From: a virus
IMG/VR virus record: IMGVR_UViG_3300037325_000203
Length of the DNA stretch: 64,000 nucleotides
Reading direction: 5' to 3' (one strand)
In this document: piece after piece, positions 1 through 64,000 of the stretch
Numbering within the stretch: the stretch's first letter is position 1
Layout of the letters: each line of letters opens with the position of its first letter
Notes under the pieces: model-generated
Databases searched by the model: none
What the model saw: the letters and a program-made list of their open reading frames with translations, nothing else
What the model was told of the DNA's origin: nothing
Program-made: the position numbers and the translations under genes

Positions 1-1210
1 AATCAGATCCAATTACAACGCCTAATACTGGCCATGGCCCGGTTGATCCTGTCGATCTCCGGAACTGAAAGGAATTTACGGTTGTAGAGATTCCAGATAT
101 CGTTTGTCTAATATAGATTTGACCGTTCGACCCTGCCTGATTATTGCTATAATAAGTATTTGCATCGCCATCGTTTAAGAAAATAGGAGATTCGACATCC
201 ACAAACTGAGCTAGTGTGGCATCCATCCTACGTAGAACAAAATTAGCACCTCTCGCAGGTGCAGATGTTTTGATCCAATACTTATTTGTGTTGGCAGGGT
301 CTGTCAAATCTACCCATACTGATTGTAACTTTACTCCTGTTGCTGCTTTGATAGTAGCCCCGACAAGTACCGTTGACGGAGCGGTCGAAACTGTAAAGGT
401 TGTCGGGCCTGTAATCGCAGTAATTGTTGTGTTTATACCAAAAGCACCTGTTCCTCCCGAAACAGACGGCACCATGCCAGTAACTATGCCTGCCGTAGTG
501 TCGACAGTAATAGTAACTCCAGTTGAAGTTGCGGATGCTATGCCGGATACATAGGAAGTAGTTCCTATCTGTGACCATGCTCCGTTAATTTTAACCCAGT
601 ACGTGATAAGACCGGCGGCAGTTTCAAATACAACTGCATAATTCCCGTCGACTCCGTCTGCAAGAATAGGAAGATTTGCTGTTCCTGTTGCAAAATTATA
701 AACAAACTTTGGGTTAACTAGCGACCATATCTCATTAGGGAATATGCCTGATCTTCGAAATAATCCATACGACGACCCGTTTGGTAATGCTGATTCGTCG
801 AACCAATACGTGCCTATGGCTGCAGGACTTACAGGCTCGATGGGAGTCGGAGCCAATTGTGCAGTATCTATGTCTGCCCTTACAACTCTTGCTAAGTTCG
901 AAATTCCTAAATAAGAGTATGCAGATAGTAATCCATATTCATTGAGTGGGTAACCATTTAGAGATGTGCCGGCAACCGAGTAGAAAACTGGATCTCCAAA
1001 AGTCTGAACTAAGTCTCGCTGTGATGTTATAGCCCATAGTCTGCCGGCATTTGCCTTTGTGGTACCAATTGCGGTAGATAGGCCATCCGGAGATGATTTG
1101 TCTTGCTGAGTAGCAATAAAGATTAACGGGACTGTGCCCGGTCCGGCGCCGACATTGATACTCTCATCGATGACCGAGATACTTACGCCGGGTGATACTA
1201 ATGTAGCCAT
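1..1210 (-). CDS. Tail sheath protein (5' part; runs off window)
   Basis: Minus-strand ATG at 1210 reads MATLVSPGVSISVIDES..., a typical contractile sheath N-terminus; GGAG RBS and GATAAATA motif upstream. Not in ORF track because it is truncated. Confidence 0.85.
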   Translation of the reverse strand, partial: MATLVSPGVSISVIDESINVGAGPGTVPLIFIATQQDKSSPDGLSTAIGTTKANAGRLWAITSQRDLVQTFGDPVFYSVAGTSLNGYPLNEYGLLSAYSYLGISNLARVVRADIDTAQLAPTPIEPVSPAAIGTYWFDESALPNGSSYGLFRRSGIFPNEIWSLVNPKFVYNFATGTANLPILADGVDGNYAVVFETAAGLITYWVKINGAWSQIGTTSYVSGIASATSTGVTITVDTTAGIVTGMVPSVSGGTGAFGINTTITAITGPTTFTVSTAPSTVLVGATIKAATGVKLQSVWVDLTDPANTNKYWIKTSAPARGANFVLRRMDATLAQFVDVESPIFLNDGDANTYYSNNQAGSNGQIYIRQTISGISTTVNSFQFRRSTGSTGPWPVLGVVIGSD

Positions 1211-1253
1211 GTAATTTAACTCCTTCTGAAGAATTGTTGCTTCTTGTTACGAG

Positions 1254-1261
1254 TATTTATC
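1254..1261 (-). promoter_or_regulatory. Late-promoter motif GATAAATA (T4 TATAAATA-like)
   Basis: Upstream of sheath; same motif at 2773, 9971, 13069, 22245, 33946/33955, 59514 and elsewhere. Confidence 0.7.
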
Positions 1262-1297
1262 TACAAAGGCATTAAACATACTGCAAACGATGCGATG

Positions 1298-1930
1298 TTA
1301 TATTAAGACAGAAATAACTTTTCTTACATCTGTGTGTAAAGAATCTACAGTTCCATTATTACTTACCTCATAATCAGCCTCTACCCCTACCCACGCCCAT
1401 TCACTAAAGTGTGCAGCCGGGTAGGTTTTTTCCATTACGTCCTTAGCCAAAGAATTTCCTTTGTTAGATAATAACGCAGTTTCATACCATACGGGCGGCG
1501 TGCCACGGTTTATCTTAAGCAGAATCCCGTTTTGTTCCTTAATGAATTTTATTTCGTTGGGAAATCTTACATCACTAATAACGACGTGCTGTGTTGGGTT
1601 TTTCCTAATTCTGTTTTGTAATGTCAGAAACCACATATCCTGATGGAAATTATTCCTCAGAACATTAGTGCCGATAAGCTGCAATGCAAGACGTGGGGTA
1701 AAATTTTCAATACACAACTTTTCCGACCACCATACATCGGTAACCTCTCTCCATTCTCTAGACTCCTTAGTGTCTCCTTCTAACATGGCTCTGGGCCAGT
1801 CGAACATCAGAGAACAAGCATCTTTTAGGCTATTAGCAAAGCTATCTTGCCTGAAGTTAAATTCTGTAGAAAGTTGGCAGGACACTGTTCCTTTTCCACT
1901 GCCAATAAACCCAATTAATCCTATAATCAT
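1298..1930 (-). CDS. Deoxynucleoside monophosphate kinase (T4 gp1-like)
   Basis: IIGLIGFIGSGKGT P-loop, TPRLALQLIGT, ISDVRFPNE. Confidence 0.9.
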   Translation of the reverse strand: MIIGLIGFIGSGKGTVSCQLSTEFNFRQDSFANSLKDACSLMFDWPRAMLEGDTKESREWREVTDVWWSEKLCIENFTPRLALQLIGTNVLRNNFHQDMWFLTLQNRIRKNPTQHVVISDVRFPNEIKFIKEQNGILLKINRGTPPVWYETALLSNKGNSLAKDVMEKTYPAAHFSEWAWVGVEADYEVSNNGTVDSLHTDVRKVISVLI

Positions 1931-1994
1931 ATAATATTCCTATATAGTTCACATAGTTATACGACTATTGCTAAAAATGTATGTTTTTCCGTTA

Positions 1995-2747
1995 TTAGCC
2001 GATCACGAATGAGTAACCATCTCCGCTGGTAACTAGATCAAGTAATTGCTTCTCTAGTTTGTCCAACGATGCCTGGGCCTCTGCCTTCATCGCCGCGCCG
2101 TTTAATTGTACGTTGCCGTTAGCCCCTGGAAATCCACTGGGGAATTTGTCCCTTGCTTCGCCTAACATAAGTTTGGATAATGCTACTGCATAGGAACGCA
2201 ACCATGGACCAGTATAAGCGTCATTAATTATATCATCTTCTGATTTCTTTGCATAAACTCTGACTGCTACTTCTTCGTCCGCTCTTGGATTTTTAATAAG
2301 TGTCAATTTATGATTATTTGGATCAAATGTAAAATTATATTGGCTTGCAAAAAGACGCTCGGTTGTTTCTAAAAACTGATTGTAAAAGTCCCAGGTTGCT
2401 AAGCCACCTGCTCTGTTCGGCTGTAACATATAGATATTATAGAATGCAGCATCTACCGGGTCGAAATTTACACCTCCATTGGTGTATGCACCGACACCAC
2501 GACGGTATAGTCGCCTGACTTCTTGCACTTCTTCCGGTAAAGTGTATACGTTGTTATCCCGTGTAACGTGTAAGAAAATATCCTTCTCCACATTAGCGCC
2601 GTCAGACTGCTGGCGTAGTTTTTGGATCCCAATAGTAATTGCAAGATTCAAATGTTCGGCGTCTAACTCGACATCGACCATTTGCGAACCGAGCCTAAGC
2701 TGGATTTGCTTCGTTAACAAAACTCTCGGTGTAATTTGTGAGGACAT
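1995..2747 (-). CDS. Neck/head-tail adaptor protein (gp13-like)
   Basis: RLGSQMVDVELD N-terminus, KF..FPG..G.VQLNG C-terminus; late motif upstream. Confidence 0.75.
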   Translation of the reverse strand: MSSQITPRVLLTKQIQLRLGSQMVDVELDAEHLNLAITIGIQKLRQQSDGANVEKDIFLHVTRDNNVYTLPEEVQEVRRLYRRGVGAYTNGGVNFDPVDAAFYNIYMLQPNRAGGLATWDFYNQFLETTERLFASQYNFTFDPNNHKLTLIKNPRADEEVAVRVYAKKSEDDIINDAYTGPWLRSYAVALSKLMLGEARDKFPSGFPGANGNVQLNGAAMKAEAQASLDKLEKQLLDLVTSGDGYSFVIG

Positions 2748-2895
2748 AATATGACTCTTCTCCAGTGCATACTATTTATCTTTTATCTGCATATCAACAG
2801 ACTGGGATTTTGTAAATAACAGAAACTGACTAGTTGATTAATATAATATGTATGTAGCGATATTATTTAGATACAACATTGTTAACGACACTATA

Positions 2896-4002
2896 TTATG
2901 ATATGCCAGCTTCAGGCCATGGGCCTTTAATTACGTCCTTAGCATACTCACGTGCCATACTCCGATCTTTCATTATATAAGGCTCCGCTTCGCGCCAACG
3001 TCCTTTAATTACGTTGATGGCATACATCATCGCCTCGAACGGGTCTTTCATTATATAAAGTTCCGCTTCAGGCCAACGTCCTTTAATTACGCGAGTCGCG
3101 TAATCAACAACCGACCACAGGTCTTTCATTATTATAGGCTCCGCTTCGCGCCAGCGCCCTTTAATTACGCGGATGGCGTACATCGCTGCTATAAACGGTT
3201 CTGTCATTATATAAGGCTCCGCTTCGCGCCAACGTCCTTTAATTACGTTGATGGCATACTCGAATGCTGGCCAGGGGTCTTTCATTATTTTGGATTCAAT
3301 TTTCTTAAACAACTGAGACATCACTGGATGTTTTTTTCTAAAATACTCTGCTTTCTCAGCATCGAGTGGTCTGTTTTGTGCATTCATAAACTCGAAATTA
3401 CCCAGATCCGTTTCTATAGATATCTGAAACTTTTCCCCGTTTCTGTCACGCCAAATGTACAATTTCCCCTTGTTATTATATGTGTCGAATTGATTATTTT
3501 CGTTGCCGGCAGTACACCACTTGGTGCCATTTCCCAACTGGCAGCTGGCTATCTCGGTGTTGGGAATTGCTAGTTGACCCAGCGGCCCGTTATATAACAC
3601 TGTACTATCGTCTATGACTGGAAATGTTCCCGTATCTGTAGCCGACTTGCTGTCTAAGTTAACATTCATCGTCTTATCAATTAAGTCCTCAAGTGAATAT
3701 AATGTATACCTATTGACATCTTTGATAGGCAAACGAGGTTTCAGTTTTTCAAAATTAACCAACACGCTATTAATACGTGGGTAATCTTCCAGTGCGAACT
3801 GGCCAGATATGTACTGACGAGCTAACCACTCCACATATTGCTTGTTTTTGGTAGGATCGATAGATTCCAGTTGGGTTAGTACTTCGTCAATTGATTGTCC
3901 ACGGTCATCAGCAGCGGCTGCCAGTAACTTCGGACCCAGTTTGGTCGCTGTGATATCTCTTTTGTATTCTAACAATACTGATAGGATTTCGTTTATTCTC
4001 AT
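2896..4002 (-). CDS. Hypothetical protein with GTKWCT motif and 25-aa helical repeats
   Basis: Likely start MRINEIL at 4002 just after GATAAATA; about five EAEPYIMKDP..YAINVIKGRW repeats. Confidence 0.7.
   Translation of the reverse strand: MRINEILSVLLEYKRDITATKLGPKLLAAAADDRGQSIDEVLTQLESIDPTKNKQYVEWLARQYISGQFALEDYPRINSVLVNFEKLKPRLPIKDVNRYTLYSLEDLIDKTMNVNLDSKSATDTGTFPVIDDSTVLYNGPLGQLAIPNTEIASCQLGNGTKWCTAGNENNQFDTYNNKGKLYIWRDRNGEKFQISIETDLGNFEFMNAQNRPLDAEKAEYFRKKHPVMSQLFKKIESKIMKDPWPAFEYAINVIKGRWREAEPYIMTEPFIAAMYAIRVIKGRWREAEPIIMKDLWSVVDYATRVIKGRWPEAELYIMKDPFEAMMYAINVIKGRWREAEPYIMKDRSMAREYAKDVIKGPWPEAGIS
2905..3290. repeat. 75-bp tandem coding repeat (~5 copies)
   Basis: ggctccgcttcgcgccaacgtcctttaattacg recurs with 75-bp period. 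Confidence 0.9.
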
Positions 4003-4055
4003 GAATTTATTTATCCTTTTTGCCCCTCGATCCAGTTTTCCATCTTTGAAGGTAC

Positions 4056-5225
4056 TCACTTATCGATCCTTAATATAAGATGGTGCTCGTTTAGTTTACC
4101 TTGTGCAGGGACATCAAGTGTGCTAAGATCCTTCATAAAAGTGCGTAATTTAACCTTGCTAGCCTTCTTAAAGTCCGCGAGTGTCTCCGCGGGCTTGCGT
4201 ACTGTTTTTTCCTGCGAATCTGTGGAGAACTGAATCAAGCTTGCGCCCTTTACAGCAAGACCTCTCTCGTCGAGTGCTTTGTATTGGGCAATTTTGCGAG
4301 TCTTTGTGTTGTAAACCCACATTTCCTTAGCACCTAGAATGCCTACCGGATGTTGGCTTACGATACCTAACGCAGCATCATTCTTCTTATATTTAATTTT
4401 ATCTACTAATTTTTCCTGCGATATAGGTTTCTTCATCCGGGGGGCACGCTCTACCTTGGCCACTTCTTGCATCATATTGCATGCTGCTAATAAATTTTGA
4501 TGGAATAAATCAAACTTTTTAAGTTCAGATTTTGTAAAGTTAGAATAAGCTTCCGTCAATTCTTTATCTTTGCCATTGGCTGCTGTCGATATCTCTAATG
4601 CACGTTTTTCGAACATACCTTGCACATAACGCATATGTGGAGCTTTAAGATCTTCTGCCTTAAATAGATTTACAAAATCTTCTACTTTCTTAGGATGCAC
4701 TGTTTTTATATCAATAAAAAATTCATCTATCCACCCCTCCACTTCGCCTGCAATTTCCCGGGCTCGTTCTCGCAAACGATCTTGTATTGTGATAATCGGG
4801 ACAGGTGCGGTAGTGGACTTTTTATCGAGTGTACTTTCGGATTCAATGCCCTCGCGTCGTTTTGCTCGGGACGCTGTTTTGATTTCTTCTTCGACAATTA
4901 TTCTTTCCAATGCAGGCATTAGTCCGATAGATATATTATCCGGCGCATCTGCTCCGTGATTAAGAACGTACATATACTTACCAATTGTGGAAAATCTATT
5001 TTCGTGCATGTCTTTAATTCTGTCTAAATATGGATGTTTAGGATCAACAGACTTTAGATACTTAATTGTTTCCTTTTTTAACTCGGATGAACTAATTTCA
5101 TAATGGGCATACATTATAGCCGATCGAAAAATACTTACAAAATTTTTATGAGTTTTGAGTATTAACTTGCAATCTGGTTTTGACCAACCCGAGAATGAAG
5201 ATGCGTTTCTTACCTTGCCTGCCAT
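4056..5225 (-). CDS. Hypothetical phage protein
   Basis: 389-aa ORF with AAGGA RBS. Confidence 0.75.
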   Translation of the reverse strand: MAGKVRNASSFSGWSKPDCKLILKTHKNFVSIFRSAIMYAHYEISSSELKKETIKYLKSVDPKHPYLDRIKDMHENRFSTIGKYMYVLNHGADAPDNISIGLMPALERIIVEEEIKTASRAKRREGIESESTLDKKSTTAPVPIITIQDRLRERAREIAGEVEGWIDEFFIDIKTVHPKKVEDFVNLFKAEDLKAPHMRYVQGMFEKRALEISTAANGKDKELTEAYSNFTKSELKKFDLFHQNLLAACNMMQEVAKVERAPRMKKPISQEKLVDKIKYKKNDAALGIVSQHPVGILGAKEMWVYNTKTRKIAQYKALDERGLAVKGASLIQFSTDSQEKTVRKPAETLADFKKASKVKLRTFMKDLSTLDVPAQGKLNEHHLILRIDK

Positions 5226-5320
5226 TTTATTTTCCTTGTAACTTTTACTATTTTAGCTGTCACAAATGGCAAACGCAACTAATCTTGGTTTAGTTGCGTT
5301 TTATATTGGATGAATTGATT

Positions 5321-5515
5321 CTATTCGTCAGTTTCTTTGTTCTTATGCTTGTGTCCACGGACTTGTATCTTGCCTTTCTTTGCCATCTTCGGGTCTTCTT
5401 TATGTCTACCAGCTCCTGTAGTTTGGGCATTTTTGGCAACAAAATTTCTAGGAATAGATGATTTAATTTCTATCTTTTTTGCCGGTTTAGTTTCAAATAG
5501 TTCAAATAATCTCAT
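5321..5515 (-). CDS. Small basic protein (MRLFELF start)
   Basis: Internal ATG after GGGA; Lys-rich, RNFVAK..GAGRH. Confidence 0.6.
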   Translation of the reverse strand: MRLFELFETKPAKKIEIKSSIPRNFVAKNAQTTGAGRHKEDPKMAKKGKIQVRGHKHKNKETDE

Positions 5516-5672
5516 AATAATCCCAATGTAAATAAGGGGATGCGGTAGCGAATCGCATCCCCTAGACGCCTGCATTTCGGCAGTAGCCACAATCGGTCCT
5601 AAGGTAGATTGTTATGATTATTTATCGGATATCCAGAAAATTATTACCTTTTCTTAAAATTGGCGTAATTTA

Positions 5673-6572
5673 TTAGTAATTCTTCTTACCGATTAATCTA
5701 ATTTTCGTATTGGCTTCTTCTGCTTCCCGAATGACAGACAGTCGTTTATTTTGGTCAAACCCAATCAATGCCTTAACATCTTTTGGAAAACACGATCCGC
5801 CATATCCGTAGTTTTTGTCGGGTCCCGGTACATTAAGATGGGAGTTTCCGATTCTCACGTCTGCAGAAAGAATATCACTAAATTTATGCCATCCAGAAGA
5901 ATGCATTGTGTCAGGCGCGCTACCGTGTACATCGTGGTACAGCTGATACATCTGATTCATAAAAACTACCTTTGTTGCAAGGTAAGCATTAATTGAATAC
6001 TTTATAAGTGATGCGGTCTTGTAATCGGTAATGCGATATGTACAATGCTTGGTAATGTGCGAATGATTTCGATATAACTCTTCTAATTTGCAACAGTCGG
6101 AATATTCGCCTGCCATAATTATATAGGATGGATCAATGGCATCTGTTTGCCAGCTTGACTCTCTGATGAACTCTGGCGAATAGACATATCGCAGCTTCCC
6201 TGGTTTACATGACACGGGCTTAATAGACTTAGTATACACAGGCTTATTGCCGTATTTTACGGATAAATCTTCTACTATATCAGGAGGCAACGTACTCTTA
6301 AGGACTACTATTCCTTTGTATTCTGCATCTACTAATTGTTGAAATATGCTGTATATAGAACTAGCATCTACTTTGCCACTATCCAACGTCGGTGCGTTGA
6401 CTGACACGAACGTTAGTGCAGCCTTGTTTATAAATACGTTCTGTATGGTATTATCGTTGTATGCAGGATCTATGATCACGGCCTCAGTATTATGCTCAAA
6501 CGCTAAATGGCAAGATTTGCCCACTATTCCATAGCCTATAAAATTTGTGTATTTCAACATATATAACTCCAA
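5673..6572 (-). CDS. UDP-glucose/GDP-mannose dehydrogenase-like protein
   Basis: IGYGIVG Rossmann motif, KSTLPP, SPEFIRE, GYGGSCFPKD. Confidence 0.88.
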   Translation of the reverse strand: MELYMLKYTNFIGYGIVGKSCHLAFEHNTEAVIIDPAYNDNTIQNVFINKAALTFVSVNAPTLDSGKVDASSIYSIFQQLVDAEYKGIVVLKSTLPPDIVEDLSVKYGNKPVYTKSIKPVSCKPGKLRYVYSPEFIRESSWQTDAIDPSYIIMAGEYSDCCKLEELYRNHSHITKHCTYRITDYKTASLIKYSINAYLATKVVFMNQMYQLYHDVHGSAPDTMHSSGWHKFSDILSADVRIGNSHLNVPGPDKNYGYGGSCFPKDVKALIGFDQNKRLSVIREAEEANTKIRLIGKKNY

Positions 6573-6606
6573 AAAAATGCAGTAGCAGGTTGCCCTGGCT
6601 ACTGCA
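6571..6606 (-). terminator. Rho-independent terminator
   Basis: TGCAGTAGC..GCTACTGCA stem followed by T7 on minus strand. Confidence 0.75.
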
Positions 6607-6770
6607 ATAGTATGCTCCTAGGCACCCCACCTAAGATCCCCGTCCTGTGTTTCGGTAACCTCCGCGGTTACGTTCTCCGTGTGGGGAAAAGTGCCGCACC
6701 ATATTCAGCAGACATATGTACACCATCGATAGCGTTTTTAACATTGACGCTGCTTGCGTATCACAGGTTC

Positions 6771-7766
6771 TCAACCGGGTCCACACCCCCGCATACTTAA
6801 TCCTAAAAGGTCCAAGTCGCTCAACACAATCTTCAGCATAGCCTTCTTCTGTCGGACATTTTTCTCTACCATTGCTTCGGCATCCTCAAGCGAAATTTCC
6901 ATTGCTACGATAGCTCCTCCATGCACCCGGACTACGTTATACATAACGTCGTCTTCCTCGGAGTGAACTGGGCCGCTTACCGGGAACGGCCATTCTGTTG
7001 CTGGGCTAACAGGTTTGTTATACTCGCTGTTTACTACCCCCGCGAACGCATGCGAAGGGGGACCATCTACCTGTCCCACGACTTCGTATCTCATACAACG
7101 GCCTTTTGCGCCGTTGTAATCCGTCGGGATACTAACAACATCGGCAGGACTAATCTTCAAAATCATCACTGGATCACTCTGTCGCCCAAAGCTAACAAGA
7201 TACGACTCGCTACAAAAGTGCAAGCCTGCGGAACAATGAGATTCTGGATCATCATCTACAAGATTTCGATCCATCTGGACAACTTGTCCGACACTATTAT
7301 CGATAGTACCAGAATGTACGTCCATGAAGTCACTACGAACTCGTTTATAGGCCAGAAAATACCCGTCTTCGGTAATAGGCAGTTTATTTTTTTCCAAAAA
7401 TCCGTATACCTGGTCAACTGACCGTTTGGAAGGATTTTGCATTAAGTTTTCCATGAATCGGACCATTGGGTCGACCGGAAATCCTTCTAAATACATCTCG
7501 ACTAGTCTGGCAGACAGTGTATTGTGAAAGGGTTGACCTTTCCACATCACAGTGTTGCCGTCAATAGACACATATCCTCTACCAAAGTTTACCATAACTT
7601 TGGCCGGGGTGACCAAATTGCGCAGGTCGTCCCATGCCTGGGCTTTCAGCGCATCTACAATTTTCCCATAACCAATATGGGTTTCTTTGCTAATCGTGTG
7701 GCTTTTACCATCAATCACCAAAATTATATTTTTGCCTTGAATCAAATATGGAATTGCATTACTCAT
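6771..7766 (-). CDS. rIIB: RIIB-like lysis-inhibition protein
   Basis: ITEDGYFLAYKRV, CSAGLHFC, PADVVSIPTDYN.KGR; adjacent to rIIA. Confidence 0.9.
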   Translation of the reverse strand: MSNAIPYLIQGKNIILVIDGKSHTISKETHIGYGKIVDALKAQAWDDLRNLVTPAKVMVNFGRGYVSIDGNTVMWKGQPFHNTLSARLVEMYLEGFPVDPMVRFMENLMQNPSKRSVDQVYGFLEKNKLPITEDGYFLAYKRVRSDFMDVHSGTIDNSVGQVVQMDRNLVDDDPESHCSAGLHFCSESYLVSFGRQSDPVMILKISPADVVSIPTDYNGAKGRCMRYEVVGQVDGPPSHAFAGVVNSEYNKPVSPATEWPFPVSGPVHSEEDDVMYNVVRVHGGAIVAMEISLEDAEAMVEKNVRQKKAMLKIVLSDLDLLGLSMRGCGPG

Positions 7767-9905
7767 TTAAATTTTCTCCTGTTTATCTATCATACTAATA
7801 TAATTCACAATTTCATGCACCTCTGCATGTTTTAAGTATTGCAGTAAAGGGTACTTTCTGCTAAGTGCCATCTTCATATCTTCTATGTCTTTCCTCACTT
7901 TATCTGCTGTAACAAGGTTGCCGTACTTATTGCATAATTCAATAAGGTGTGTGACATCTGTGCTAATTCTTGGTGTTTTTCCAAATTTTTCGAAATACTT
8001 AGAATAATCGGACGTCACATCTAAATTTTTTGCTACCTGTGAGTTATTATACACAGCTAACTCTGCAGAGTCAAGTACATCACTTAATACCAGAGATGCA
8101 ATATGGGACTCGCCGATCTTCGCTGTCTCTTCTCTTAGCTTATCTTCTATCCACACCCAATTACTTAATTTGACCATCTCCGCTATACGACTTTTTCGTA
8201 CACCGTATACCACAATATTTTCAATAGCAGGGACGCCGGAGTTGGCCATGTTATATCGTAATTCGTAGATACCGACAAACTGTGTCCCATCTTGCAATAC
8301 AGGTGCAGCGTTACTCAGTGCTACATAGTAGTAAGTTTTAGAGCTATCTATTTCCCCGTTAATCGGCACCCATGTGTATCTGGCGTTGGGGGGGGTGTAA
8401 AACCGAATATCGGGTTTTTCAATGCAAACAGTAATTCCTTGATTAGACATCACTGTTCTGACCTTCTCTTTTACCTTTAAAGAACTGGCTTTCTCGACCA
8501 CTAATGGATTATGGAGATCCAGCAACAGAGCATCATACGCCAACTGTCGTGCTACCTCATCCACTTTGCCGTTTACCTTCGGAGTGTATGTAACACAATA
8601 TACAGTCTTCGATGAGATGCCGTAATGGAATCTAGCTCGCGCTATACAACCTGTCTTCAAGTCGTTAAGTACAAAAACAGCATTCTCTTGAATAGGTATT
8701 TCAATAGAAAGAATATGCTTCCCGGACACATATCTGTTTGTCTCCTTTACTGTATACGTCGTTCCGTAACTGACACGGAATACCTTGATCTCCAGTCCTT
8801 TTGCTTTGAGATCTGCTACAGTCATAGCAAAGTTATATCCCCGATTGTAACAAGAGTTGTCAAATAATGTAAATTTAGTATCATCGACATATTTCAATAC
8901 AGCGGCTTTATACACACTCTGCCTGAATGTCGATGACAAATACATCGACCTGTCCCAGTCGTGGGTTATCAAGTCTGCTTTAGCAGCAATGTGAGTTGCT
9001 AAATTAGCATTAAGAAGTTCTAACTTCTTCTTGATACTATCCATAGTCAGCCGTACAAAACTAAGCTCTTCTCTGGATGCAGCAAAATCTAATTCGCCAA
9101 TATCAAATTCCAATATCAGATTCTCTTTTAAAAGATTAGTAAGCCTACCAAAGTGTTCTTCTGCACCGGGAATTTTTTCACTTAGTGGATAGGCAATATT
9201 GCCCATAATTGCCACAGCGCCTTGATTACTTAATCCAATATGTACACCCGGGGCAATGTCCTTTTCCTGATACTTTGGGATAGTATGTGTGAAACCGACG
9301 CCGGTGATTGTCGGGCGGTCCGTAAACCATTTGAATACCGTATGGGCTTCTTCAATGAACCTAGTATAATCATATCGATCAGTCACGCTAAACTTAACTT
9401 CGACTCCATTTCCTTCGTCTGTAAGCTGTTCGCTCATTTCGGCCACACATGGTATGCCTGCCTGATTGATGAATGCACTGTATATACGCTGGATACCATT
9501 CTTAATTGCTGTAATAGTAAAATTTTCCGTATAGCTGAATGGTGATTTTGACCCAAGGCCGAGTGCTCCGATGTAATCGTTGGAGTCTGTTTTAGTAGAC
9601 TCAAAATAAGTCGTGTAAATATTAACGACTTGATCTCCACTCAGGCCGATTCCATAATCTCGAACCGAAAACCATGGCTCCATCGTAGATGGCAGATGTA
9701 CTTCAAATGGGACTCCTTTTTTACCGGCTGCCATGTGACTGTCTATTGCATTGCATGATAGTTCTCGGATGATTGCCCGAATTTTGTTCGAATATAGCCC
9801 GTCCGAAAGAATTTTAAAAGCCTTTGCAGAATTTCGAATCTTGAATTCTCCGGTGGCACCGGTATTTGATAGTACTACCTCATTAACTGCTACGTCTAAC
9901 TTCAT
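7767..9905 (-). CDS. rIIA: RIIA-like protein (GHKL/HSP90-type ATPase N-domain)
   Basis: LYSNKIRAIIRELSCNA.DSH, VRDYGIGL, GLGSKSPFSY. Confidence 0.9.
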   Translation of the reverse strand: MKLDVAVNEVVLSNTGATGEFKIRNSAKAFKILSDGLYSNKIRAIIRELSCNAIDSHMAAGKKGVPFEVHLPSTMEPWFSVRDYGIGLSGDQVVNIYTTYFESTKTDSNDYIGALGLGSKSPFSYTENFTITAIKNGIQRIYSAFINQAGIPCVAEMSEQLTDEGNGVEVKFSVTDRYDYTRFIEEAHTVFKWFTDRPTITGVGFTHTIPKYQEKDIAPGVHIGLSNQGAVAIMGNIAYPLSEKIPGAEEHFGRLTNLLKENLILEFDIGELDFAASREELSFVRLTMDSIKKKLELLNANLATHIAAKADLITHDWDRSMYLSSTFRQSVYKAAVLKYVDDTKFTLFDNSCYNRGYNFAMTVADLKAKGLEIKVFRVSYGTTYTVKETNRYVSGKHILSIEIPIQENAVFVLNDLKTGCIARARFHYGISSKTVYCVTYTPKVNGKVDEVARQLAYDALLLDLHNPLVVEKASSLKVKEKVRTVMSNQGITVCIEKPDIRFYTPPNARYTWVPINGEIDSSKTYYYVALSNAAPVLQDGTQFVGIYELRYNMANSGVPAIENIVVYGVRKSRIAEMVKLSNWVWIEDKLREETAKIGESHIASLVLSDVLDSAELAVYNNSQVAKNLDVTSDYSKYFEKFGKTPRISTDVTHLIELCNKYGNLVTADKVRKDIEDMKMALSRKYPLLQYLKHAEVHEIVNYISMIDKQEKI

Positions 9906-10058
9906 TGTGTGTTTTCCCCTATATACGTATATTTTACGTTAGGTGTTAATCTGTGTCAACTGGTTAAAATGATAAATAGTGAATCAATGAGGAATATGTC
10001 CTTGTTGGATAACGTAGATCCCCGAAAGGGAGTAACTATTCATTAAGGAAAATATATT

Positions 10059-10709
10059 ATGGGGCGTCCAATTCAGAGAAAATGGTTCGGTGTAGCAGCG
10101 GCTGCCGGAGCACAAATTATAGTTAACGGAGTCAAATGGGCAGATGGTACAACAGCTACCAGTGCATACATTGTTAAGCAAACAGGCGATCGTGCATATG
10201 TTGTGAGCAATGGTTCGAAGGCAGAAATCTGCTTTTTGGTAAATGCAGCAACAGTGGGGGCATTAAGTGCCAACCAATGTTTTATCCTATGTACACCGTT
10301 TGGTGGGACATCGATTCCATGTGAGAAAATTGCACAATACAGACTAAGTACGTATGCTGCTGACGGTACTGTCGATAGCTACCGTTGGTCAGCAATTCCT
10401 GCTGGCGCAATAGGGCAAGCAGACCTTATTACAGCAGCAGAAGCCGGATTCCCAGTTAATACTTTGGCTCCGGCAGTAACACCAACCTCCGGTACCGGAG
10501 CAACATTGCTTACTACAACAACAGGTTCATGGACAGGAAATCCTACCATCACATTCTCTCGTCAGTGGACGTTGGGTGGTGTGGACATTGTAGCTGCTAC
10601 ATCGGCAACCTACACAACCGCAGTAGCCGGTACATATGCGTGTGTGATCACTGCATCGAACGCAAGTGGTTCGACAGTTGCGATATCCAACAACGCAGTT
10701 ATTGCTTAA
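10059..10709 (+). CDS. Virion structural protein with C-terminal Ig-like domain
   Basis: MGRP N-terminus; NT.AP.V..TTGSWTG.P..QW..Y.C.ITASN Ig-like motif; late motif at 9971. Confidence 0.7.
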   Translation: MGRPIQRKWFGVAAAAGAQIIVNGVKWADGTTATSAYIVKQTGDRAYVVSNGSKAEICFLVNAATVGALSANQCFILCTPFGGTSIPCEKIAQYRLSTYAADGTVDSYRWSAIPAGAIGQADLITAAEAGFPVNTLAPAVTPTSGTGATLLTTTTGSWTGNPTITFSRQWTLGGVDIVAATSATYTTAVAGTYACVITASNASGSTVAISNNAVIA

Positions 10710-10726
10710 ACGATACAAAAGTCGTG

Positions 10727-10755
10727 AAAAAGGGTGCATTTATGCACCCTTTTTT
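10727..10755 (+). terminator. Terminator (probably bidirectional)
   Basis: AAAAAGGGTGCA-TTTA-TGCACCCTTTTTT. Confidence 0.8.
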
Positions 10756-10757
10756 AT

Positions 10758-10832
10758 TGGTACCCTTAGCAGGAATCTAACCTGCACTTATCCTTTAGGA
10801 GAGGATTGTAATGTACATTTTACTATAAGGGC
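10758..10832 (-). tRNA. tRNA-Arg(CCT), divergent D/T loops
   Basis: ATCCT-CTCCTAA-AGGAT anticodon arm, CCA end. Confidence 0.7.
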
Positions 10833-10864
10833 GCTGGTTTAAATGAATAATTGATATTTAAATT

Positions 10865-12151
10865 TTAATCAGAGTCGCGTATAATCCTATTAGGATTGGT
10901 CAGTATAAAATCACCCCGCTCCTGCCCCACAGTCAATCCCCAAGTGGGCAATAATCTTTGTACCATTTTAGTATACAATGATCTCCGTGATGGTTCTTCG
11001 GCACTAAATTCAAGTGTACTGATTGCACTATGCGATTTAATAAATTCTCGCAATATATCGACTATCGTTGCCATTACAATAGCTGAATTTCCGATACCAG
11101 TAATTTTATACCCATCATATCCTTTGCCGGCCGCTTGAAACAAAACTTTCCATTCTTCTGAATAGTAATCGTCGGCGCTTGCAAAAAATATATAATCTTG
11201 TCCCTTAACAACAAAATGAGCGATGGCTAAGCCGAATTTATTTTGTTCCCATTCCCAGGGAACTGATTTATTTGTAAAGAGTTCATTTATTTGTGACTTG
11301 TTAATCTGACTTTCATTCGATAGCATAGGATTAGTTAACGTAAAATGTAAGCCGTCTGGGCTTTTATTAAAAGTCCAATCTGGCAACAATCGTTTTATCA
11401 TTCTTGTATATAATGCGTTACGTGATTCTTCTTTTGCAGTAAATCCTAAGGTTTCGATATTGGGATGACTTTTAAGAAAATCCTTCATAATGTCTACTAT
11501 CGTAGACATCACTGTGGCAGCATTTCCGGTACCTGTGAGCCCAAATCCGTTATTTCGTCTAGTGGCAGATCTGAATTCTGCTTCCCAAGATACCGTGTCA
11601 TCCGAGTAAGCATAAAACCTATATGTTTCATCTCCCACTGTAAAATCTGTTACGGCTTCTTCGGACCCATTGAACGACCACTCCCACGGGACAACACTAT
11701 TTTTAAATAATTCAGTTATCTTTCTAATTCGGGCTTCGTCTACTCGATCGGGATGAGTTATTGTAAAAATAGCATTATCTTCACTTTTTTCAACTTTCCA
11801 CGTAGGTAATAATCGATTTATCATTTTGGCATATAGTGACCTGCGAGACGACTCGTATGCGCTAAATTGTAGTTTTGTAGCGGTAGTATACAAGCGTAAA
11901 AAGTCTCGCATTATGTCTACAATAGTCGACATTACTGTTGCGGAACTACCTAGGCCGTTGATATTATATTGTGTGTCGTCTTGCTCCCCACTAAGTGCTG
12001 AAAAACTAATATACCATATTCCATCTACATGGCGTGCAACAAGCTCGTATGGTTCTCCGCTGATCTTGAATTCAGCAGTGGCTGCTGTGCCGCTTTTTTG
12101 TGCCCATGACCAAGGAATGTTGGTGTTAGTAAATAATTCAGTTAGTCGCAT
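10865..12151 (-). CDS. Protein of three tandem ~135-aa domains (ELF..PW.W..SR..LY family)
   Basis: Three internal copies of G.G.A..VMSTIVDI..FL..FSA.E.SR..LY. Confidence 0.85.
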   Translation of the reverse strand: MRLTELFTNTNIPWSWAQKSGTAATAEFKISGEPYELVARHVDGIWYISFSALSGEQDDTQYNINGLGSSATVMSTIVDIMRDFLRLYTTATKLQFSAYESSRRSLYAKMINRLLPTWKVEKSEDNAIFTITHPDRVDEARIRKITELFKNSVVPWEWSFNGSEEAVTDFTVGDETYRFYAYSDDTVSWEAEFRSATRRNNGFGLTGTGNAATVMSTIVDIMKDFLKSHPNIETLGFTAKEESRNALYTRMIKRLLPDWTFNKSPDGLHFTLTNPMLSNESQINKSQINELFTNKSVPWEWEQNKFGLAIAHFVVKGQDYIFFASADDYYSEEWKVLFQAAGKGYDGYKITGIGNSAIVMATIVDILREFIKSHSAISTLEFSAEEPSRRSLYTKMVQRLLPTWGLTVGQERGDFILTNPNRIIRDSD

Positions 12152-12164
12152 ATCATTACTCTAG

Positions 12165-12605
12165 TTATTTGTATCCACGGTAACTCGCATCGACCCTAGG
12201 TGCTGTGAGAGTAAACTCCGATCCTAGATTTATAGTTTCCATTTTCCAGGTAGGCAATAGACGACGAACCATTTTGGCATACAGGGACCGTCTGGATGGT
12301 TCGTCGGCACTAAACTCTATGGATTCGATTTCAGGGCGAGATGATAAAAAGTTTCGCATTATGTCGACAACAGTGGACATAACGGTAGCAGAGCTGCCTG
12401 TGCCAGTTATTCCGACTCGTACGTTGTAATACCCGTCAACGGCAAAAAATTGGATATTCCATTTCCTCAACGCATCTTCTACTTCATATGCAACGAACTT
12501 ATAATTAGTGTCGTTGACAACAAAGCTAGTCGAAGCTTTAGATATTGTATCTTTTTCCCACTGCCAAGGCGCTGCGCCTTGTCTGAATAGTTCGTCAATT
12601 CTCAT
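12165..12605 (-). CDS. Single-domain paralog of the same family
   Basis: GITGTGSSATVMSTVVDIMRNF..FSADEPSRRSLY. Confidence 0.85.
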   Translation of the reverse strand: MRIDELFRQGAAPWQWEKDTISKASTSFVVNDTNYKFVAYEVEDALRKWNIQFFAVDGYYNVRVGITGTGSSATVMSTVVDIMRNFLSSRPEIESIEFSADEPSRRSLYAKMVRRLLPTWKMETINLGSEFTLTAPRVDASYRGYK

Positions 12606-12629
12606 AATTATAATAAAACACGATGCCTG

Positions 12630-13064
12630 TCAAGGCTCTGACTCAATGACTGAAGGGTGAAACAATTTAAAATTTTTGCCAGATTTATCTTTTACCAATT
12701 TCCATGTTGGTAACAATCTCTGCACCATATGAGTATACAGTCTGTTGCGGGAGAACTCCTTAGCAGAAAATGTCAATACTAAAATGTCGGGCTTCTTCTT
12801 TAGAAAATCTCGTGTAATGTCAACCACAGTAGTCATTACCATTGCGGCGTTACCAGTTCCGGTTACTTCATACCGGTTATGGAGAAATTCTGAATTATTG
12901 ACTCGAAACTCGAGTTCCCACTCGACCGGATCTCTCACAGTGTAATACGAATAGAATGAGTATTCTATATCTCCAACCATGAATTTGGCTTCTGCATCTG
13001 TGGCACTTATATAATACCACTTCCATGGTACAGGAGTATTTGTGAATAATTCAACTAATTTCAT
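12630..13064 (-). CDS. Single-domain paralog of the same family
   Basis: VTGTGNAAMVMTTVVDI..FSAKEFSRNRLY; late motif 4 nt upstream. Confidence 0.85.
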   Translation of the reverse strand: MKLVELFTNTPVPWKWYYISATDAEAKFMVGDIEYSFYSYYTVRDPVEWELEFRVNNSEFLHNRYEVTGTGNAAMVMTTVVDITRDFLKKKPDILVLTFSAKEFSRNRLYTHMVQRLLPTWKLVKDKSGKNFKLFHPSVIESEP

Positions 13065-13135
13065 TACTTATTTATCAGAAATTAGTATTTTTCTTTAGAC
13101 GACATTAATGTACTGACTATTCTAATATTATTCGA

Positions 13136-13224
13136 TGGAGGAAAATAACGGAATCGAACCGTTCCCTGTTTTCACAAAGAGTCGAACTTTCCAAGTTCGT
13201 TGCGACCCAGTCGCACTATCTTCC
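13136..13224 (-). tRNA. tRNA-Ser(GGA)
   Basis: CGAAC-TTGGAAA-GTTCG, long variable arm, U73 discriminator. Confidence 0.8.
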
Positions 13225-13252
13225 AATGCGCTATGTATCAAAGAACACACAT

Positions 13253-13492
13253 TCAGAGTTTTATTAATTCTTTCTCTAATCCCGAGTATCCGCCTAACAC
13301 AAGTTGCCCGTCTATAAAAATCTGAGGTACCGCCCTGACTTTATTCCCAATCCGGGTTTCTAATAGTCGCATATTAGATGTTTTGTCTATATCTACGTAT
13401 TCATATTGCAGAAGCTTTATCTTACATAATTCAACAGCCTTTTTGCAATACCCGCACCAGTCGGCACCATAGATTTCGATTTTCATAGACAT
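13253..13492 (-). CDS. Glutaredoxin
   Basis: WCGYC, VPQIFIDG..LGGY. Confidence 0.92.
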   Translation of the reverse strand: MSMKIEIYGADWCGYCKKAVELCKIKLLQYEYVDIDKTSNMRLLETRIGNKVRAVPQIFIDGQLVLGGYSGLEKELIKL

Positions 13493-13561
13493 TTGCTCCT
13501 TAGAACATTACTTATCGAAGTTAGTCTATATCCGACATTATAGCGAATTAGACTAGCTGTG

Positions 13562-13774
13562 TTACTCGATAATTGACATGAATTCCAATTTCCCATCCGG
13601 ATATTCGAATATCCCAATTGCCTCTGCTTTCCTGTTAAAAAATGGATTCCTCTTAGGGGATTCGTCAATCTTCATTACGATAACATTCTTACGATATGTT
13701 TCTGTTATCTTTATAATCGTGCCTTTAAACCCATAGAATGTTATCTTACCACCCTCGCTAAAAAATGATTTCAT
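13562..13774 (-). CDS. Hypothetical protein
   Basis: 70-aa ORF co-oriented with neighbours. Confidence 0.55.
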   Translation of the reverse strand: MKSFFSEGGKITFYGFKGTIIKITETYRKNVIVMKIDESPKRNPFFNRKAEAIGIFEYPDGKLEFMSIIE

Positions 13775-13779
13775 GTTAG

Positions 13780-14307
13780 TTAAAATGTGCTTAACACTAA
13801 ATGTATTCTTGTTGTTTTTCCGGAGTTAACAAATGTATGTCGGTTTCTTGTATCAGTGAAATATAAATACCCATCTGCGGGTATATGAACTGCCAGCCTC
13901 TCACTACTAAATAAAAAAACACAATCATCGTTTGTTTCTATTGCCATATGATATCTTGTCAGTACATCTTTATGGGTGGTATATACAAATTGAGGTCCCA
14001 TTGTCATAATTCTTAAACGACAAATATTCATATGCTTTGATAAATCCATATACATATTGTGCAGTTCGGTATTGACAAACTTTTTGTTAAATATGCAAAA
14101 CCTTTTATCGGGATGCAACTGGGTGTTATGTTTTGTGACATTTACTGCACCAGCCGACTCAAACACCTTATCAGCTTCCGTAACAGCAGATTCGGAATGC
14201 ATTAGCCCTATTTGTTGCGGGTTATCATAATCATTTAGCATCTTTAAGACCTCGGCCCTGATCAAAGGTAGGTTGTACTGAAAATTTGTTTTGTGTAGTA
14301 AATCCAT
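13780..14307 (-). CDS. Asp/Asn beta-hydroxylase-like 2OG-Fe(II) oxygenase
   Basis: RLRIM..HKD..RYH..HTFVN..RIHLV. Confidence 0.75.
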   Translation of the reverse strand: MDLLHKTNFQYNLPLIRAEVLKMLNDYDNPQQIGLMHSESAVTEADKVFESAGAVNVTKHNTQLHPDKRFCIFNKKFVNTELHNMYMDLSKHMNICRLRIMTMGPQFVYTTHKDVLTRYHMAIETNDDCVFLFSSERLAVHIPADGYLYFTDTRNRHTFVNSGKTTRIHLVLSTF

Positions 14308-14337
14308 ATGTTTGCGTTATTGTTATATAAATAGTTA

Positions 14338-14778
14338 GTGTACTTTGAATACTTAGATTTGCCTGCTATACCCGTTGCATTAATTGAAGCTGATTCCACT
14401 GGTATTGAACTACGGGAAAATATTTTTAGAAACCCAGAATATAAATTTTACAAGCAATACCGTGTATCGGAAGATATTACCGATTTCCTAAAAACAATAT
14501 TTACCTATAATTTTCATGCCTCTTATCAAGTCATTAGATCCGGAATTAGCATACATAAAGACGGAGGCAGGACCAATGCAATAAATTACATTCTATCCCA
14601 GGGCGGAGATAATGCATCTTTAAATATTTATGATGATGACAAAAGAAGTATATTACATAGAGAAATTATCAAAAAACATAAATGGCACCAAATAGATGTT
14701 AGTAAGTTTCATAACGTCACAAATATAACCGGGGTTAGAATGTCTGTGACGGTTGTTAAGATCCACGATATTAGATAA
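14338..14778 (+). CDS. Putative 2OG-Fe(II)/cupin oxygenase
   Basis: IHKD..AINYIL..WH.IDV..HNV..R; TATAAATA upstream. Confidence 0.65.
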   Translation: MYFEYLDLPAIPVALIEADSTGIELRENIFRNPEYKFYKQYRVSEDITDFLKTIFTYNFHASYQVIRSGISIHKDGGRTNAINYILSQGGDNASLNIYDDDKRSILHREIIKKHKWHQIDVSKFHNVTNITGVRMSVTVVKIHDIR

Positions 14779-14784
14779 TTTTAT

Positions 14785-15033
14785 CTACTTTACCTTAATC
14801 CTACTTGCTGCAATCATTAATTCTGCAATTCTTGCTGCCTCATCATCTGCATAAATCCCATTACGTTTCTTTAATGCTAACAGTTGTTCTTTTATCCATA
14901 ATGGAAAATGAGTACCTGTTAGGCTATTGATATCATCCTCAGAATATTCGTCGATGTTATCCAATATTTCCTGCAATGCAGGTTTTTTCTTCATCTTCTT
15001 AAAAAATTTGTCAGGGTTATAAAAGCTTCGCAT
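14785..15033 (-). CDS. Hypothetical protein
   Basis: 82-aa ORF; late motif upstream. Confidence 0.6.
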   Translation of the reverse strand: MRSFYNPDKFFKKMKKKPALQEILDNIDEYSEDDINSLTGTHFPLWIKEQLLALKKRNGIYADDEAARIAELMIAASRIKVK

Positions 15034-15109
15034 AATTATGTGTTCCGATACAAGTATTTATCATTGTATAAATACTATTATAATTATATTACGGGACAAC
15101 AAACAACTC

Positions 15110-16507
15110 ATGAGACATATTATTTTCCTAAACGGAATTTGGCCAAATAGTCATCTGGCAATACCAAAGCAATACACTCGCTCTATAGGACCTTATCAAC
15201 TAAAACACTGGTTAAGCCATTTTGGATTCAGTTGCCAGGTTATCGACTATTGTCAGTTGCTAACACATAAGGAAATAGTCGAGTATGTGTCAAAATTTCT
15301 ATCTGCAGATACTATAGCAATTGGCGTGTCGACTACATTCTGGCCAACTTCTGTCAAAATACCCAATAATATAAAAGTTGCCATTGAGCACATAAAATCC
15401 GAATGGCCGAATATAAAAATTATATCGGGCGGGGCAAGGACAGTGGATATGCCAACATTATTCGATAAACATTTTTCAGGTGAATCAGAGAATGGATTAG
15501 TGGCATGGTGTCAGTCGCATGTTAAAAAATCATCTCTCTTAAATAAAAAATTTGATATAACAAAAAACAGCCACCGGTTCGATTACAGAGATGCAATAAT
15601 GCCCAGTGAGGCGCTGCCTATTGAACTAGGGCGTGGGTGCATATTTAAGTGCAAATTTTGTTCACATCATAATCTTGGTAAACCTAAATTTACATACCAG
15701 CGTCAGTTCGAGTATATATTAGATGAAATAGAATATAACAAAAAATGTTTTAATACAGACAAGTACATGCTGCTGGATGACACAGTAAATGAAGATCTAG
15801 ACAAGCTCAGGAATCTTGCAAATACAAAAAAAAGTCTCGGATTTGATATCGAGTGGACTGGGTATTTAAGAGCGGACCTTGTCTGGGCAAAACCAGAAAG
15901 TGTCGATTTGTTAGCTCAGAGTGGGTTGAGGAGTTGCTTCTTTGGTATCGAAACTTTTAATAAAACTGCAGGTAAGTCCATTGATAAGGGCTGGGCGTCA
16001 AAGCATGGTAAGGAATATATACCAAAACTTTATACCGAATTGTGGAATAAAAAGATAAACATTCATCTCAACTTTATTGCAGGATTACCCGGTGAATCTC
16101 TCATCACACTACAGGACTCATTAGAATGGTGTAAGATTCACGATATAGGATATCATAGATTTGTTCCACTAACATTATACGTTGAGAAGCAAGATAAGTT
16201 TGCTTCTTCCGAATTTACTAGAAATTATAAAGATCATGGATATACGAATGTAAATGAAACCACTGGCTACTGGGAATCAACAGAAATGACATTACCTGAA
16301 GCTACTTTATTTTGTAAAAATTCCGAACGGTCGCTTACAACTGTAAACAGAGTCTCATCGTGGGACGTCTTCTCAATGAGTAATTTAGGATTTACTACCG
16401 ATGAAGTAATGCAATGGAATTCCACTAAGTACATGTGGGCCATTTTTAGCAATAGATTAAAATTTAAAAATCTATATCTGGAACAACTAAGTAATATTCC
16501 AGATTAA
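15110..16507 (+). CDS. B12-binding-domain radical SAM enzyme
   Basis: GRGCIFKCKFC, DDTVN, FFGIETF, FIAGLPGE; likely start MRHII. Confidence 0.88.
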   Translation: MRHIIFLNGIWPNSHLAIPKQYTRSIGPYQLKHWLSHFGFSCQVIDYCQLLTHKEIVEYVSKFLSADTIAIGVSTTFWPTSVKIPNNIKVAIEHIKSEWPNIKIISGGARTVDMPTLFDKHFSGESENGLVAWCQSHVKKSSLLNKKFDITKNSHRFDYRDAIMPSEALPIELGRGCIFKCKFCSHHNLGKPKFTYQRQFEYILDEIEYNKKCFNTDKYMLLDDTVNEDLDKLRNLANTKKSLGFDIEWTGYLRADLVWAKPESVDLLAQSGLRSCFFGIETFNKTAGKSIDKGWASKHGKEYIPKLYTELWNKKINIHLNFIAGLPGESLITLQDSLEWCKIHDIGYHRFVPLTLYVEKQDKFASSEFTRNYKDHGYTNVNETTGYWESTEMTLPEATLFCKNSERSLTTVNRVSSWDVFSMSNLGFTTDEVMQWNSTKYMWAIFSNRLKFKNLYLEQLSNIPD

Positions 16508-16620
16508 CGTCTAATTTTTTAGTGTCATATTCAAAGAGATATGCGCCGTTACTGCATATAACGAAGTTAATTCGGTGTGTAGCCTGTTTGTGTGAGTAAT
16601 GCCTCGAGTGTATACATATT

Positions 16621-16695
16621 TGGTGCATCCTGTAGGAATTGAACCTACTGCCCTCACGATGTCAACGTAATGCTCTGCCAATGAGCTAAGGATGC
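16621..16695 (-). tRNA. tRNA-Val(GAC)
   Basis: Canonical cloverleaf, TTGACAT loop, ACCA. Confidence 0.85.
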
Positions 16696-16696
16696 G

Positions 16697-16927
16697 TTAT
16701 TTTATTCTAGTTGCAGGATAATTATTCTTTATCTTTTGATGGTAGTATCTACCAATAGACGGCGCCTTAGTCCACTGCTCGAATGTTGCGCGTGTTATTC
16801 CCGAAAATGTAAATCTTCTACCATTTGACAAACTCATTGTCAACAACTTATTAGCTCGACTATATCTTAAGTCAGTAATCCACGTAGATTCAACCGGCTT
16901 TTCGTTTAATAGTTCAGATACTCTCAT
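16697..16927 (-). CDS. KTSC-domain protein
   Basis: VESTWITDLRY..L.NGR.F..APSIGRYY..IK. Confidence 0.8.
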   Translation of the reverse strand: MRVSELLNEKPVESTWITDLRYSRANKLLTMSLSNGRRFTFSGITRATFEQWTKAPSIGRYYHQKIKNNYPATRIK

Positions 16928-17396
16928 GCCTCACATACTCGACAAATTTATAATTATACAGCTCATTATGACCATCCACTAAACTATTTATCTTCCAAGT
17001 TGCCAAATCTATTGTAGGGAAAAATGTGTCTGCGTTAGTGTTTGCATCCACATGAGTAATAACTAATTTATCAGCAAGGTCGATAGTTTGCGCATATATT
17101 GATGCACCACCTATCACTACTATTTCCGGGAAACAATGCTCGACGGACAAAGCGTCTTTAATACTGCCGGCGTGAACTGCCATAGTGCCCTGATACTTTG
17201 TGTGAGATATTACAATGCATTTTCTGCCTGGGAGGGACTTACTACTAACAATGGCAAACGTATTGATTCCCATCACAATGATTTTTTCCATTGTGTAGGA
17301 TTTAAAATGCCTCATGTCATCGGGTATATGCCATAATAGTTTATTTCTGTTCCCGATTTCGTTGTTGCGGCCAACTGTAGCGATTAATGTTATCAA
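16914..17396 (-). CDS. folA: Dihydrofolate reductase
   Basis: IG..NKLLWHIPDDM.HFK, LPGR, VIGGASIY, ADTFFP. Confidence 0.92.
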   Translation of the reverse strand: MITLIATVGRNNEIGNRNKLLWHIPDDMRHFKSYTMEKIIVMGINTFAIVSSKSLPGRKCIVISHTKYQGTMAVHAGSIKDALSVEHCFPEIVVIGGASIYAQTIDLADKLVITHVDANTNADTFFPTIDLATWKINSLVDGHNELYNYKFVEYVRHESI

Positions 17397-17406
17397 GTGT
17401 TTATCC

Positions 17407-17496
17407 TGGAGGAAGATAACAGAATCGAACCGTTACCGTTTCGTCGACGATGAAACGGTTTTCAAGACCGTGTACATTCTATAGGGCCTATCTTCC
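17407..17496 (-). tRNA. tRNA-Ser(TGA), degenerate D arm
   Basis: ACGGT-CTTGAAA-ACCGT, long variable arm, U73. Confidence 0.65.
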
Positions 17497-17528
17497 GATT
17501 TTATGGTAGGAACGGAGGTAGAGTATAT

Positions 17529-17603
17529 TGAGCGGCGTAACGGGTTCGAACCGTTGACAGTCAGATTGGAAATCTGAAGCTCTACCAACTGAGCTAACGC
17601 CGC
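17529..17603 (-). tRNA. tRNA-Gly(TCC), no encoded CCA, inside 23-bp inverted repeat
   Basis: TCAGA-TTTCCAA-TCTGA. Confidence 0.85.
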
Positions 17604-17646
17604 TCAATATACTCTACCTCTATCCCCTAAACCAATCCTGGTTAAT

Positions 17647-17892
17647 TTATTCCCTAATGGACAAGTTACGATAAAACTGCTCTCTCTTAATATTTTCTGC
17701 TTCTCGAATATAAAATCTACCTAGTTCATCAAGTTGAGAAGGTGTCATAAACATATCACTTACTCCACGAACCATATCTTCAGATACATAATTTTCAATC
17801 TTTACGTATACAGCTTGTGTATGTTTGTCACTTTCTCTGACTGTTACATGGAGTGAGAATGAATTATTAACAGATATACTAAGCATTGCCAT
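17647..17892 (-). CDS. Hypothetical protein
   Basis: GAGGT RBS, 81 aa. Confidence 0.6.
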   Translation of the reverse strand: MAMLSISVNNSFSLHVTVRESDKHTQAVYVKIENYVSEDMVRGVSDMFMTPSQLDELGRFYIREAENIKREQFYRNLSIRE

Positions 17893-17914
17893 ACTGGCAC
17901 CTCTTTCTATTAAA

Positions 17915-17990
17915 TGGTGCTGAATGTCGGATTCGAACTGACCACATCCGCCTTACAAGAGCGGCGCTCTACCAAATGAGCTAATCCAGC
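17915..17990 (-). tRNA. tRNA-Thr(TGT)
   Basis: CCGCT-CTTGTAA-GGCGG. Confidence 0.88.
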
Positions 17991-18227
17991 GTATACCTAC
18001 TATGTATCTATTATAATACTATTTATGCTATTAGTCAATTATACCAGTAATTTCACCTATAATTAAAAATATTAGAGGTGTGTTATTACACCAAAGATTC
18101 TAAGACATAATATACACATTGTATCAATAACCATGCCGGGCAGCAGGATACTTGGTTCGACTTTTATAGTAAAACATATGTATAACATCGACCCGAGACT
18201 TTTACCACTGTTCGGCGGCAGGCTTAA

Positions 18228-18290
18228 TTAGTAGGAGTTCGCTTCTCACTCTTTAAAGGATGGCCACTTCTAAGCCCACCTCCCTCTAAC
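18228..18290 (-). ncRNA. 23S rRNA H43/H44 (L11-binding, GTPase-associated centre) mimic
   Basis: GGAGGTGGGCTTAGAAGTGGCCATCCTTTAAAGAGTG closely matches the recalled bacterial 23S ~1055-1091 consensus. Confidence 0.7.
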
Positions 18291-18297
18291 ACTCAGC

Positions 18298-18329
18298 AGA
18301 ATAGGAGCCTTACGCTCCTATTCTTTTTT
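18298..18329. terminator. Hairpin after DUF2828 gene
   Basis: AGAATAGGAGC-CTTAC-GCTCCTATTCT plus T run. Confidence 0.7.
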
Positions 18330-18337
18330 AGGACTTC

Positions 18338-19738
18338 TTAGAAATCATAGCGGGCGGTCATTACAGTTTTAAGCATAATGCTGATTGGTGTCATTTCTTC
18401 GCCACCCAATACCGACTTAACGATGCTTGGGCTAAAGCCTGACACCAAGGCTGCACCTGACTCGTTGTAAGTCACTGGACTGTTGCCGGCGCGGCCATTC
18501 AGGTTCCAGAACACAATCTGTGGCATCTCGTATCCAGCATTATTGAACTCTTGTTTTACCATTTCCATAGCGCTAACACTCACGCCCCGAGAATTGGTCG
18601 AAACGCATTGATTAAATTCCATGTCAGACAGGATAAGGAGTTTGCTCGGCATTTCGCTCTGCGGTACACCGTGCTTAACGCCGGCGTTAAGCACCAGTTT
18701 AAACACTGCCTGAATGTTTGTGCTCATTCCCCAATCGGTTCGGGCCATCTGCTCGTAGCGCTGTATTAGGTTACCCGACACCTTTTGCAAAGAAGGGGTA
18801 CTACTAAAAGTAACAAATTGGTCCTTGAAAGCTCCACTTAGTCGTTCGGACAGATATAGTCCCAGAGAGATAGATACGTCCATAGCAGTTACACTACCAG
18901 ACACTTCGACGCCACTCATGGAGCCCGAGACATCTACGATTGGCAGAATATTTTCTCTTGACCCTTCGAGGTAGTTCGGCAGTGCCGCCCATTGTGCATT
19001 CGCCACAGTTGGGTCACCGTTGTTCAATGAACGAATAACATCGTATGGATATGCAACAGATGCATTGATCTTTGCCTCACCCGTAGCCAACTTAGCTTTG
19101 TAGTCGCCGTATCCCGCAGGATCATGCTTCAAGAAAGCTTTTTGGTAGCGCCCGGCGGCGACTGAGGGAACATGCGGATACACAATGCCAGTCCAGTCTT
19201 GCGCACACATTTTCTGCTCAACCGTGTTAGACAGACCGACCAGCAACTTACGGTACTGTTTCGGGGTCAATTTCAAGTAAGAGCGGATCTTGTTTGCTTC
19301 TGCACCCTGTCGAGGCATCCATTTTGCACACAATCCATCTCGGGTCTCGTTCAGTGCAAACGCAATCATGCGGAGAGCTTCGCGTTCGATGGGCGAACCG
19401 AATGCAACTAGCACATCATCCCACCGACCAAGTTCGGGCGCCTTTACCAGAACTCGGGAAGCGCTTGCCGGTTCGTTCTTCAGGATATAACTAAACAATT
19501 TCCGGAATGTATCGCGCTCACCTGCGCCGCCTCTTGCATCTCGGGCCCATTGCAATACACGAATTGCCACTTCCGAGTCTTCGACAAATGCCCCTACAAA
19601 AGTAGAGGTGATATCTTTACCGCGGCTCGCGCCGGCGAGAAAGAACAAGTCAACGTTCTTGTTCAACGAAGATGCGTTAGTAACTGCGCCGTTGGCAGTT
19701 GTAGCAGATGAATTTACGGCTTCAAATAGTGTTGTCAT
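18338..19738 (-). CDS. DUF2828-family protein with C-terminal vWA domain (possibly Ro60/TROVE-like)
   Basis: T.NGA, RDARGGAGER..F, GRWDD, AKWMPR, DVSGSM MIDAS, LSDMEF, FWNL, VSGFSP. Confidence 0.85.
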   Translation of the reverse strand: MTTLFEAVNSSATTANGAVTNASSLNKNVDLFFLAGASRGKDITSTFVGAFVEDSEVAIRVLQWARDARGGAGERDTFRKLFSYILKNEPASASRVLVKAPELGRWDDVLVAFGSPIEREALRMIAFALNETRDGLCAKWMPRQGAEANKIRSYLKLTPKQYRKLLVGLSNTVEQKMCAQDWTGIVYPHVPSVAAGRYQKAFLKHDPAGYGDYKAKLATGEAKINASVAYPYDVIRSLNNGDPTVANAQWAALPNYLEGSRENILPIVDVSGSMSGVEVSGSVTAMDVSISLGLYLSERLSGAFKDQFVTFSSTPSLQKVSGNLIQRYEQMARTDWGMSTNIQAVFKLVLNAGVKHGVPQSEMPSKLLILSDMEFNQCVSTNSRGVSVSAMEMVKQEFNNAGYEMPQIVFWNLNGRAGNSPVTYNESGAALVSGFSPSIVKSVLGGEEMTPISIMLKTVMTARYDF

Positions 19739-19748
19739 AATTTATCTC

Positions 19749-19783
19749 CAGAATTAATATTTAAAATTTGCTGTTTGAATTCT
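19749..19783 (-). promoter_or_regulatory. CAGCAA stem element overlapping DUF2828 RBS
   Basis: AGAATT-CAAACAGCAA...AATTCT-GGAG-ATAAATT-ATG. Confidence 0.65.
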
Positions 19784-19814
19784 TAAAAACATAGTATGTG
19801 ACAATTTACATGCT

Positions 19815-20045
19815 ATGTCAGGGGCGGCTACTCAAAAAGATACCAAATTGTTATTAGGTAATACAGAGGATCATCATATATTACCTAAATGCTTCAATCT
19901 CTGTGGAGAGAAAGATATAGAAAACTTTGACTTTCTTACTGTTAAGGGGCATTTTGTTGTGCATCATCCCGTGGATCAAAGTCTGTTCGAGAAATCAACA
20001 CCAACACATCATCGATGTCTACTTTGCCATCCACTATATCTCTAA
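19815..20045 (+). pseudogene. Degenerate HNH endonuclease fragment
   Basis: HHILPKC..GEKD.EN..LT.K.HF..H remnant only. Confidence 0.55.
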
Positions 20046-20072
20046 CGCAACGGCTATAACTAAGTCCAGTTT

Positions 20073-20270
20073 TCATTCTTCTGCTTCGAAATGTTCCAGT
20101 AATATTACATCAATGTGAGTTTGTTCACCATCTTCCCGTATAGCAAGATAAATTTCCTTGTCCAACACACTGATGCATTCCTGCACAATCAACTGGGCGA
20201 ATTTGTGATAATCAGGTCTTGGCAAGTCTTCCATGGACTGCTTTAGCAGTTGTTCAATTCGTTCATTCAT
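20073..20270 (-). CDS. Hypothetical phage protein (MNERI..FA.LIV.EC type)
   Basis: Small-ORF type common in phages. Confidence 0.65.
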   Translation of the reverse strand: MNERIEQLLKQSMEDLPRPDYHKFAQLIVQECISVLDKEIYLAIREDGEQTHIDVILLEHFEAEE

Positions 20271-20415
20271 GGGGTAACTCTGAAGTGTTCTTAACTAGCT
20301 TACCAAAGTAAGTTCGCTAATAAAATTGTTTTATTATTGGCGGTAACGAATCTTTTGCTTAAAAATATAGTGTACTATTATTTCTTTTATCTGTCAACTA
20401 CATTCAAAATTAAAA

Positions 20416-20645
20416 CTAGGTGATCGTAATTGGTTATTTTATTGTCTGGTCGATTTACTTTAATTACCCCGACCATATCACTAATCGTTAGTGACCGATT
20501 TCGTACTTGTGTCTGCTACGAACAACATATCGACATTCTGTCGCATATCCAATCTATTAGCGCTTAATATTTCTATCAAGTATAGCTTTGCGAGCTCACT
20601 GTCTTTGGCAACGATGCTTTATGTTTTAACTTGCTGTAATCACCT
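20416..20645 (-). ncRNA. Long CAGCAA-family ncRNA 1
   Basis: AGGTGAT-TACAGCAA...ATCACCT closing stem, internal hairpins, TCGACA-17-TATAAT upstream. Confidence 0.65.
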
Positions 20646-20690
20646 ATCAAACTTTATTATATAGTAACATCATTACAATGTCGACTAAAA

Positions 20691-20900
20691 ACAGAGTGGC
20701 GTAAGGAACACATAGTCTAAAAAGAATACATGTTGTACGGCCTTACCCGTAGATCGAACCTTTTACATCGTTCTAGGATGTTTATACCACTGTAAGTCTC
20801 CTTACGCAATAGGACCAGTTTCAACGAGTTTCCTCTCCACTGGATATATATGGTACGTACAGTTACCTTTCGGTAAGTTTTTGTTTGCTGTATCCACTCT
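20691..20900 (-). ncRNA. Long CAGCAA-family ncRNA 2
   Basis: AGAGTGG-ATACAGCAA...CCACTCT-GT closing stem, GNRA hairpins, TTGACT-18-TATAAT upstream. Confidence 0.68.
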
Positions 20901-20984
20901 TTGTGTATAACAAGTTCTATTATACAGTGTGTTTACTTATCTAGTCAACCCAAATCTGCTGCAGAAACAGGTTAACATATTGTC

Positions 20985-22223
20985 TTAAGAGTTGCGTTTA
21001 CCCATTAAAACAGAATCACGAATTCCGCCCTTCTTGTGAAGTTTATCAAGTTTTGCACTCATTACCGATAACTCTTCGCCATACTCTTTGAAGTATATGT
21101 CCTTTGCATTAGCTGACATACCTTTTGTTGGTACCATCAAATTCTGAAATAGAAGAGTAACAGTTGCATATGTCTGTTCGTCCTGACTTAGTGGCCTGGC
21201 TTCATCGGCTGTAGCTCGATTACGAGAGTCAACTGACATCTGATCTCTTACGAGTTCTGCAACTTTAGTCTGTGCTAATTTCAAAGCAGGAGACGAATTC
21301 CATATTGCAGGGAATTCAAACGATGCAACTTCTTTATCGTTTTCATCATAAACTGCATATCTCTTCTCATCTGGCAACACAGTATGATACGGGCGCTTTA
21401 TAGCCTCTGTCATTTGTTTTGTGTCTCGAAGATAGGCTAACTCTTTATCGATAAAGTCTGCGCCTCGCTTTAGTAATCTCTTATAGTCGGGGGACTGATC
21501 TTTAGTTTTAAATATATGGGCTATATCATGCATTTCTAATTGATATACAAGAATTTTGTGCATCTTGTCGCGTACCTGGGTTATACTAAGATTAGACTTT
21601 GCCAATCTATCAATCTGCGGAACTAAAGAATGCAATACCTGTACAAATCTTGCGTTAATTTCTGCCGGTTGGGCCAAGTAAGGCATGTCCGGTTTTCCGG
21701 GCTGTGGCGCTGTTCTGTGTGACTTGTCTTTGGGTTGAGAATATCTTCCATCGACTTTGTTGGCCTCGAATCCTGACTTAAAGTCATCTAGTGCATGTCG
21801 TAGTTCGTGTGCAATAATGGACTTTAGACTGGCTCGTCCCAATATGTCTTTATTAATCGTAATGCTTTCCTTATTACTATCCCAGACACCACGCGGGGCT
21901 CTGGCCAATTTATCGTCTTTGGCTACAAGCCCCAGGCTTCTTGCTGTGCTTAAAAAAGATTCGTCCGATTGTAAAATCAATTCTACAGAGTTTAATTCTT
22001 CCAGAGATGTATTAAAGATGTTTCCTATTTTACCGAGCTCGATTCTGTCCGAGGAACTGAAACTTGGGTCGAAGTCATCTCCATAGTCCGGATCATCATC
22101 GAGATCGAACTCATAGTCGTCGTACTCATACTCGTTCATCTTATCCGCAATTGCTGAGGCCAATGATATGATTGCTCGGTCTTCCTCCGAAGATTCATTT
22201 AAAAATAGCTCTATCAGTCTCAT
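20985..22223 (-). CDS. Putative virion-packaged protein with HExxH zincin motif
   Basis: AHELRHALD..EINAR; MRLIELF start; late motif at 22245. Confidence 0.7.
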   Translation of the reverse strand: MRLIELFLNESSEEDRAIISLASAIADKMNEYEYDDYEFDLDDDPDYGDDFDPSFSSSDRIELGKIGNIFNTSLEELNSVELILQSDESFLSTARSLGLVAKDDKLARAPRGVWDSNKESITINKDILGRASLKSIIAHELRHALDDFKSGFEANKVDGRYSQPKDKSHRTAPQPGKPDMPYLAQPAEINARFVQVLHSLVPQIDRLAKSNLSITQVRDKMHKILVYQLEMHDIAHIFKTKDQSPDYKRLLKRGADFIDKELAYLRDTKQMTEAIKRPYHTVLPDEKRYAVYDENDKEVASFEFPAIWNSSPALKLAQTKVAELVRDQMSVDSRNRATADEARPLSQDEQTYATVTLLFQNLMVPTKGMSANAKDIYFKEYGEELSVMSAKLDKLHKKGGIRDSVLMGKRNS

Positions 22224-22574
22224 AGTACATCCTTTAAGATTTACTATTTATCTATTTTTGAAGTAAGAGTGGGATTGGAATATAGATCCGAAATTATTTT
22301 GTCTGTATATTCAAGCACACACATAGAATAATTGCGTATACATCGACCTGCCTGAGCTGAGTTGATATTTCGACTCGCATGCAATGATCAGTTTACGTTT
22401 ATATTCCTCATGTGGATCAACAATATCAGCGCTGAGACAATATTCGACTGGCCCAACAGGCCCCTCTAGCATGTCACGAGCGGCAATATATTCATTTACC
22501 GCACATCGAGCAAGTTCTCATTGGTTGCCATCATACTTACACGCTACTGTAATTGTCGGTAGCAAGTGATAGAT

Positions 22575-22943
22575 TTACGCAACTGCTATACCTCGTAGAA
22601 TATCAAATTCGCTGGGTCGCATTCTTCTTTCAATCATAATATCCAGTCGGTCTTGATCACTCAGTGCTCTCCAAGAGTTAACGGCTTCTCGGTTACCCCA
22701 TGCAATATCGGGTACACAGTTAATAAACCACTTTGCAATAGAACGCAATCCATTCGGATCTATCCCCGAGTGTGCAGAGCATACTGCTCTTGTAAAGTTA
22801 TTAAGTAGTACGCTTGTTCCGAAATTACCTGGATCAAGCCCGTATGCCAAATAATTCCAGAATGCTTCTTGCATTTCTTCCGGCACACCCGGGTAATGCT
22901 CGAACATATCACGAAACTGTGGATGCATTCTTCTGTAAGTCAT
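22575..22943 (-). CDS. Hypothetical protein
   Basis: Y..GL.PG.F..VL.N..AWG motif. Confidence 0.65.
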   Translation of the reverse strand: MTYRRMHPQFRDMFEHYPGVPEEMQEAFWNYLAYGLDPGNFGTSVLLNNFTRAVCSAHSGIDPNGLRSIAKWFINCVPDIAWGNREAVNSWRALSDQDRLDIMIERRMRPSEFDILRGIAVA

Positions 22944-22964
22944 ATCATTTTTCTAAAATTGTAC

Positions 22965-24014
22965 TTAGTCTTTTTCTTTAAGCAAATATATGTTAGAAAT
23001 CGCTTTAAAGGAGAACTTGCCGTCGACTCTCTTAAACACTAACCCTTCCCTGACAGGATGGGTAATGCTCGTACCTTCCGCAAATTTTAGTATGTCTGCC
23101 ACAGTTTGTATACCGAGTGTATCCCTTAAATTTGCAGTGTGTGCAATAACAGGAACGTGTTCTGCCATTTTTCTATCTAACCCGAATACGTGCATGTTGT
23201 CAACAAATCCTCGACGGCTGCTCGGGGACAAATACGATCCTTGGTCGATATCGTAGATGTCAAAGATATACAGTTTAGCAGCGGATAATCCCTCTCGATT
23301 CTGTTGTATACCCGGGCCCATAAGTTCCCCTTGTACCGCGTAATTCTGCCGTAAAGACGCTAATACTGACTGTAGTCCGGAGTCGACGAACATACGAACA
23401 TAGGAGTTACCTCCATTCGTATCGTCAACACTTAATTCCCAATTCCTGCTACACACACCTGTGTCGCCATTGTTGTAATACGCAGTGAACGAAGTCCCGT
23501 CTAGCTTTAGAGAAACTTCGAACTTCGAATCAAATTCAGCGAATATATCAGCGCCAATATTCTGGCAACGCTCTTGCTCAGTTTTACTAATAAAGGACGG
23601 AAAATTTCCTCGAACCACACCGGCAAGTTCTGCGGGTATTTGAGCTTCCCACTTCTTAATTCCTAAATTAGCTGTAACGTCTGTGTCAACAGAAAGTGTA
23701 CCATTAGTACTGCCGAGTACAGACAAAGAACATACGAATCCTTGACTAAGCTGTCCGCGTAATTTAATAGTTTTCAGTCTATGGCCCTTATTCCCCTCAA
23801 ATATGCGCGAGCGTTTTTCAACAAGATGTTGCCAAGCCGGGTTATCATCAGGTAAAAAACTATCTACCTCGCAATAAATGCAAAGTTCTCCTACATAGAA
23901 TTCTCCCTTCTTTACAACGGCTTGCCACCCGTCGATCTTAGCCAACACAATGAGGTCGGCACCTTCGATCGGCAATAGTTCGTCAATTTTTCTAATTGTT
24001 GCTAAGTTTCTCAT
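22965..24014 (-). CDS. RNA ligase, DRB0094/Rnl2-like family
   Basis: LATIRKI..L.PIEGAD, KLRGQLSQG, KLDGTS, QGELMG, EGLVFK, FKAISN. Confidence 0.9.
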   Translation of the reverse strand: MRNLATIRKIDELLPIEGADLIVLAKIDGWQAVVKKGEFYVGELCIYCEVDSFLPDDNPAWQHLVEKRSRIFEGNKGHRLKTIKLRGQLSQGFVCSLSVLGSTNGTLSVDTDVTANLGIKKWEAQIPAELAGVVRGNFPSFISKTEQERCQNIGADIFAEFDSKFEVSLKLDGTSFTAYYNNGDTGVCSRNWELSVDDTNGGNSYVRMFVDSGLQSVLASLRQNYAVQGELMGPGIQQNREGLSAAKLYIFDIYDIDQGSYLSPSSRRGFVDNMHVFGLDRKMAEHVPVIAHTANLRDTLGIQTVADILKFAEGTSITHPVREGLVFKRVDGKFSFKAISNIYLLKEKD

Positions 24015-24468
24015 TTGATTTCTCACTTATTGTTTTAAGAATAGCTTCGTGATGAGGCCAATCCGGGCTGTGTGTTGTAAGTGACCTTACCTGCTCGCCA
24101 AAGACTAGAGAAAACATAATCGCCGATTCTTTTGTCTGAAAACTAAATCGATACCAACAGTTCGTAACCTTGTACGACGCAACATTGTACGAATCATTAT
24201 GAGTCCTTTTATTGTCTGAGTACATTGTATAACTCAAATCAACGTCGTCCATTATGACTGTTTCTATTAGTGCAGATTCTATCCACTGGCGTATCTTTAC
24301 CTTAGGGACTGGACTATTTCCGTATTTACTATTATACATATACACATGATATGGATAATCCGGACTAGGCCATATATAAGAATATCTTTGACTAGATGTA
24401 CAATATGCGTCTGTAAAATACCACTCCGCCATATTCTGTATTTCGTGTTTAGCAACCAATGTTCCCAT
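23992..24468 (-). CDS. Hypothetical protein
   Basis: 158-aa ORF. Confidence 0.6.
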   Translation of the reverse strand: MGTLVAKHEIQNMAEWYFTDAYCTSSQRYSYIWPSPDYPYHVYMYNSKYGNSPVPKVKIRQWIESALIETVIMDDVDLSYTMYSDNKRTHNDSYNVASYKVTNCWYRFSFQTKESAIMFSLVFGEQVRSLTTHSPDWPHHEAILKTISEKSNEKLSNN

Positions 24469-24652
24469 ATTGTAGTATATTTAGAAAAGCCGTATAAATG
24501 CAGCTTTGTGTGGACACGATTATATTTACTTCTAGTCTTTGTATTTTAATTGGGCTCATGACATTCCTTCGTATATTTTGTATTCATACTCCTAATCAGG
24601 AGAATGCAACTTGCCTACTGTAGTTATACTATATACATCAACTATGTCTGTG

Positions 24653-24937
24653 TCAACCAATAAGTGTAGCGACTAATATGTAGTCACGTGTCATATCTAT
24701 ATCTGTATTTATTTTTTCCAAATATGGAATTAAAGAAGTCTTGTTGCTTCGTTGTCTAAAAACAACTTCCAATCTGGATAATGCAGTAATATCTTTGTCT
24801 ATATTATCTATTATCTTTTTTATATCTTTGAAATTGGATAGTTTTCTGGAACTCTTTATAAGATCATACTTTATTGAATTCCAATCAGTAGCTGTCTTTA
24901 TTATCTTCATATATTTCTGAATATACTTGTCTGTCAA
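24653..24937 (-). CDS. Hypothetical protein
   Basis: 94-aa helical ORF. Confidence 0.55.
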   Translation of the reverse strand: MTDKYIQKYMKIIKTATDWNSIKYDLIKSSRKLSNFKDIKKIIDNIDKDITALSRLEVVFRQRSNKTSLIPYLEKINTDIDMTRDYILVATLIG

Positions 24938-25179
24938 ATGATCCGATTCTGGTTATTATAAAGTCGTAAAATAAATGTCGTAAAAAATAGCAGGAATTTC
25001 CTGCTATTTTAGAGATAGATGACCGTATATCAACGACTTATTCACAGCTTCAGTCGACCCATGGTGTTACATATTTTTCCTTAGTTAGTTAATGTCCCGG
25101 TCCGGGAACCTAATGTTTACACTAGGATTTTAAAAATAGGAGTTTGCATACTACCATTGGTATTATAGCACAATATATT

Positions 25180-25232
25180 GTTGCGGACAGTTGGATTTGA
25201 ACCAACAAGCTATCAGGCTGCTCCGTGCCGCG
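25180..25232 (-). pseudogene. tRNA-fMet-like remnant lacking anticodon arm
   Basis: CGCGG..GGAGCAGCCTGATAGCT joined directly to GTTGGTTCAAATCCAAC..CCGCAAC. Confidence 0.6.
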
Positions 25233-25244
25233 AATACTATTTAG

Positions 25245-25904
25245 TTACTTTGAACTTTCAATTCTATATATCTGCTCAGATAGTAGCTTAAAGTCTATGG
25301 TAATAGATTGAAGTTGAAATGACGAAAGAGGTAAGGATGTGTGTATGGACATATATCCTATGCCATCTGGCCCAAAAGCAGGCGGCAACCCTAAGCTACA
25401 CGTAGTAACTAATATGCTCTTAAGATCAGGCCAATTCCTGGATAGTCCACTGTTGGAGAATTTGTCGCATGACATCTCTCCTTGTATTACCGATATCATT
25501 TGATTATTACTAGAAGTGTCATCTGAAATGAATATTGGAAGAGTGCCTTCGTTACCCGACAATCGTTCATAAACAAGGCTTTCTAAATTCCTGTCATTGA
25601 ACTTCATATATATTGGTATTCTTAGATTTTGCTTAAATTCTAGTCTGTGTACTTCTAAGTACAGAAGTTTGGTTCTGTACTTTTTCATGAATAAATCTAT
25701 TAATTCCTTGCTTTCCGGAGACACATTACTTATATTTTTTATTGCAGTGATCTTACTGCCGAACAGTTTATCAGATATAATCTTAGAATGTGCATAGGAT
25801 ATATATCCAACTACCAAAATTAAAGTGGTCAGTGCTAACAGTACAACTTTGCGCAGAGTTAGCTTATCCAAAAATAATGAGAAATGCGATAATAAGTTTT
25901 CCAT
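25245..25904 (-). CDS. Single-TM membrane protein, possible T4 T-like holin
   Basis: N-terminal TM helix, soluble C-domain with two Cys; late motif upstream. Confidence 0.45.
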   Translation of the reverse strand: MENLLSHFSLFLDKLTLRKVVLLALTTLILVVGYISYAHSKIISDKLFGSKITAIKNISNVSPESKELIDLFMKKYRTKLLYLEVHRLEFKQNLRIPIYMKFNDRNLESLVYERLSGNEGTLPIFISDDTSSNNQMISVIQGEMSCDKFSNSGLSRNWPDLKSILVTTCSLGLPPAFGPDGIGYMSIHTSLPLSSFQLQSITIDFKLLSEQIYRIESSK

Positions 25905-25968
25905 ACTTATATTTATCTACAATCACCATATCACTTCTGTGCTATGTATATTACATACCTCTTCGAAC

Positions 25969-26229
25969 TTATCGGGATGTATGCGTCTGTAGTATTAGCC
26001 GTACACCGAATCTTAGTTTAAGTGCAAGTAAATCTGTCTCTGAAGTAACGTGGAATGTTACCACATCTGCATTACTTATAATTCTTTCTCCTGTTGCCAT
26101 GTCACGCCAGCCACTGTCTGTAGGGCCCATGGTATCTGCATAGACAATATCATATCTAACCTCTGTCACAATAAGAAAATCTATGTCTGACTGATTTGCA
26201 AAATTATATAAAGAGTATTGAGTCAACAT
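25969..26229 (-). CDS. Hypothetical protein
   Basis: 86-aa ORF. Confidence 0.55.
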   Translation of the reverse strand: MLTQYSLYNFANQSDIDFLIVTEVRYDIVYADTMGPTDSGWRDMATGERIISNADVVTFHVTSETDLLALKLRFGVRLILQTHTSR

Positions 26230-26304
26230 GCACTACCATAGTAGAATTATTATTTACTTAGTAATAAGGTTAAACATGCTTATGGAATAAGCATGCCATA
26301 GATG

Positions 26305-26514
26305 TTAATTATTGTCGGGTGCTACTGCTCCGCGACTCACGGAGCCTCTTACCTCTTTCGACTTCGAGGATGCTCGGCGTGCAGATTCGTCACTCAATTG
26401 TGCATCAATCATCATGCGCTTAAAATTAAAACGATCTTGCGAATCACGAAATGTACCAACTGCTAGCATGGCTTTTGTAGAAGGCCACATTTTAAAATTT
26501 TTGTCTGGTGTCAT
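26305..26514 (-). CDS. Hypothetical protein
   Basis: AAGGA RBS; ATGA overlap with upstream ORF. Confidence 0.6.
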   Translation of the reverse strand: MTPDKNFKMWPSTKAMLAVGTFRDSQDRFNFKRMMIDAQLSDESARRASSKSKEVRGSVSRGAVAPDNN

Positions 26515-26855
26515 TTATTTTTTCCTTGCTGTGTTTTTATAAAATTTCTAATAGAAAATACTTGTCTTTTTAGGCTTACAGTTTCCTTCAACGCCTTGTC
26601 GGCTATCGATTGTGCCCTGTTTACTTGCCCTAAGTTTACACTAGACTCTTGAACATTAGCAATCTTTGGTGCAATTTCTTTAAAATCTTCCTGCTTCAAA
26701 TAGACCCGAACATCATTTGTGGCTGGGTACCAGATCACATCGTCCACGTAAAACAAATCATCGAGCCAAACTTTATCTCCCGGCCTCGGTACATTAATGT
26801 TCTCGTACTCCCCATTATTCACTTCTTCTAAATCGATATAATATTTTATTTTCAT
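26511..26855 (-). CDS. Hypothetical protein
   Basis: Likely start MKIKYY overlapping aldolase stop. Confidence 0.6.
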   Translation of the reverse strand: MKIKYYIDLEEVNNGEYENINVPRPGDKVWLDDLFYVDDVIWYPATNDVRVYLKQEDFKEIAPKIANVQESSVNLGQVNRAQSIADKALKETVSLKRQVFSIRNFIKTQQGKNK

Positions 26856-27500
26856 TTTCTCGATGCCAACACAATCTTGCAAATATGTTCCAACCGTTCA
26901 ATGTGCTCGTATGCACGCCATGGGCTTGTATCAATCGAAACCACACCATGCCCCTTTATGCCGACAATATCAAAATCAATGTGGCCGTTGCTCTCTAATC
27001 TGAGATTAGTATGGCATTCATCTGCAAGTTCTTGACTGATAGGCGCCACGTCACCGACATTAGGGGCGACCTTAGTATATCGGTTGAGTTCCGGGAACGA
27101 CTCGCTGACCGCAGAAAGATCGATGCCGGCGTGCATTGCTGCGATGCAATACGTTGGATGAAAGTGCATGACTACACGAACATCCTTTTCATGTTGACCC
27201 ATCCTCTTCTGCAATCCAAAGTGTAGAGGGAGTTCACCAGACGGCTTCAGATTTTTGCTAATATCGGTCCAATCCATCACATGCGGATGTAAAGAATAAA
27301 AGGGTTGCGTAGCACTAAGAACTTCTTGAATTCCAATTTTCTTAAACTGATCTGGCTGAAGAGTTTGCTTTCTTACGCCGCTCGGAGTAATATAAAAATG
27401 GTCACGGTCATGATGACGAATAGATACATTACCGTCTCGACTGGTGATCCAGTTTCTCTTGTATGCATCTTGCATTACTTCGCAAATTGTTTCTAGCATT
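26852..27500 (-). CDS. Class II aldolase/adducin family protein
   Basis: DGNVSIR, ITPSG, PSGELPLH, HFHP, HGVV; likely start MLETICEV. Confidence 0.88.
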
Positions 27501-27551
27501 TTTTTCCTTTTTTGGCTGTACAGAATACCTGTATATAATTTATAAATTGTC

Positions 27552-28133
27552 TTACCGTGTTTGGTCCGGTATTCTATTTTCATACAGACCCTTTAGAATC
27601 TTATCTCTGCGTTTGTAAATAGCTGCATTAGAAATTCCTAATTTTACTTCTAACTCACCTATTGTATAGTCTTTCATTAGTTTAAGCAGGTCTACGTCAT
27701 CCCAGTTAACTTTTCTGCGACTTGTTGCTGCGCATTTATGGCTGCAAAACTTCATATTGGAATATTTATCATTGTTGCATATAGAGCATTTATCGACAAG
27801 TTTTTCAAATGCAATCTTATATTCGGCAAAAGATTCATCAAAAAGTTGGTATGTATCGGGGAGTCTTCTTACACCTGCATGTATCTCACCGTGACAATTG
27901 TTACAAACTAGTATACACTTTCTAAGTTCCGCAACTACGCTGGACCATTGTGCTGGATTGGCACGTAACCCCCCAAAAGATAGATCTTTAATAGATGGAT
28001 CTATGTGATGGAATGCCAGTGAATTAGTCGATGTATTGTATCCGCAGCATTGGCATTTACTACCCATAGCCTTTACCATTCTATCTTTGGTTCTTGCCCT
28101 CCATCTCTTTACTGCTTCGCTACTCTTAGACAT
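27552..28133 (-). CDS. HNH endonuclease
   Basis: C..CGY..L.FHH.DP..K..E..KC.LVC.NCH.EIH. Confidence 0.85.
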   Translation of the reverse strand: MSKSSEAVKRWRARTKDRMVKAMGSKCQCCGYNTSTNSLAFHHIDPSIKDLSFGGLRANPAQWSSVVAELRKCILVCNNCHGEIHAGVRRLPDTYQLFDESFAEYKIAFEKLVDKCSICNNDKYSNMKFCSHKCAATSRRKVNWDDVDLLKLMKDYTIGELEVKLGISNAAIYKRRDKILKGLYENRIPDQTR

Positions 28134-28307
28134 ATAACCTCTGTTTTATAGAAGTTATTTATCGTTAGAGCAGTAGTGTAGATACGCTTAGTGGGTGTGT
28201 CACGCATTATTGCGTATTACGTATTTTTATGCAAAATTGTGATACTATAACCGCATCTTCCGTAGTAGGCTACCGCATACGCCTAGCTTGCTCGAGGGGA
28301 ATATTCT

Positions 28308-28724
28308 TTAATACAGACTAAGATGCCCTGTGTACTCGTCAATTCTGTCACTAATACCGGGTCCAATAGCTAAGCAAGTGTGGGTGGGCTCATTGAACAC
28401 TGTCCTGCCGCTATCCTTAATTAAACAGTGGATGGTACCTGCTTCTAGCACTTTACTATATAGTTCTAGCAACTCTTCCTCACTATTTACCGCAAGACAT
28501 ACTTTTGTGAAACTATCTTGAAACAGCCAATGATCTAGCGCAGGCTTGTGCATCAAGTCCATATGGAATTGCTTCACGCTGAGCTCTTGGCCATTATTAA
28601 ATTTCTCAACAATATTGCCCTGAGTAAGGATGGCGCCCATACTGGCATGTGCTACCTGGGATGCCATTTTTCCATGCTTCATCTTGAGATCTTTGCGAAC
28701 TACAATAACTTGTTTGGTTTTCAT
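28308..28724 (-). CDS. pth2: Peptidyl-tRNA hydrolase Pth2
   Basis: KQVIVVRKDLKM..GK.ASQVAHAS, DSGRT, TCLAIGP, TGHL.L. Confidence 0.92.
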   Translation of the reverse strand: MKTKQVIVVRKDLKMKHGKMASQVAHASMGAILTQGNIVEKFNNGQELSVKQFHMDLMHKPALDHWLFQDSFTKVCLAVNSEEELLELYSKVLEAGTIHCLIKDSGRTVFNEPTHTCLAIGPGISDRIDEYTGHLSLY

Positions 28725-29038
28725 TTTTTCTATTGCCTAATACTGTATACCAATCACATGAGGTATATTGCACACCGAACTAAAAATAAGTGAATGTTTT
28801 GCTAATTGGTCATCGAGCTACTACAAGGACTCATGCGGTATTCGTTAGGTTATTTACCCTACTCTACTTAGACAAACCTTGTCCCAGATACCTATAATAT
28901 ATTTACAGTTTTTGCACATTTTCCCGACATTCGAGAGTAGATATAGTAAGACAGGATAGAGGCTAGAGGCTATCGCAGGCTTCCGACCTGTCATGCATAT
29001 CCACCGGCATATTCTCTTTCTTTGCTGCTCTTTTACTT

Positions 29039-29405
29039 AATTAGTGCTATGCCTGACAAAGGCAACTGTAGCCAATTACGGCTAACCCGATATGGTGTCT
29101 AAAGCGAGACACGGTAGAATTTTCATCTACGGTAATTATTACCATTCGTCGACCCCGACGCGGAGCCCGATTTACTGTCCGGGATCATATTCGGCACCAG
29201 CATAAGCCAGTGTGTCATCCAAAGACTTTAAAATTAGTGCTATAGGGCGGTAAAACCCCGTTTAGGTATTTCATACTTACGGGTCTAAAGCGAGACCCGG
29301 CATACGCTGTTGATGCTAAAGACAACCTGTTTAAGATGACAAGTTGAAAACTACCGTTACTGCGGAACAGTATTGAGGCACATTTTACTGGGTACCATCC
29401 TCAAG
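29039..29405 (-). ncRNA. Two tandem diverged copies of a ~180-nt structured RNA
   Basis: Both carry GGATG..CAGTAA..CCG.GTCTCGCTTTAGAC.C..TAGCACTAATT. Confidence 0.6.
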
Positions 29406-29669
29406 ATCTTAAACATCTTTCATCGACAATGAAAGATTAGAAATTATAGCTTGCGTAAGTTTTTCCAAATTGTCTTACGCTAACGGTTCGGCCCCCGATA
29501 TGTTTATTTAGTCCATGGACATAATAGTGTTACTACTCACTCGAGCTGTTTAGAGTAAACCTCACAAAACCTGCTGGTGCGTCTTGGGATAGCCAGTCAA
29601 CTCCCACTTCGACATAACGATTCGAAGTCGACCGGACAATCATTTACACGGATTGTCAGCGTGTGGATT

Positions 29670-29745
29670 TGGTTGGTCCTGCCAGGCTCGAACTGACGAC
29701 GTCCTCGGTGTAAGCGAGACACTCTACCAACTGAGTTAAGGACCA
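29670..29745 (-). tRNA. tRNA-Val(TAC)
   Basis: TCTCG-CTTACAC-CGAGG. Confidence 0.88.
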
Positions 29746-29822
29746 ATATCTTCTTATCTTACTACTATTATAGCTGTTAACATTGCTGCTGTCAAATCTT
29801 CTGTGGCAGTATTATTACTGTT

Positions 29823-29907
29823 TGGTGCCCTAAGAGGGACTCGAACCCCCACGCCTTGCGGCGCCAGAACCTAAATCTGGTGCGTCTTCCAATTTCGCCA
29901 TTAGGGC
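29823..29907 (-). tRNA. tRNA-Leu(TAG)
   Basis: CCAGA-TTTAGGT-TCTGG, long variable arm. Confidence 0.92.
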
Positions 29908-29952
29908 AACTAAACTATGTGCTTATTATAGCAGTTTATTTATCCTAGTCAA

Positions 29953-30129
29953 CTAAATCTCTCTGGAGTTTGCTGTGATGTTGGTAAGTGTTATTGCTTT
30001 GTCGAGGAGTTCGAATTGAATCTCGTCACCAGTTAACCATCCCAGCTGTACCATTAACTCGTCAGGTATTGGCAGGAGTAACTCTCCATTCTCACCCTCT
30101 TCTGGTGTCACTGTATACGAATTTAACAT
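29953..30129 (-). CDS. AbrB/MazE-like small protein (58 aa, below track cutoff)
   Basis: MLNSYTVTPEEGENGELLLPIPDELMVQLGWLTGDEIQF...; AAGGA RBS. Confidence 0.7.
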   Translation of the reverse strand: MLNSYTVTPEEGENGELLLPIPDELMVQLGWLTGDEIQFELLDKAITLTNITANSREI

Positions 30130-30347
30130 GTGGTTCCTTTTAATTTTTCAACTACTATGTCTTCCTCGGAGAACTCAAAAACAATGTCCCCGTAAGCTGG
30201 CATATTGATTCTACGTTTTATCAATTTCTCTGCTTCGGACTGGGTGTCGGTTGCGCCTATCGTAGTCCAAAAGTACCATGATTTAGCTTTACGTTCTGCA
30301 CGATACGGATACTTAGGATTACCGGTATATTTTACTCTATATTTCAT
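30123..30347 (-). CDS. Hypothetical protein
   Basis: Likely start MKYRV. Confidence 0.55.
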   Translation of the reverse strand: MKYRVKYTGNPKYPYRAERKAKSWYFWTTIGATDTQSEAEKLIKRRINMPAYGDIVFEFSEEDIVVEKLKGTTC

Positions 30348-30355
30348 AATTAAAC

Positions 30356-30559
30356 TTAGTAGGCACCGTCGAGACTGCTGCACGCCTGTTCTTCGAGTAT
30401 GCTAATTTCCAATTCTAAAGACTCGAGTCTGTCGGCTGCTTCTTCGAGTAAACTCGAAATACGATCTGGTTCGCCGGCTTGGACACTTCTGCGTGAAGGT
30501 ATCTGCCTTCGTATTTCTGCACGCTTTCGTAATCTTTCAATTAAATCTGTATTGATCAT
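30356..30559 (-). CDS. Hypothetical phage protein
   Basis: RLRKRAEIRRQI..R.SV..DRI..LLEEAA. Confidence 0.7.
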   Translation of the reverse strand: MINTDLIERLRKRAEIRRQIPSRRSVQAGEPDRISSLLEEAADRLESLELEISILEEQACSSLDGAY

Positions 30560-30948
30560 CTCTTTAATAACAAAAGTGGTTTATTTTGTTTTCGGGCATA
30601 TCGGATGGTGGCCCATGTCCCACTGCGGACGATCTCGTCATCAGTAAGAGGAGCACCAAACATAAATTCGGAAATATCTACTATCTTATGATCTCTTACC
30701 AAATATGGCAGGGGATCCTTATACTCATCGCACACACGAAAGGCCCTTTGGGCAAATGATTGTGGTAAGTGTCCTATGATTTTTACATTAGGGAAAAACT
30801 CGCGAACTATATTATGTGCTTCGCCGTCGGCACCTCGACAATCGCCATGATGAAATTCCGTGGGATTGAGCTCGAATAATTTCATCACGAATTGTTCTTT
30901 CTGTAAAGAACTCATCCCTTCTCTCGTCCCTGTAAATCCAATTCTCAT
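30556..30948 (-). CDS. SLOG/DprA-Rossmann-like protein
   Basis: IGFTGTR.G, HHGDC.GAD, RSGTWATIRYA. Confidence 0.7.
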   Translation of the reverse strand: MRIGFTGTREGMSSLQKEQFVMKLFELNPTEFHHGDCRGADGEAHNIVREFFPNVKIIGHLPQSFAQRAFRVCDEYKDPLPYLVRDHKIVDISEFMFGAPLTDDEIVRSGTWATIRYARKQNKPLLLLKR

Positions 30949-30970
30949 ATGTGCCTTACCAGTTTCATTG

Positions 30971-31447
30971 TTAGATGAGCACCTTCTGCATATTCATAGG
31001 CGACGCTGCAAAATCTTTTAATTCCATATACATATGATGGTACTTTGTAATGCGCTTGATGTCTTTCTCCGACACTCCTTTGAGTCTCCGGATATCACTA
31101 TTGTGTCGGAGATCAGCTATCTTGACTTTAACTGCGTCGGGATTTGACTTAATCTGGTCAAGATATTCATCGTTAGTAAATCCTGGGGACTTAGTCATCG
31201 CACGTATACCATGAATAATTCTATCAGTAAATCCCATAGATCCTAGCAGGTGATACGTTACGTCAGTATCTTCTACTAAGTCATGACCTAGTGCAATGCA
31301 CTGTAATTCCTCATCAGCAGAATCCCCGAGATAATGCATAACTTTGAGGCAATGCATTACGTAGGGAACACCGCCCTTGTCGAAAACACCGTCAAAGTTT
31401 TTAGTTGCTAAGACTAGCATCATGTTAAGCATCTCACCACGGTACAT
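30971..31447 (-). CDS. HD-domain (RelA/SpoT hydrolase, Mesh1-like) protein
   Basis: DKGG.PY..H, HDLVED, VKIADL.HN. Confidence 0.85.
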   Translation of the reverse strand: MYRGEMLNMMLVLATKNFDGVFDKGGVPYVMHCLKVMHYLGDSADEELQCIALGHDLVEDTDVTYHLLGSMGFTDRIIHGIRAMTKSPGFTNDEYLDQIKSNPDAVKVKIADLRHNSDIRRLKGVSEKDIKRITKYHHMYMELKDFAASPMNMQKVLI

Positions 31448-31477
31448 ACACTACTCCTGTTAATCTCTATAGTACTG

Positions 31478-31954
31478 CTATCTAGCCATAATGTCAAGCT
31501 GAAGTTTGTAAAGTGCAGCAAAGTATTCGGGTGACTTCACTTCTCCGTAATGTTTATACCAAACAGGGCGCTCACTTATACGAAGGTTAATTCGTGCGAC
31601 ATTGACTGCAACTTCGGCAGTGTTCGATACCCACCTGTCCAATGTAAATTCTTCAGGAATCTCCTTAAAGAAAATATCCATGGTACTGTGCTCCGAGATA
31701 TTATAATCTCGATTAACTAATTCATACGTCAGTTCAGTGTACCGATTTGCAAGCCAAGTCATTTTATCAAAGAAAAAATACCCATGTCCTTTATTAAGGG
31801 TATATGTTGGACTAATCTTCTTGAGTATTTCATCTATGGATTGAGTCTTTAATGATCGGCGCAGCATCTGGGGTGCCATCTTAATTTCGCGCCATTCAGC
31901 AAATAAATGTTGATCTGCAAGGTCTTGCACGTAAACTAGATTAACTCGTGTCAT
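31478..31954 (-). CDS. denV: Pyrimidine-dimer DNA glycosylase (endonuclease V)
   Basis: MTRVNLV..LADQHLFAEWRE, GH..FF.DK. Confidence 0.9.
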   Translation of the reverse strand: MTRVNLVYVQDLADQHLFAEWREIKMAPQMLRRSLKTQSIDEILKKISPTYTLNKGHGYFFFDKMTWLANRYTELTYELVNRDYNISEHSTMDIFFKEIPEEFTLDRWVSNTAEVAVNVARINLRISERPVWYKHYGEVKSPEYFAALYKLQLDIMAR

Positions 31955-32524
31955 TTACATATTTCCTGGACTCGTCTGACTACCTTGGTCTACCTGGCTT
32001 CTCTTGAGAATACATTAGTCGAAACGTGCAATGATTATTTTCATCTAATTTAGCTAATTTTTCTTTTAAAAAACAGCGGGCGTATTGTTCAAGGTATTTA
32101 TTCATAATATGCAATGTTTATCCATCGAGTAGATCCTCCCGGTTTAAGGCCGGGCTTGCATGATACACTACTATACTCGATGGATAAACACAGCGGGGAA
32201 GGGCTATAGTTCTTCCCATGTGTTTAAAATAAGCGGCAGATTAGAGCCGTCCCAGGATTTGCACTTGCCAGGTCTCTCTTTCGAGCGCATTACTATATGC
32301 TACAGGATAATCTGTCAGGTAGACTACATTGTAGTCTACCTTTTGCTAGCCACTATTATAGCAATGATGCTGGAATCTGTCAACAGGTTATGGTCCATCC
32401 TTTAACGCATTATCGATCTGTCGTCTAACATATTTGAGGTTTGGTTCGGAAATTGTATTAACCATTTCGTAGACTGTAAGATCTTCCCTAGTTGGTTATA
32501 AGGCGTATACTTTGGTCGTAAAAA

Positions 32525-32815
32525 CAGGGACCGAAGTCCCCATTGGTTGTTTATTTTACAAGGTAAGTCCTACCTCGGAGCGGCAGTTTCTTAGGCTGCG
32601 ACCATATCTGCGAAAGCAGACATGTTCAACTCGTTTGTATTTGCGTTTGCATTTACGATTTTGTATCATTTACGTCGGTTACATGACGATTCTATGTATA
32701 ATTTTGCCTGCGCGGTCGATAGCCAGTTCACCCCCACCTAAGTACCCTAAGTTACTTAGGTGGAGGTGGAGGAAGTCGAATCCTCGTGTCGCACATTCTC
32801 TGTTACACACTTGCT
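32525..32815 (-). ncRNA. ssrA: Circularly permuted two-piece tmRNA
   Basis: T-arm/acceptor GAGGATTCGACTTCCTCCACCTCCACC precedes GGGGGTGAACTGGCTATCGAC; tag frame ANANTNELNMSAFADMVAA*; terminator follows. Confidence 0.88.
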
Positions 32816-33258
32816 AACTAAATAGCAGAATTTCTCTTTAATCTATCTGCCGTGTACCCTCTTTTTAGAAAAGCGTCTTGGTCATACAGATTAATTATGC
32901 ATTTTGTGTTATCTAAACTCATCCAACACGTAGTTACAGTCTTACTTTTTTTACCAATTACCTATCGTGTTGCTAGCACATTTTGAAAACACAGAAGAGC
33001 AGAATGGTATTGGACGAGTTGGGTAACGTCTTGGGTATAACATCGGGCTTCCTGTCAGTATTTAGTTAAGCACTATCAAGACATGACTAGTGCCTCTACG
33101 TTTCGTCTAACGGTCGGATGCAGCCGACTGCTGAGGTGCGCTACCACCTTTAACATTTAGTCAAATAGTGCTTAGCCTCAATTATAACAACCAGACGCAG
33201 TTAGACGCAAGTATCCAAGTGTGTTAGCATAATTACACGTGATATCTTAACTGAGGCA

Positions 33259-33537
33259 TTATTTGCAAGAGCTTAGTGCAATTCTGAGTTCTTCCTCATA
33301 TGCTTCTCTAATCATCCTATCAGCAAGGGTAGCTTTTACTTTGTCAAATATGTTACTTTCTTCTGTCAACTTATCAAAGTTAAATTCCGGCAGTGCAGGT
33401 GTATCTACTTTACACGGTACGGAAATCGGAATCTCGACACGCTGTATAACAGTGTTGATTACTGGTTCGCGCTGTGTTGCGCACGAAGCTAGAAAAACTA
33501 TTGATCCAAATGTTACTAATAACTTATTTTTTCGCAC
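33259..33537 (-). CDS. o-spanin (Rz1-like lipoprotein)
   Basis: Lipobox FLASC, V.IPISVPC, overlaps i-spanin end. Confidence 0.8.
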   Translation of the reverse strand: MRKNKLLVTFGSIVFLASCATQREPVINTVIQRVEIPISVPCKVDTPALPEFNFDKLTEESNIFDKVKATLADRMIREAYEEELRIALSSCK

Positions 33538-33925
33538 GGCGGATCTCCTCGTTAAACAATTCGTTTGCAGCATCACACTGGGTGGCGCCTTGCGGCACAG
33601 TTCTCTTCAGTAACACATCTGCTGACAATTTTGCTGTCTCGGTATTGGCCCTGACCTTCAAAATTTCCTGCTGTGCTTTTTTGAATCTGGTGTCGGAATC
33701 GGTTTTAAGTTTGCCTATTGCTGCGTTTTGGTCTTCGACAGCTACTGTAAGACTAGTAACTGACGCCTGGGACACGCCTAGTTCTGCAACTAAGGTATTC
33801 TTATCAGCTTCTAGTGTTGATTTTTGTGCCTTTAATAACGTGATGTAATACCCGGATCCAGCAATTACTGCTATCAAGGTAGCTATAGCGATAAGTTGCC
33901 AATTTTTTAGTATTAATGCAATCAT
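33524..33925 (-). CDS. i-spanin (Rz-like)
   Basis: N-terminal TM plus coiled coil, C-terminal Cys; late motif upstream. Confidence 0.8.
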   Translation of the reverse strand: MIALILKNWQLIAIATLIAVIAGSGYYITLLKAQKSTLEADKNTLVAELGVSQASVTSLTVAVEDQNAAIGKLKTDSDTRFKKAQQEILKVRANTETAKLSADVLLKRTVPQGATQCDAANELFNEEIRRAKK

Positions 33926-33945
33926 GTGTATTCTCCTGTTTTAAA

Positions 33946-33962
33946 TATTTATCTGATAAATA
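33946..33962. promoter_or_regulatory. Back-to-back late promoters TATTTATC-T-GATAAATA
   Basis: Perfect 8-bp inverted repeat between divergent genes. Confidence 0.75.
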
Positions 33963-33999
33963 GTGGCACGCGCTTATTCAACATATAAAGGAGAGCCAA

Positions 34000-34320
34000 A
34001 TGTTTTTACACCGTGTTACAATTCATCGCCCAGATACTTCAAGTGATTTTTTCTACTCAGCAAATAATGTATTATCTAATCAGGCGTATATCGATATGGT
34101 CGATGCGGCAACCGCAGTTGGGAAAATAATTAATACAAGTTTATCTCTTAGCAATGACGAACTGAGCATTGTTAGAGAGGCCACATGGGACGATGAAGCA
34201 TCTTTCTTCGAGTTCTTAGAGGAATACACTACAAACGTGTTTCCCGACTATACTGCAGAATTTCTTAGCTATAATACCGCCCACAATCACATAGGTGTGT
34301 TTGAGTCTGAAATTAGTTAA
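34000..34320 (+). CDS. Small acidic hypothetical protein
   Basis: Strong AAGGAG RBS, late motif. Confidence 0.75.
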   Translation: MFLHRVTIHRPDTSSDFFYSANNVLSNQAYIDMVDAATAVGKIINTSLSLSNDELSIVREATWDDEASFFEFLEEYTTNVFPDYTAEFLSYNTAHNHIGVFESEIS

Positions 34321-35053
34321 CTGAAAACACTTTATCAATTAATAACCCATACGCATCAAATTCGCCCTTTACTCCATAAGTAAATGACCCAGGGTACTTA
34401 TGGTGATTATTATGATTTCCTACACCAGTTAGTAAGTTAACTAATGTGTTGTTGTAAGCAACCGCATCATCGAACTGCTTACTTCCTTTGCTATGACTAA
34501 CAACATTAACAATACAAGTACCTATGTACCACATTGCCGATCCTGCTACTATTATAAAGAATAAGTACGGGCTAAGAATAAATGTAGTTACCCACAGTAC
34601 TACCCACATATAGAAATAGTAAGTATTTTCAAAAAGAAAATATTTAACACTCGACGATCGCATTAAATCAATCACTAAGTTATTTTTATATGTTGTTGGC
34701 AATAATGCCAAGTATATTTGCCACCAAGTCATATGGTGTGGGCTGTGTGGATCTTTTTTAGTATCTTCGTACGCATGGTGGGTCCGATGGACTGTAACCC
34801 ACGACATTATCGCCCCTTGCCCGGTTAAAAATGCAAATACTCGTAATATACGCTCGCGTACCGGACCAGTAATGTACGATTTGTGAGTATAGTACCGATG
34901 CAATGATATTTCGCTCATTGCACCAAAGATATACAACATAATTATGGCTACAGGTACTAACCAAATACTAAAATTAAGCGCAAGGAAACCAAAGAAAAAT
35001 AATTGATTTGCCCAAATTACTAGTTGGGTCTGTCTATAGGATGTAAGATTCAT
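34313..35053 (-). CDS. Membrane fatty-acid desaturase (delta-9-like)
   Basis: HRYYTH, HRTHH, DPHSP, HNNHH. Confidence 0.9.
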   Translation of the reverse strand: MNLTSYRQTQLVIWANQLFFFGFLALNFSIWLVPVAIIMLYIFGAMSEISLHRYYTHKSYITGPVRERILRVFAFLTGQGAIMSWVTVHRTHHAYEDTKKDPHSPHHMTWWQIYLALLPTTYKNNLVIDLMRSSSVKYFLFENTYYFYMWVVLWVTTFILSPYLFFIIVAGSAMWYIGTCIVNVVSHSKGSKQFDDAVAYNNTLVNLLTGVGNHNNHHKYPGSFTYGVKGEFDAYGLLIDKVFSVN

Positions 35054-35085
35054 AATGAACGGTCTCTTTTTAACATAAATAAGTC

Positions 35086-35853
35086 ATGAACTCCCACTTT
35101 TACAAAATTATTTTACCAATGTGGCTATTGACGGGCGCTTCGTTAATAGTATTTATAATCAATTTTCAATCAGTGTTTGTTATTTATGCATTACTGGGGC
35201 TGTACCTAGCAGGCGTGTTTGGCAACACTATCGGGTTTCATCGTTACTTTACTCATCAGAGTTTTTCTGTAAACCGGTTCTGGCATTACACATTTTTAGT
35301 GTTGGGCAGCATGACTGGCCAGGGTTCTTTGATCTTTTGGACATCGTTGCATTTACATCATCACAGAAATTCTGACAACGACAAAGATGTTCACAGCCCG
35401 CGACGCGGATTCTGGAAATCTACGATATTGTGGCAAGTAAAATCGGATTTCCATAATACCCCAGGGTTAATTGCGCCAAAAAAATTATACAGAGACAAAG
35501 TTGTTAAATTTTTCCACTACCATTATTACAAGCTGTATTGGGCAGTTGGCGTAATTTTAGCACTCATAGATATATATTTTTTCTTATTCTTTTTTTGTGT
35601 AGGTGCATTTTTTCTTACTTCTATTCTAGATAATATGAGTAACTTTCTTATGCACTGGCCGGGCGTAGGCTATGTGAATTTTGAAACAAAAGATTCATCC
35701 AGGAATGTACCTATAATTGCGTACATATCCCTAGGCGGAGGATGGCACAATAATCACCACCATGATCCAAAAAATTACAGGTTTGGCGTATTTCCAAAAG
35801 AATATGATATCGGTGCACGCATTATAGATTTAATAAAGGAAAAAAATGTTTGA
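35086..35853 (+). CDS. Membrane fatty-acid desaturase
   Basis: HRYFTH, HLHHH, DVHSP, WHNNHH. Confidence 0.9.
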   Translation: MNSHFYKIILPMWLLTGASLIVFIINFQSVFVIYALLGLYLAGVFGNTIGFHRYFTHQSFSVNRFWHYTFLVLGSMTGQGSLIFWTSLHLHHHRNSDNDKDVHSPRRGFWKSTILWQVKSDFHNTPGLIAPKKLYRDKVVKFFHYHYYKLYWAVGVILALIDIYFFLFFFCVGAFFLTSILDNMSNFLMHWPGVGYVNFETKDSSRNVPIIAYISLGGGWHNNHHHDPKNYRFGVFPKEYDIGARIIDLIKEKNV

Positions 35854-37351
35854 TGTTGTTATTTTCTCCGATACATCACTGTCGGATCTTGATTACATAG
35901 CCGAAGAAAAGGTTAAAGAAATATCAAACCTTGCCGATATAATAAAAGAACTACCTGCAAAAAGTGCAGGCGCCCATCGTATAAAAACAGAAGTAAGAAA
36001 TGCAGGGTACACATGCAAAGTAATAGATTTGTTATTTTATTTCACAGAAGGAGAGATCTCAGAAGTATGTAAAAAATACCTATCGTCGGAGACTCGTGTT
36101 ATTGGATTTAGCACTACCTTCTGGTCTAATATAACAACTGATGCGCACCGCAGTAAAATATTTAAGATAGTATACGAATATTCTCGCAGGCTTACGGGGC
36201 CAAAGATTGTATTCGGAGGAACACTTGCTGATAATTTTTCAAATAAAATCTACGCCGATAAAACGTTTAGTGGATTTACCGAAGAAGAGTTTGTAAATTA
36301 CTTGTACGAACTTACAGGCAAGGAAGACCGGCTAGTATTCGACTTTAATAAATCCACGATAGAATACAATGCCGATGATTTTGTTGACTGTGGAGAAAGT
36401 CCTGTTATAGAAATATCTAGAGGTTGCATATTTAAATGCTCCTTCTGTGCTTACCCCTTAAACGGCAAAAGTAAATTCGACTATATAAAAGACGAAGAGA
36501 TATTAAAAACCGAATTAATAAAAAATTACGAACTTCACGGAATTACAACTTACACCTTTAGCGACGACACATTTAATGATTCCACTTATAAAATGGAATA
36601 CTTACATAAAATTTTTACATCGTTACCTTTTAAAATTCAGTTTGTTGCATACGCCAGACTCGACCTATTAAATTCCCACAGAGAACAGGTCGATCTATTA
36701 AAAGAGATGGGTCTTGTAGGTGCCTTTTTTGGAATCGAGACTTTAAATCACCAGTCGGGTAAAGTGATAGGAAAAGGTATAAATCCCGAGAAAGTTAAAG
36801 AATTTTTATACGAGTTAAAATCCGAATACTGGAAAAATGACATTAATATCACAATAGGCTTAATTAGCGGATTACCATTTGAAACTACAGAATCACACCG
36901 TGCCACATTAGACTGGATCTCAAATAAAGATTACTGCCTGGTTGACAGGATTAGGCCTGCGGCACTAAGCATACCTAATCCACTATTAGACAAATATCCT
37001 TTCAAAAGTGAATTTCAATTAAATGCACCGAAGTATGGATTCTACTGGCCGAATAAAGATTCAGATAAATGGAAGAATTTTTCACACGAAATTAAGTCGC
37101 AGGACATAGCTATAGAAATGTCGAGAGAAATGTACGAAGTTGCAAGACAAGCGGGTAAAGTGTCAAAGGGTAATTTTGGTTTACCACTAACTGCAAATAT
37201 AGCCAAGTATGGTAAAGAACCAAAAACTTTAGCAGATATCATACAGATGCCGGCGGAGGAGCACGAACTATGGCTTAGTCGTAATCGACACGATATGATT
37301 ACAGGCTATGTAAATAATTATAAATTCAATACACTGAATAAATTTATCTAG
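35846..37351 (+). CDS. B12-binding-domain radical SAM enzyme
   Basis: SRGCIFKCSFC, DDTFND, FFGIETL, ISGLPFE. Confidence 0.88.
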   Translation: MFDVVIFSDTSLSDLDYIAEEKVKEISNLADIIKELPAKSAGAHRIKTEVRNAGYTCKVIDLLFYFTEGEISEVCKKYLSSETRVIGFSTTFWSNITTDAHRSKIFKIVYEYSRRLTGPKIVFGGTLADNFSNKIYADKTFSGFTEEEFVNYLYELTGKEDRLVFDFNKSTIEYNADDFVDCGESPVIEISRGCIFKCSFCAYPLNGKSKFDYIKDEEILKTELIKNYELHGITTYTFSDDTFNDSTYKMEYLHKIFTSLPFKIQFVAYARLDLLNSHREQVDLLKEMGLVGAFFGIETLNHQSGKVIGKGINPEKVKEFLYELKSEYWKNDINITIGLISGLPFETTESHRATLDWISNKDYCLVDRIRPAALSIPNPLLDKYPFKSEFQLNAPKYGFYWPNKDSDKWKNFSHEIKSQDIAIEMSREMYEVARQAGKVSKGNFGLPLTANIAKYGKEPKTLADIIQMPAEEHELWLSRNRHDMITGYVNNYKFNTLNKFI

Positions 37352-38075
37352 GCGATTTTCTTAATAACTTAATCAGAAAATATCCCGGGTCAACTCCTAC
37401 AGCATTAGAGAAGTCAGGGTCTGCAGGAAAATCATGATGGTGTCGATGATAACCTTCACCAAAGGTTAACCATGCCAGTAATGTGCTCTGCTTGATCGGG
37501 TCACCGGCCTTGCCGTAGTGGCATAAGATGTTGCACAGTGAAATATTTGCCCAACACAGGGCACCGGGTGCTACAAATAGTGTCATTGTCCACCAGATGC
37601 CAAGAAACCATAAACTTATAAGAACTACCGATAGTATTATCGACAGGTAGTGATTATGTATAAATCGGTGAAATTTATCATTCCAAATATCTCGCACTAA
37701 AGTAATGCTTAATTTCTTTGGTTGCAACATCGGAAAATACACATGAAAAAGGTCCATTACTCTAGGACTATGTGGGTCTTTTTCTGTGTCAGTATAGGCA
37801 TGGTGGTATCTATGTGCTAATGTACGGGTCACCGGTGTGCCTGTAAAACTAAATATACCAATGATTGTTGCAAAAATTTCATACCACCGCGGTGCATCCC
37901 AGCTTCGGTGGCTTAACAACCTATGATATACCAGTGTACTGGAAAATTGTGTAATTATTACAAATATTAAGAATGTGATAAGGATATGAATAATGGGTGC
38001 ATACACCAGTACCGCAAAAAAAGAAATGTGAGAAATTAGTAATAGTAAAAAAAATTTATTAGAAGTAAATTTCAT
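37344..38075 (-). CDS. Membrane fatty-acid desaturase
   Basis: HRLLSH, HRYHH, DPHSP, GEGYHRHHH. Confidence 0.9.
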   Translation of the reverse strand: MKFTSNKFFLLLLISHISFFAVLVYAPIIHILITFLIFVIITQFSSTLVYHRLLSHRSWDAPRWYEIFATIIGIFSFTGTPVTRTLAHRYHHAYTDTEKDPHSPRVMDLFHVYFPMLQPKKLSITLVRDIWNDKFHRFIHNHYLSIILSVVLISLWFLGIWWTMTLFVAPGALCWANISLCNILCHYGKAGDPIKQSTLLAWLTFGEGYHRHHHDFPADPDFSNAVGVDPGYFLIKLLRKSPR

Positions 38076-38800
38076 GTCTGTATAGTAAACACAGTATGTT
38101 TTGTTTTTCGCCCAGGTAATACCCTAGCATCGGGAATATTTTTTAAGATATAATCTCTATCAAAAAATGTCTCTATCCATGTATGTGGCCCAATGTCACC
38201 GAGTGTGTACTGGTCAACAATCGATAATGATCTGTCAATAAGATATAACGACTCTTTAAACTCGAGATTAGCCGACGACGGTAAAGTAATTCCCAATTGC
38301 TTAGGCAGGAATATCTGGGTGTACTTAGGGAAATGTTCTCTTTCCCAGGCCGAAAATACAATTACCCCACCCGTAGCAATAATTTTTCTGAAGTGTGCTA
38401 TTTTCGAAATTATTGTGTCCATATCGCAATGAGTAAATACACCATGGCACACAATAACATCTGGCTGTACCACGGCCGGCATACAGTATTCCGTACCGGT
38501 GGGATTAAAACAGGAATGATACCCGTTATAATAAATCCATGTTGCTGCAGGATAAGAATTTTTAGCAATTTCTAATGGTTCTGCAATAACATCAAGTCCT
38601 ATATAATTCTCATCCTTGATTTTACCGCCCGATGTAATTAAAAGATTACCTATATTACACCCGTAGTCTAATATAGTTCTGTTGTACCAATCTGCATCGA
38701 TTTGCGAAAGTCGGTCATCTAGTAAGCCGAATACATCTTGATTTAGTGGTTGAATGTATTTGGCATATCTTTGGTTCACATTGTGATCTGTTAGATACAT
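38072..38800 (-). CDS. Class I SAM-dependent methyltransferase
   Basis: ILDYGCNIG, YIGLDV, VFTH. Confidence 0.85.
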   Translation of the reverse strand: MYLTDHNVNQRYAKYIQPLNQDVFGLLDDRLSQIDADWYNRTILDYGCNIGNLLITSGGKIKDENYIGLDVIAEPLEIAKNSYPAATWIYYNGYHSCFNPTGTEYCMPAVVQPDVIVCHGVFTHCDMDTIISKIAHFRKIIATGGVIVFSAWEREHFPKYTQIFLPKQLGITLPSSANLEFKESLYLIDRSLSIVDQYTLGDIGPHTWIETFFDRDYILKNIPDARVLPGRKTKHTVFTIQT

Positions 38801-39438
38801 TCTTTAATTACTTCCAAGTTAAAATAATCCGGCAGATTTCTGTACTCCGGTTTTAGGCAACAATTTACTACCATGTAATCTGTATCAAAGATTTTTTTAC
38901 CTGCCATATTAAAAAATGCATCCGAGTTTGAACGATTACCAGCCTTTATAACATCGACTATGAATCTGTCATATCGATAACTATTTTTCTCAGAATCATA
39001 TCCCATCTTGCAGTTCATTAACATATCTTTACCAGTATATTGTAATTTATGATATGCCGGGGATAAACTTCGGTTATAATACCAGGTGTATAAGCCTAGC
39101 TCTTCTGCAGCAGTAAGAATATAATTCATAACAGGTAATAAGGGATTAGACTCGCTCGAGAAATCGTACCTATTCAGTATGCCAGATTTTACATTTAAAT
39201 TACCCACATGATATACAGGGACAAGCTTCCAAATAGTATATTTCATATACGCCACTAATTCATTGTCTGCAAATGCACCCACGTATGTTGTACCCGGATA
39301 CTTAAAATCGGTAAGAATTTCGTCTTTATTTCTTATCAAGCTAGTCCGCATCACCTTCTTCGGTGAAATGAAAATATCACTAGCCTGTTCGATGTCGTTT
39401 TCAGTAAGGTTCCTTACTGCATATTTAGAAATAATCAT
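38791..39438 (-). CDS. Hypothetical, GNAT-like
   Basis: VRNLTENDI..YVGAFADNELVAY; start probably MIISKY. Confidence 0.5.
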   Translation of the reverse strand: MIISKYAVRNLTENDIEQASDIFISPKKVMRTSLIRNKDEILTDFKYPGTTYVGAFADNELVAYMKYTIWKLVPVYHVGNLNVKSGILNRYDFSSESNPLLPVMNYILTAAEELGLYTWYYNRSLSPAYHKLQYTGKDMLMNCKMGYDSEKNSYRYDRFIVDVIKAGNRSNSDAFFNMAGKKIFDTDYMVVNCCLKPEYRNLPDYFNLEVIKECI

Positions 39439-39502
39439 AACATTATTTATCGTGGTGGCATCTGTCTCGACATAAATAAATAACAATTAAATAGGTATTA
39501 AA

Positions 39503-40123
39503 ATGTTAAAAATTATTAAATCTCCGTTAAACATTGTCGACAGATCTGTCATTAATGTGATTCCCGTTGACGGAGAACTCGATATGCACCAGACAGGATA
39601 TAACAGGTTTATTATGTTAGACGGAAATATTAAATCAGCTGTCTTGAGTTGCACGGGCGTAATGGCTGCAACACTAACTGATAAATTTTCACTAAATGGT
39701 AAAGGTGTTGTCATCGAAACTCCGGGGCATTTCTTTAATGAGCAGAAAATGTCAATTATCAAACCAGGGACTTTGGGAAATCTGAGTTATATTGACGGAT
39801 GTAGTAATTCTAATTTAATCGATCCTCCGCGTAACGGAGACCCGTGCCTGAACTATCTTTATTTCCCGAAAAATATTAATCAAACATTTCATACTCACCC
39901 TAGTGTCAGGATAGGATTTATATTATCGGGTTCGGGCACGGCTTCAGTCGATAATCATAATGTAAACTTACAAACAGGCGACGTGTTTGTATTAGACAGG
40001 CATACTCTTCACAGATTCTCGACAAGTGGTTCTCATATGTCACTAATGGTATTCCACCCCGACAGCGAGGACGGGCCCCGAGATGAACACAATCCCATGA
40101 AATCTAGGACATACCTAAGCTAA
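39503..40123 (+). CDS. Cupin-domain protein
   Basis: HTHPS.R.G..LSGSG, H.F, FHPDS. Confidence 0.8.
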   Translation: MLKIIKSPLNIVDRSVINVIPVDGELDMHQTGYNRFIMLDGNIKSAVLSCTGVMAATLTDKFSLNGKGVVIETPGHFFNEQKMSIIKPGTLGNLSYIDGCSNSNLIDPPRNGDPCLNYLYFPKNINQTFHTHPSVRIGFILSGSGTASVDNHNVNLQTGDVFVLDRHTLHRFSTSGSHMSLMVFHPDSEDGPRDEHNPMKSRTYLS

Positions 40124-41284
40124 AAGTGGCGAATTATAAAATTTACTCACTAAGTAATTGTTGTTGTATATCTTAAATCCGTTATGAGCGCTGTTAAGGT
40201 ATTTTTTGTCAATAGTTTTATAAAAAGCCCGGGTATCTGATACCATCATCTGATGCGACATTGTGCTGCTGTGGTGCTTATAAAACCAGTTGTCGTGTTC
40301 GCCCAAAAATAACTTTGTAGGTTTTTCCGCTTGAAAAATTGCTGTATGCGTTGACTCATAGATGCACGGCACTATTGCTCTCTGAAATTTACTATTCATC
40401 TCTCTCATTGATTCAAATGTGGCATGCTTGTGCAAAGTCGTATCGTGTAAGTACGACCTCGGTATATTATTTTCAGGTAGCAGTAACCACCTCATTAGCA
40501 CATGGGCTTGCTTCACTAAAAGATTAGTGCAAGAATGATCCCAGTAGAACATAACAGTATCGACATTTGTATAGTCCCGGTCAAACGGCGGTCTGGCCAC
40601 GTTTACTGCCAAATCTGAGAATACAGTGTAAATGTCCTTCTCGTCTGAGAGCACCAAGTGGGGCTTATCAATTCCGTAGACAAACGCTACTCGCTTGCCC
40701 GAATCTGCAAGATCTCTGAGATGTGCGTGTCTTTCAAATCGGTACCTAGCGGCAGACGAGGGGTGTATCCAATCATCGCATCTTAGTAACCAATCATCGG
40801 TTTTATAGTCTAGAATATCCCGAAAATAATCATGTATGGTTATTTTTACATCAGTATATTTTTGGGATATTTCACGAATTAACGGCATCTGTGCATATAA
40901 CGTTTCGCTAATGGTATTATTATGCGATGTATCTGTGCTATTGAATTTATAATCCCGTAGTCCCTCTAAAGGCGCACTTGCTATCACTTCATCGACTCGT
41001 ATGCCATTTTTTAAAAACGACCTGAGCACATTAGTGCTATCGGCGCCGCCGCTGCATAAAACCACAACATAGTCGTATGCTTCTCGAATTGAAGTTGCCC
41101 TGTCCTTATACAAACTGTCAAGACTGGCTGCTGGTTCACAGGACCAGTCTACTTTAGATAACACATCGGAATAAAAGTCCCAGGTAATATCTGCCTTTAT
41201 GGAATTTGCTTCCATAATTGCATCAATCTTATTAGAGAAAAATTTTCCATTTGTCTTATAAAACGGTGTTAAAGGACGAGTCAT
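40115..41284 (-). CDS. Adenine-nucleotide alpha-hydrolase (PP-loop)-like protein
   Basis: SGGADS, G.DKP. Confidence 0.7.
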   Translation of the reverse strand: MTRPLTPFYKTNGKFFSNKIDAIMEANSIKADITWDFYSDVLSKVDWSCEPAASLDSLYKDRATSIREAYDYVVVLCSGGADSTNVLRSFLKNGIRVDEVIASAPLEGLRDYKFNSTDTSHNNTISETLYAQMPLIREISQKYTDVKITIHDYFRDILDYKTDDWLLRCDDWIHPSSAARYRFERHAHLRDLADSGKRVAFVYGIDKPHLVLSDEKDIYTVFSDLAVNVARPPFDRDYTNVDTVMFYWDHSCTNLLVKQAHVLMRWLLLPENNIPRSYLHDTTLHKHATFESMREMNSKFQRAIVPCIYESTHTAIFQAEKPTKLFLGEHDNWFYKHHSSTMSHQMMVSDTRAFYKTIDKKYLNSAHNGFKIYNNNYLVSKFYNSPLLA

Positions 41285-41832
41285 TCTTTAACCTCTCGGT
41301 TATTGCGAAATTCTATCTTTAAAGTTCTTTGTTTTATAACAACATCATACGGCTTGGTACCACCTATCAACCGCGCCATCCAGGGAGACTCTGAAATAGT
41401 TCCTGCAGGTATAATAGCAACATCCTCAATATCGTATTTTTTCTGATCTGTCCATTTATCATAGTAAACTCGCTGGGCCTTTACTGCAATACTATAAAGG
41501 TAGGTATAGTGCCCGGTTTTCTCCCCAAGTGCGCGAAAATAATGCATTAATTCGCCGAATCCGGCGGCATCGTAGTTAAATAAATTAGACTGTGTTCTCT
41601 TAACAAACGAAATAACGTACCAGACATTGTTACCGTGTAACGTACCAAACCTAGCAGCCGCCCATGAGATCATTATTCCGTTAACAAAAAATCCAATTGT
41701 AATATTTTTTTCGTGCGACAATATATCAGTGATATTTTCTCTAGTAAAATGTACTGTTTCTTTTCGCTTTGGCCGAATTTTAGCGATCTCTAAAACAGCA
41801 TCTGTATCGGTAATATCTAAAACTCTAATCAT
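41281..41832 (-). CDS. Hypothetical, GNAT-like (paralog of 38791)
   Basis: IRVLDITD..IGFFVNG..I.AG..D.V. Confidence 0.5.
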   Translation of the reverse strand: MIRVLDITDTDAVLEIAKIRPKRKETVHFTRENITDILSHEKNITIGFFVNGIMISWAAARFGTLHGNNVWYVISFVKRTQSNLFNYDAAGFGELMHYFRALGEKTGHYTYLYSIAVKAQRVYYDKWTDQKKYDIEDVAIIPAGTISESPWMARLIGGTKPYDVVIKQRTLKIEFRNNREVKE

Positions 41833-42737
41833 AACATGTTATATAGATTGTCAACAGGTCTATCATAATAACTGCGATAAGGAAGACCGTTGTATTTTTT
41901 ATTTAAGTGATTTTCAAATTCATCCATAAGATCAACCGGGTACTTTTCGAACCCGGTTTTCTTAACACGAGTAATTAATTCCGGGTATGCTTCTCGATAC
42001 CCCATAATCTTAGTGGAATTAGTTCCCAATTTTCCATAGAATTCATCATTAATGAGAGACTTGCACCAGCGCAGATTAAGAAAAGATTGTACTAGCCCCG
42101 GTGTCCACTTAAACCATTCTGCCACCGCGGGTCGATTAATCTCTCTTATAAATTTAGACCATCCCACATCATGTTCCCAGCACCTGACAACCCACTCGCC
42201 TTGTTTCGTATAGTCGTCGTTGAGTCGTGCAATAGATAAATCACTACTGCCTAACAATGGCAGACCGTCAACCATTTCTAAAAATTTACAATACGGTAGC
42301 GCACGAGGCCGGTCGATCTGCGATAGCTCAGATACTCGCTCAGCATCATTTTCGTAGAATTTTTTAAGATTAAAGTTGACGATTTTGTATTTAACATCCA
42401 GTGCCGAACATACTGTAACAGCATAACTTACATCATATATGTTATAATCGTTTTCATATCTAAATATACATACATCGGGAACGACACCCAATTCTAGATA
42501 CGCCCGTAACATTAATTCGCTATCAAGGCCGCCGCTGAACAGTATTGTCGGAGTTAGGTCAGGGAAATGTTCTATGGTGCTGGCTGCTGCCTTAGATAAC
42601 TCTAATTTAAAACTGCCAAATTTGTTATGTTCTGGGAAAGTAAAATTTGTAATGAATTCTTGATTATGCTCTTTTCGAGAAAACGGAACTAAATTGTACT
42701 GCCAAGAATACCAGTTATTTTCGCTAGTATAAATCAT
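41829..42737 (-). CDS. Asparagine-synthase-like PP-loop protein
   Basis: LFSGGLDSE, R.KKTGFE. Confidence 0.7.
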   Translation of the reverse strand: MIYTSENNWYSWQYNLVPFSRKEHNQEFITNFTFPEHNKFGSFKLELSKAAASTIEHFPDLTPTILFSGGLDSELMLRAYLELGVVPDVCIFRYENDYNIYDVSYAVTVCSALDVKYKIVNFNLKKFYENDAERVSELSQIDRPRALPYCKFLEMVDGLPLLGSSDLSIARLNDDYTKQGEWVVRCWEHDVGWSKFIREINRPAVAEWFKWTPGLVQSFLNLRWCKSLINDEFYGKLGTNSTKIMGYREAYPELITRVKKTGFEKYPVDLMDEFENHLNKKYNGLPYRSYYDRPVDNLYNML

Positions 42738-43162
42738 TTTATCTTTCTATATGTGTTGAATACCAAATCCCATGTGGGCAAAAAAAGTCCGTAATTAAAT
42801 GGTGACGAATGGTGAATGAGGTGCCAGCTGCCGCTTGTCAGTACTGGCAGATTAAACAGGGGATTGTGTTCAATCCTTTCCTGAATTAGTGCAGCCCATA
42901 CATAGTAGAATAATAAAATCCACCACGTCTGAAATATAATACAATAAATCAGTGTCGGTAATACTTCGGTTATCCAAAGATCTAGACTACTCTGAAAATT
43001 ATCGTTGTACAGAAATAAATTATTCCAGTGCCACTTAACTGTATTCTTGCTTATGAATATATGGTGAGAAAAATGAATTTGTCGTACACCGGGAATTTTA
43101 TGAGATGCTCGATGAATCCAGTACAGGACAAATGTCCATGCTAGAAAATGTGCTAACAGCAT
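42734..43162 (-). CDS. Sterol desaturase/fatty-acid hydroxylase family
   Basis: YWIHRASH, HFSHH, HLIHH, NYG..WD..F.T. Confidence 0.85.
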   Translation of the reverse strand: MLLAHFLAWTFVLYWIHRASHKIPGVRQIHFSHHIFISKNTVKWHWNNLFLYNDNFQSSLDLWITEVLPTLIYCIIFQTWWILLFYYVWAALIQERIEHNPLFNLPVLTSGSWHLIHHSSPFNYGLFLPTWDLVFNTYRKIK

Positions 43163-43933
43163 TTACTGAGTTTTTATAAGTTTTATTACCAGGCCGCCTA
43201 TGTCCACCTGCCACCAATGCTCGCTAGTGGTGTATCTTCTCGGCCACCTGTGGTGATTGTTGTGCCAGGCCTCTCCCCAGGACGGTAGCGCCCATACCCA
43301 GTTATTGCAACTATGATCTGATAACTTATAAGTCTTAAATGACCCCCACCACGACTCTTTGTGGCCGGCGTAATTTACAATATTGCTCATTATAGCAGCA
43401 ATCACAATTGGTGACCAATGCAAGAATATCATTAGATACCACCCACCTATTGCAAATAATAGCAAACTCCAGCCTATTAGAAACGCATAATAATATTTGT
43501 GCAACATTCTATAAAATGGGTTTGCAATAATATGCTTTATTCGCCATTTTATCTTGTCGTCGACTGGGTACTCTAATAAAAATACTTTCCATCCCAGCAT
43601 CCACGGACTATGTGGATCGCCGACTTTATCGGAGTGTAAATGATGCTTTATATGAATAGCCGACCATACTATCGGGCTACCTGTATTTGCCATTGAGCCA
43701 AGGAACGCACCGATATATTCTATTGCAGGATATGTACTATAGCCTCTATGTGTTAAATTTCTGTGAAATGTTACGACAACTCCAAGGCAAACATATAAAA
43801 AGTATCCAAGAATTGTTAGTCCGACAGTACCTAGTGTGATACCATACACACTAAATCCGATTATTGACCCAATAATGGATAACACCGCCAATAGCTGAGT
43901 GGTTAGTGTATTGCTAGTTAAGATTTTTATCAT
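43163..43933 (-). CDS. Membrane fatty-acid desaturase
   Basis: HRNLTH, HIKHH, DPHSP, GEAWHNNHH. Confidence 0.9.
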   Translation of the reverse strand: MIKILTSNTLTTQLLAVLSIIGSIIGFSVYGITLGTVGLTILGYFLYVCLGVVVTFHRNLTHRGYSTYPAIEYIGAFLGSMANTGSPIVWSAIHIKHHLHSDKVGDPHSPWMLGWKVFLLEYPVDDKIKWRIKHIIANPFYRMLHKYYYAFLIGWSLLLFAIGGWYLMIFLHWSPIVIAAIMSNIVNYAGHKESWWGSFKTYKLSDHSCNNWVWALPSWGEAWHNNHHRWPRRYTTSEHWWQVDIGGLVIKLIKTQ

Positions 43934-43937
43934 AATA

Positions 43938-44552
43938 CTATTTATCAGCCCTAATGTCGGCCCATGCTGGTTCATAATTCTCATCAATTTTGTGATATAT
44001 AGCCCATTGCCTTGTATGATTTATAGTAACGGGGTAATCGACCCTGTGTTGACCGTTATAAAACATACTGCCGGGTTTTCTTTTCTTTTCAACACCCGCG
44101 CCAGCGCGATAAAAATACGGCAATAAACGTTTATTATATTCGTTAAATGTTAGAGCAATTGTTTTAAGATTGCGTTCTTCGCACCAACTTAATTGCAGGG
44201 GTAAAACAAATCGACCTATTACAACTTTTCCCCGGTATTCTTTCGAAAGCCAGGTGCGTACACCACCAATTGCAACATGCTGGTCAAAGTCGGACACATT
44301 AACGCCCGAGTTTCCGACTATATTACCGATGTCATCAAATAATAGAAACATATCGCCGTTGTTGTTTCGAAACCGAGAGCTAGTATATATTAAATATGGT
44401 AATGTATTACTGCAATTTTCCCAATCCTCGTTCCACATGTTTATGTGACTAGGTTCAGTGTTTTCTTGATAAGCATTAAAACAATATTCGAGTATTTTAT
44501 CCTTTTGGGTAATATGATAGTTTTTCTCAAATACACTTGCTGTGTTAAACAT
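43938..44552 (-). CDS. GNAT-like protein
   Basis: RTWLSKEYRGK motif A-like, LTFNEYN. Confidence 0.55.
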   Translation of the reverse strand: MFNTASVFEKNYHITQKDKILEYCFNAYQENTEPSHINMWNEDWENCSNTLPYLIYTSSRFRNNNGDMFLLFDDIGNIVGNSGVNVSDFDQHVAIGGVRTWLSKEYRGKVVIGRFVLPLQLSWCEERNLKTIALTFNEYNKRLLPYFYRAGAGVEKKRKPGSMFYNGQHRVDYPVTINHTRQWAIYHKIDENYEPAWADIRADK

Positions 44553-45315
44553 TCTGCTTTACTAAATTGATTAAGTAGGCAATCGGATCAAGCTCGGTTT
44601 TTTTCACACCGAGGTTGTAATTTCGCGGACTATAATGATGATTATTGTGCCATGCTTCTCCAAGAATAAAAGGCCATAAGTAAGCAAAATTTTGACTGTT
44701 ATCCTTTGTACTAAAGTTTCTATAACCCACATTTACATGTGCATAGTAATTCCACGCATCTTGGGTTACTTGATTAAAGCAAACCGGTAATATCCATGCA
44801 AAATATAAAGTAGTGGGCGAGATTAATAACAGAATTAGGCACCATGTTGCAATCATAAGAATATAATATTGATTGATAAATTTATGTTCTTTGGTTAACA
44901 TATCTCTAATTACAAATAGGTCTATATCTTTGCCGAATGCTGATCGAAAACTGAAAAGAGATAGCTTTTCAGGTTTATGCGGATCTTTATTAGTGTCTGC
45001 ATGTTTATGATGCATCCTATGCACCCTAGCCCAAGCCATTGGTGTGCCCCTGGAGGAAACAATCGAAATTCCTGTAAAAATCCACTTTACTAAAGGGTAT
45101 TTAAACTCGTAACTCCTATGCGTGTAATATCTGTGCAATACCATACTTACACCAATAGCACTATAAATATAAAAGAAGAATAATGTAGTAACAATCATAG
45201 GTATAGTCCATTGCACCAGAAATGCACCTATTATACTCCCGGACAATGCGATGTACTGTAAAGACAGATGTTGGTTGTTAGTGAACTTTGTATTAAGCAT
45301 ACTCATATTTATCAT
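44545..45315 (-). CDS. Membrane fatty-acid desaturase
   Basis: HRYYTH, HRMHH, DPH, GEAWHNNHH. Confidence 0.9.
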   Translation of the reverse strand: MINMSMLNTKFTNNQHLSLQYIALSGSIIGAFLVQWTIPMIVTTLFFFYIYSAIGVSMVLHRYYTHRSYEFKYPLVKWIFTGISIVSSRGTPMAWARVHRMHHKHADTNKDPHKPEKLSLFSFRSAFGKDIDLFVIRDMLTKEHKFINQYYILMIATWCLILLLISPTTLYFAWILPVCFNQVTQDAWNYYAHVNVGYRNFSTKDNSQNFAYLWPFILGEAWHNNHHYSPRNYNLGVKKTELDPIAYLINLVKQNV

Positions 45316-45821
45316 GTTTGGCGTATTTTTATACTTTCTAATATAGATGAAAACGAATCGCGTAGCCAGATAACTCTTAGTATTTGCCGAGTAGGTCCAG
45401 TGGCACGAATTGGCACACTGTGGATAGTTTGCGTATCTAGTAAAAAAACATCACCTGTGTATGCACTAAAACTTCCAATTTCTGATAATACTAAGAGTCT
45501 TGACTCGTCGGTAGTTATTCGATAATTTGTTGCATGAAGTTTTGATTTCCAGAATTTAGTTTCCGCGCCATCGGCATTTAGATAATAATTCATTACAACA
45601 GAATAAGCATCTGTATGCGGAGTTGCACCCGGGTAATCAATTGATGTTAAATTAATCTTATGCGGCGGTATACCAAAATCTAGCCGGGAGTACATAGATT
45701 GCAGGACATAGTCATAATTCTTTATTCCGTATTCGGAAAAATTCTTATTTGTATAAAATACGCCAGAGTATTCGATATTATCTTTTAAGTCGCCAAAGTC
45801 GACACTTATTTTTTCAAACAT
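45312..45821 (-). CDS. Putative 2OG-Fe(II) oxygenase
   Basis: PHTD..MNYYL..LLD..IHSV..R. Confidence 0.65.
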   Translation of the reverse strand: MFEKISVDFGDLKDNIEYSGVFYTNKNFSEYGIKNYDYVLQSMYSRLDFGIPPHKINLTSIDYPGATPHTDAYSVVMNYYLNADGAETKFWKSKLHATNYRITTDESRLLVLSEIGSFSAYTGDVFLLDTQTIHSVPIRATGPTRQILRVIWLRDSFSSILESIKIRQT

Positions 45822-45867
45822 TCGTTAATCCGATATTTATCAGTATTTACCTAATAATTTTAGTCAT

Positions 45868-45909
45868 AAAAAAACCTGCTACCGGATTAACCAATAGCAG
45901 GGTATTTTA
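45868..45909 (-). terminator. Terminator after erpA
   Basis: CCTGCTA..TAGCAGG stem followed by T run on minus strand. Confidence 0.7.
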
Positions 45910-46236
45910 TACTGAGAAGCTACTTCCGCATCCGCATGTACTTTCGGCACCGGGATTACTAATAGTAAACTGACTGCCATTTAAGTCGACCTTATAGTCA
46001 ACAGTGGCACCTGTGAGATATTGCATACTCATTGCGTCAACTATAAACGCTACGCCGGACTTAATAACTTCAAAATCGTCTTCATTGGCCACTTCGTCGA
46101 AGGTGAACCCGTACTGGAAGCCAGAGCAACCACCGCCCTGGACAAACACGCGCAGCTTCAACTCAGGATTTCCTTCTTCTGCAATTAGTTCCGATACTTT
46201 GCTGGCAACTGCGTCTGTAATGTTAATTTGATCCAT
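45907..46236 (-). CDS. erpA: Fe-S cluster insertion protein ErpA
   Basis: [25 protein letters not shown]; start MDQIN. Confidence 0.92.
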
Positions 46237-46237
46237 G

Positions 46238-46825
46238 TTAATTCCTAATAAGTTCGTATCTGCTTGTTGTTCTGTTAAATAACACGACACCGCTTTTCAC
46301 TAGTTCAAAAATTATGCTCTCACTTGCTGCATGTAGCTTGTTATGCACTGCAACGGTGGTCAAAAATAAATTCGACATATCATTGTTCTGCTTGTCTCCG
46401 TCGATATGATGAACAACTTCACCCTTATTCAACCCTCGTTTTAAATAACACTCCATTAAATATACATGCTCCCTTATCGATCTGTAACCCCCGGGTTGAT
46501 AAGGATAGTCTTTACCGATATATACTTCGGGATAACCACTTCGGCTAAGCTTTTTAAATCCAACACGATCGCCAAGAGACTTCTTTATCTTTGCTTCATA
46601 CCCGACTATGCCGGCAATTTTGGCGACGCCATGTAATGCCACACATGCTGGGCAAAATGTCTTTGCATTCTTCTTAGTCTGACTCGTCTTAGCTCGAGTA
46701 AAAATCGCTATACACAAGTCACGTTCAAATTGGGCCACAAAAGAATTTCTGCAATATGTAACTAACTTTCCAAATTTGCTGGATCTCACAAATTCTGTTG
46801 ATACTACTGTTTCCCCGACGTACAT
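46238..46825 (-). CDS. HNH homing endonuclease
   Basis: [23 protein letters not shown]. Confidence 0.85.
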
Positions 46826-46882
46826 TATGATGCCTTTAATTATTTTATAAAAGAGAATAGCATATAGAATTTTATTCTCTTA

Positions 46883-47209
46883 CTAGATCTGCACTCGAAA
46901 GCTCAGCCCACATCCGCAGCGATCTCGCTCATTTTTATTAATAAATTCAAAGCCTTCATTTAGGCCATTTCTTTTATAATCTATCATAATACCGTTTAGA
47001 TAAACTATACTTTTTGCATCAACATACACCTTGGTCCCAAACGATTCAAATTCTAAATCGCCTTCTCTGACCACATCGGCATACTCCAGAACATATGCAA
47101 ATCCCGAGCAACCTGTAGTTTTAACTCCAAGTCTGATACCCAGGCCGGACCCCCTACGGGTTAAAACTTTCTGTACCTTTGATGCTGCTACTTCTGTTAA
47201 CTCGATCAT
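46883..47209 (-). CDS. iscA: Fe-S cluster assembly protein IscA
   Basis: RLGVKTTGCSGFAY..GLNEGF..CGCG.SF. Confidence 0.92.
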   Translation of the reverse strand: MIELTEVAASKVQKVLTRRGSGLGIRLGVKTTGCSGFAYVLEYADVVREGDLEFESFGTKVYVDAKSIVYLNGIMIDYKRNGLNEGFEFINKNERDRCGCGLSFRVQI

Positions 47210-47316
47210 TAATATGTCTCTTTTATATTTACTCGATGTAATACACTATTTACATGTTAGATATTTATTTATCGTAAAATTCAGAATTAGGATGAGTGTT
47301 GAAATGGATTTAAAAA

Positions 47317-47394
47317 TGGTGCGGGCGGTGGGATTCGAACCCACACTGTTCAGATTTTAAATCTGCTGTCTCCTACCTATTGCACTACACCCGC
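47317..47394 (-). tRNA. tRNA-Leu(TAA), short variable loop
   Basis: CAGA-TTTAAAA-TCTG. Confidence 0.85.
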
Positions 47395-47443
47395 ATTAAC
47401 TTGTGACACCTTCATAATTTCCGCCCTTAGTGAGAGCAATGTC

Positions 47444-47535
47444 TGGAGGCCAGGGCCGGAGTCGAACCAGCGATGTATACCTAGGTAGTTTCTTGCTTTG
47501 CAGACAAGTGCGTTCGGCCGCTTCGCTACCTGGCC
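47444..47535 (-). tRNA. tRNA-Cys(GCA), long variable arm
   Basis: CTTGT-CTGCAAA-GCAAG, U73. Confidence 0.8.
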
Positions 47536-47652
47536 ATGTTTGTTATAGATGGTAACAATTGACTGCTGTTACCATGTGCTTAAAAATTGATAATGTAGCG
47601 GATCATCGGGGCCAATACCCTTAGATATACCACCAGCGCGAAGCATGGCTTC

Positions 47653-48054
47653 TCAATTTATATTTATTGCAGCTTTTACTGCATCTGGTCCCAGCTCGTA
47701 TATTAGCTTTGCCAACAGTTTTTCCTTGCTAACTTGATCTTTAAGATCTTTCTTATACTTACGGGCCACTAACGCTGCTTCTTTGTCTTTTTTCGCCATT
47801 TCCTGGCGGATTTGCTCGGCATTAGCATAGGCTAAGTAGTCTGCAACAGTTTGTTTAACAAACTTGCGTGTGTCTACAGGTTGTTCAATGAGATGATAGC
47901 CTTCGTGCCCACTCATCGAGTGTAAGCACTGAAATTCTTCGTCGGTGACTTCGCACCAATCGGTGATACTTTCCACTATACTAGTATATCCAGATATTGA
48001 ATATTGATCGTACCTTCCGTTGCCAGTGGTAATAATTGCGATTTTTCGTGTCAT
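47653..48054 (-). CDS. Hypothetical protein
   Basis: 133-aa ORF. Confidence 0.65.
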   Translation of the reverse strand: MTRKIAIITTGNGRYDQYSISGYTSIVESITDWCEVTDEEFQCLHSMSGHEGYHLIEQPVDTRKFVKQTVADYLAYANAEQIRQEMAKKDKEAALVARKYKKDLKDQVSKEKLLAKLIYELGPDAVKAAININ

Positions 48055-48147
48055 GCCATTGCCTTTGTATAATCAGGATGCAATTTAGTTTTCAACTTTT
48101 GAGATTGAGTTTTTATAAGTTTGCGGAAAACATCCTTTAGAAATTTT

Positions 48148-48221
48148 TGGTAGGCCCGGAAGGTACTGACCCTTCTTTTACTGGTTAAAAGCCAGCTACT
48201 TTACCTTTAAGTTACGAGCCC
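48148..48221 (-). tRNA. tRNA-Lys(TTT), atypical T loop
   Basis: GCTGG-CTTTTAA-CCAGT. Confidence 0.75.
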
Positions 48222-48227
48222 ATATTC

Positions 48228-48410
48228 TTATCTATCTGTTTTAGTCAAATCAGATTGCAGAATGAGCACTTTGGCCTCTAGATCTGCAATCCTTGCGTTC
48301 TGAGATTTTGTACTCTCTATCTGATACCAAATCGGTACTGCTGTTATAGATAAAACAATAAGAGAGGCTAAGCCAGAGGCTATACCGATGCTCTTTAGAA
48401 TCTCCCACAT
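48228..48410 (-). CDS. Small membrane protein
   Basis: AGGAG RBS, TM helix plus coiled coil. Confidence 0.65.
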   Translation of the reverse strand: MWEILKSIGIASGLASLIVLSITAVPIWYQIESTKSQNARIADLEAKVLILQSDLTKTDR

Positions 48411-48569
48411 AGTTTTCTCCTAAAACATATATTAGTGGAGGGCTTCGACCCTCCTCGCTAACCCCTTTCCTAAGGCTTTCACTCATAGCCGGCCTGCGCA
48501 TGAGCTTCTTGTCGCTTCTTAGTTTAGTCAGACGTGGACGTTACATCTCACGGTACCCTCTCGGGATTT

Positions 48570-48653
48570 TGGTGCGCGAAGAGAGACTCGAACTCTCAAT
48601 CCTTTCGGCAGTGGCTTCTAAGACCACCGTGTATACCATTCCACCACTCGCGC
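48570..48653 (-). tRNA. tRNA-Leu(TAG)
   Basis: GTGGT-CTTAGAA-GCCAC. Confidence 0.92.
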
Positions 48654-48661
48654 AAATTTGT

Positions 48662-48762
48662 AACCCATTGTGGACAGGAATTGAACCGCGTCTCCTAATA
48701 ATAGCGCCATTGCGAGTGAATCGTCTATTTTCAGCGTGTTAACCACTACACTACCACGGGTT
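48662..48762 (-). ncRNA. tRNA-like RNA with elongated arm in place of anticodon arm
   Basis: D arm GTGT-AGTGGTTA-ACAC and T-like GGTTCAATTCC retained; no CCA. Confidence 0.5.
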
Positions 48763-48876
48763 GTCGGAGTAATCAGTTCCGACACTTAACAGAAAGCCTA
48801 GGTTTCTTCTGTTCTCATTCTATATTTTAGGACTCATACGACGGTCTTGCCGTTCGCATCTTATTGCCTTAATTTT

Positions 48877-48961
48877 GGTGGACAATGAAGGAATTAAACC
48901 TTCATTTTGCGCCATGCTATGGTGCTCTCATGCCAGCAACAGGCAATCTCTCAGTTTGTCC
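48877..48961 (-). pseudogene. tRNA-like (acceptor and T arm only)
   Basis: GGACAA..GAAGGTTTAATTCCTTC-ATTGTCCACCA. Confidence 0.45.
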
Positions 48962-48967
48962 GAATTT

Positions 48968-49061
48968 TGGCGGAGGCGGGGTAGAGTCGAACTCCCAAGG
49001 CTGGTATTAGCAGCTCGTTGCATTTCAAGTGCAGTCCCATCGCCAGTTGGGTTGCGCCTCC
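48968..49061 (-). tRNA. tRNA-Ser(TGA)
   Basis: TGCA-CTTGAAA-TGCA, long variable arm, G73. Confidence 0.78.
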
Positions 49062-49298
49062 ATATATTATTTACAATTCATTTGTGAGGATTCTCAAATA
49101 TAAGCCAGACGGTGGGGACCGCATTGACTGTTCCCTTCCCCAAAGCGCCGCAGGATACCACGTTTAGGTGTGGTCCCTTGGCGTCTGAGAATCCTCGCAA
49201 ATGAATTCCCTATCGTGTGCCTTTGTAGAGCATATTGTCGGGATTCATAAGATGATAGAATGAGCTTTTCTTAGTAAGAGGTCTCATTCTATTATAGT

Positions 49299-49373
49299 TG
49301 GTGGATCCTGTAGGGTTCAAACCTACGACCTTCGCCGTGTAAAAGCGTTGCTCTATCGCTGAGCTAAGGAACC
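49299..49373 (-). tRNA. tRNA-Val(TAC)
   Basis: CGCT-TTTACAC-GGCG. Confidence 0.8.
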
Positions 49374-50226
49374 AAATATCTGCAAATTGTTAAGATTCAA
49401 TGTGGTATAGGCTGATGTCTGATAAACTCATCTAGGATTTGAACCTAGCCACCCACCCGTAAGGAAGTATGCATCCATTACATCTATGAGACATTGTCTT
49501 AGTACCGCGGCAACGTAGTTCAACAAAGTCAGAATACAGACCACTGACGATTGCCGTCAATCAGCCTATACCACACTAAATTTAATTGTTGAGTTTGATC
49601 AGCATATCCTCATGACCGAGGAAATCGGGCATGGATTTTTACCAGGGGTACCGCGTCAGCGGGTCTGGTTTTACTCCGATCAAACTCAACAAAATTTTAA
49701 AGATCACCGAAGCACATCCGATCATGTTCTTCGTCTGGGGTTCTGTTTCATCCCCTTGGTATGTGTTTATTATAACATATCCAACAATAAAAGTAAAACT
49801 TATTTTGATCGGAATTTGTTATTTTTAAGAAAATTCACTAAAACATTGACCGAAAGCAGTGCGAAACGGTTGCTGATCGAATCTTCTTAAAAATAACGAA
49901 TTCTGTTTCAATCCCCTTTGTATATGTATATTATAACACAGACCAGAATAAAAGTAAAATCAAACTCGATCCCAGACTTTAAACTGTTCCAGCTCAATCT
50001 GCTGGATTGCGCCTTCAAGCATTTGCAGAGTCGCAGCCGAATCCGATGTGAATGCATCCGTATAAGTGGATTTATCAAGGGCCTGGAGCGCTTCAAGCGC
50101 ATAAATGGCCGAGAGCATCTTGTGCTTCGCACGATCTTTGAGAGATTAAGGTGCGCTGTTCTCTGGTGAGGATATTTGTATTCATAAGTTATTATAACAT
50201 AGACTAGAATAAAAGTAAAGGCTGAC

Positions 50227-50523
50227 TTAATTGTTAAATAATCTTTGAGCTTCAGTGAGAAATAATTTTTGAGCTTCAGTCATGTGTCTGGCTGCACAGA
50301 AGGTCTCGGCAGCTGCTCGACAAACTTCTGGAGTACGTTGGGCGTCATTCAAAAACGCAATGGAGTCACCATGTGTCTTGACCGCTGCTAAGCAAACTTC
50401 TGGAGTACGTTGGGCGTCATTCAAATATGATATGGTAAAGCCACTTCTCTGAACCATAGTTAGACACTCAGCAATAGTAAAAGAACGGGCCCGAGGATGT
50501 GGTTTATTCATAGTGATTCTCAA
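50227..50523 (-). CDS. DUF4116-like repeat protein
   Basis: Two LNDAQRTPEVC.AA repeats. Confidence 0.7.
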   Translation of the reverse strand: MRITMNKPHPRARSFTIAECLTMVQRSGFTISYLNDAQRTPEVCLAAVKTHGDSIAFLNDAQRTPEVCRAAAETFCAARHMTEAQKLFLTEAQRLFNN

Positions 50524-50851
50524 GTTGTTGATCTGTAAAGTTGAATACGTTAGGTTCAGTCATAATAACTCACCTAGACTCAAGAAATTTAGTCGAGGCT
50601 TCTAGATCATCATTCAGTTCATCTACCATCCGTATAGCTTCGTCAAGCAGTGCAAGATATTCCTGCTTAGTACTTGGCTTAATCATAGCGTATGGGTTAA
50701 ATTTTGTAAGAACTTCAATCATAATATCCCTAGGTTAAAATAAAACATAGACTAGTTAGCGCCCTGCGCTCCTATCTTCCATATTATTTACAATTCGTTT
50801 AAGAGTCCACACAAATGAACTCCACAGTTCATTTAATACCTAAACCACCAA

Positions 50852-51433
50852 TCAGCCGAGTTTGGCTAAAATTTCTTCTAGTGTCATACTACCCTGGGCA
50901 AAAAGGCTATCATTGCTGTAAATTGCAGGAACAGCTTCGATGCCTAAAGATTCGACATGGCTTGTAAATAATGCACCATCAATTACAGTAACTTTAATCT
51001 TGGGATTTAAAACGCACATTAAGGCTAGTGCTTCCATTACACTAGTGCCGTTAGGGCATGATTGACTAACATACAAATCAAAGTTATATTCTTGGTTAAT
51101 ATCTTTAATATCCTGAATAAGTTTTTCAGAATACACTGGTGGGTGACCGCCAGTCCACAACATTGTCAGGATCATTGGCGTTAGAAGTTTGCCGATCGGG
51201 AGAGCAGCAAAACGAACACCCGATGTTACTGTTTCCGATTCAATGGTAAATGATGCCAAGCTTTTATTGTGGGTAGATTTTTCTATTGTAACTTTATTAG
51301 ACAAATTAGCAATATCTACTAAGAAGTCAAGGATTTCCGTAGTCGCTTGTGAAGATGCGACCAGCTTAATTGGATAACGGAGCAGTTTTAGATATGTCTT
51401 TAGTTGGGATTTAATAGTAGTATCGAGCATCAT
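50852..51433 (-). CDS. Stand-alone AhpF N-terminal (double thioredoxin) domain
   Basis: MLDTTIKSQLKTYL.., GGHPP, IDGALF, AVP; CxxC reduced to CPNG. Confidence 0.82.
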   Translation of the reverse strand: MMLDTTIKSQLKTYLKLLRYPIKLVASSQATTEILDFLVDIANLSNKVTIEKSTHNKSLASFTIESETVTSGVRFAALPIGKLLTPMILTMLWTGGHPPVYSEKLIQDIKDINQEYNFDLYVSQSCPNGTSVMEALALMCVLNPKIKVTVIDGALFTSHVESLGIEAVPAIYSNDSLFAQGSMTLEEILAKLG

Positions 51434-51509
51434 GTTATTAGAAAATTAATTATAGAGGATAATTTAAACAAATATCTTTCTGATAACTTGGAAACAGTAT
51501 TTAAAATTA

Positions 51510-52382
51510 TAAAGGTCTGAGATTACAACCTTTACTAATGAAACTTCAAGTATTATCAATTAGCCTTGCGAGCTAACCTTCTCTTGACATCCACCCGGTC
51601 TGCTTTCACAGTATCCAAGTATTTCACCAACATCGCCGTTTAGAGTCAGGCATTGGACTTGACATGATATTCTACTCTGTAACTTCATTCCCGTCTGCCT
51701 TGCGAGCAGTTCACAGTCGCTAAACCGTTCCGAACTTCCTGTTACAAACCAACTTTGCCTTGCGAGCTCTGTCAGACTTGGTTACCTTGCGGCCCAAGTA
51801 TTAGATGTTTTTCAAATATCACCGAAGTAGTCTTTGCTTTTTATTTCAATAAACCTTTGAAGCGGATTTGTAGTCCAAATCTACTGTGATGTGCTACTTC
51901 AGTTGCTGAATATCTTGTTAGATACCCAATACAACACACCACGTACCTTTTGCCTTGCGAGCTACTCAGTCGTCTTTCACGATACATGTCATACATACGG
52001 ATTTTACTCCGGTCACGGCGTGCCATATTCCGATCAAACTGCATACAAGCCCTTAGTTGCGACGCTTCGGACAAATATGCTACCCTTTCTCATACCATCT
52101 ACTAAGTTGGTTTGTCGAGAGGTCAGCACCACCTGTTACTCTTTGCTTACTTGCGTTACCCTTGCGGGCGCTTGAGCAAACATTCTTTCCTCGACACTTA
52201 CTTCAATGTTATCTCACCCGGTGTTACCTCAGATAAGTATGCCTTACGGCATTGAGCAGGCTTGCCTAGTATTCCCTTGCAGGCGACGGTATGTAGAAGT
52301 CCCGTCCTTTCCACGTCTCGCGACGCTTGTCATTCGCTGCAGGCTGGGCGAACCATACCTGCAACAGGAGCTAGGCCCCCTT
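51510..52382 (-). ncRNA. Giant structured RNA, GOLLD-like
   Basis: ~870 nt, GC-richer, no credible ORF, repeated GCTCGCAAGGC GNRA hairpins, inside tRNA array. Confidence 0.7.
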
Positions 52383-52670
52383 AATTCTTTATATTGTCGA
52401 ATACACTTGCAGGAATTGAACCTGCCTATCCTGGTTACCAGAACTGTATTCCGCTACATCTGCATGGCCAATGCATTTATGTACTCGACAATATAAAGAT
52501 ATTGTATTTATTTTTAATGAACATATGCTAATTGCTTAACATGTGTCTATTGTATAACTATCTGCACTGTAAGTCAATCTATCCTAACTTGATAGCACAC
52601 GCAGATAAGAATCTAAGTATACTATCTTGCCGGTATCGTTTAACGATGTGGCAGAACAGGTAAAATAATA

Positions 52671-52758
52671 TGGCAGAAAGCTACGGTTCCGACCCGTATC
52701 CGTTTTCACGAACCAACAACTTAGCAGGTTGCGACTAATCCCATTAGTTTAACTTTCT
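52671..52758 (-). tRNA. tRNA-Ser(GCT)
   Basis: GCAAC-CTGCTAA-GTTGT; atypical T loop. Confidence 0.72.
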
Positions 52759-52799
52759 ATATAACTCTGTGGCTACGCCGTCAGTAAAGGCGAATTGCC

Positions 52800-52874
52800 T
52801 GGCAGGGACTGATGGTAACGCTCCATCTCACCTAGTTTCAAAGACTAGTATCTGCTCTTATCGATTTAATCCCT
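52800..52874 (-). tRNA. tRNA-Gln(TTG), divergent
   Basis: CTAGT-CTTTGAA-ACTAG, G73. Confidence 0.65.
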
Positions 52875-52889
52875 AAACTACTTAATTTC

Positions 52890-52962
52890 TGGCACCCCCA
52901 TGTGGAATCGAACCACTAACAGCACAAGGTTGGAATTTGTGTGTAAAGCCATTGCGAGGATA
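52890..52962 (-). pseudogene. Degenerate tRNA
   Basis: T arm and CCA intact; D arm and acceptor poor; anticodon ambiguous. Confidence 0.45.
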
Positions 52963-52965
52963 TAT

Positions 52966-53040
52966 TGGACCCATCTGCAGGAATTGAACCCGCATATCAA
53001 CGTTCGAAGCGTTGCGTATTACCTATTATACGAAAATGGG
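52966..53040 (-). tRNA. tRNA-Arg(TCG)
   Basis: CAACG-CTTCGAA-CGTTG. Confidence 0.78.
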
Positions 53041-53047
53041 TAAATTT

Positions 53048-53123
53048 TGGTGGTGCTGGTCGGAATCGAACCGACGTATTCAATCTTATGAGGATTGCGC
53101 TATAGCCGCTCTGCCACAGCACC
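53048..53123 (-). tRNA. tRNA(CAT) Met or Ile2
   Basis: CAATC-CTCATAA-GATTG. Confidence 0.85.
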
Positions 53124-53128
53124 GCAAA

Positions 53129-53185
53129 CAGAATACCTTTTGTTTTTAAAACCATATTAAAATTTTAATTTGCTGTAGGTAATCT
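53129..53185 (-). ncRNA. Short CAGCAA element
   Basis: AGATTACC-TACAGCAA...GGTATTCT-GT. Confidence 0.6.
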
Positions 53186-53192
53186 TTAAAAT

Positions 53193-53266
53193 TGGTGCTC
53201 CCAGGAAGAATCAAACTTCCAACTACACAATACCAATGTGTTAGTATATCATTTACCTATAGGAGC
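53193..53266 (-). tRNA. tRNA-Thr(GGT)
   Basis: ACACA-TTGGTAT-TGTGT. Confidence 0.7.
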
Positions 53267-53271
53267 ATAAT

Positions 53272-53345
53272 TGGTGCGGGCTAAGGGGATCGAACCCTCA
53301 TCGTAACGTCGGCAACGTAACATTCTGCCATTAAACTAAGCACAC
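53272..53345 (-). tRNA. tRNA-Gly(GCC), mismatched acceptor
   Basis: ACG-TTGCCGA-CGT. Confidence 0.6.
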
Positions 53346-53349
53346 ATAT

Positions 53350-53438
53350 TGGCGGAAGGATGGCGTAATCGAAACCCTGGCCTTTCGGCTCCATCTGTGT
53401 TCAAAACAGAGCTAGCATCCCCGGCTAGACAACCTTCC
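53350..53438 (-). tRNA. tRNA-Ser(TGA)
   Basis: TCTGT-TTTGAAC-ACAGA, long variable arm. Confidence 0.72.
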
Positions 53439-53496
53439 ATTATAAGTCCCATGCCGACCGGGTCGACTAATAGTATGCCGAGGGGGCGGCAAAATT

Positions 53497-53572
53497 TGGT
53501 ACCTTGGACTGGACTCGAACCAGTATCGCTCTCCGTGTAAGGGAGACGTATAACCTCTCTACGCACCAAGGC
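53497..53572 (-). tRNA. tRNA-Val(TAC)
   Basis: TCTCC-CTTACAC-GGAGA. Confidence 0.85.
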
Positions 53573-53656
53573 ATTGTAAAATAAGACTGCTCCATACTAT
53601 CAGGAGTGGAAGTGATACTCTCTTCCGAAGAGAGGAATATTAACACAGTCTAGAAT

Positions 53657-53849
53657 TGGTGGATCGGAGGGGAATCGAACCCCACGAGCGTCCTAGGAAC
53701 ACGCCAGTTCAGCCCATTAGTAGAAACAATGTCTGCATGCTAGGCCCACTATCACCCTCCGCGGGGGTTGTGTGACTTTCTGCTCCTTACATTGTTTCTG
53801 CTGGTGGACTGTACGGGAATCGAACCCGCGTAACTCTCCAGTTCGACCC
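53657..53849 (-). ncRNA. Twin cross-paired Ala-type acceptor/T-arm RNA
   Basis: Two GGGnnGAACTGG..T-arm..CCACCA units whose acceptor strands pair cleanly only in swapped fashion. Confidence 0.62.
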
Positions 53850-53855
53850 AATTGT

Positions 53856-53928
53856 TGGTGGACCGCCTAGGGCGCGACCCTAGTGTAATTCTGCCGAAAA
53901 GTATTAGTTTGCAAGCATTTAGCGGCCC
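53856..53928 (-). ncRNA. tRNA-like RNA with G3-U70 acceptor, no clear anticodon arm
   Basis: GGGCCGC/GCGGTCC-ACCA. Confidence 0.5.
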
Positions 53929-53935
53929 GATATTA

Positions 53936-54301
53936 TTAATTCGATATACCTGTATCACCGACTGTCCACATCATCGGCCCGGCCGGTGTAAAAAATAATC
54001 TAGGTCTTATTGTTACAAATGAGGATAACTTCGCGGCACCTAGTAAACTTGAAGTTATGTCAAGTGCCTTACTTCTAGATAGAATTTTTTTACCACCATA
54101 GTGTGTCTTGGTTAGTATGTCCTCTAGAATCTCTGCGGAATTATCTAGTACTACGCAAGCTGCTTCTTCGGCAGTACTTGCAACGACAGTATACCGTCTT
54201 CCACTAAATTCGTAATACTTTCCTCCATAATAATTATTATGGATTATTATATCCCATGCTTTCCATCCTTTTAGTTTATAAAATGTATCAGATTCTGTCA
54301 T
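53936..54301 (-). CDS. Hypothetical protein
   Basis: Likely start MTESDTFYKL. Confidence 0.6.
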   Translation of the reverse strand: MTESDTFYKLKGWKAWDIIIHNNYYGGKYYEFSGRRYTVVASTAEEAACVVLDNSAEILEDILTKTHYGGKKILSRSKALDITSSLLGAAKLSSFVTIRPRLFFTPAGPMMWTVGDTGISN

Positions 54302-54344
54302 ACCGTATTGTACATACAACACAGTGCATAGTCAACTATAAGAT

Positions 54345-54422
54345 TGGTACCCAAGGCGGGATTCGAACCCGCACTGTTCGGTTTTTGAAACCGCTGTCTC
54401 CTACCAATTGCACTACTTGGGC
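54345..54422 (-). tRNA. tRNA-Leu(CAA), short variable loop
   Basis: CGGT-TTCAAAA-ACCG; paralog of 47317. Confidence 0.85.
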
Positions 54423-54506
54423 ATAAAAGATCTGGTTTCTCGATAATGGTCTTGACACAGTACTATCTCATCTTGCAGGACAAGTAACCATATCAGAAAA
54501 GCAAAA

Positions 54507-54582
54507 TGGACACCCGGGTGAGAATCTAACTCACACAAAACTGTTTTGCAGGCAGCCCCGTTAAACATTCCGGCACCGGGTG
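54507..54582 (-). tRNA. tRNA-Cys(GCA), divergent
   Basis: CTGCAAA loop, U73. Confidence 0.65.
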
Positions 54583-54635
54583 ATTGATGTTGGGCAGACG
54601 CTACGGATACAATCCGTCATCTGTAAACTACTTAG

Positions 54636-54707
54636 GGGTGACCACTGAGAATTGAACTCAGATAAGCGGAATCACAATCCACGACTTTACCATTAAGTTA
54701 TGGCCAC
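54636..54707 (-). tRNA. tRNA-His(GTG)
   Basis: GTGGA-TTGTGAT-TCCGC; flanked by extended stem. Confidence 0.8.
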
Positions 54708-54726
54708 ACCTAAGTAGACTATCATC

Positions 54727-54802
54727 TGGTGCCTCGGGCTGGATTCGAACCAGCTACGCGCAACTTTTCAGGCTGCCGCTCTACCTATTGAGCTACCGAG
54801 GC
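54727..54802 (-). tRNA. tRNA-Phe(GAA)
   Basis: GCAGC-CTGAAAA-GTTGC. Confidence 0.9.
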
Positions 54803-54812
54803 TTATTAAATT

Positions 54813-54888
54813 TGGCGGGCAGTGTACGACTCGAACGCACATTACAAGGATTTGGAATCCCGGAGCTTGCCAATTAGCAGAACTACCC
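54813..54888 (-). tRNA. tRNA-Trp(CCA)
   Basis: GGGA-TTCCAAA-TCCT, G73. Confidence 0.75.
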
Positions 54889-55521
54889 TTTATTTTGTCT
54901 AGGCATGGCGCCTTTCTTCCACCCTAAACTTTCGTAATAAGGTAACTCATTTTTATCAATTCTCTTAGCAATGCTACTATTATTAATTAATGTCTTTCCT
55001 AAATTTGCTCTAGATACTTTTGCAATATGATCCTGCGAACACGTTCTACCAGTTAGTGCTTTAGAGACTTTATTCCTAGTTTCTGCGTTATCTCTCATAG
55101 CATTATTTTTAGATAATTTTAGGCGTTTTTCGGGAGATGTCGCCTGTTTTAGTGCAGACTGACGTATCTTCTCTTTAGTTTCGGCGGAATGAATTCTTCC
55201 AGCAAACGCGCCCACTATGCCCGGATTACCGCCGCTACCACCTATTTTTAAATTATACGATAGCGAATCACTTACTAAGTTTTTATCAACTATATGTTTC
55301 TCCATAATAAACATATCTTGTTTTGTAGGTAATAAATGTAAGATTGTTTTCTTAAAATTTTCTTTTCCGTATTTCTTAATTGCCCGTTTAAGATGTTTTC
55401 CGGACCCCATATAACCGTCGTTTAGATTTAGTGTTTGGTGGCAACCGATATAATATTTTTTATCTAACTGATTAGTAGTTTTGTAAATTATATAGTACAT
55501 TGTACTATATTTATGCAACAC
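54883..55521 (-). CDS. GIY-YIG (Seg-like) homing endonuclease with NUMOD3-like repeats
   Basis: IIYKTTN..YYIG.H..YMGSG..AIKKYG..YNL..GG.GG, HSAETKEKI. Confidence 0.9.
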   Translation of the reverse strand: MLHKYSTMYYIIYKTTNQLDKKYYIGCHQTLNLNDGYMGSGKHLKRAIKKYGKENFKKTILHLLPTKQDMFIMEKHIVDKNLVSDSLSYNLKIGGSGGNPGIVGAFAGRIHSAETKEKIRQSALKQATSPEKRLKLSKNNAMRDNAETRNKVSKALTGRTCSQDHIAKVSRANLGKTLINNSSIAKRIDKNELPYYESLGWKKGAMPRQNKG

Positions 55522-55551
55522 TTATATAATGCCGTTAAATTAAAATGTAAC

Positions 55552-55584
55552 TGAACCGCTCCGCTGCCAATTGCGCCACCGAGA
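55552..55584 (-). pseudogene. tRNA 5'-half remnant
   Basis: TCTCGG-TGGCGCAATTGGCAGCGG then truncated before endonuclease. Confidence 0.5.
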
Positions 55585-55596
55585 TATATTGTTTGT

Positions 55597-55675
55597 TGGC
55601 TCCGGATAAGAGGATCGAACTCTTCTAGCCAGTGATTAACAGTCACGCCCATGCACCTTGCTCGGGTTTTCCGGA
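55597..55675 (-). tRNA. tRNA-Asn(GTT)
   Basis: GTGA-CTGTTAA-TCAC. Confidence 0.85.
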
Positions 55676-55708
55676 ACAGAAATTATCTGATGTAAATACA
55701 TCAATGTT

Positions 55709-55783
55709 TGGTAGGTCCTGGGAGATTCGAACTCACCACTAGTCGCTAATCAGGCAACGAGTCTACCATTAACTTAAGGACCT
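55709..55783 (-). tRNA. tRNA-Ile(GAT)
   Basis: GTTGC-CTGATTA-GCGAC. Confidence 0.78.
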
Positions 55784-56014
55784 AAAATATTTGCGCCCTG
55801 CTTTCCACGGCAGGACGACTTTGGCCTTGCGAGCATTTCTGGGATTGATCACGGGCAATCTCCAAAGACCGAATTTGTTCTTAACGTGGTAAACAAATTA
55901 AAAAACGACTAGTATGCTTAAAGGCTTGTCTAGTTGCCTACTTTAGATTTAATCCAATTAAGTTCGGGATATTGGTATAACGTCCAACAACGAGTGGATT
56001 ACCACTATCGGATC

Positions 56015-56091
56015 TGGAGCGGATAACCAGATTTGAACTGGTACTCTCAGTTTGGAAGACTATTGTGCTAACCGTTGAACACTATACCCGC
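56015..56091 (-). tRNA. tRNA-Gly(TCC)
   Basis: AGT-CTTCCAA-ACT, U73. Confidence 0.82.
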
Positions 56092-56187
56092 ATTATTCGT
56101 GAGTGTATTTTCTAACGCGACACGATCTCAGCCGCGACTTACGAACAAATATACATGTACAAGGTCTATTTGTCTATCTTTTGTTGG

Positions 56188-56306
56188 TGGTAGTGCCCCA
56201 GGGATTCGAACCCCGATCTCGTCCTTAGAATGGAATTGATTTTGGTTGCTGTATGAATCCTATGCAGGATTACTTTCTACGTGTGCTACCATTACACCAG
56301 GGCACT
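56188..56306 (-). tRNA. tRNA-Arg(TCT) with 45-nt CAGCAA-element insertion in anticodon stem
   Basis: Removing 56235-56279 gives CGTCC-ATTCTAA-GGACG in a full cloverleaf. Confidence 0.72.
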
Positions 56307-56311
56307 ATTTC

Positions 56312-56387
56312 TGGTGGGAGTACAGGGATTTGAACCTTGACTTGTCAGATTAAGAGTCTGCTATGCTACCAATAACATCTCACTCCC
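56312..56387 (-). tRNA. tRNA-Lys(CTT)
   Basis: CAGA-CTCTTAA-TCTG. Confidence 0.85.
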
Positions 56388-56420
56388 GAATTATGATATC
56401 CCCGTAGGGAATCGAATTAA

Positions 56421-56495
56421 TGGTACTCCTGAACGGTTTCGATCCGTCTTCTACTGATTGAAGGTCAGTCATCCTAGCCACTAGACGACAGGAGT
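56421..56495 (-). tRNA. tRNA-Glu(TTC)
   Basis: ACTGA-CCTTCAA-TCAGT. Confidence 0.8.
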
Positions 56496-56507
56496 ATTAA
56501 TTTTTGT

Positions 56508-56581
56508 TGGTAGCCAGAGAGGGAATCGAACCCCCGAATTCCGCTTATCAGGCGAGTATTATACCATTTAATTATCCGGCC
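56508..56581 (-). tRNA. tRNA-Ile(GAT)
   Basis: CGC-CTGATAA-GCG. Confidence 0.78.
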
Positions 56582-56590
56582 AAAAAGTTT

Positions 56591-56660
56591 ACACCAGGCC
56601 GGAATCGAACCAGCTTACAGCACCTCTATAATGCTGTGTAATACCAATCTACTACAAGTG
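56591..56660 (-). pseudogene. Degenerate tRNA with 9-nt loop
   Basis: D and T arms visible; CAGCA-TTATAGAGG-TGCTG; no CCA. Confidence 0.45.
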
Positions 56661-56686
56661 CGGGTAAGTAAGTTATCGAGACTTAC

Positions 56687-57331
56687 TTACTTGAAGGTTA
56701 CAGGAATCGGTTGTTTAACTTTTGTCGAAAATACAAAGTCATGCAACTGGTGATGCACTCGTCTATTCATGTCGGGATTATTAAATCCTACACCCATTAA
56801 CAGAACTGGCTCATTTTCCATAGCTAATAGGTTTTGAATTGCAGCACCGTCAAAACAGGCACAGCAACCTGTACTATAGTCCATCATACTAGCTGTAAGG
56901 TTTACATATCCTGCAGCAATGCCTACAGCCATTTCGGTATCTCTGCGTAATGTATCTAGTTGTGATGCCGACGCTGTGTTGTCCAGAATTGCCCTAGTTT
57001 CTTCGTTACGATAGATATCGGTAGATAAGACAGGCACATAATTATTTTTTTCAAAGACGATAACCAAGTTAGCTAAAATTTGACTGTTAGTTTCGGTTTC
57101 GTACTTTTTGCTACGGCTAGCATGGCGTGTGAACTCGTGAATTTGTTCAATTGTTGCCCTGTCCGTAATGAAATAAGCTTTGTAAAAAGCAATATTCTGC
57201 TTGCTAGGGCACTGTGTAACTGCATGCACAAGAAGATCTAAATCCTCTTGTGGAATGCTCTTGCTTAGGTCCCAGTTTCGCTGGCAGTGTTGACTTCTAA
57301 CGATCGCTTTTGATAATACTGAATGGTCCAT
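56687..57331 (-). CDS. Nitroreductase family protein
   Basis: R.WD.SK.IP.E..PSKQN..GIAAG..TGCCACFD..LLMGVG; late motif. Confidence 0.8.
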   Translation of the reverse strand: MDHSVLSKAIVRSQHCQRNWDLSKSIPQEDLDLLVHAVTQCPSKQNIAFYKAYFITDRATIEQIHEFTRHASRSKKYETETNSQILANLVIVFEKNNYVPVLSTDIYRNEETRAILDNTASASQLDTLRRDTEMAVGIAAGYVNLTASMMDYSTGCCACFDGAAIQNLLAMENEPVLLMGVGFNNPDMNRRVHHQLHDFVFSTKVKQPIPVTFK

Positions 57332-57363
57332 GATGGTCTTCTTTTTCAGTTATTTATCATTTT

Positions 57364-57441
57364 TGGTCTGGGTAGAAGGATTTGAACCTTCAGCCTCCGA
57401 GTTCCAAGCCCGGCCGTCTACCTGATTGACAATATACCCAG
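57364..57441 (-). tRNA. tRNA-Pro(TGG)
   Basis: CCGGG-CTTGGAA-CTCGG. Confidence 0.85.
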
Positions 57442-57448
57442 AAAAATT

Positions 57449-57524
57449 TGGTCTCCGTGTAGAGATTCGAACTCTAACCCTACCGCCCCAAACGGCAAGT
57501 GCAACCAGATAACACTTCACAGAG
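57449..57524 (-). tRNA. tRNA-Pro(TGG)
   Basis: TGCCG-TTTGGGG-CGGTA. Confidence 0.82.
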
Positions 57525-57665
57525 ATAGTTTGTAATCACTCTTCCTTCATGCAGTTGACTGTATGAACATGTGTAGTATAGTTCAGAACAGTGTTGATTA
57601 CTAGTGCATGTGATGGACCGGTAGTGCCGAGTCAAAGTCGACTGTATACTTTATGTCCAAAATTT

Positions 57666-57743
57666 TGGTGCTCCCACAAGGAATCGAACCCTGATCAACG
57701 GAATACAAAACCGTTATAATTAAAACCATTATACGATAGGAGC
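57666..57743 (-). tRNA. tRNA-Thr(TGT)
   Basis: ACGG..TTTGTAT..CCGT. Confidence 0.75.
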
Positions 57744-57753
57744 AAATATAATA

Positions 57754-57806
57754 CAGAGTACGCAGTTTTTTTCATGTAAAGAAATTTAAGTTGCAGTAGG
57801 TACTCT
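57754..57806 (-). ncRNA. Short CAGCAA-type element (CTGCAA variant)
   Basis: AGAGTAC-CTACTGCAA...GTACTCT-GT. Confidence 0.6.
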
Positions 57807-57814
57807 TTAAAACT

Positions 57815-57888
57815 TGGCGCGAGATACGAGACTCGAACTCGTTTGTGCTGGTAGACAGCCAACCATAATACCCATATATCAATCCCGC
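57815..57888 (-). tRNA. tRNA-Asp(GTC)
   Basis: GTTGG-CTGTCTA-CCAGC, G73. Confidence 0.8.
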
Positions 57889-57897
57889 GATAATAAA

Positions 57898-57954
57898 ACA
57901 GTGTTCTTATTTTTCAATTAAAAGTTGAATTTTTATATTTGCTGAACGAACACT
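57898..57954 (-). ncRNA. Short CAGCAA element with Lys-like anticodon hairpin
   Basis: AGTGTTC-GTTCAGCAA..TTCAA-CTTTTAA-TTGAA..GAACACT-GT. Confidence 0.65.
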
Positions 57955-58159
57955 TTAGAAAATGGAGAGGACCATGGCATTGTGTATTTTAAGTAACACA
58001 TTGCGGCCCACATAATAAATTTGAGAGCATGCCTATCCTTTCGGACTCAACATATTGTCTCGAGCAAGCGAGTTTTAACAAACCATACTTCGCGGTAATC
58101 TAAGCCTGGGGCACCAGGATCCGCTACTTGGGACTCAGCCTGTCGTCTATCTCAAAAAA

Positions 58160-58230
58160 TGGTGGACCAGTGGGGAGTCGAACCCCACACAAGACATTGC
58201 AAGTGTCTAAACCGTTCCCACGGCAAGCCC
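58160..58230 (-). tRNA. tRNA-Ala(TGC), short D arm
   Basis: AGACA-CTTGCAA-TGTCT, G3-U70. Confidence 0.72.
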
Positions 58231-58356
58231 ATTATAAATTGTTACGTTGCTGGTTCCCTGACCAGTATTCTTGTAATATATTTCGTTTCCTATGCTGTGG
58301 TATACTAAGAGAGGCCGCAGAGTCGTTCACTCGAAATTTTTCTCGGTAACATAATC

Positions 58357-58443
58357 TGGTGGTGCATGTACGATTCGAACGTACTCATCCATAAGGAAAG
58401 AGGGTTACAGCCTCTCGCGACTCTCCAACTTCGCCGATACACC
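58357..58443 (-). tRNA. tRNA-Tyr(GTA)
   Basis: AGAGG-CTGTAAC-CCTCT, long variable arm. Confidence 0.88.
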
Positions 58444-58732
58444 AAAACTATTAACACATTGCGTCGCGGATATCTCACTCCCACTCGATTCCACAATGTG
58501 TATTATAAAATGTGCTACCTATTTAAATCGGTCCGCTAACGCAACCCTTGGGAGAGTATAGTCGGTGATAGTAACACACTTTATAATTCCGGTTCTGACT
58601 AACAGGTTATCGCCCTGCTTTTATGCCCCGAAAACGCCCTTTTGTCCCATGTTTTTACAGTGCAGGACACGGTACTCGTTACCGTTTATTCACACTGTCC
58701 GTAATACGCTCGTAAGCTTAACACGGATCAAC

Positions 58733-58763
58733 AAAAAAGCCTCTCTAGTTTCCTGGGAGGCTT
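58733..58763 (-). terminator. Terminator at head of tRNA array
   Basis: AAGCCTCCCAG-GAAA-CTAGAGAGGCTT-TTTT. Confidence 0.7.
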
Positions 58764-59539
58764 CCTTTTGTTAAATGTCTGGATACTTTTTTACTTGTGT
58801 CCAGACTCCTTACAGAAGGAAGCTGTTTTAATCGGATCTTGTTTATTACTCGGTGTTGTAAACCCCGCCCAATAACCGGCGCAGAGACGCTCGGAGGCTT
58901 GCGCCAACGTATGCATCTCGATTGCTAATTTTACGGTTGTAAACATTTTAATTCCAAAAATCTCAGTTATATTCAAGCACACAAGAATAATTTTGCGTAC
59001 AGTTATTTATCATCTGCGAACAAAACACTATCCAAACAGTGCTTTTTATCTAGTCTCAAGTTTAACAAAGTATAGTTAATCTGTCAAGTTATCTGCGTAA
59101 TCTTCTGTGAGACAAATATATTGCTTGCGACACTTTTATTTATCATCTTCGAGTATAACACCGTTTTAAATGTGTATCAAATCGCCAAAACTATATAGAG
59201 GTACACGCTACAGCGTTCTTATACATATCAAGCCACTATTGTAGCACTGTGTAACACAAGTGTCAACTGGTTTATACTGGATAAGTGTTGTCACCGAATG
59301 CACCACAGCTTTTATTAATATACGATAGAGGTGTCAATTTAACTTTTAACGTCTATTGCCAGTAACTGACTTAGTTACTGCCTGTGCTTCGGACAGGATC
59401 CAACATATCGTATAAATACAGAGACCTACACAATATATATGTGTTTATAGGCATATTGTATATTTATACAGGGGAGATGTCAAGTGCATGGATTACTTTT
59501 ACATACGAAAGGTGATAAATAGTTGAAACGGGGAATACT

Positions 59540-60790
59540 ATGGGAAGAATATCATTATGGAATCCAGTTAAAGGTGATGATTATAATTTTATTGACAGAA
59601 CAATTGGTGAGGGTATAAATATTAGCGGGGTTGGTGTGTTAGTACACATGTACGAAGGGCCTACTACGGACTCGGTCGGAAATACTGACACCTCGCTGAC
59701 AACTATACAAGATGTTCTTTTTCTGGCAAACAACAACAGAAAATATAATCCAAACGTAATAGAGATGAGGGGTCACTATACACCAACAGATGTGAACTAT
59801 GACCTATCGCAATTTGGTGTATTTCTAAGTTCGGATGTTATCCGAGTACAGTTCCATTTCAATGATATGATGGATTCTCTTGGCAGGAAACTTATAGCAG
59901 GGGATGTTTTGGAATTTCCAAACATGAGAGACATACCTATATTCGATAACGCAACCGGCATCAACAGGTACTATGTAGTGCAGGATGCGTTATTTGCTGC
60001 GGGCGGCTATGGACAAAAATGGTTCCCGCATATTTGGCTAGTAAGGGCTAAAATGTTGCAGGCATCTCAAGAGTACGATGAAATATTAGATCAGGCTGCT
60101 ACCGGGCAGACTGCTGGTGGCATCGGGCAAGGCATTGGTGTGATGCCAGAGGGATTTACAGAAACTTCCGATAAAGATAACAAGCCGGGCTTAGGCGGTG
60201 ACCCAAACATTACTAATTCACTTAATTTATTCTGTAAAATCATTGGCATTACAGATGAAATTGTTGCCGAGGCAGAGAAAAATGCATTCTTTGATCCAAA
60301 GTTTTTCGAGAGTGCAAACTTATATATCCATCTGGACGAGAATAATTACCCAGTCATTGGTAGCAATTACTTTGGTGGCGACGGGGCTCCCTCAAATTTG
60401 TCTACGGATAATAACGAGAACTTATCACCCAGCGGACCTTTAGTGGGTGCTGGTGTTGCATTCCCGGACGGAATGGTAAATGGTGAGTACTACTTACGAC
60501 TAGACTACTACCCTGAAAGATTATTTCAGAAGCAAAGCGGATGTTACAAACTTATAGAGGTAAATATTTTGAAAGTATGGACATCTTATAATCGTGTTCT
60601 CGACACGTTCATCGATAACAACAAGGACACTATTTTCCCTGACGGAACCATTATGCCTGAAAAACAAGCGGTATCTAGAGTGGTAAAACAAAAAGTGGAT
60701 CTTTATGCTAACAGGAAAGCCAAGGTTAAAGCAGATGAGGCTATCAGGTCGGGAATTGCTGATGAGCGTGCAAAAACAAAACCTAATTAA
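59540..60790 (+). CDS. Head closure/neck protein (gp14-like)
   Basis: IQD.LFL.N..RKY..DLSQFG.FL..GRKL.AGDVLE.P; late motif at 59514. Confidence 0.72.
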   Translation: MGRISLWNPVKGDDYNFIDRTIGEGINISGVGVLVHMYEGPTTDSVGNTDTSLTTIQDVLFLANNNRKYNPNVIEMRGHYTPTDVNYDLSQFGVFLSSDVIRVQFHFNDMMDSLGRKLIAGDVLEFPNMRDIPIFDNATGINRYYVVQDALFAAGGYGQKWFPHIWLVRAKMLQASQEYDEILDQAATGQTAGGIGQGIGVMPEGFTETSDKDNKPGLGGDPNITNSLNLFCKIIGITDEIVAEAEKNAFFDPKFFESANLYIHLDENNYPVIGSNYFGGDGAPSNLSTDNNENLSPSGPLVGAGVAFPDGMVNGEYYLRLDYYPERLFQKQSGCYKLIEVNILKVWTSYNRVLDTFIDNNKDTIFPDGTIMPEKQAVSRVVKQKVDLYANRKAKVKADEAIRSGIADERAKTKPN

Positions 60791-60919
60791 CATATGATTA
60801 TATGTAAGTATATGTAAAAATAAAAATGTGGCGACATCTGACAAAGGGGAAGGTAAATGGAAAACAGAATTCGTATGTGGTTTAGTAAATCGGGGGCGAC
60901 AGCTTAACGCTGCTGTACT

Positions 60920-62350
60920 ATTTCGGACTTTTTTTACGACGCGCAGGTACGCAGATATCTACTACAATTTATGCGGATCTTTTCAGATATTAAGATCAGA
61001 AAGGGCCCAGATGCCAACGGCTTATATACAGTGCAACGTGTGCCCATTATGTATGGTGACCCATCTTCTATGGTTGCTCAGCTTATTAAGGGTGCAAGCG
61101 AGAATACATTACTTCCGGCACCCATGTTTAGTGCTTGGATAGAAAATATCAGAATGGTCCCGGAGCGAAGACAGGACACACAGTATGTAAGAAAAACTTC
61201 TGTAATAGAGAGAAGATTCGACAGCAACACAGGATCATACAGCAGCGAGGCCGGGGTAAGACAAGATACAGAGATGTACATGCCTGTTCCATACGACATA
61301 AATTTCAGACTCGATGTATGGACAACTAACGTCACGGCAAAGTTGCAAATATTTGAACAAATAGGTGTTATCTTTAATCCATCTATTCAACTTCAACAGA
61401 ATAGTAACTTACTCGATTGGACTAGTATAACAGAAGTGTGGCTAGAAGATGTAATATGGACCAACCGATCTGTTCCTCAAGGAAGCGACGAACAACGTGA
61501 TGTGATGAGTTTTAAATTTAAAATACAAGCATGGATTAACCCTCCTGCAAAAGTCAAAAGAAGCGGACTCATTGCTGAAATTGTTACTCGCGTATTTGAT
61601 GTTCAGGACGTGGCCGGCATACATGATCCATTCGACTGTATCGGGGGAATTCCTGTCCAGATCGTCACGACCGTCGGTAATTACAAAATTTCAGTCACTA
61701 AAGGACCGTCGACTGATACAATCACATTACTAAATGCCAATGGTCAAATGGACACGAATCTAAGTTGGGATGATCTAATCAAGCAATACGGTCAAATTAC
61801 TCAAAATATTACAAACATCAGATTAAGACTAGATCCGAATTTAGACATATCAGATTCTGACATTATCGGAGGAATCATGCAAGATCCTAACAATCAAAAT
61901 GTATTGTTTTTTACACCGGATGTCGACACCTTACCGGTGGCTAGTATGCTGCCTATTTCTGCAATTATAGACCCAACTGAGGTGTTCCCGGGCAGCGGAC
62001 TGCCTACATCAATGCCGGGGCAACGATACTTGCTTACATCGGCTAACAGCGCAGGGGAGGAGCCCGCAATACCGGCTGGCGTACCTACATCGCCGTGGGG
62101 GCAACTCATAGTTGCATATCCAAATGACGTTATCGAGTATAACGGAACAAGATGGGTGGTAATATTCGACTCACAAAATGCTACATATAAAAATTATGTA
62201 ATAAATAATGAAAACGGATATCAGTATACATTTGACCCGGCTGCCGGAGAATGGACATATACGTATTACGGCACATATCAACCTGGATATTGGCGCATAG
62301 ATAACATAATTCAATCACCAGATGGAACTACAATCAGTACATACGAATAA
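60920..62350 (+). CDS. Tail terminator/sheath stabiliser (gp15-like), extended C-terminus
   Basis: FFYDAQVRRYLLQFMRIFS, VPIMYGD, MPVPY, QI.EQI..FNP; start uncertain (ATT at 60920 or ATG at 60971). Confidence 0.78.
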   Translation: MSDFFYDAQVRRYLLQFMRIFSDIKIRKGPDANGLYTVQRVPIMYGDPSSMVAQLIKGASENTLLPAPMFSAWIENIRMVPERRQDTQYVRKTSVIERRFDSNTGSYSSEAGVRQDTEMYMPVPYDINFRLDVWTTNVTAKLQIFEQIGVIFNPSIQLQQNSNLLDWTSITEVWLEDVIWTNRSVPQGSDEQRDVMSFKFKIQAWINPPAKVKRSGLIAEIVTRVFDVQDVAGIHDPFDCIGGIPVQIVTTVGNYKISVTKGPSTDTITLLNANGQMDTNLSWDDLIKQYGQITQNITNIRLRLDPNLDISDSDIIGGIMQDPNNQNVLFFTPDVDTLPVASMLPISAIIDPTEVFPGSGLPTSMPGQRYLLTSANSAGEEPAIPAGVPTSPWGQLIVAYPNDVIEYNGTRWVVIFDSQNATYKNYVINNENGYQYTFDPAAGEWTYTYYGTYQPGYWRIDNIIQSPDGTTISTYE

Positions 62351-62774
62351 ACTAGGGGTCGGAACAATTTTTGTTTCAACGAGGACTAAGCGGGTTCTGC
62401 TAAATCTCAGAGCGCTTCACAAAACTCACTCCATGTGCTGGTCACTGTGGGGTGGTATGGTCGAAGATAAAGAATCACCGAAGGAAGCATTATACAGGGA
62501 ACTTACTGAAGAAATGGGATTTGTTCCGGACATAGAAAGAATATACCCATTTGACGTATATCAAAGCAGGGATATGCATTTTAAGTATTACTCATTTGTG
62601 TGCGTGGTAGAAAATGAATTTGTACCTGAGTTAAATGTGGAAAGTTGCGGATACTGTTGGATAGACCTAGGGCAATGGCCAAAACCTATGCACCAAGGTG
62701 CCAGAATAAGTTTTGGTAACTCAAAAGCGATAGATAAGATAAATCTAATACTAAGTCAGCACATTATTGATTAA
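62322..62774 (+). CDS. NUDIX hydrolase
   Basis: GGMVEDKESPKEALYRELTEEMG Nudix box. Confidence 0.9.
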   Translation: MELQSVHTNKLGVGTIFVSTRTKRVLLNLRALHKTHSMCWSLWGGMVEDKESPKEALYRELTEEMGFVPDIERIYPFDVYQSRDMHFKYYSFVCVVENEFVPELNVESCGYCWIDLGQWPKPMHQGARISFGNSKAIDKINLILSQHIID

Positions 62775-63034
62775 CAACTCAGTCAGTCTTTTTGATTATG
62801 TGAAATACTGGCGAGTAAAATCCCAGGCTTTAAATCGAGGGGACTTTTTGAGGATGCTGGGCGCCCCCGCTAAATAGCTTCAATTGACATACGGAGTTTA
62901 GTGTGTTCTTTACTCGATAAGCGATTAACGGCTACTCGCTGGGTGACATATATTATCCAAGTTGACCAAATAAACTAGCAAAGCCTCAATTGCTAGTTTA
63001 TGTTGCTTATGGTATGTCAGTTCTCAACTAAACT

Positions 63035-63259
63035 TTACTCCGCTACGGCGTCTTGCAGAGGAGTTAGATCTTCGGTTGTCCAGAAATCCTTGGCGATCAT
63101 GATTCGTAGGTGCTCCTGATTGCGAGAAATGCGATCTATCTCATCGGCTGTCTGTACCGGTTTGGCCCTCAGGGTGTTGATCAATCTGACCGAATCCATT
63201 GAAGAAGAATATTGCTGTGCGATGTGCTCTGGCGAGTCCTGAACTTGTAAATTAGTCAT
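63035..63259 (-). CDS. Small fibre-associated protein
   Basis: Follows fibre gene; RN.EHL.IM..KDFWT.EDL. Confidence 0.65.
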   Translation of the reverse strand: MTNLQVQDSPEHIAQQYSSSMDSVRLINTLRAKPVQTADEIDRISRNQEHLRIMIAKDFWTTEDLTPLQDAVAE

Positions 63260-63268
63260 GTGTTTCCT

Positions 63269-64000
63269 TTAAGGGTGGGTTAATACGTAAGCGTCAAATT
63301 TCGCATTTAATTCCTGCAGGGCTTTAACTAAAACAGGAATTAGAGCGGTGTCAGTCATGCGCAGTTTATTTATGTCTTCATTGTCAATAATGACAGGATT
63401 AATGCCTTCTAGCGCCAACACGTCCTGAGCTTTAAAACCGTAACGCACGGGGCCTGTGGTCTCTTCGGATTCGCGAGTAGTACGGAATTGATAAGAAACT
63501 GGCTTTAGTGCTTTGACAAAATCTAGACCATGTGGTACAGGTGCAAAATTGATTTTGTCACGTGCATCTGATACCACAGTCCAAGCCACTTGAATGTAGG
63601 CGTTGGTAACTCCAGTAGAGCCCATACAGAAGCGATTGTTTTCGGTAGTTGGGTCGAATACTGGAGCGTAGCTGCCTGCTGAATTACGCGGGCTGAATCC
63701 TGTGTTTCCGCTGCCCGTGGTGTTGCTATAGAGTGCTTCCACCCCGCTGGCTGTGTTGTTGTCACCCGTGGTGTTGAAGCGGAGTGCGCTCTCCCCGCTG
63801 GCTGTGTTGTTGTTACCTGTGGTGTTGCTGCGAAGTGCATTCACCCCGCTAGCTGTGTTGTTGTCACCCGTCGTGTTGCTGTAGAGTGCGTTTCGCCCGC
63901 CGGCTGTGTTGTTAATACCCGTGGTGTTGTTGCGAAGTGCATTCACCCCGTTGGCTGTGTTGAAGCTGCCCGTGCTGTTGCTAAAGAGTGCGCTCACCCC
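63269..64000 (-). CDS. Tail fibre/spike with C-terminal peptidase S74 chaperone (3' part)
   Basis: 14-aa NTA.G..AL..NTTG repeats; SDARDK..LKPVSY..GFKAQDV..LVKALQEL. Confidence 0.85.
   Translation of the reverse strand, partial: GVSALFSNSTGSFNTANGVNALRNNTTGINNTAGGRNALYSNTTGDNNTASGVNALRSNTTGNNNTASGESALRFNTTGDNNTASGVEALYSNTTGSGNTGFSPRNSAGSYAPVFDPTTENNRFCMGSTGVTNAYIQVAWTVVSDARDKINFAPVPHGLDFVKALKPVSYQFRTTRESEETTGPVRYGFKAQDVLALEGINPVIIDNEDINKLRMTDTALIPVLVKALQELNAKFDAYVLTHP
63700..64000. repeat. 42-bp tandem coding repeat
   Basis: gctgtgttg..cccgtggtgttg..agtgc recurs with 42-bp period. Confidence 0.85.

What the first reader, a model, noticed from the sequence alone, without database searches (positions are those of the whole stretch)
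18228..18290. Phage-encoded mimic of the 23S rRNA L11-binding (GTPase-associated) domain
Seen: the minus strand reads GGAGGTGGGCTTAGAAGTGGCCATCCTTTAAAGAGTGAGAAGCGAACTCCT, closed by TTAG-AGG/CCT-A-CTAA. From memory, a common bacterial H43-H44 sequence is GGAGGTTGGCTTAGAAGCAGCCATCCTTTAAAGAGTG, giving 34 of 37 positions identical. No other rRNA sequence flanks it, and it lies directly downstream of DUF2828. Inference: a decoy for uL11 or for toxins that attack this site. Because RelA activation needs uL11, it could dampen the stringent response along with the HD hydrolase at 30971.
Basis: partly seen in the sequence, partly recalled or inferred. Interest (0 to 1): 0.85.

Follow-up and report, generated by a model that had tools for sequence, protein, structure and literature searches.

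The report
Phage RNA copying ribosome's uL11 site
This phage carries a roughly 230-base non-coding RNA gene whose two ends fold into a copy of the small 23S rRNA domain that binds protein uL11 and meets the translation GTPases. It belongs to a large phage RNA family that I found in no database or paper, and it probably imitates that ribosomal site away from the ribosome.

Summary
The full element is window 18066-18296 (minus strand). It has a 9-12 bp closing helix, a helix-43 copy, a 158-nt insertion, and the true helix-44 copy at 18080-18091. A covariance model built from 33 other phage elements finds it once in the window, full length (86 bits, E 6e-26).

IMG/VR holds well over 150 such elements (95 by a 5' pattern, at least 119 by a 3' pattern, mostly different). 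Only one of the 96 loci found with the 5' pattern was real rRNA. The elements lie in tRNA arrays, always on the tRNA strand. Helices covary, including the tertiary 1082:1086 pair. The 1072/1092/1099 base triple switches together from C/C/G to U/U/A; the window has U/U/A.

Rfam 15 has no such family, and the papers I searched describe none. DUF2828 adjacency is not general. Five complete carrier phages encode no uL11.

Best reading: a free-standing imitation of the GTPase-associated centre that binds a host ligand, most likely uL11. That function is inferred, not shown.

This scan has already noted the same family on at least 22 other genomes; my tests here were run independently.

The parts
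18066..18296 (-). Whole GAC-mimic RNA element, about 230 nt
   Evidence: Full-length hit of family model R1, which was built without the window: 86.4 bits, E 6.4e-26, model 1-178 of 178, and the only hit in 64 kb. The MFE fold of 18062-18298 pairs the two ends.
18283..18291 (-). 5' strand of the closing helix (H42-top equivalent, E. coli 1047-1055); can extend to 18294
   Evidence: Pairs with 18070-18078 as UUAGAGG with CCUCUAA plus extension. In the family these 9 pairs are 82-100% paired with all Watson-Crick types.
18257..18281 (-). Helix 43 copy (1057-1081), including the 1066-1072 loop with A1067
   Evidence: cmscan LSU alignment. The 1058:1080 pair is G:C here and takes all four Watson-Crick types across the family, 68 of 68 paired.
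18250..18256 (-). Junction segment UUAAAGA (1082-1088), with the U1082:A1086 pair and A1088, the tertiary partner of U1060
   Evidence: 1082:1086 covaries in the family (U:A 31, C:G 15, A:U 8). U1060/A1088 is kept in 54 of 55.
18092..18249 (-). 158-nt insertion between the 5' GAGU and the 3' UUUG-G1091.
   Evidence: Insertion at the same point in all family members, 45-365 nt long. Its basal helix covaries (columns 50-53 with 177-180). Constrained fold.
18080..18091 (-). Helix 44 copy, 3' part (G1091-C1102: GUGUAAUAACAC) with the GUAAUA loop (1093-1098)
   Evidence: U1092 and A1099 here go with U1072 at 18266, the compensated U/U/A form of the 1072/1092/1099 triple.
18070..18078 (-). 3' strand of the closing helix (1104-1112), followed by a U-rich tail (18058-18069)
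   Evidence: The scan flags a terminator-like site at 18077-18092 with tail UCUAAUAUUU.
18298..18324 (.). 11-bp hairpin between the DUF2828 stop codon and the element (context)
   Evidence: It has a T-run only on the plus strand, so it is not a clear minus-strand terminator. Read-through from the ORF is possible.
18338..19738 (-). Upstream ORF with DUF2828 + DUF7788, PHROG 'RNA-binding protein' (context, not a general partner)
   Evidence: Pfam E 4e-25 and 1e-51; phrog_850 E 4e-153. Near the element in only 5 of 122 loci.
17915..17990 (-). tRNA-Thr 78 nt downstream on the same strand, behind a promoter-like site at 18010-18038 (context)

Best explanation
Identity (shown, about 0.95). Window 18066-18296(-) is one gene of a large, unnamed family of phage non-coding RNAs. 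A variable 9-12 bp helix closes the RNA. Inside it the RNA rebuilds the 58-nt GTPase-associated centre of 23S rRNA (top of H42, H43, H44; E. coli 1051-1108). A variable extra domain is inserted at one fixed point in the 5' strand of H44.

Mechanism (inferred, about 0.45). The RNA is made with the phage's tRNAs or by read-through from the upstream ORF. It folds into the compact tertiary structure of the rRNA domain. It then acts off the ribosome as an imitation of that site, binding a host ligand of the stalk base. The most likely ligand is ribosomal protein uL11, which recognises the folded shape of this domain. Taking up free or exchangeable uL11 would yield uL11-poor ribosomes. From established knowledge (relC mutants), such ribosomes cannot activate RelA, which would blunt the stringent response during infection. 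Binding, expression and any effect on the host are not shown.
For: Membership:
- R1 hit at 86 bits, E 6e-26, full length.
- Cultured phages score 88-116 bits, and a real 23S scores only 55.

Fold:
- On 33 sequences, 93.7% of cells pair against 70.6% in shuffles (0 of 500 reach it).
- The covariation score is 0.605 against 0.156 in shuffles and 0.09-0.18 for slid partners. 19 of 26 pairs have double changes.

Tertiary-structure signatures of the real domain:
- The 1072/1092/1099 triple is C/C/G in 54, U/U/A in 13, with one exception.
- The 1082:1086 pair is U:A 31, C:G 15, A:U 8. U1060/A1088 is kept in 54 of 55.
- G1059, U1060, G1071, C1072, A1077, A1085 and G1087 are invariant in a sample anchored only on the 3' half.

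Constraint pattern:
- Fold-critical bases are fixed, while the exposed A1067 is relaxed (45 of 55). From knowledge, A1067 is universal in ribosomes and is needed for factor, tRNA and thiostrepton contacts. This pattern fits selection for the fold and a shape-reading protein rather than for ribosomal function.

Partner must be host-encoded:
- No conserved neighbouring protein.
- No uL11 gene in 5 complete carrier genomes, with 14 of 14 positive controls.

Expression context:
- 52 of 68 elements have tRNAs within 2 kb: 231 on the same strand, 0 on the opposite strand. Many abut a tRNA within about 10 nt.

Established knowledge (memory; Draper, Wimberly and Conn work, 1990s): the isolated 1051-1108 fragment folds on its own and binds L11 and thiostrepton.
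Against: - No binding, expression or phenotype data exist.
- uL11 is abundant and mostly ribosome-bound, so a sponge would need very high RNA levels or would act mainly on new or exchanging uL11.
- The insertion enters at the H44 5' strand. I could not check it against the uL11 and uL10 footprints, so it might block a natural ligand or be the functional part itself.
- The H44 loop stays highly conserved (A1095 kept in all but two sequence types). That also fits ligands other than uL11.
- My samples were drawn with exact patterns, so conservation inside each pattern is by construction.
- In this window there is no tRNA directly upstream and no clear promoter for the element.
Confidence: 0.45

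Rival explanations
1. Decoy substrate. The RNA soaks up a host or competitor enzyme that attacks the GTPase-associated centre (an ADP-ribosyltransferase, nuclease or methyltransferase) and so spares ribosomes, much as phage tRNA arrays are thought to replace tRNAs hit by defence nucleases.
For: - A toxin that hits exactly this site exists: Tre23 ADP-ribosylates H44 around 1095-1098 within 1043-1123 (PMC8661411).
- The H44 loop is well kept: G-U-A at 1093-1095 and A1098 in 87 of 96 loci found with the 5' pattern, with only three variant types.
- The elements lie in tRNA arrays on the same strand.
Against: - I know of no anti-phage defence that targets this site, and none turned up.
- A stoichiometric RNA is a poor answer to a catalytic enzyme.
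- A1067 is relaxed.
- No linked antitoxin-like or repair gene is conserved.
Confidence: 0.2
2. Scaffold. The GAC fold, perhaps held by uL11, is only a stable chassis. The variable inserted domain carries the real activity, possibly inside a phage RNP; in this window that could involve the adjacent DUF2828 'RNA-binding' protein in a Ro/Y-RNA-like pairing.
For: - Every member has an insertion at the same point, with a covarying basal helix.
- Subsets share insertion modules such as CACCCCGKAAMYGGUAAGG next to the 3' junction.
- DUF2828 is the second most frequent neighbour (5 of 122).
- XacN1 has a 2'-5' RNA ligase gene just upstream.
Against: - Insertions differ widely in length (45-365 nt) and sequence, whereas the GAC part is the conserved part.
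- DUF2828 is absent from pf16, XacN1 and a complete 518-kb phage, and its position and distance vary.
- DUF2828 has no detectable sequence relative in the PDB.
Confidence: 0.15
3. Factor or tRNA trap. The free stalk-base copy binds translational GTPases (EF-G, EF-Tu, IF2), RelA or tRNA elbows directly and so retunes translation.
For: - From memory: EF-G binds oligoribonucleotides of this domain (Munishkin and Wool 1997).
- Some phages encode bL12 stalk domains (PMC6375957). One carrier genome has bL12-like ORFs, one of them about 2 kb from the element.
Against: - A1067, the base that meets factors and the tRNA elbow, is replaced in 10 of 55.
- No companion sarcin-ricin-loop mimic exists: the 12 IMG/VR hits were 4 real rRNAs and 8 unrelated chance matches.
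- bL12 occurs in only 1 of 5 carrier genomes.
Confidence: 0.1
4. Dead fragment of host rRNA captured by the phage, or chance similarity.
For: The local LSU score is modest (20 bits). The window element has no close relative in the cultured-phage collection.
Against: - Hundreds of independent phage copies show compensatory changes in every helix and in the base triple.
- Shared family-specific features are absent from rRNA.
- 1058:1080 differs from the host type in Pseudomonas, Xanthomonas and Aeromonas phages.
- There is one full copy per complete genome.
Confidence: 0.02

Closest known systems
GTPase-associated centre of bacterial 23S rRNA (top of H42, H43, H44; E. coli 1051-1108; the 58-nt uL11- and thiostrepton-binding domain)
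   Same: - Same secondary structure and the same invariant bases: G1059, U1060, G1071, C1072, A1077, A1085, G1087, A1088.
- Same 1082:1086 pair and the same 1072/1092/1099 triple with its known C/C/G to U/U/A switch.
- G.A or A.A at 1056/1103.
- GUAAYA loop in H44.
   Different: - Free-standing gene with no other rRNA around it, closed by its own variable helix.
- A 45-365 nt insertion in the 5' strand of H44.
- A at 1101 and an extra UUUG before G1091.
- A1067 is not invariant.
- Encoded by phages among tRNA genes.
rRNA-mimicking leaders of ribosomal-protein operons (for example the L10 leader, which imitates the uL10 site next to this domain; L1, L20 and S15 leaders)
   Same: RNA that imitates an rRNA protein-binding site and works by binding the free ribosomal protein.
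   Different: - Those are cis-acting mRNA leaders upstream of the regulated r-protein gene in cellular genomes. They copy only a small motif.
- This is a trans-encoded, complete domain copy in phages, with no r-protein gene nearby.
- No Rfam leader family matches it. The only such hit is L20_leader at E 0.22 on the wrong strand.
Phage-encoded translation RNAs: tRNA arrays, tmRNA, and the large tRNA-associated GOLLD/ROOL RNAs
   Same: Same genomic niche and strand. This window also carries 32 tRNAs, a tmRNA and a GOLLD RNA.
   Different: - No sequence or structure relation to any of them. Rfam 15 finds none of these at the element.
- It copies an rRNA domain, not a tRNA.
RNA decoys and mimics such as 6S RNA (open-promoter mimic), Y RNA with Ro60, and phage pseudo-ToxI
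   Same: A possible logic of titrating a protein with a look-alike RNA.
   Different: - Different targets and folds.
- No Ro-type helix was tested or seen.
- The adjacency to a DUF2828 protein is not conserved.

Membership tests
   86.4 bits, E 6.4e-26, model 1-178 of 178, single hit in the window. Five cultured phages score 88-116 bits.
   Window 18283-18291 pairs with 18070-18078. Family mean contiguous length is 7.6 bp for an element's own strands against 2.2 for mismatched partners.
   The window has U1072/U1092/A1099, the minority compensated form (13 of 68). It also has G at 1073, giving a U.G wobble.
   158-nt insertion at 18092-18249, followed by CUUUG-GUGUAAUAACAC.
   tRNA-Thr lies 78 nt downstream and 4 same-strand tRNAs lie within 2 kb. 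Atypical here: a protein gene, not a tRNA, is upstream.
23S rRNA gene or gene fragment (Rfam LSU_rRNA models) | Score at or above the Rfam gathering threshold, with continuation into flanking rRNA helices | tested here: not met
   20 bits against a gathering score of 50, and only model positions 1180-1233 match. The flanks are an ORF and a tRNA.
Ribosomal-protein leader (cis-regulatory rRNA mimic) | Sits in the 5' UTR of the regulated ribosomal-protein gene | tested here: not met
   No r-protein gene lies next to the element here or in 122 loci. There is no uL11 gene in 5 carrier genomes.
Y RNA / Ro60-type RNP | Obligatory linkage to a Ro/TROVE-like protein gene | tested here: not met
   DUF2828 lies near the element in 5 of 122 loci and is absent from 3 of 5 complete carrier genomes. 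Whether DUF2828 is TROVE-like was not established (no PDB sequence hit).
uL11-binding RNA (functional class) | Binds uL11 with the Mg2+-dependent tertiary fold of 1051-1108 | not testable with these tools
   Only indirect support: the fold-defining bases and tertiary pairs are conserved and covary.

The most novel reading that the evidence does not exclude
Many tailed phages, jumbo phages in particular, express a free-standing copy of the ribosome's stalk base from their tRNA arrays. It would act as an anti-host RNA that captures host uL11 (perhaps together with uL10/bL12), or absorbs effectors aimed at this site. Either way it would uncouple infected-cell translation from RelA-dependent stringent control or from ribosome-directed immunity. 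That would make it a third class of phage-encoded translation RNA beside tRNA and tmRNA.
Probability: 0.35. Interest if true: 0.9.

Novelty: categorically new. Interest (0 to 1): 0.8.

Why it matters
- Phages are known to bring tRNAs, tmRNA and a few ribosomal proteins, but I found no report of a virus-encoded, stand-alone copy of an rRNA functional domain.
- The copied domain is one of the best-studied RNA-protein modules. It is the site of uL11, thiopeptide antibiotics, GTPase docking, RelA activation and a known toxin, so clear hypotheses and ready assays exist.
- Cultured carriers with tractable hosts are available: Pseudomonas phages pf16, UNO-G1W1, Astolliot and Milchi; Aeromonas phage 4_4572; Xanthomonas phages XacN1 and probably XaC1 (5' core only, not checked with the model).
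- If it binds uL11, it shows a new way for viruses to take over or blind the host's translation stress sensing.
- Even if the function differs, the family offers hundreds of natural variants of the GAC fold with an engineered-looking insertion site.
- It also corrects annotations: in UNO-G1W1 and Milchi a 'hypothetical protein' is called across it.

Tried and rejected
I tested whether other members carry a copy of the 3' closing strand early in the insertion. None of 68 does, against about 1 expected by chance. Rejected as a family feature.
- **DUF2828 as partner.** tblastn found it in 2 of 96 loci, ORF clustering in 5 of 122, and whole-genome search in 1-2 of 5. Rejected as a general partner.
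- **Other neighbours.** The commonest are HNH homing endonucleases (10 of 122) and TerD (5 of 122). Nothing is specific to the element.
- **Phage-encoded uL11.** None in 5 genomes. bL12 is in 1 of 5 and HD_4 in 1-2 of 5.
- **Companion sarcin-ricin-loop mimic.** None found.
- **Rfam 15.** No family at the element in the window, in L003 or in 14 loci.
- **Literature.** Eight searches found no description. The 10,006-candidate phage RNA catalogue (PMC10690425) reports no rRNA overlap. Its supplements are not held, so I cannot exclude that the family sits there unnamed.
- **Bacterial genomes.** The 3' pattern gave only 15 hits in 185,579 species genomes, nearly all on MAG contigs. At least 11 of them have a 5' half upstream.
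- **Own genome.** Not held. There is no near relative of the window among 50,697 phage records.
- **Structure relatives of the DUF2828 protein.** The PDB sequence search gave nothing meaningful.
- **Complex prediction.** Not used: it takes no RNA.

Full report
**1. The observation**

- A whole-window Rfam scan at gathering thresholds finds 29 tRNAs, a tmRNA and a GOLLD RNA, all on the minus strand, and nothing at this place. ARAGORN finds 32 tRNAs and a tmRNA.
- A permissive scan of 18100-18400 gives one meaningful hit: LSU_rRNA_archaea model positions 1180-1233 on 18233-18285(-), 20 bits, E 4e-4 for the 301 nt searched. That block is the H43/H44 region, E. coli about 1051-1108 by my knowledge of the numbering.
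- The 27-nt core pattern GGCTTAGAAGNNGCCANCNTTTAAAGA occurs once in the window, even with three mismatches allowed, and never in 100 shuffles.
- The ORF ending 41 nt upstream (18338-19738, minus) carries DUF7788 and DUF2828.

So the core observation holds.

**2.

I scanned IMG/VR with the core pattern and got 96 loci.

- Only one of them, L080, is real 23S. It continues into GCGTAATAGCTCAC and carries the GGATAACAGGCT motif I used as a marker of the peptidyl-transferase region.
- The other 95 have unrelated flanks.
- When I read on downstream, 87 of 96 sequences (95 loci plus the window) showed a second conserved block, G-Y-G-U-A-N-N-A-R-C-N-C, lying 47-340 nt after the first. It is followed by the reverse complement of the bases that precede the first block.
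- The window has it too: CUUUG-GUGUAAUAACAC at 18080-18091, then CCUCUAA at 18070-18078, which pairs with UUAGAGG at 18283-18291.
- An unconstrained MFE fold of 18062-18298 also pairs the two ends (-64.5 kcal/mol; shuffles average -54.9; z = -2.3).

No other family member has an equivalent local closure (0 of 68).

**3. Formal membership**

I aligned 33 other elements with short insertions (A1) and built covariance model R1 on the GAC secondary structure.

| Target | Result |
|---|---|
| Window (64 kb) | one hit, 18066-18296(-), 86.4 bits, E 6.4e-26, full model length |
| Five cultured phages | 88-116 bits |
| Real 23S in L080 | 55 bits |
| Five complete carrier genomes | one full-length hit in four; three partial hits at one locus in the 409-kb phage |

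**4. The fold is under selection**

On A1, 93.7% of cells pair against 70.6% in column shuffles (0 of 500 reach it). The covariation score is 0.605 against 0.156 in shuffles and 0.09-0.18 with slid partners. Nineteen of 26 pairs show double changes.

In 68 distinct elements anchored on the 5' pattern:

- The 1058:1080 pair is G:C 28, U:A 22, A:U 14, C:G 4.
- The nine closing pairs are 82-100% paired with all Watson-Crick types. Contiguous length averages 7.6 bp for an element's own strands against 2.2 for mismatched partners.
- Position 1056/1103 is G.A or A.A, as in rRNA.

Two signatures of the tertiary structure of the real domain are reproduced:

- The 1072/1092/1099 triple is C/C/G in 54 and U/U/A in 13, with one exception. 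The window has U/U/A. From memory, this same switch is the classic phylogenetic evidence for the triple in rRNA (Conn, Gutell and Draper, 1998).
- The 1082:1086 pair is U:A 31, C:G 15, A:U 8.

In it:

- G1059, U1060, G1063, U1066, G1071, C1072, C1075, A1077, A1085 and G1087 are invariant.
- A1088 is kept in 54 of 55.
- The exposed A1067 is A in only 45 of 55.

**5. Not a captured host fragment**

- All members share features that rRNA lacks: the insertion at one fixed point, UUUG before G1091, and A at 1101.
- In phages of Pseudomonas, Xanthomonas and Aeromonas the 1058:1080 pair is G:C or A:U. The proteobacterial 23S in L080 has U:A.
- With the insertion removed, the window matches L080 at 41 of 58 positions. 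The family consensus matches at 42 of 48 over 1056-1103.

**6. Context**

- Of 68 distinct elements, 52 have a tRNA within 2 kb. That is 231 tRNAs on the same strand and none on the opposite strand.
- In 23 elements a tRNA ends within 100 nt upstream, and in 28 one starts within 100 nt downstream, often within about 10 nt.
- In pf16 the element fills the unannotated gap between tRNA-Asn and tRNA-Pro.
- In XacN1 it follows a 2'-5' RNA ligase gene.
- In UNO-G1W1 and Milchi a hypothetical protein is annotated under the match.
- In this window the arrangement is less typical. Upstream lie an ORF and an 11-bp hairpin. Downstream lie a U-rich tail, a promoter-like site (11 of 12 matches) and then tRNA-Thr.

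Clustering the ORFs within 4 kb of 122 elements shows no common partner:

| Neighbour | Loci (of 122) |
|---|---|
| HNH endonucleases | 10 |
| DUF2828 | 5 |
| TerD | 5 |

Whole-genome searches of five carrier phages (XacN1, pf16 and three complete IMG/VR genomes) find:

| Family | Genomes with a hit (of 5) |
|---|---|
| uL11 | 0 (14 of 14 positive controls) |
| DUF2828 | 1-2 |
| bL12 | 1 |
| HD_4 | 1-2 |

A scan for a sarcin-ricin-loop counterpart found only real rRNA or chance matches inside unrelated sequence. In 185,579 species genomes the 3' pattern occurs 15 times, almost all on MAG contigs. The family is therefore essentially viral.

**7. How it probably works**

Shown: it is a conserved, self-closed copy of the GTPase-associated centre, with its tertiary-structure signatures, encoded by phages next to tRNAs.

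Inferred:

- Every fold-defining base is fixed while the base that serves ribosomal function (A1067) is relaxed.
- No phage protein travels with the element.
- Together these suggest that the RNA presents the shape of the domain to a host ligand away from the ribosome.
- uL11 is the ligand known to recognise that shape on an isolated 58-nt fragment (established knowledge, from memory).
- Loss of uL11 from ribosomes abolishes RelA activation (relC; established knowledge). So a uL11 sponge that blunts the stringent response is the most economical mechanism. I give it about 0.45.

Rivals:

- **Decoy substrate (0.2).** A decoy for enzymes that attack this site. Tre23 shows that such toxins exist (PMC8661411).
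- **Scaffold (0.15).** The GAC fold is a chassis and the insertion carries the activity, possibly with DUF2828 in this phage.
- **Factor, tRNA or RelA trap (0.1).** Weakened by the A1067 variation and the lack of an SRL partner.
- **Dead fragment (0.02).**

**8.

That 158-aa ORF does resemble the N-terminal hydrolase region of SpoT/RelA proteins (TIGR00691 positions 4-82, E 1e-7; Pfam HD and HD_4 below cut-off). A small alarmone hydrolase is therefore plausible. The co-occurrence data do not tie it to the RNA.

**9. Novelty**

- Rfam 15 has no family for the element.
- Eight full-text searches found no description.
- A catalogue of 10,006 candidate phage RNAs reports no overlap with rRNA predictions. 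I could not search its supplements.
- This scan has noted the same family on at least 22 other genomes, with follow-up reports that reached similar conclusions. I treated those as leads and re-derived the evidence here.
- New in this report, as far as I can see from those notes:
  - the 3'-anchored conservation profile showing a relaxed A1067;
  - the negative SRL control;
  - the absence of uL11 genes in carrier genomes;
  - the neighbour-gene census.

**10. Limits**

- Samples were drawn with exact patterns, so conservation inside a pattern is by construction. I used the opposite half for each estimate.
- E. coli numbering and the structural roles of individual bases come from my knowledge, anchored on the real 23S in L080.
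- R1 E-values come from a shortened calibration.
- Nothing here shows transcription or binding.

Noticed in passing
window 51514-51942 (-): A full-length GOLLD RNA (194 bits, E 3e-53) sits among the second tRNA cluster of this phage.
   Followed up: no
window 32500-32881 (-): A phage-encoded tmRNA is called as permuted (two-piece) type by both Rfam and ARAGORN, with tag peptide ANANTNELNMSAFADMVAA.
   Followed up: no
window 30971-31447 (-): A 158-aa ORF resembles the N-terminal (p)ppGpp-hydrolase region of SpoT/RelA (TIGR00691 positions 4-82, E 1e-7; Pfam HD and HD_4 below cut-off). It is possibly a small alarmone hydrolase. Next to it (31478-31954) is a pyrimidine-dimer DNA glycosylase.
   Followed up: partly
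window 15038-17396: A B12-binding radical SAM protein (15038-16507, plus strand) and a dihydrofolate reductase (16914-17396, minus strand) flank tRNA genes just downstream of the element.
   Followed up: no
loci L003, L029, L032, L033, L047, L051, L073 and L001, L066, L076, L091, L161, L184 (3' end of their insertions): Many insertions share a module, CACCCCG(G/U)AA(A/C)(C/U)GGUAAGG, just before the 3' junction. A second group (L007, L044, L075, L090) shares GGGGAAGGACAAGUACAGUUUGUA. The window's insertion has neither. No Rfam or LSU match was seen for the module in L003.
   Followed up: partly
L221 (Pseudomonas phage UNO-G1W1, locus 675-782): A 'hypothetical protein' CDS is annotated on the opposite strand inside the RNA element. 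This is probably a miscall. The Milchi record also has a hypothetical protein under the match.
   Followed up: no
G001 (IMGVR_UViG_3300017917_001342, 518 kb), 131946-132035 and 134051-134274: A weak bL12-domain match (25 bits, just below the 25.9-bit cut-off, 69-aa frame) lies about 2 kb upstream of this phage's GAC-mimic RNA. A clear bL12-domain ORF lies at 9780-9983.
   Followed up: no
L113 (Xanthomonas phage XacN1, locus 1829-2479): The element directly follows a gene annotated as 2'-5' RNA ligase. With DUF2828 in this window, that makes two RNA-handling neighbours, but neither recurs across the family.
   Followed up: partly
window 18228-20950 (-): Another note of this scan (e1-5743470) proposes a dispersed family of 'AG-stem-CAGCAA' RNAs around the DUF2828 gene. 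I did not examine them.
   Followed up: no
L102, L111, L120, L137, L152, L163, L164 and others: A sizeable subgroup has the C1082:G1086 form (AUCNNCUAAGGAGU), as in the Rfam archaeal LSU consensus. Another has A:U (UAUAAUGAGU). The family is much more diverse than the exact patterns show.
   Followed up: partly

Follow-up and report, generated by a model that had tools for sequence, protein, structure and literature searches.

Five diverged desaturases in a giant phage belong to a conserved module with PP-loop, GNAT-like and oxygenase genes

Does a cluster of phage desaturase genes and their enzyme neighbours constitute a pathway, or a collection of auxiliary metabolic genes (AMGs) that act separately? 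This question is raised by a 12-kb block of 16 enzyme genes in a giant salt-lake phage (IMG/VR record IMGVR_UViG_3300037325_000203), which was analysed here as a window of 64,000 nucleotides. ORF counting found 16 back-to-back ORFs between positions 34000 and 45821, where an earlier sequence-only reading had counted 15; the tight packing that it described holds, with a coding fraction of 0.996, 12 overlapping junctions, one abutting junction (gap 0) and just two real gaps of 32 and 16 bp. The ORFs fall into six transcription units. The largest, ox169-DesE-G204-DesD-FAH-PP302-G183-PP389, is an eight-gene unit joined by overlapping stop and start codons, and the G231-MT-DesC and DesB-rSAM units are likewise coupled. 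As previously proposed, spanins adjoin the cluster (i-spanin and lipobox-containing o-spanin, 33259-33925, minus strand). The features of the island are as follows.

33946..33962 (no strand assigned): back-to-back ATAAATA motifs, late-promoter-like, in the divergent spanin/acid106 intergenic region
34000..34320 (+): acid106, small acidic ABM/Dabb-type dimeric alpha+beta barrel protein of the SP100 superfamily (AF2 pLDDT 95)
34313..35053 (-): DesA, SCD1-type membrane desaturase paralogue on a long branch (PF00487 1e-13, His boxes, tree)
35086..35853 (+): DesB, desaturase paralogue with an 8-nt overlap with the radical SAM gene (PF00487 1e-15)
35846..37351 (+): rSAM, radical SAM enzyme, class-B (B12-type)-like (PF04055 7e-15, CxxxCxxC)
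37344..38075 (-): DesC, desaturase paralogue, last in the G231-MT-DesC unit (PF00487 7e-14, overlaps)
38072..38800 (-): MT, class I SAM-dependent methyltransferase (Methyltransf_12/23, weak UbiG match)
38791..39486 (-): G231, a member of the G183/f31 family with a GNAT fold (Atlas structure, TM 0.58-0.80 to RimI-type GNATs)
39503..40123 (+): cupin-domain protein, metal-dependent oxygenase or isomerase type (Cupin_2 2e-9)
40115..41284 (-): PP389, PP-loop enzyme with an asparagine synthetase B synthetase-domain fold and no glutaminase domain (AF2 pLDDT 91.7)
41281..41832 (-): G183, GNAT-like protein of the superfamily common to G231 and f31 (hhalign; PDB GNAT matches weak, 2e-4)
41829..42737 (-): PP302, PP-loop ATP pyrophosphatase, NAD-synthetase-like, lacking conserved cysteines (profile against PDB)
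42734..43162 (-): FAH, small membrane di-iron fatty-acid/sterol hydroxylase-family protein (PF04116 2e-12, three His boxes)
43163..43987 (-): DesD, desaturase in a conserved orthogroup (PF00487; clade support 100/100, 9 rows)
43938..44552 (-): G204, GNAT-fold protein, the desaturases' most constant partner (Atlas TM 0.61-0.72 to GNATs)
44545..45315 (-): DesE, desaturase in a second conserved orthogroup (PF00487; clade support 100/99)
45312..45821 (-): ox169, small 2OG/Fe(II)-oxygenase-like protein, first in the eight-gene unit (HxD...H...R)
45834..45840 (-): GATAAATA motif, 19 nt upstream of the ox169 start

The claim of five diverged desaturases, each with three His boxes, was borne out. All five match PF00487 above cut-off (E 1e-12 to 1e-15) and retain HRxxxH, HRxHH, DPH, NxxxH and HNNHH, a box pattern of Delta9/SCD type. 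Nine His residues are invariant across 42 desaturase paralogues. The family profile aligns with mouse SCD1 (4ymk) over residues 49-302 with every box in register (E 4.6e-38). Mammalian SCD1 (4YMK/4ZYO) and the phage enzymes have in common the whole catalytic core, with its HX4H, HX2HH, NX3H and HX2HH ligands, and two hydrophobic hairpins, which within the island are found only in the desaturases and FAH; by contrast, the phage proteins are about 90 residues shorter and lack the N- and C-terminal extensions. Judged from their sequences, in which the metal ligands are kept, all five are predicted to be catalytically intact SCD1-type membrane di-iron enzymes. They are only 22-29% identical to each other, and the full support for the DesD and DesE orthogroups, together with the long branches of DesA, DesB and DesC, argues for old functional diversification and not recent duplication. 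Besides its own entry (100%), DesE has 67 metagenome homologues at 39-62% identity, whereas the closest cellular protein among those found is just 28% identical, which indicates that these desaturases are not recent host copies.

The oxidative and methylating enzymes named in the sequence-only reading were also recognised. The sterol-desaturase-like hydroxylase (FAH, with orthologues in approximately 10 loci), the methyltransferase and the cupin all match the expected Pfam families, and cupin orthologues (43-60% identical) adjoin the AsnB-like gene in about seven distinct contigs. The proposed 2OG oxygenase, ox169, has no Pfam match, yet H69, D71, H134 and R145 are invariant, and a recurrent family of 170-aa proteins that carry the same motif, f25, is homologous to it (hhalign 97%, E 6.5e-11). 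The putative B12-type enzyme is a radical SAM protein that resembles class B: its best NCBIfam matches (PhpK-type, TIGR04072, HpnJ and HpnR) belong without exception to class-B families that bind B12, although every one scores far below cut-off, and a search for a separate B12-domain Pfam match gave none.

The two SGGxDS enzymes are indeed present, with SGGADS in PP389 and SGGLDS in PP302. PP302 is closest to NadE in a profile search of the PDB (9e-8), followed by TtuA (6e-5), and its family features an invariant SGGxxS and no invariant Cys. PP389 has more than 248 metagenome homologues, but no sequence-level match in the PDB and no relative among GenBank phages, nor in any cultured phage or GTDB genome scanned. 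Fold comparison (VIA) of its model gave Z = 11.3 to 1ct9 over 282 residues, with Z = 11.3, 9.7, 8.4 and 8.6 across the AsnB class including beta-lactam synthetase, carbapenam synthetase and TsnB9. These enzymes and PP389 share the SGGxDS loop and the synthetase-domain fold at only about 10% identity; on the predicted structure, it is an AsnB synthetase fold minus the Ntn glutaminase domain. Both PP-loop enzymes are of the cysteine-free, carboxylate-adenylating/amide-forming kind (AsnB-like and NadE-like). Of the three GNAT-like ORFs, G204 and G231 show a GNAT fold in Atlas models, while G183 is assigned by homology through the f31 family (hhalign 99.5% for G183, A11 vs A8; 96.5% for G231 vs f31) and its PDB matches are weak. 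G231 likely starts at M17 (39438), as its Atlas record begins at residue 17. The G204 family comprises 425 clusters at 50% identity, with a functional name in 0/10 clusters checked. Neither the PP-loop nor the GNAT proteins show sequence similarity to characterised lipid enzymes, and searches for OlsB/PF13444, LuxI and FAAL gave no match.

To place these genes in a wider context, relatives were collected from IMG/VR, where contigs with the island gene set carry between one and eight desaturases. Independent assortment, which the sequence-only reading had named as evidence against a joint product, was not seen: AsnB-like and desaturase anchors recovered the same gene set. Among 78 desaturase-anchored loci, G204 is present in 58, PP302 in 52, the B12-type rSAM in 30 and PP389 in 28; of the 65 PP389-anchored loci, those at 40% identity or more mostly also carry desaturases, PP302, G204, rSAM, cupin and SP100. 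The rSAM gene adjoins a desaturase in 17 of the 30 loci that encode it, and G183 does so in 13/16. The window has a backbone with a PA5oct-like sheath protein (43%) and almost no flanking genes in common with the IMG/VR loci, while the island itself is common to them. Collectively, these data support the view that the genes form one conserved module, often adjacent and translationally coupled, as opposed to independent single-desaturase AMGs. A literature search found no paper on a desaturase/PP-loop/GNAT module.

What does this module do? Our leading, tentative reading is of a modular phage pathway in which fatty-acyl chains are desaturated, oxidised, methylated and joined through amide bonds. 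The desaturases, with O2 and host reductant, would place double bonds at different sites along acyl chains that come from the host, for which acyl-ACP, acyl-CoA and membrane lipid are candidate substrates. Oxygenases and methylases may decorate the acyl chain or head group, and the PP-loop enzymes and GNATs may link the acyl group with amino or carboxyl partners. The window itself encodes no carrier, while some relatives have ACP and FabF: an ACP (PF00550, 2e-14) directly adjoins a desaturase, and a FabF-like KS is encoded in three contigs, each with at least five desaturases.

Ornithine-lipid and aminolipid synthesis and modification (OlsB, OlsC/LpxO, OlsD, OlsE and OlsG) employ a GNAT-fold N-acyltransferase, 2OG-type and di-iron membrane hydroxylases and a methyltransferase on an amide-linked lipid. 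The island combines these same enzyme classes, but has no sequence match to OlsB (PF13444) or LpxO, and the Ols pathway is not known to involve desaturases or PP-loop amide synthetases. Coccolithovirus (EhV), a eukaryotic giant virus, encodes a sphingolipid pathway of known product with host-derived SPT and ceramide synthase genes. It is comparable to the island as a virus-borne multi-enzyme lipid pathway with desaturases and a fatty-acid hydroxylase-family enzyme, but the only specific families in common are PF00487 and PF04116.

Counting against the proposed acyl-chain pathway, no ACP, ketosynthase, FAAL, thioesterase or ferredoxin/rubredoxin was found in the window, and the PP-loop and GNAT proteins lack lipid-enzyme similarity. 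We consider it unlikely that the module instead tailors something other than lipid (peptides or proteins, glycans or peptidoglycan of the cell envelope, or small carboxylic or amino acids), with the amide ligases, GNATs, radical SAM enzyme and oxygenases performing the main chemistry and the desaturase-like proteins oxygenating a membrane-anchored intermediate. Relatives' islands also encode Rieske and PhyH oxygenases, RimK-/PurD-like ATP-grasp ligases, Amidohydro_2, TctC/DctP solute-binding proteins, a GT1 glycosyltransferase and arrays of a second radical SAM family, and the sugar transferase, solute-binding, ATP-grasp and Rieske/amidohydrolase genes fit peptide, sugar or aromatic-acid chemistry equally. 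AsnB-like enzymes without a working glutaminase, to which the fold of PP389 is related, include lasso-peptide cyclases and beta-lactam synthetase. However, an island that is 99.6% coding has no space for a precursor peptide, its sole small ORF is a folded barrel and it contains no glycosyltransferase; acyl chains are the known substrates of SCD1-type enzymes, and it is next to these enzymes that ACP and FabF lie in relatives.

Less probable again is a set of independent auxiliary genes, in which each desaturase is a plain Delta9 acyl-lipid enzyme that raises host membrane fluidity (cold/salt), paralogues serve different hosts or lipid classes, and the neighbours are unrelated and merely co-resident in a hyperplastic region. 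T4-like phages do have hypervariable regions that gather unrelated AMGs, so hitch-hiking may account for some of the co-occurrence. The Delta9/SCD-type boxes, the absence of a carrier or acyl-activating gene from the window, and the loci that have one desaturase only (39/78) or no partners (for example, L101 and L143) are all compatible with this explanation. For the single DesC-like vFAD lipid desaturases of cyanophages, Delta9 activity has been proven (Roitman et al. 2018, ISME J, PMC5776448), and a stearoyl-CoA desaturase and fabF were noted in freshwater pelagimyophages (Zaragoza-Solas et al. 2020, PMC7029224), where the fonsimyophage pair matches the KS-plus-desaturase loci among the island's relatives. 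Like those of the island, these are myovirus-encoded membrane enzymes of Delta9/SCD-DesC type with three His boxes, but each is a lone gene, closely related to host DesC and interpreted as a fluidity AMG. In contrast, the island's five (elsewhere up to eight) paralogues of approximately 250 aa are deeply diverged, belong to separate conserved orthogroups, are at most 28% identical to cellular proteins found, and sit in a fixed module whose other members are PP-loop, GNAT, radical SAM and oxygenase genes, of which G204, PP302, G183 and rSAM repeatedly adjoin and are translationally coupled to desaturases on different phage backbones.

The timing of expression can be considered from ATAAATA motifs, which are present at all five sites that had been cited (33955, 35076, 39444, 43938 and 45834); the window contains 47 against 30 ± 5 expected. 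The GATAAATA form also precedes tail-sheath, virion and spanin genes, with a spacing of 25-50 nt ahead of the first two kinds. A motif lies 19-44 nt upstream of the acid106, cupin and ox169 units, as at structural genes, and late expression of these three units is plausible from this position. Motif position also indicates that DesD likely starts at M19 (43933). The first product of this region, acid106, had been suggested as a carrier or substrate, but the predicted ABM/Dabb barrel, an enzyme-type dimeric ferredoxin-like fold, does not support a carrier or precursor role. Foldseek matched it to ABM monooxygenases and marine dimeric ferredoxin-like proteins (prob 1.0), 37 homologues occur in related loci, and it has no phosphopantetheine-type motif.

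In JamA/JamB/JamC and polyyne clusters (cay, pgn and ccn), clustered membrane desaturases over-desaturate a carrier-bound acyl chain; to our knowledge, these cassettes have no PP-loop or GNAT partners. While the pathway idea of the sequence-only reading survives as a conserved module, its specific version, in which virion proteins receive an acyl group that is polyunsaturated or of alkyne/polyyne type (compare the JamABC and cay/pgn cassettes), is very improbable: several desaturases do lie within one cluster, ACP and KS adjoin desaturases in some relatives and structural-gene-like GATAAATA motifs precede two units, but the window lacks the FAAL, thioesterase, rubredoxin and ACP of such cassettes, all paralogues have the Delta9/SCD pattern, acid106 has an enzyme-type fold and no link was found between the island and virion proteins.

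For the acyl-modifying pathway that we favour, the product would be an unsaturated, oxidised N-acyl-amide or aminolipid-like compound, made at least partly late in infection, that may alter the host envelope or serve as a small molecule. The core of the module recurs in hundreds of uncultured aquatic phages, and it is therefore probably a real pathway that edits fatty chains during infection.

The window is phage DNA. Its protein-coding genes include those for rIIA, endonuclease V, an RNA ligase, the tail sheath and virion proteins, and it also has 32 tRNAs and a tmRNA. The contig recorded for this phage in the protein collection is 161 kb long. Its sheath-associated protein shares 43% identity with Pseudomonas jumbo phage PA5oct, and its rIIA is about 32-35% identical to those of T4-like phages. 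Near-identical DNA is present in salt-lake metagenomes, with the stretch whole in one run, possibly its source, and fragmented in a second salt-lake run. The biosynthetic-like island at 34000-45821 comprises 16 ORFs and is 99.6% coding, and an i-spanin (N-terminal TM, coiled coil) and an overlapping o-spanin (L-A-S-C lipobox) are encoded immediately upstream of it (33259-33925, minus strand). Overlapping stop/start codons organise the island into six units:

Units of the island, each set by stop/start overlaps
Unit 1, plus strand: acid106, a small ORF (34000-34320)
Unit 2, minus strand: DesA, desaturase (34313-35053)
Unit 3, plus strand: DesB, desaturase (35086-35853); rSAM, radical SAM enzyme (35846-37351)
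Unit 4, minus strand: G231, GNAT-like (38791-39486); MT, methyltransferase (38072-38800); DesC, desaturase (37344-38075)
Unit 5, plus strand: cupin (39503-40123)
Unit 6, minus strand, eight genes: ox169, 2OG-oxygenase-like (45312-45821); DesE, desaturase (44545-45315); G204, GNAT-like (43938-44552); DesD, desaturase (43163-43987); FAH, hydroxylase-family (42734-43162); PP302, PP-loop enzyme (41829-42737); G183, GNAT-like (41281-41832); PP389, PP-loop enzyme (40115-41284)

The ATAAATA motif is over-represented in the window (47 sites versus 30 +/- 5 expected). In its GATAAATA form, it precedes the sheath, virion and spanin genes at a distance of 25-50 nt, and acid106, cupin and ox169 at 19-44 nt. 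As this placement is much the same as before the structural genes, late expression fits these three units. The sequence-only reading had regarded the whole cluster as expressed late; this is plausible for the acid106, cupin and ox169 units, where we infer the timing from motif spacing. The spanin copy of the motif is the inverted partner of the copy facing acid106, forming a palindromic pair at 33946-33962. ATAAATA also starts 11-12 nt, and ends 4-5 nt, before the ATG at 39438 (G231), 43933 (DesD) and 35086 (DesB), and likewise at 13064. Such proximity suggests very short leaders and true starts that are shorter than the ORFs, at M17 for G231 (which is also the start in the Atlas record) and at M19 for DesD. 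If ATAAATA serves as a late -10 element, almost no leader would be left on the transcripts.

All five desaturases score 48-59 bits against PF00487 (gathering cut-off 29.7). The di-iron ligands HX4H, HX2HH, NX3H and HX2HH do not vary among the five paralogues of the window or across 42 members of the family, and they align to those of SCD1 (4ymk). The earlier observation of five diverged desaturases with intact His boxes is therefore borne out, with every SCD1 di-iron ligand in place. Mouse SCD1 matches the family profile across the catalytic core (E 4.6e-38), and each of the five proteins has two hydrophobic hairpins (near residues 20-70 and 145-200). With a length of about 245-275 aa, they are predicted to be minimal members of the SCD1-type (Delta9 or 'first') membrane fatty-acid desaturase family, whose hallmark activity is Delta9 desaturation of an acyl chain with an electron donor. 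Carotenoid ketolases or hydroxylases of the CrtW/CrtZ type were considered for the di-iron proteins of about 250 aa and 142 aa, and were ruled out for the desaturases by the HX4H first box, the SCD-type DPH and the strong SCD1 match.

Pairwise identity among the five desaturases is only 22-29%. A tree that includes 45 relatives gives full support to the orthogroups of DesD and DesE, which are common to many phage contigs; DesA, DesB and DesC are long-branched. For DesE, metagenomes contain 67 homologues of 39-62% identity (excluding the window's own protein), and a tblastn search with DesB against 50,697 GenBank phages returned three distant phage desaturases only. Unlike the cyanophage vFAD, which is a single copy near to host DesC, the window has five paralogues, and the closest cellular protein found (to DesE) is 28% identical. 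The five are intact enzymes that belong to an old radiation resident in phages, not recent copies or host pick-ups.

Megablast of the island against the same 50,697 GenBank phages gave no match, and almost no matches were found in PHROGs. Scans of IMG/VR with the single rSAM or PP389 proteins gave no relatives either, and the related loci were obtained from alignment-based scans. An alignment of PP389 homologues retrieved 65 IMG/VR loci, of which those at 40% identity or above mostly have desaturases (1-8 copies), PP302, G204, a B12-type radical SAM enzyme, a cupin, G183 and a member of the acid106 superfamily. A desaturase alignment matched at least 590 stretches, and the partners of the desaturases were counted in the best 78 of these loci:

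Partner families in the best 78 of at least 590 desaturase-anchored IMG/VR loci
G204: 58 of 78 loci, adjacent to a desaturase in 18
PP302: 52 of 78 loci, adjacent to a desaturase in 11
B12-type radical SAM: 30 of 78 loci, adjacent to a desaturase in 17
PP389: 28 of 78 loci, adjacent to a desaturase in 4
G183: 16 of 78 loci, adjacent to a desaturase in 13

Two or more desaturases occur in 39 of these 78 loci. Linkage is therefore seen from both anchors. The sequence-only reading, which had proposed a joint pathway and named independent assortment across relatives as the finding that would count against it, is upheld on this point, and a set of unconnected auxiliary genes is correspondingly disfavoured. 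The island is common to the window and the IMG/VR loci, whereas the flanking families are almost all different, which indicates that the module persists on different phage backbones.

The related loci also contain genes beyond those of the window. A true ACP (PF00550, 2e-14) adjoins a desaturase and a second radical SAM, and a FabF-like ketosynthase is encoded on three contigs, each with at least five desaturases. Further enzymes include Rieske, PhyH and Amidohydro_2 proteins and PurD- or RimK-like ATP-grasp ligases, and there are also TctC/DctP binding proteins and a glycosyltransferase. When the ACP, KS, TctC, DctP, Rieske, PurD and other neighbour families were compared with the window by tblastn, one unrelated match only was obtained. 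Outside the island, the sole window match to the IMG/VR neighbour families is at 13792-14085 (minus strand), to a family of about 165 aa (f28) with 37% identity. In five loci (L073, L113 and L116-L118), a second radical SAM family (about 370-420 aa) is represented by arrays of 2-5 paralogues just upstream of a triad of G204, desaturase and B12-type radical SAM; this family has no counterpart in the window. In L013-L016, L018 and L039, PP389 is present in up to four copies and a small ABM-type protein in up to three copies per locus, and these alternate with TctC/DctP binding proteins, an Amidohydro_2 enzyme and a 305-aa family (f40).

Several local features were also recorded. The G+C content of the island is 0.36-0.39 (34001-46000) versus about 0.41-0.45 across most of the window, which is compatible with origin by acquisition from another phage. 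At 45907-47209 (minus strand), two full-length phrog_17776 paralogues (45907-46290 and 46883-47209) flank an HNH endonuclease gene (46238-46825), and a 96 bp segment (46075-46170) recurs with unrelated flanks in other contigs of three runs. A related strain in run X3 has the DesD-G204-DesE-ox169 part in common (43184-45988), with 75 differences in 722 bases in one contig and near identity in the others, and its sequence departs from the window at 43184. These contigs weakly hint that this sub-module has different neighbours in the X3 relative.

The model of PP389 (pLDDT 91.7), which carries an SGGADS PP-loop motif, matched asparagine synthetase B (1ct9) in a full VIA search (Z 11.3, 282 residues, rmsd 4.9), with beta-lactam synthetase and TsnB9 as further VIA matches. 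Foldseek alone gave weak PP-loop matches only, and the PP389 profile found nothing meaningful among PDB sequences. Only residues 133-515 of 1ct9 are aligned by the model; the 389-aa protein begins within the synthetase part, and comparison of the model with 1ct9 revealed no N-terminal Ntn glutaminase domain. On this model, PP389 is predicted to be a glutaminase-less enzyme with the synthetase-domain fold of asparagine synthetase B. It has more than 248 metagenome homologues, no tblastn match among the 50,697 GenBank phages and no relative in a GTDB genome scan with its alignment. For PP302, NH3-dependent NAD synthetase is closest (9e-8). Neither the PP302 alignment (24 sequences) nor that of PP389 (29 sequences) has an invariant or near-invariant Cys. 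The missing conserved Cys cluster argues against Fe-S/Zn chemistry of the TtuA/NcsA or QueC type; more probably, both enzymes adenylate a carboxylate and form an amide.

Atlas models of G204 and G231 have the GNAT fold (TM scores of 0.58-0.80 to GNAT clusters). G204 scores 18.1 bits against PF00583 and relatives (below the 20.7 cut-off), 13 G183-type members gave no Pfam match, and PDB profiles were matched weakly (2e-4 to 2e-3). G183, G231 and a recurrent family from related loci (f31) form a single superfamily. Profile comparison detected no homology between G183 and G204, so there are two separate GNAT-like families. The G204 family comprises 425 clusters at 50% identity, and none of ten clusters checked has a functional name.

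The rSAM protein matches PF04055 (7e-15) with CxxxCxxC at residues 194-201. Its matches to the B12-type NCBIfams (TIGR04072 from residue 42, PhpK, HpnJ and HpnR) are all far below cut-offs, and PF02310 (cobalamin-binding) gave no match. ox169 has no Pfam match and a top PDB match of E 0.17, and shares an invariant HxD...H...R with a recurrent 170-aa family (f25); this HxD...H triad and Arg motif make it a putative 2OG/Fe(II) oxygenase. acid106 had been proposed as a carrier or substrate, which its structure contradicts: the model (pLDDT 95) is a dimeric ferredoxin-like barrel of ABM/Dabb type, an alpha+beta barrel instead of a four-helix bundle, and lacks a DSL phosphopantetheine motif. Foldseek matched it with probability 1.0 to 2op5, 7bio, 1lq9 and 3kg0, and it resembles both antibiotic-biosynthesis monooxygenases and marine proteins that are uncharacterised. 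The fold and these matches point to an enzyme-type component, neither carrier nor precursor, from a superfamily with 37 members across related loci.

It is shown here which classes the enzymes belong to, that they are intact, and that their genes are coupled and inherited together; from these observations we infer a pathway that tailors fatty-acyl amides. SCD-type enzymes act specifically on acyl chains, relatives encode ACP and FabF, and the partners belong to amide-forming and acyl-transfer classes; together, these features favour an acyl-amide product. With the mixed gene content of related islands, the target could also be a non-lipid one. A RiPP gene cluster is not compatible with the layout, since there is no precursor peptide gene, the 16 ORFs fill 99.6% of the island and the sole small ORF is a folded domain. 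Neither polyyne chemistry, in line with the alkyne-like acyl group suggested earlier, nor virion attachment finds support; the window has only the desaturases of a JamABC-type cassette (FAAL, ACP and desaturases, plus thioesterase and rubredoxin), with ACP in some relatives. For the acyl-amide pathway, a motif search in all frames of the 64-kb window gave nothing credible for ferredoxin, rubredoxin, cytochrome b5 or ACP, and this search and tblastn with neighbour families found no carrier, acyl-activating enzyme or reductant in the window. The pathway would therefore need host acyl-ACP, acyl-CoA or membrane lipids as its acyl source and host ferredoxin or flavodoxin for electrons.

Single DesC-like desaturases have been published in cyanophages (PMC5776448), and fabF plus a stearoyl-CoA desaturase were mentioned in passing for freshwater pelagimyophages (PMC7029224). 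A full-text literature search found no description of the module. Phage desaturases are currently viewed as single, host-derived fluidity genes, and this module comprises at least 590 IMG/VR stretches that encode a desaturase, the 425 G204 clusters, up to eight desaturases per phage and phage-only enzyme families. What sets this window apart is its complement of five desaturases, its PA5oct-like backbone and its salt-lake source. Our tentative proposal, which we consider a minority prospect in its full form, is an undescribed pathway common to aquatic myophages and jumbo phages, which would combine a radiation of mini SCD-type desaturases, comparable to that of moth pheromone desaturases, with GNATs known only from phages and with new amide synthetase families, AsnB-like (lacking the glutaminase) and NadE-like. 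The infected cell could thereby incorporate or release a lipid or signal specific to the virus, a polyunsaturated and oxidised N-acyl amide that controls envelope properties, lysis or competition. To our knowledge, virus-made lipids have so far been known mainly in giant algal viruses. If the pathway exists, bacterial viruses would make their own lipids or lipid-like metabolites, several large 'hypothetical' viral protein families would gain functions, and desaturases of new regiospecificity, along with new amide-forming enzymes, would become available from these phages. Lipids would also become part of the way in which phages remodel abundant aquatic bacteria.

What the first reader, a model, noticed from the sequence alone, without database searches (positions are those of the whole stretch)
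53129..57954. Short CAGCAA elements carry isolated anticodon-like stem-loops (possible decoys)
Seen: cargos are hairpins with 7-nt loops: TTCAA-CTTTTAA-TTGAA (57898; loop identical to tRNA-Lys UUU), TTTC-TTTACAT-GAAA (57754; Val UAC-like) and TTTTAA-TATGGTT-TTAAAA (53129; weak). All are interleaved with real tRNAs. Known: PrrC and other defence anticodon nucleases cut tRNA-Lys(UUU) and other anticodon loops. Inference: protein-presented decoys or repair substrates. Caveat: these stems are AT-rich and could arise by chance.
Basis: partly seen in the sequence, partly recalled or inferred. Interest (0 to 1): 0.72.

Follow-up and report, generated by a model that had tools for sequence, protein, structure and literature searches.

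The report
Phage small RNAs displaying anticodon loops
Between the tRNA genes of a T4-like phage lie four ~65-nt RNA genes with a shared "handle" (like the partner RNAs of Ro60 ring proteins and the orphan Class I RNAs of social amoebae). Three of them carry a hairpin that copies, or nearly copies, a real tRNA's anticodon loop, so the phage may show fake anticodon arms to tRNA-targeting enzymes.

Summary
They are not chance AT-rich stems. Each sits in a conserved module: AAG, a 6-8 bp covarying closing stem, an invariant C-GCAA motif, a hairpin, the 3' stem strand, then CUGU. A model built on 28 copies scores the three at 50-63 bits and finds a fourth at 48071-48140.

Across relatives, cargo hairpins with a 7-nt loop, U33 and purine-37 occur in 15 of 28 elements, against 2.2 expected. 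In 13 of 35 the loop is identical to a genuine anticodon loop, against 0.4 expected. In this window, 57913-57929 copies Lys-UUU and 48092-48108 copies Leu-CAA. 57770-57784 is one base off Val-UAC. 53144-53162 is not convincing.

The handle resembles Dictyostelium Class I RNA (Rfam, below threshold), and long forms resemble YrlA Y RNA. Elements co-occur with a DUF2828 gene in 11 of 11 records against 0 of 5. In this window that gene is 18338-19738, and its predicted fold matches Ro60.

"Protein-presented" is therefore supported. Decoy or repair function is untested. This scan has already noted the same handle family with Ro60-like genes in at least 54 other genomes. The anticodon-loop cargo is the new point here.

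The parts
57896..57958 (-). Short element E3. AAAG ends at 57953. Closing stem 57953-57948 pairs with 57906-57901. CAGCAA at 57944-57939. Hairpin 57929-57913 has a loop identical to the Lys-UUU anticodon loop. UGUUUU tail follows, then tRNA-Asp at 57888.
   Evidence: 54.4 bits; RF01414, 32.4 bits
57751..57810 (-). Short element E2, between tRNA-Asp and tRNA-Thr. Closing stem 57805-57800 pairs with 57761-57756. Motif variant CUGCAA at 57796-57791. Hairpin 57784-57770 has a loop one base off Val-UAC loops.
   Evidence: 50.6 bits; 29.3 bits
53126..53189 (-). Short element E1, between tRNA-Thr(GGU) and tRNA-Met. Closing stem 53184-53177 pairs with 53138-53131, with one U-U mismatch. CAGCAA at 53175-53170. 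AU hairpin 53162-53144 is not convincingly anticodon-like.
   Evidence: 62.6 bits; 24.3 bits
48071..48140 (-). Fourth short element E4, not in the finding, 10 nt after a tRNA. Motif variant CCGCAA at 48126-48121. Hairpin 48108-48092 has a loop identical to a Leu-CAA anticodon loop.
   Evidence: (43.2 bits, not in the seed)
18338..19738 (-). Gene for a 466-aa DUF2828 + DUF7788 protein with a Ro60-like fold (HEAT ring plus vWA). It is the presumed protein partner of the handle.
   Evidence: phrog_850; top 12 PDB matches all Ro60
19720..19787 (-). Handle-like element at the 5' end of the Ro60-like gene, running into its ribosome-binding site and start codon. It may be an autoregulatory site or a fifth RNA.
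   Evidence: 30 bits. The same position is seen in 5 of 5 relatives.
56188..56306 (-). tRNA-shaped RNA with a UCU anticodon arm. The same module, with its stem closed by a 4-nt loop, is inserted in the 5' strand of the anticodon stem.
   Evidence: my reading of the sequence; agrees with note e1-5743471
20687..20905 (-). Long handle element upstream of the Ro60-like gene. A 7-bp closing stem, CAGCAA, about 185 nt of cargo with a T-loop-like stretch, then CUGUUUUU.
20417..20650 (-). Second long element: a 9-bp closing stem, CAGCAA and about 205 nt of cargo. Its 3' flank departs from CUGU.
22965..24026 (-). RNA ligase gene, 3.2 kb upstream of the Ro60-like gene on the same strand. Listed as context for an RNA-repair reading.
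   Evidence: phrog_968, 4e-89

Best explanation
The elements are genes for small (~60-70 nt) Y-RNA-like RNAs. They are transcribed with the tRNA array and cut out by the enzymes that trim the neighbouring tRNAs.

Each RNA has two parts:
- A handle: 5' AAG, a 6-8 bp stem joining the two ends, a single-stranded C-GCAA motif, and a 3' CUGU tail.
- A cargo hairpin. In many members, here E3, E4 and nearly E2, it reproduces the whole 7-nt anticodon loop of a particular tRNA on an AU-rich stem.

The handle most likely docks on the phage's Ro60-like ring protein (18338-19738), as Y RNAs dock on Ro60. The particle would then expose an imitation anticodon arm. The most likely use is to engage enzymes that read anticodon loops, above all defence anticodon nucleases, as a decoy or bait. 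Tethering such enzymes or damaged tRNAs for repair is the nearest alternative.

Shown: the family, its structure, its tRNA-array context, its co-occurrence with the protein gene, and the anticodon-loop identity. Inferred: processing, protein binding and the decoy role.

My odds: real RNA family about 0.9; partner of the Ro60-like protein about 0.65; nuclease decoy or bait about 0.3.
For: - Shared anatomy in E1-E3 and in relatives.
- Closing stem 97.9% paired with 6 of 7 pairs compensated. Slid controls give about 40%.
- Model R1 finds an unseeded fourth copy. It also finds copies in 5 of 5 related records and in cultured phages FelixO1 and DLP_6.
- Nearly all true members lie in tRNA arrays on the tRNA strand, often 2-8 nt from a tRNA.
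- Anticodon-like loops: 15/28 against 2.2, CU...AA 10/28 against 0.18, reversed-sequence control 4 and 0. Exact genuine loops: 13/35 against 0.44. Loops equal those of cognate tRNAs in the same phages.
- DUF2828 gene in 10 of 10 records with elements and in the window, against 0 of 5 tRNA-rich records without elements, one of them 100% complete. Exact test about 2e-4; the records are related.
- A handle copy sits 50-110 nt upstream of that gene in 5 of 5 relatives and on its start in the window.
- Predicted fold: the top 12 PDB matches are all Ro60.
- A homologous family member, Bas63 gp130, counters the Ppl defence (PMC11482910).
- Phage Ro60 binds phage Y-like RNAs (PMC12135203).
- Lys-UUU, Thr-UGU and Asn-GUU arms are targets of the PARIS nuclease AriB (PMC12409363).
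Against: - No expression, binding or cleavage data exist for these RNAs.
- About 40% of family members, E1 and the FelixO1 copies among them, carry cargo that is not anticodon-like. Anticodon display cannot be the family's only role.
- gp130 alone, without phage RNAs, rescued T7 on Ppl, and Ppl is not known to be an anticodon nuclease.
- The handle lacks the GNCGAA / CGAA motif of known Ro60-binding Y RNAs.
- The three elements lie 33-39 kb from the protein gene.
- Phages with a mimic usually also carry the real tRNA.
- Many sampled records are related, so the counts overstate independent events.
- The protein model is only moderate: pLDDT 68, TM 0.38-0.46.
Confidence: 0.45

Rival explanations
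1. The handle RNAs are real Ro60-like partners, but the anticodon-like hairpin is only a leftover. Short elements arose by deletion from long forms whose cargo is a rearranged tRNA body, and the loop has no function of its own.
For: Long forms with a T arm, a closed acceptor hairpin and a D arm exist in relatives (YrlA 34.5 bits). A tRNA-shaped carrier sits in the window (56188-56306). Many members have non-anticodon cargo.
Against: The stems have drifted to AU-rich sequences unlike real tRNAs, while all seven loop bases stay canonical. At least ten different anticodon identities occur on unrelated stems. All five hairpin pairs show compensatory change. This pattern points to selection on the loop.
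Confidence: 0.2
2. The imitation anticodon arm is displayed for something other than defence nucleases. It could soak up or recruit host tRNA-modifying enzymes (t6A37, i6A37, U34 or queuosine enzymes). It could also tether damaged tRNAs and the RNA ligase for repair, as proposed for Rsr-YrlA-RtcB.
For: All mimicked loops have A37, with U36 or A36 plus A38. These are the signatures of t6A and i6A substrates (established tRNA biology, applied). YrlA is modified by tRNA enzymes (PMC4201824). An RNA ligase gene lies 3 kb from the Ro60-like gene. TROVE proteins are grouped with RNA repair in jumbo phages (PMC7824862).
Against: No enzyme link was tested. The A37 signature is shared by most tRNAs with these anticodons, so it does not discriminate. 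No kinase-phosphatase or RtcB gene was found among the window ORFs I scanned, and the scan was incomplete.
Confidence: 0.2
3. These are chance AT-rich hairpins in tRNA spacers, or plain processing or transcription signals (RNase sites, promoters, terminators) with no RNA product of their own.
For: Single-sequence folds are not better than shuffles (z -0.9 to -1.3). The spacers are 20-30% G+C. A plus-strand sequence loosely resembles a promoter.
Against: There is covariation in both helices, including G-U pairs that fit only the tRNA strand. The motif is invariant across distant phages. Loop statistics are far outside shuffles. The promoter-like hexamers have the wrong spacing (about 11 bp) and would point against the array. 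There is no G+C stem with a T run.
Confidence: 0.04

Closest known systems
Class I RNAs of dictyostelid social amoebae (Rfam RF01414; Kjellin et al. 2021, PMC7919456)
   Same: About 60 nt and 20-40% G+C. Both have a 5' AAG with an invariant G paired to an invariant C, a 6-bp covarying stem joining the ends, and a single-stranded motif ending CAGCAA next to the 5' strand. Both also have a variable interior and a 3' CUGU. The nearly invariant positions are the same (C..CAA). The Rfam model hits four phage elements over its full length (24-32 bits).
   Different: Scores are below the curated threshold (41.5). The phage copies have no DUSE promoter, sit in tRNA arrays and are released by tRNA processing. 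The host is a phage of bacteria, while the paper reports Class I RNAs as unique to Dictyostelia. The known amoebal partner is an RRM protein. Homology versus convergence is open.
Bacterial and phage Y RNAs (YrlA/YrlB, RF02553) with Ro60/Rsr (Chen et al. 2014, PMC4201824; Thermus phage phiLo Ro60-Yrl, PMC12135203)
   Same: These are small RNAs whose ends pair into a stem, encoded with a Ro60-type ring protein, in short and tRNA-like long versions. A long relative (L004:6092-6207) matches YrlA end to end (34.5 bits). The window's protein is predicted to fold like Ro60.
   Different: The handle motif is C-GCAA, not GNCGAA/CGAA. The protein belongs to DUF2828/DUF7788, not Pfam TROVE. The short elements of this finding lack D and T arms and instead carry a free anticodon-arm mimic, which is not described for Y RNAs. 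They lie 33-39 kb from the protein gene, not within 4 kb.
Phage tRNAs that counter anticodon nucleases (T5 tRNAs against PARIS AriB, PMC12409363; T4 Pnkp/Rnl1 repair against PrrC, from general knowledge)
   Same: Same genomic setting (phage tRNA arrays). The same anticodon identities figure among the mimics (Lys-UUU, Thr-UGU, Asn-GUU, Arg-UCU, Tyr-GUA).
   Different: Those are complete, chargeable tRNAs that replace cleaved host tRNAs. These are 17-nt arms on a protein-binding handle that cannot be charged. A decoy mechanism has not been described.

Membership tests
Dictyostelium Class I RNA (RF01414) | Short covarying stem joining the 5' and 3' ends, with conserved 5' AAG and 3' CUGU | tested here: met
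   G-C invariant, 97.9% paired, 6 of 7 pairs compensated. AAG and CUG(U) are nearly invariant.
Dictyostelium Class I RNA (RF01414) | 11-nt motif ending CAGCAA adjacent to the 5' strand of the stem | tested here: met
   C, G, C, A, A are invariant in 28 of 28. E2 and E4 vary only at the position that also varies in amoebae.
Dictyostelium Class I RNA (RF01414) | Score at or above Rfam's curated threshold (41.5 bits) | tested here: not met
   32.4, 29.3, 24.3 and 26.4 bits. Nothing at E <= 0.01 in 66 kb of related loci.
Dictyostelium Class I RNA (RF01414) | DUSE promoter about 60 nt upstream; a dictyostelid nuclear gene | tested here: not met
   The elements abut tRNA genes in a phage contig. There is no room for an upstream promoter element.
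YrlA / Y RNA (RF02553) | Encoded with a Ro60-type protein gene | tested here: met
   Same contig and strand in 11 of 11 records against 0 of 5. However, E1-E4 lie 28-39 kb away, beyond the 4-kb rule of Chen et al. Only the copies at 19720-20905 are adjacent.
YrlA / Y RNA (RF02553) | Ro60-binding motif GNCGAAN0-1G in the terminal stem region | tested here: not met
   The handle carries C-GCAA instead.
YrlA / Y RNA (RF02553) | tRNA-like domain with T and D arms | tested here: not met
   Absent from E1-E4. Present only in long relatives.
YrlA / Y RNA (RF02553) | Physical binding to the Ro60-type protein | not testable with these tools
   Needs RIP/CLIP or EMSA.
tRNA (RF00005) | Cloverleaf with acceptor stem, D, T and anticodon arms | tested here: not met
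   No tRNA call by ARAGORN or Rfam on the elements. Only an anticodon-arm look-alike is present.
Ro60 / TROVE proteins (for the partner gene 18338-19738) | HEAT-repeat ring closed by a vWA domain | tested here: met
   AF2 model with pLDDT 68. The top 12 PDB matches are all Ro60, full length, E 4e-8 to 4e-4. Sequence search of the PDB finds nothing. Pfam places it in DUF2828/DUF7788.

The most novel reading that the evidence does not exclude
A widespread phage Ro60-like particle uses interchangeable small RNAs to display imitation anticodon arms of the tRNAs that bacterial immune nucleases attack, so acting as a programmable decoy or bait against tRNA-cleaving defences. The same handle in Dictyostelium Class I RNAs would mean those orphan RNAs are also partners of a Ro60-like (DUF2828) protein.
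Probability: 0.25. Interest if true: 0.88.

Novelty: new variant of a known kind. Interest (0 to 1): 0.72.

Why it matters
Ro60/Y-RNA particles are known from animals, bacteria and a few phages, but what the variable part of the RNA is for is largely open. Here the variable part is readable: in many copies it is the exact anticodon loop of a named tRNA. That gives a concrete, testable idea of what the particle engages, namely enzymes that read anticodon loops. tRNA-cleaving immunity (PrrC, PARIS, retrons, Cas13) has just become a central theme of phage-bacteria conflict, so the timing is apt.

The finding also gives the orphan Class I RNAs of social amoebae their first look-alikes outside Dictyostelia, and a candidate protein family to test. 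The protein family is present in 710 cultured phage genomes, including FelixO1, A511-like, staphylococcal and mycobacterial phages, so experiments are within reach.

Tried and rejected
- Megablast of 12 kb against cultured phages gave no match. No whole genome is held for the window.
- Single-sequence folding gave insignificant z-scores, so I moved to comparative evidence.
- My first stem-plus-motif script was too noisy and missed known copies. A long-cargo scan of the window was also noisy and was used only for the two elements near 20.5 kb.
- I considered and dropped four readings:
  - Plus-strand sigma-70 or MotA-type promoters: hexamer spacing of about 11 bp, pointing against the array, and the covariation argues for RNA.
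  - Miniature transposons: the terminal stems covary instead of being conserved.
  - Armless tRNAs: the same module sits inside or around complete tRNA bodies elsewhere, so the closing stem is not an acceptor stem.
  - Short introns or permuted tRNA genes awaiting splicing: in L002 the acceptor is a 4-bp hairpin closed by a tetraloop and cannot yield a chargeable tRNA.
- The idea that mimics replace missing tRNAs was rejected. Arrays with a mimic usually also hold the real tRNA.
- Rfam at E <= 0.01 over 66 kb of related loci returned no Class I hit.
- A PDB sequence search for the protein found nothing. Only the fold search did.
- The three FelixO1 elements do not carry anticodon-like cargo.
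- Literature searches found no paper that links Class I RNAs, DUF2828 and Ro60, or that describes anticodon-arm decoys.


Full report
**What the window is.** The window is part of a T4-like myovirus contig. It has a gp15-type tail sheath stabiliser and SegE-like GIY-YIG and HNH endonucleases. Its largest known contig is 161 kb. It carries 33 tRNA genes, a permuted tmRNA and a GOLLD RNA, all on the minus strand. It matches no cultured phage at the DNA level, and no whole genome is held for it.

**The observation.**
- E3: a 5-bp stem at 57929-57925 / 57917-57913, with loop 57924-57918.
- E2: a 4-bp stem at 57784-57781 / 57773-57770, with loop 57780-57774.
- E1: an AU hairpin at 53162-53144.

Each lies in a spacer that starts right after the CCA end of one tRNA and stops 0-12 nt before the next.

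The three spacers share far more than a hairpin. After U-rich AAAG comes a 6-8 nt strand, then (C)UAC[A/U]GCAA, about 8 nt, the hairpin and a few A-rich nt. Then comes the complement of the first strand, followed by CUGU. The outer strands differ in sequence between the three copies but always pair. Single-sequence folding recovers this two-helix shape in all three, though none is more stable than shuffles (z -0.9 to -1.3).

**Relatives.** Loci around homologues of a neighbouring nitroreductase gene included two phage contigs with the same element between tRNAs. A pattern scan of IMG/VR required only the flank, the motif and CUGT. It gave a bimodal result: outer stems of 1-3 bp (chance) or 6-8 bp (real).

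A descriptor search then collected about 30 distinct members. Nearly all lie in tRNA-rich loci on the tRNA strand, often 2-8 nt from a tRNA. The false positives lie in loci without tRNAs.

**Structure.** I used a MAFFT alignment of 28 short elements that was not fitted to any structure.
- The closing stem is 97.9% paired, and 6 of 7 pairs show changes on both sides. Sliding the partner by 1-3 columns drops pairing to about 40%.
- The pair next to the invariant G-C switches A-U to G-C.
- G-U pairs fit only the tRNA strand.
- The inner hairpin, at fixed columns, is 66% paired, with compensatory change at all five pairs.
- C, G, C, A, A of the motif are invariant.

A covariance model built on this alignment scores E1, E3 and E2 at 62.6, 54.4 and 50.6 bits. 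It finds an unseeded fourth element at 48071-48140 (43.2 bits) and a fifth, weaker one at 19720-19787. It also finds 2-4 copies in each of five related records and copies in cultured phages FelixO1 and DLP_6.

| Measure | Observed | Dinucleotide shuffles | Reversed sequences |
|---|---|---|---|
| >=4-bp hairpin, 7-nt loop, U at loop position 2, purine at position 6 | 15 of 28 | 2.2 +/- 1.4 (0 of 1000 reach it) | 4 |
| Stricter CU...AA loop | 10 of 28 | 0.18 | 0 |
| Loop identical in all seven bases to the anticodon loop of a genuine tRNA from these loci | 13 of 35 | 0.44 +/- 0.66 (maximum 4) | 2 |

The identities seen are Lys-UUU (several), Arg-UCU, Thr-UGU, Ser-UGA, Tyr-GUA, Cys-GCA, Asn-GUU, Ile-GAU, Leu-CAA, Pro-UGG and Lys-CUU.

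The loops equal those of the cognate tRNAs in the same phages. The stems are AU-rich and unlike the G+C-rich stems of the real tRNAs. Arrays with a mimic usually also hold the real tRNA, so the mimics do not fill gaps.

In this window:
- E3 is an exact Lys-UUU loop. No Lys-UUU tRNA lies in the 64 kb.
- E4 is an exact Leu-CAA loop.
- E2 is one base off Val-UAC.
- E1 is not convincing.

Two caveats apply. Many sampled contigs are related, so the counts are not independent events. And about 40% of members, including the FelixO1 copies, carry other cargo.

**What the module resembles.** With relaxed thresholds, Rfam matches the short elements over the full length of the Dictyostelium Class I RNA model. 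The scores are 32.4, 29.3 and 24.3 bits in the window and 26.4 in L004, against a threshold of 41.5.

The published definition of Class I RNAs fits point by point (PMC7919456): about 60 nt, AAG start, a 6-bp covarying stem joining the ends, an 11-nt motif ending CAGCAA beside the 5' strand, a variable interior and a CUGU end. That paper reports the class as confined to Dictyostelia.

In relatives the same handle also encloses a rearranged tRNA body: anticodon-like hairpin, T arm, closed acceptor hairpin, then D arm. One such element matches the Y-RNA family YrlA end to end at 34.5 bits, against a threshold of 69.

In the window, 56188-56306 is the converse arrangement. It is a tRNA-shaped RNA with a UCU anticodon arm in which the handle, closed by a 4-nt loop, is inserted just 5' of that arm. 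So the constant unit is handle plus anticodon-type arm, and the rest of the tRNA is optional.

**The protein link.** I had reached the Y-RNA reading before consulting earlier notes. Those notes pointed to DUF2828 as the family to look for.
- ORF 18338-19738 (466 aa) is DUF2828 + DUF7788 and phrog_850 "RNA-binding protein".
- Its AlphaFold model (pLDDT 68) has Ro60 structures as its top 12 PDB matches, all full length: phage phiLo, Xenopus, human and Deinococcus.
- Homologues occur in 710 cultured phage records. Some are annotated "Ro-like RNA binding protein".
- More than 8000 protein clusters match it in metagenomes.
- DUF2828 is present in 10 of 10 related records that carry elements. It is absent from 5 of 5 tRNA-rich records that lack them, one of which is a complete 400-kb genome. 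With the window that is 11/11 against 0/5, exact test about 2e-4, with the records not independent.
- A handle copy lies 50-110 nt upstream of the gene in 5 of 5 relatives and overlaps its start in the window.
- Two long handle elements fill the gap further upstream.
- An RNA ligase gene lies 3 kb away.

**Mechanism.** Shown:
- a conserved, strand-specific RNA family with a protein-handle-like terminus;
- release sites defined by the neighbouring tRNAs;
- co-inheritance with a Ro60-like gene;
- cargo that copies anticodon loops.

Inferred: the handle binds the ring protein, and the particle exposes an imitation anticodon arm.

What the arm is for is open. The decoy or bait idea fits three observations. 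The mimicked species include the classic nuclease targets: Lys-UUU, Thr-UGU and Asn-GUU for PARIS AriB (PMC12409363), and Arg and Tyr for colicins and retrons (general knowledge). Bas63 gp130, which that paper describes as Ro60-like and which lies directly upstream of the tRNA genes as the FelixO1 homologue does, counters the Ppl defence (PMC11482910); I did not compare gp130 with the window's protein directly. And phage Ro60 with its Y-like RNAs captures host PNPase (PMC12135203).

Against it, gp130 acted without phage RNAs, Ppl is not known to cut tRNA, and many family members carry other cargo.

Modification-enzyme capture or a repair scaffold are equally untested alternatives. A relic origin of the loops is disfavoured by the contrast between drifted stems and intact loops.

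**Novelty.** Phage Ro60 homologues and Y-like RNAs are published, so the kind is known. I found no paper describing the C-GCAA handle, its likeness to Class I RNAs, or anticodon-arm cargo. Earlier notes of this scan already record the handle family beside Ro60-like genes in at least 54 other genomes. The contribution of this finding is the quantitative case that the short elements display genuine anticodon loops.

Noticed in passing
window 51514-51942 (-): GOLLD RNA, full-length Rfam match at 194 bits, inside the tRNA region.
   Followed up: no
window 32500-32881 (-): Permuted (two-piece type) tmRNA, called by both ARAGORN and Rfam.
   Followed up: no
window 58160-58260 (-): tRNA-Ala(UGC)-like sequence not called by ARAGORN or Rfam. 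The 5' acceptor strand seems separated from the D arm by about 25 nt that begin with CAGCAA.
   Followed up: no
window 56202-56260 (-): In the tRNA-shaped RNA, the handle's 5' strand can pair in two ways. It can pair with the upstream strand (closed hairpin) or with the T-loop region followed by CUG. The second pairing would recreate the ordinary short-element layout around the UCU arm.
   Followed up: partly
window 49827-49888 (-): A 10-bp closing stem (up to 20 bp when extended), followed by CAGCAA and a small hairpin. Folding z-score is -4.2. The flanks differ from the family (no CUGU), and model R1 does not score it.
   Followed up: partly
window 53354-53438 (-): Sub-threshold tRNA-Sec-like match (32.9 bits) in a 151-nt spacer between tRNA-Val and tRNA-Gly.
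   Followed up: no
window 54883-55521 (-), 46238-46825 (-), 27552-28133 (-): GIY-YIG (SegE-like) and HNH homing-type endonuclease genes are interspersed with the tRNA genes. A nitroreductase-family gene (56687-57331) sits inside the array.
   Followed up: partly
L204:29831-29905 (Stenotrophomonas phage DLP_6, KU682439.2 about 103868-103942): A handle element with a Lys-CUU anticodon-loop hairpin lies under an annotated 70-aa hypothetical CDS (AAY80_159). That CDS is probably a mis-call.
   Followed up: partly
L203:8751-8825, 8918-8983, 9372-9447 (Salmonella phage FelixO1): Three unannotated handle elements lie between the first tRNAs, just downstream of the Ro60-like ORF86. Their cargo is not anticodon-like.
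   Followed up: partly
L191:2406-2605 (-): Group I intron (62 bits) within the tRNA array of a related phage contig.
   Followed up: no
window 15038-16507 (+), 35846-37351 (+): Two B12-type radical SAM enzymes in a phage genome.
   Followed up: no
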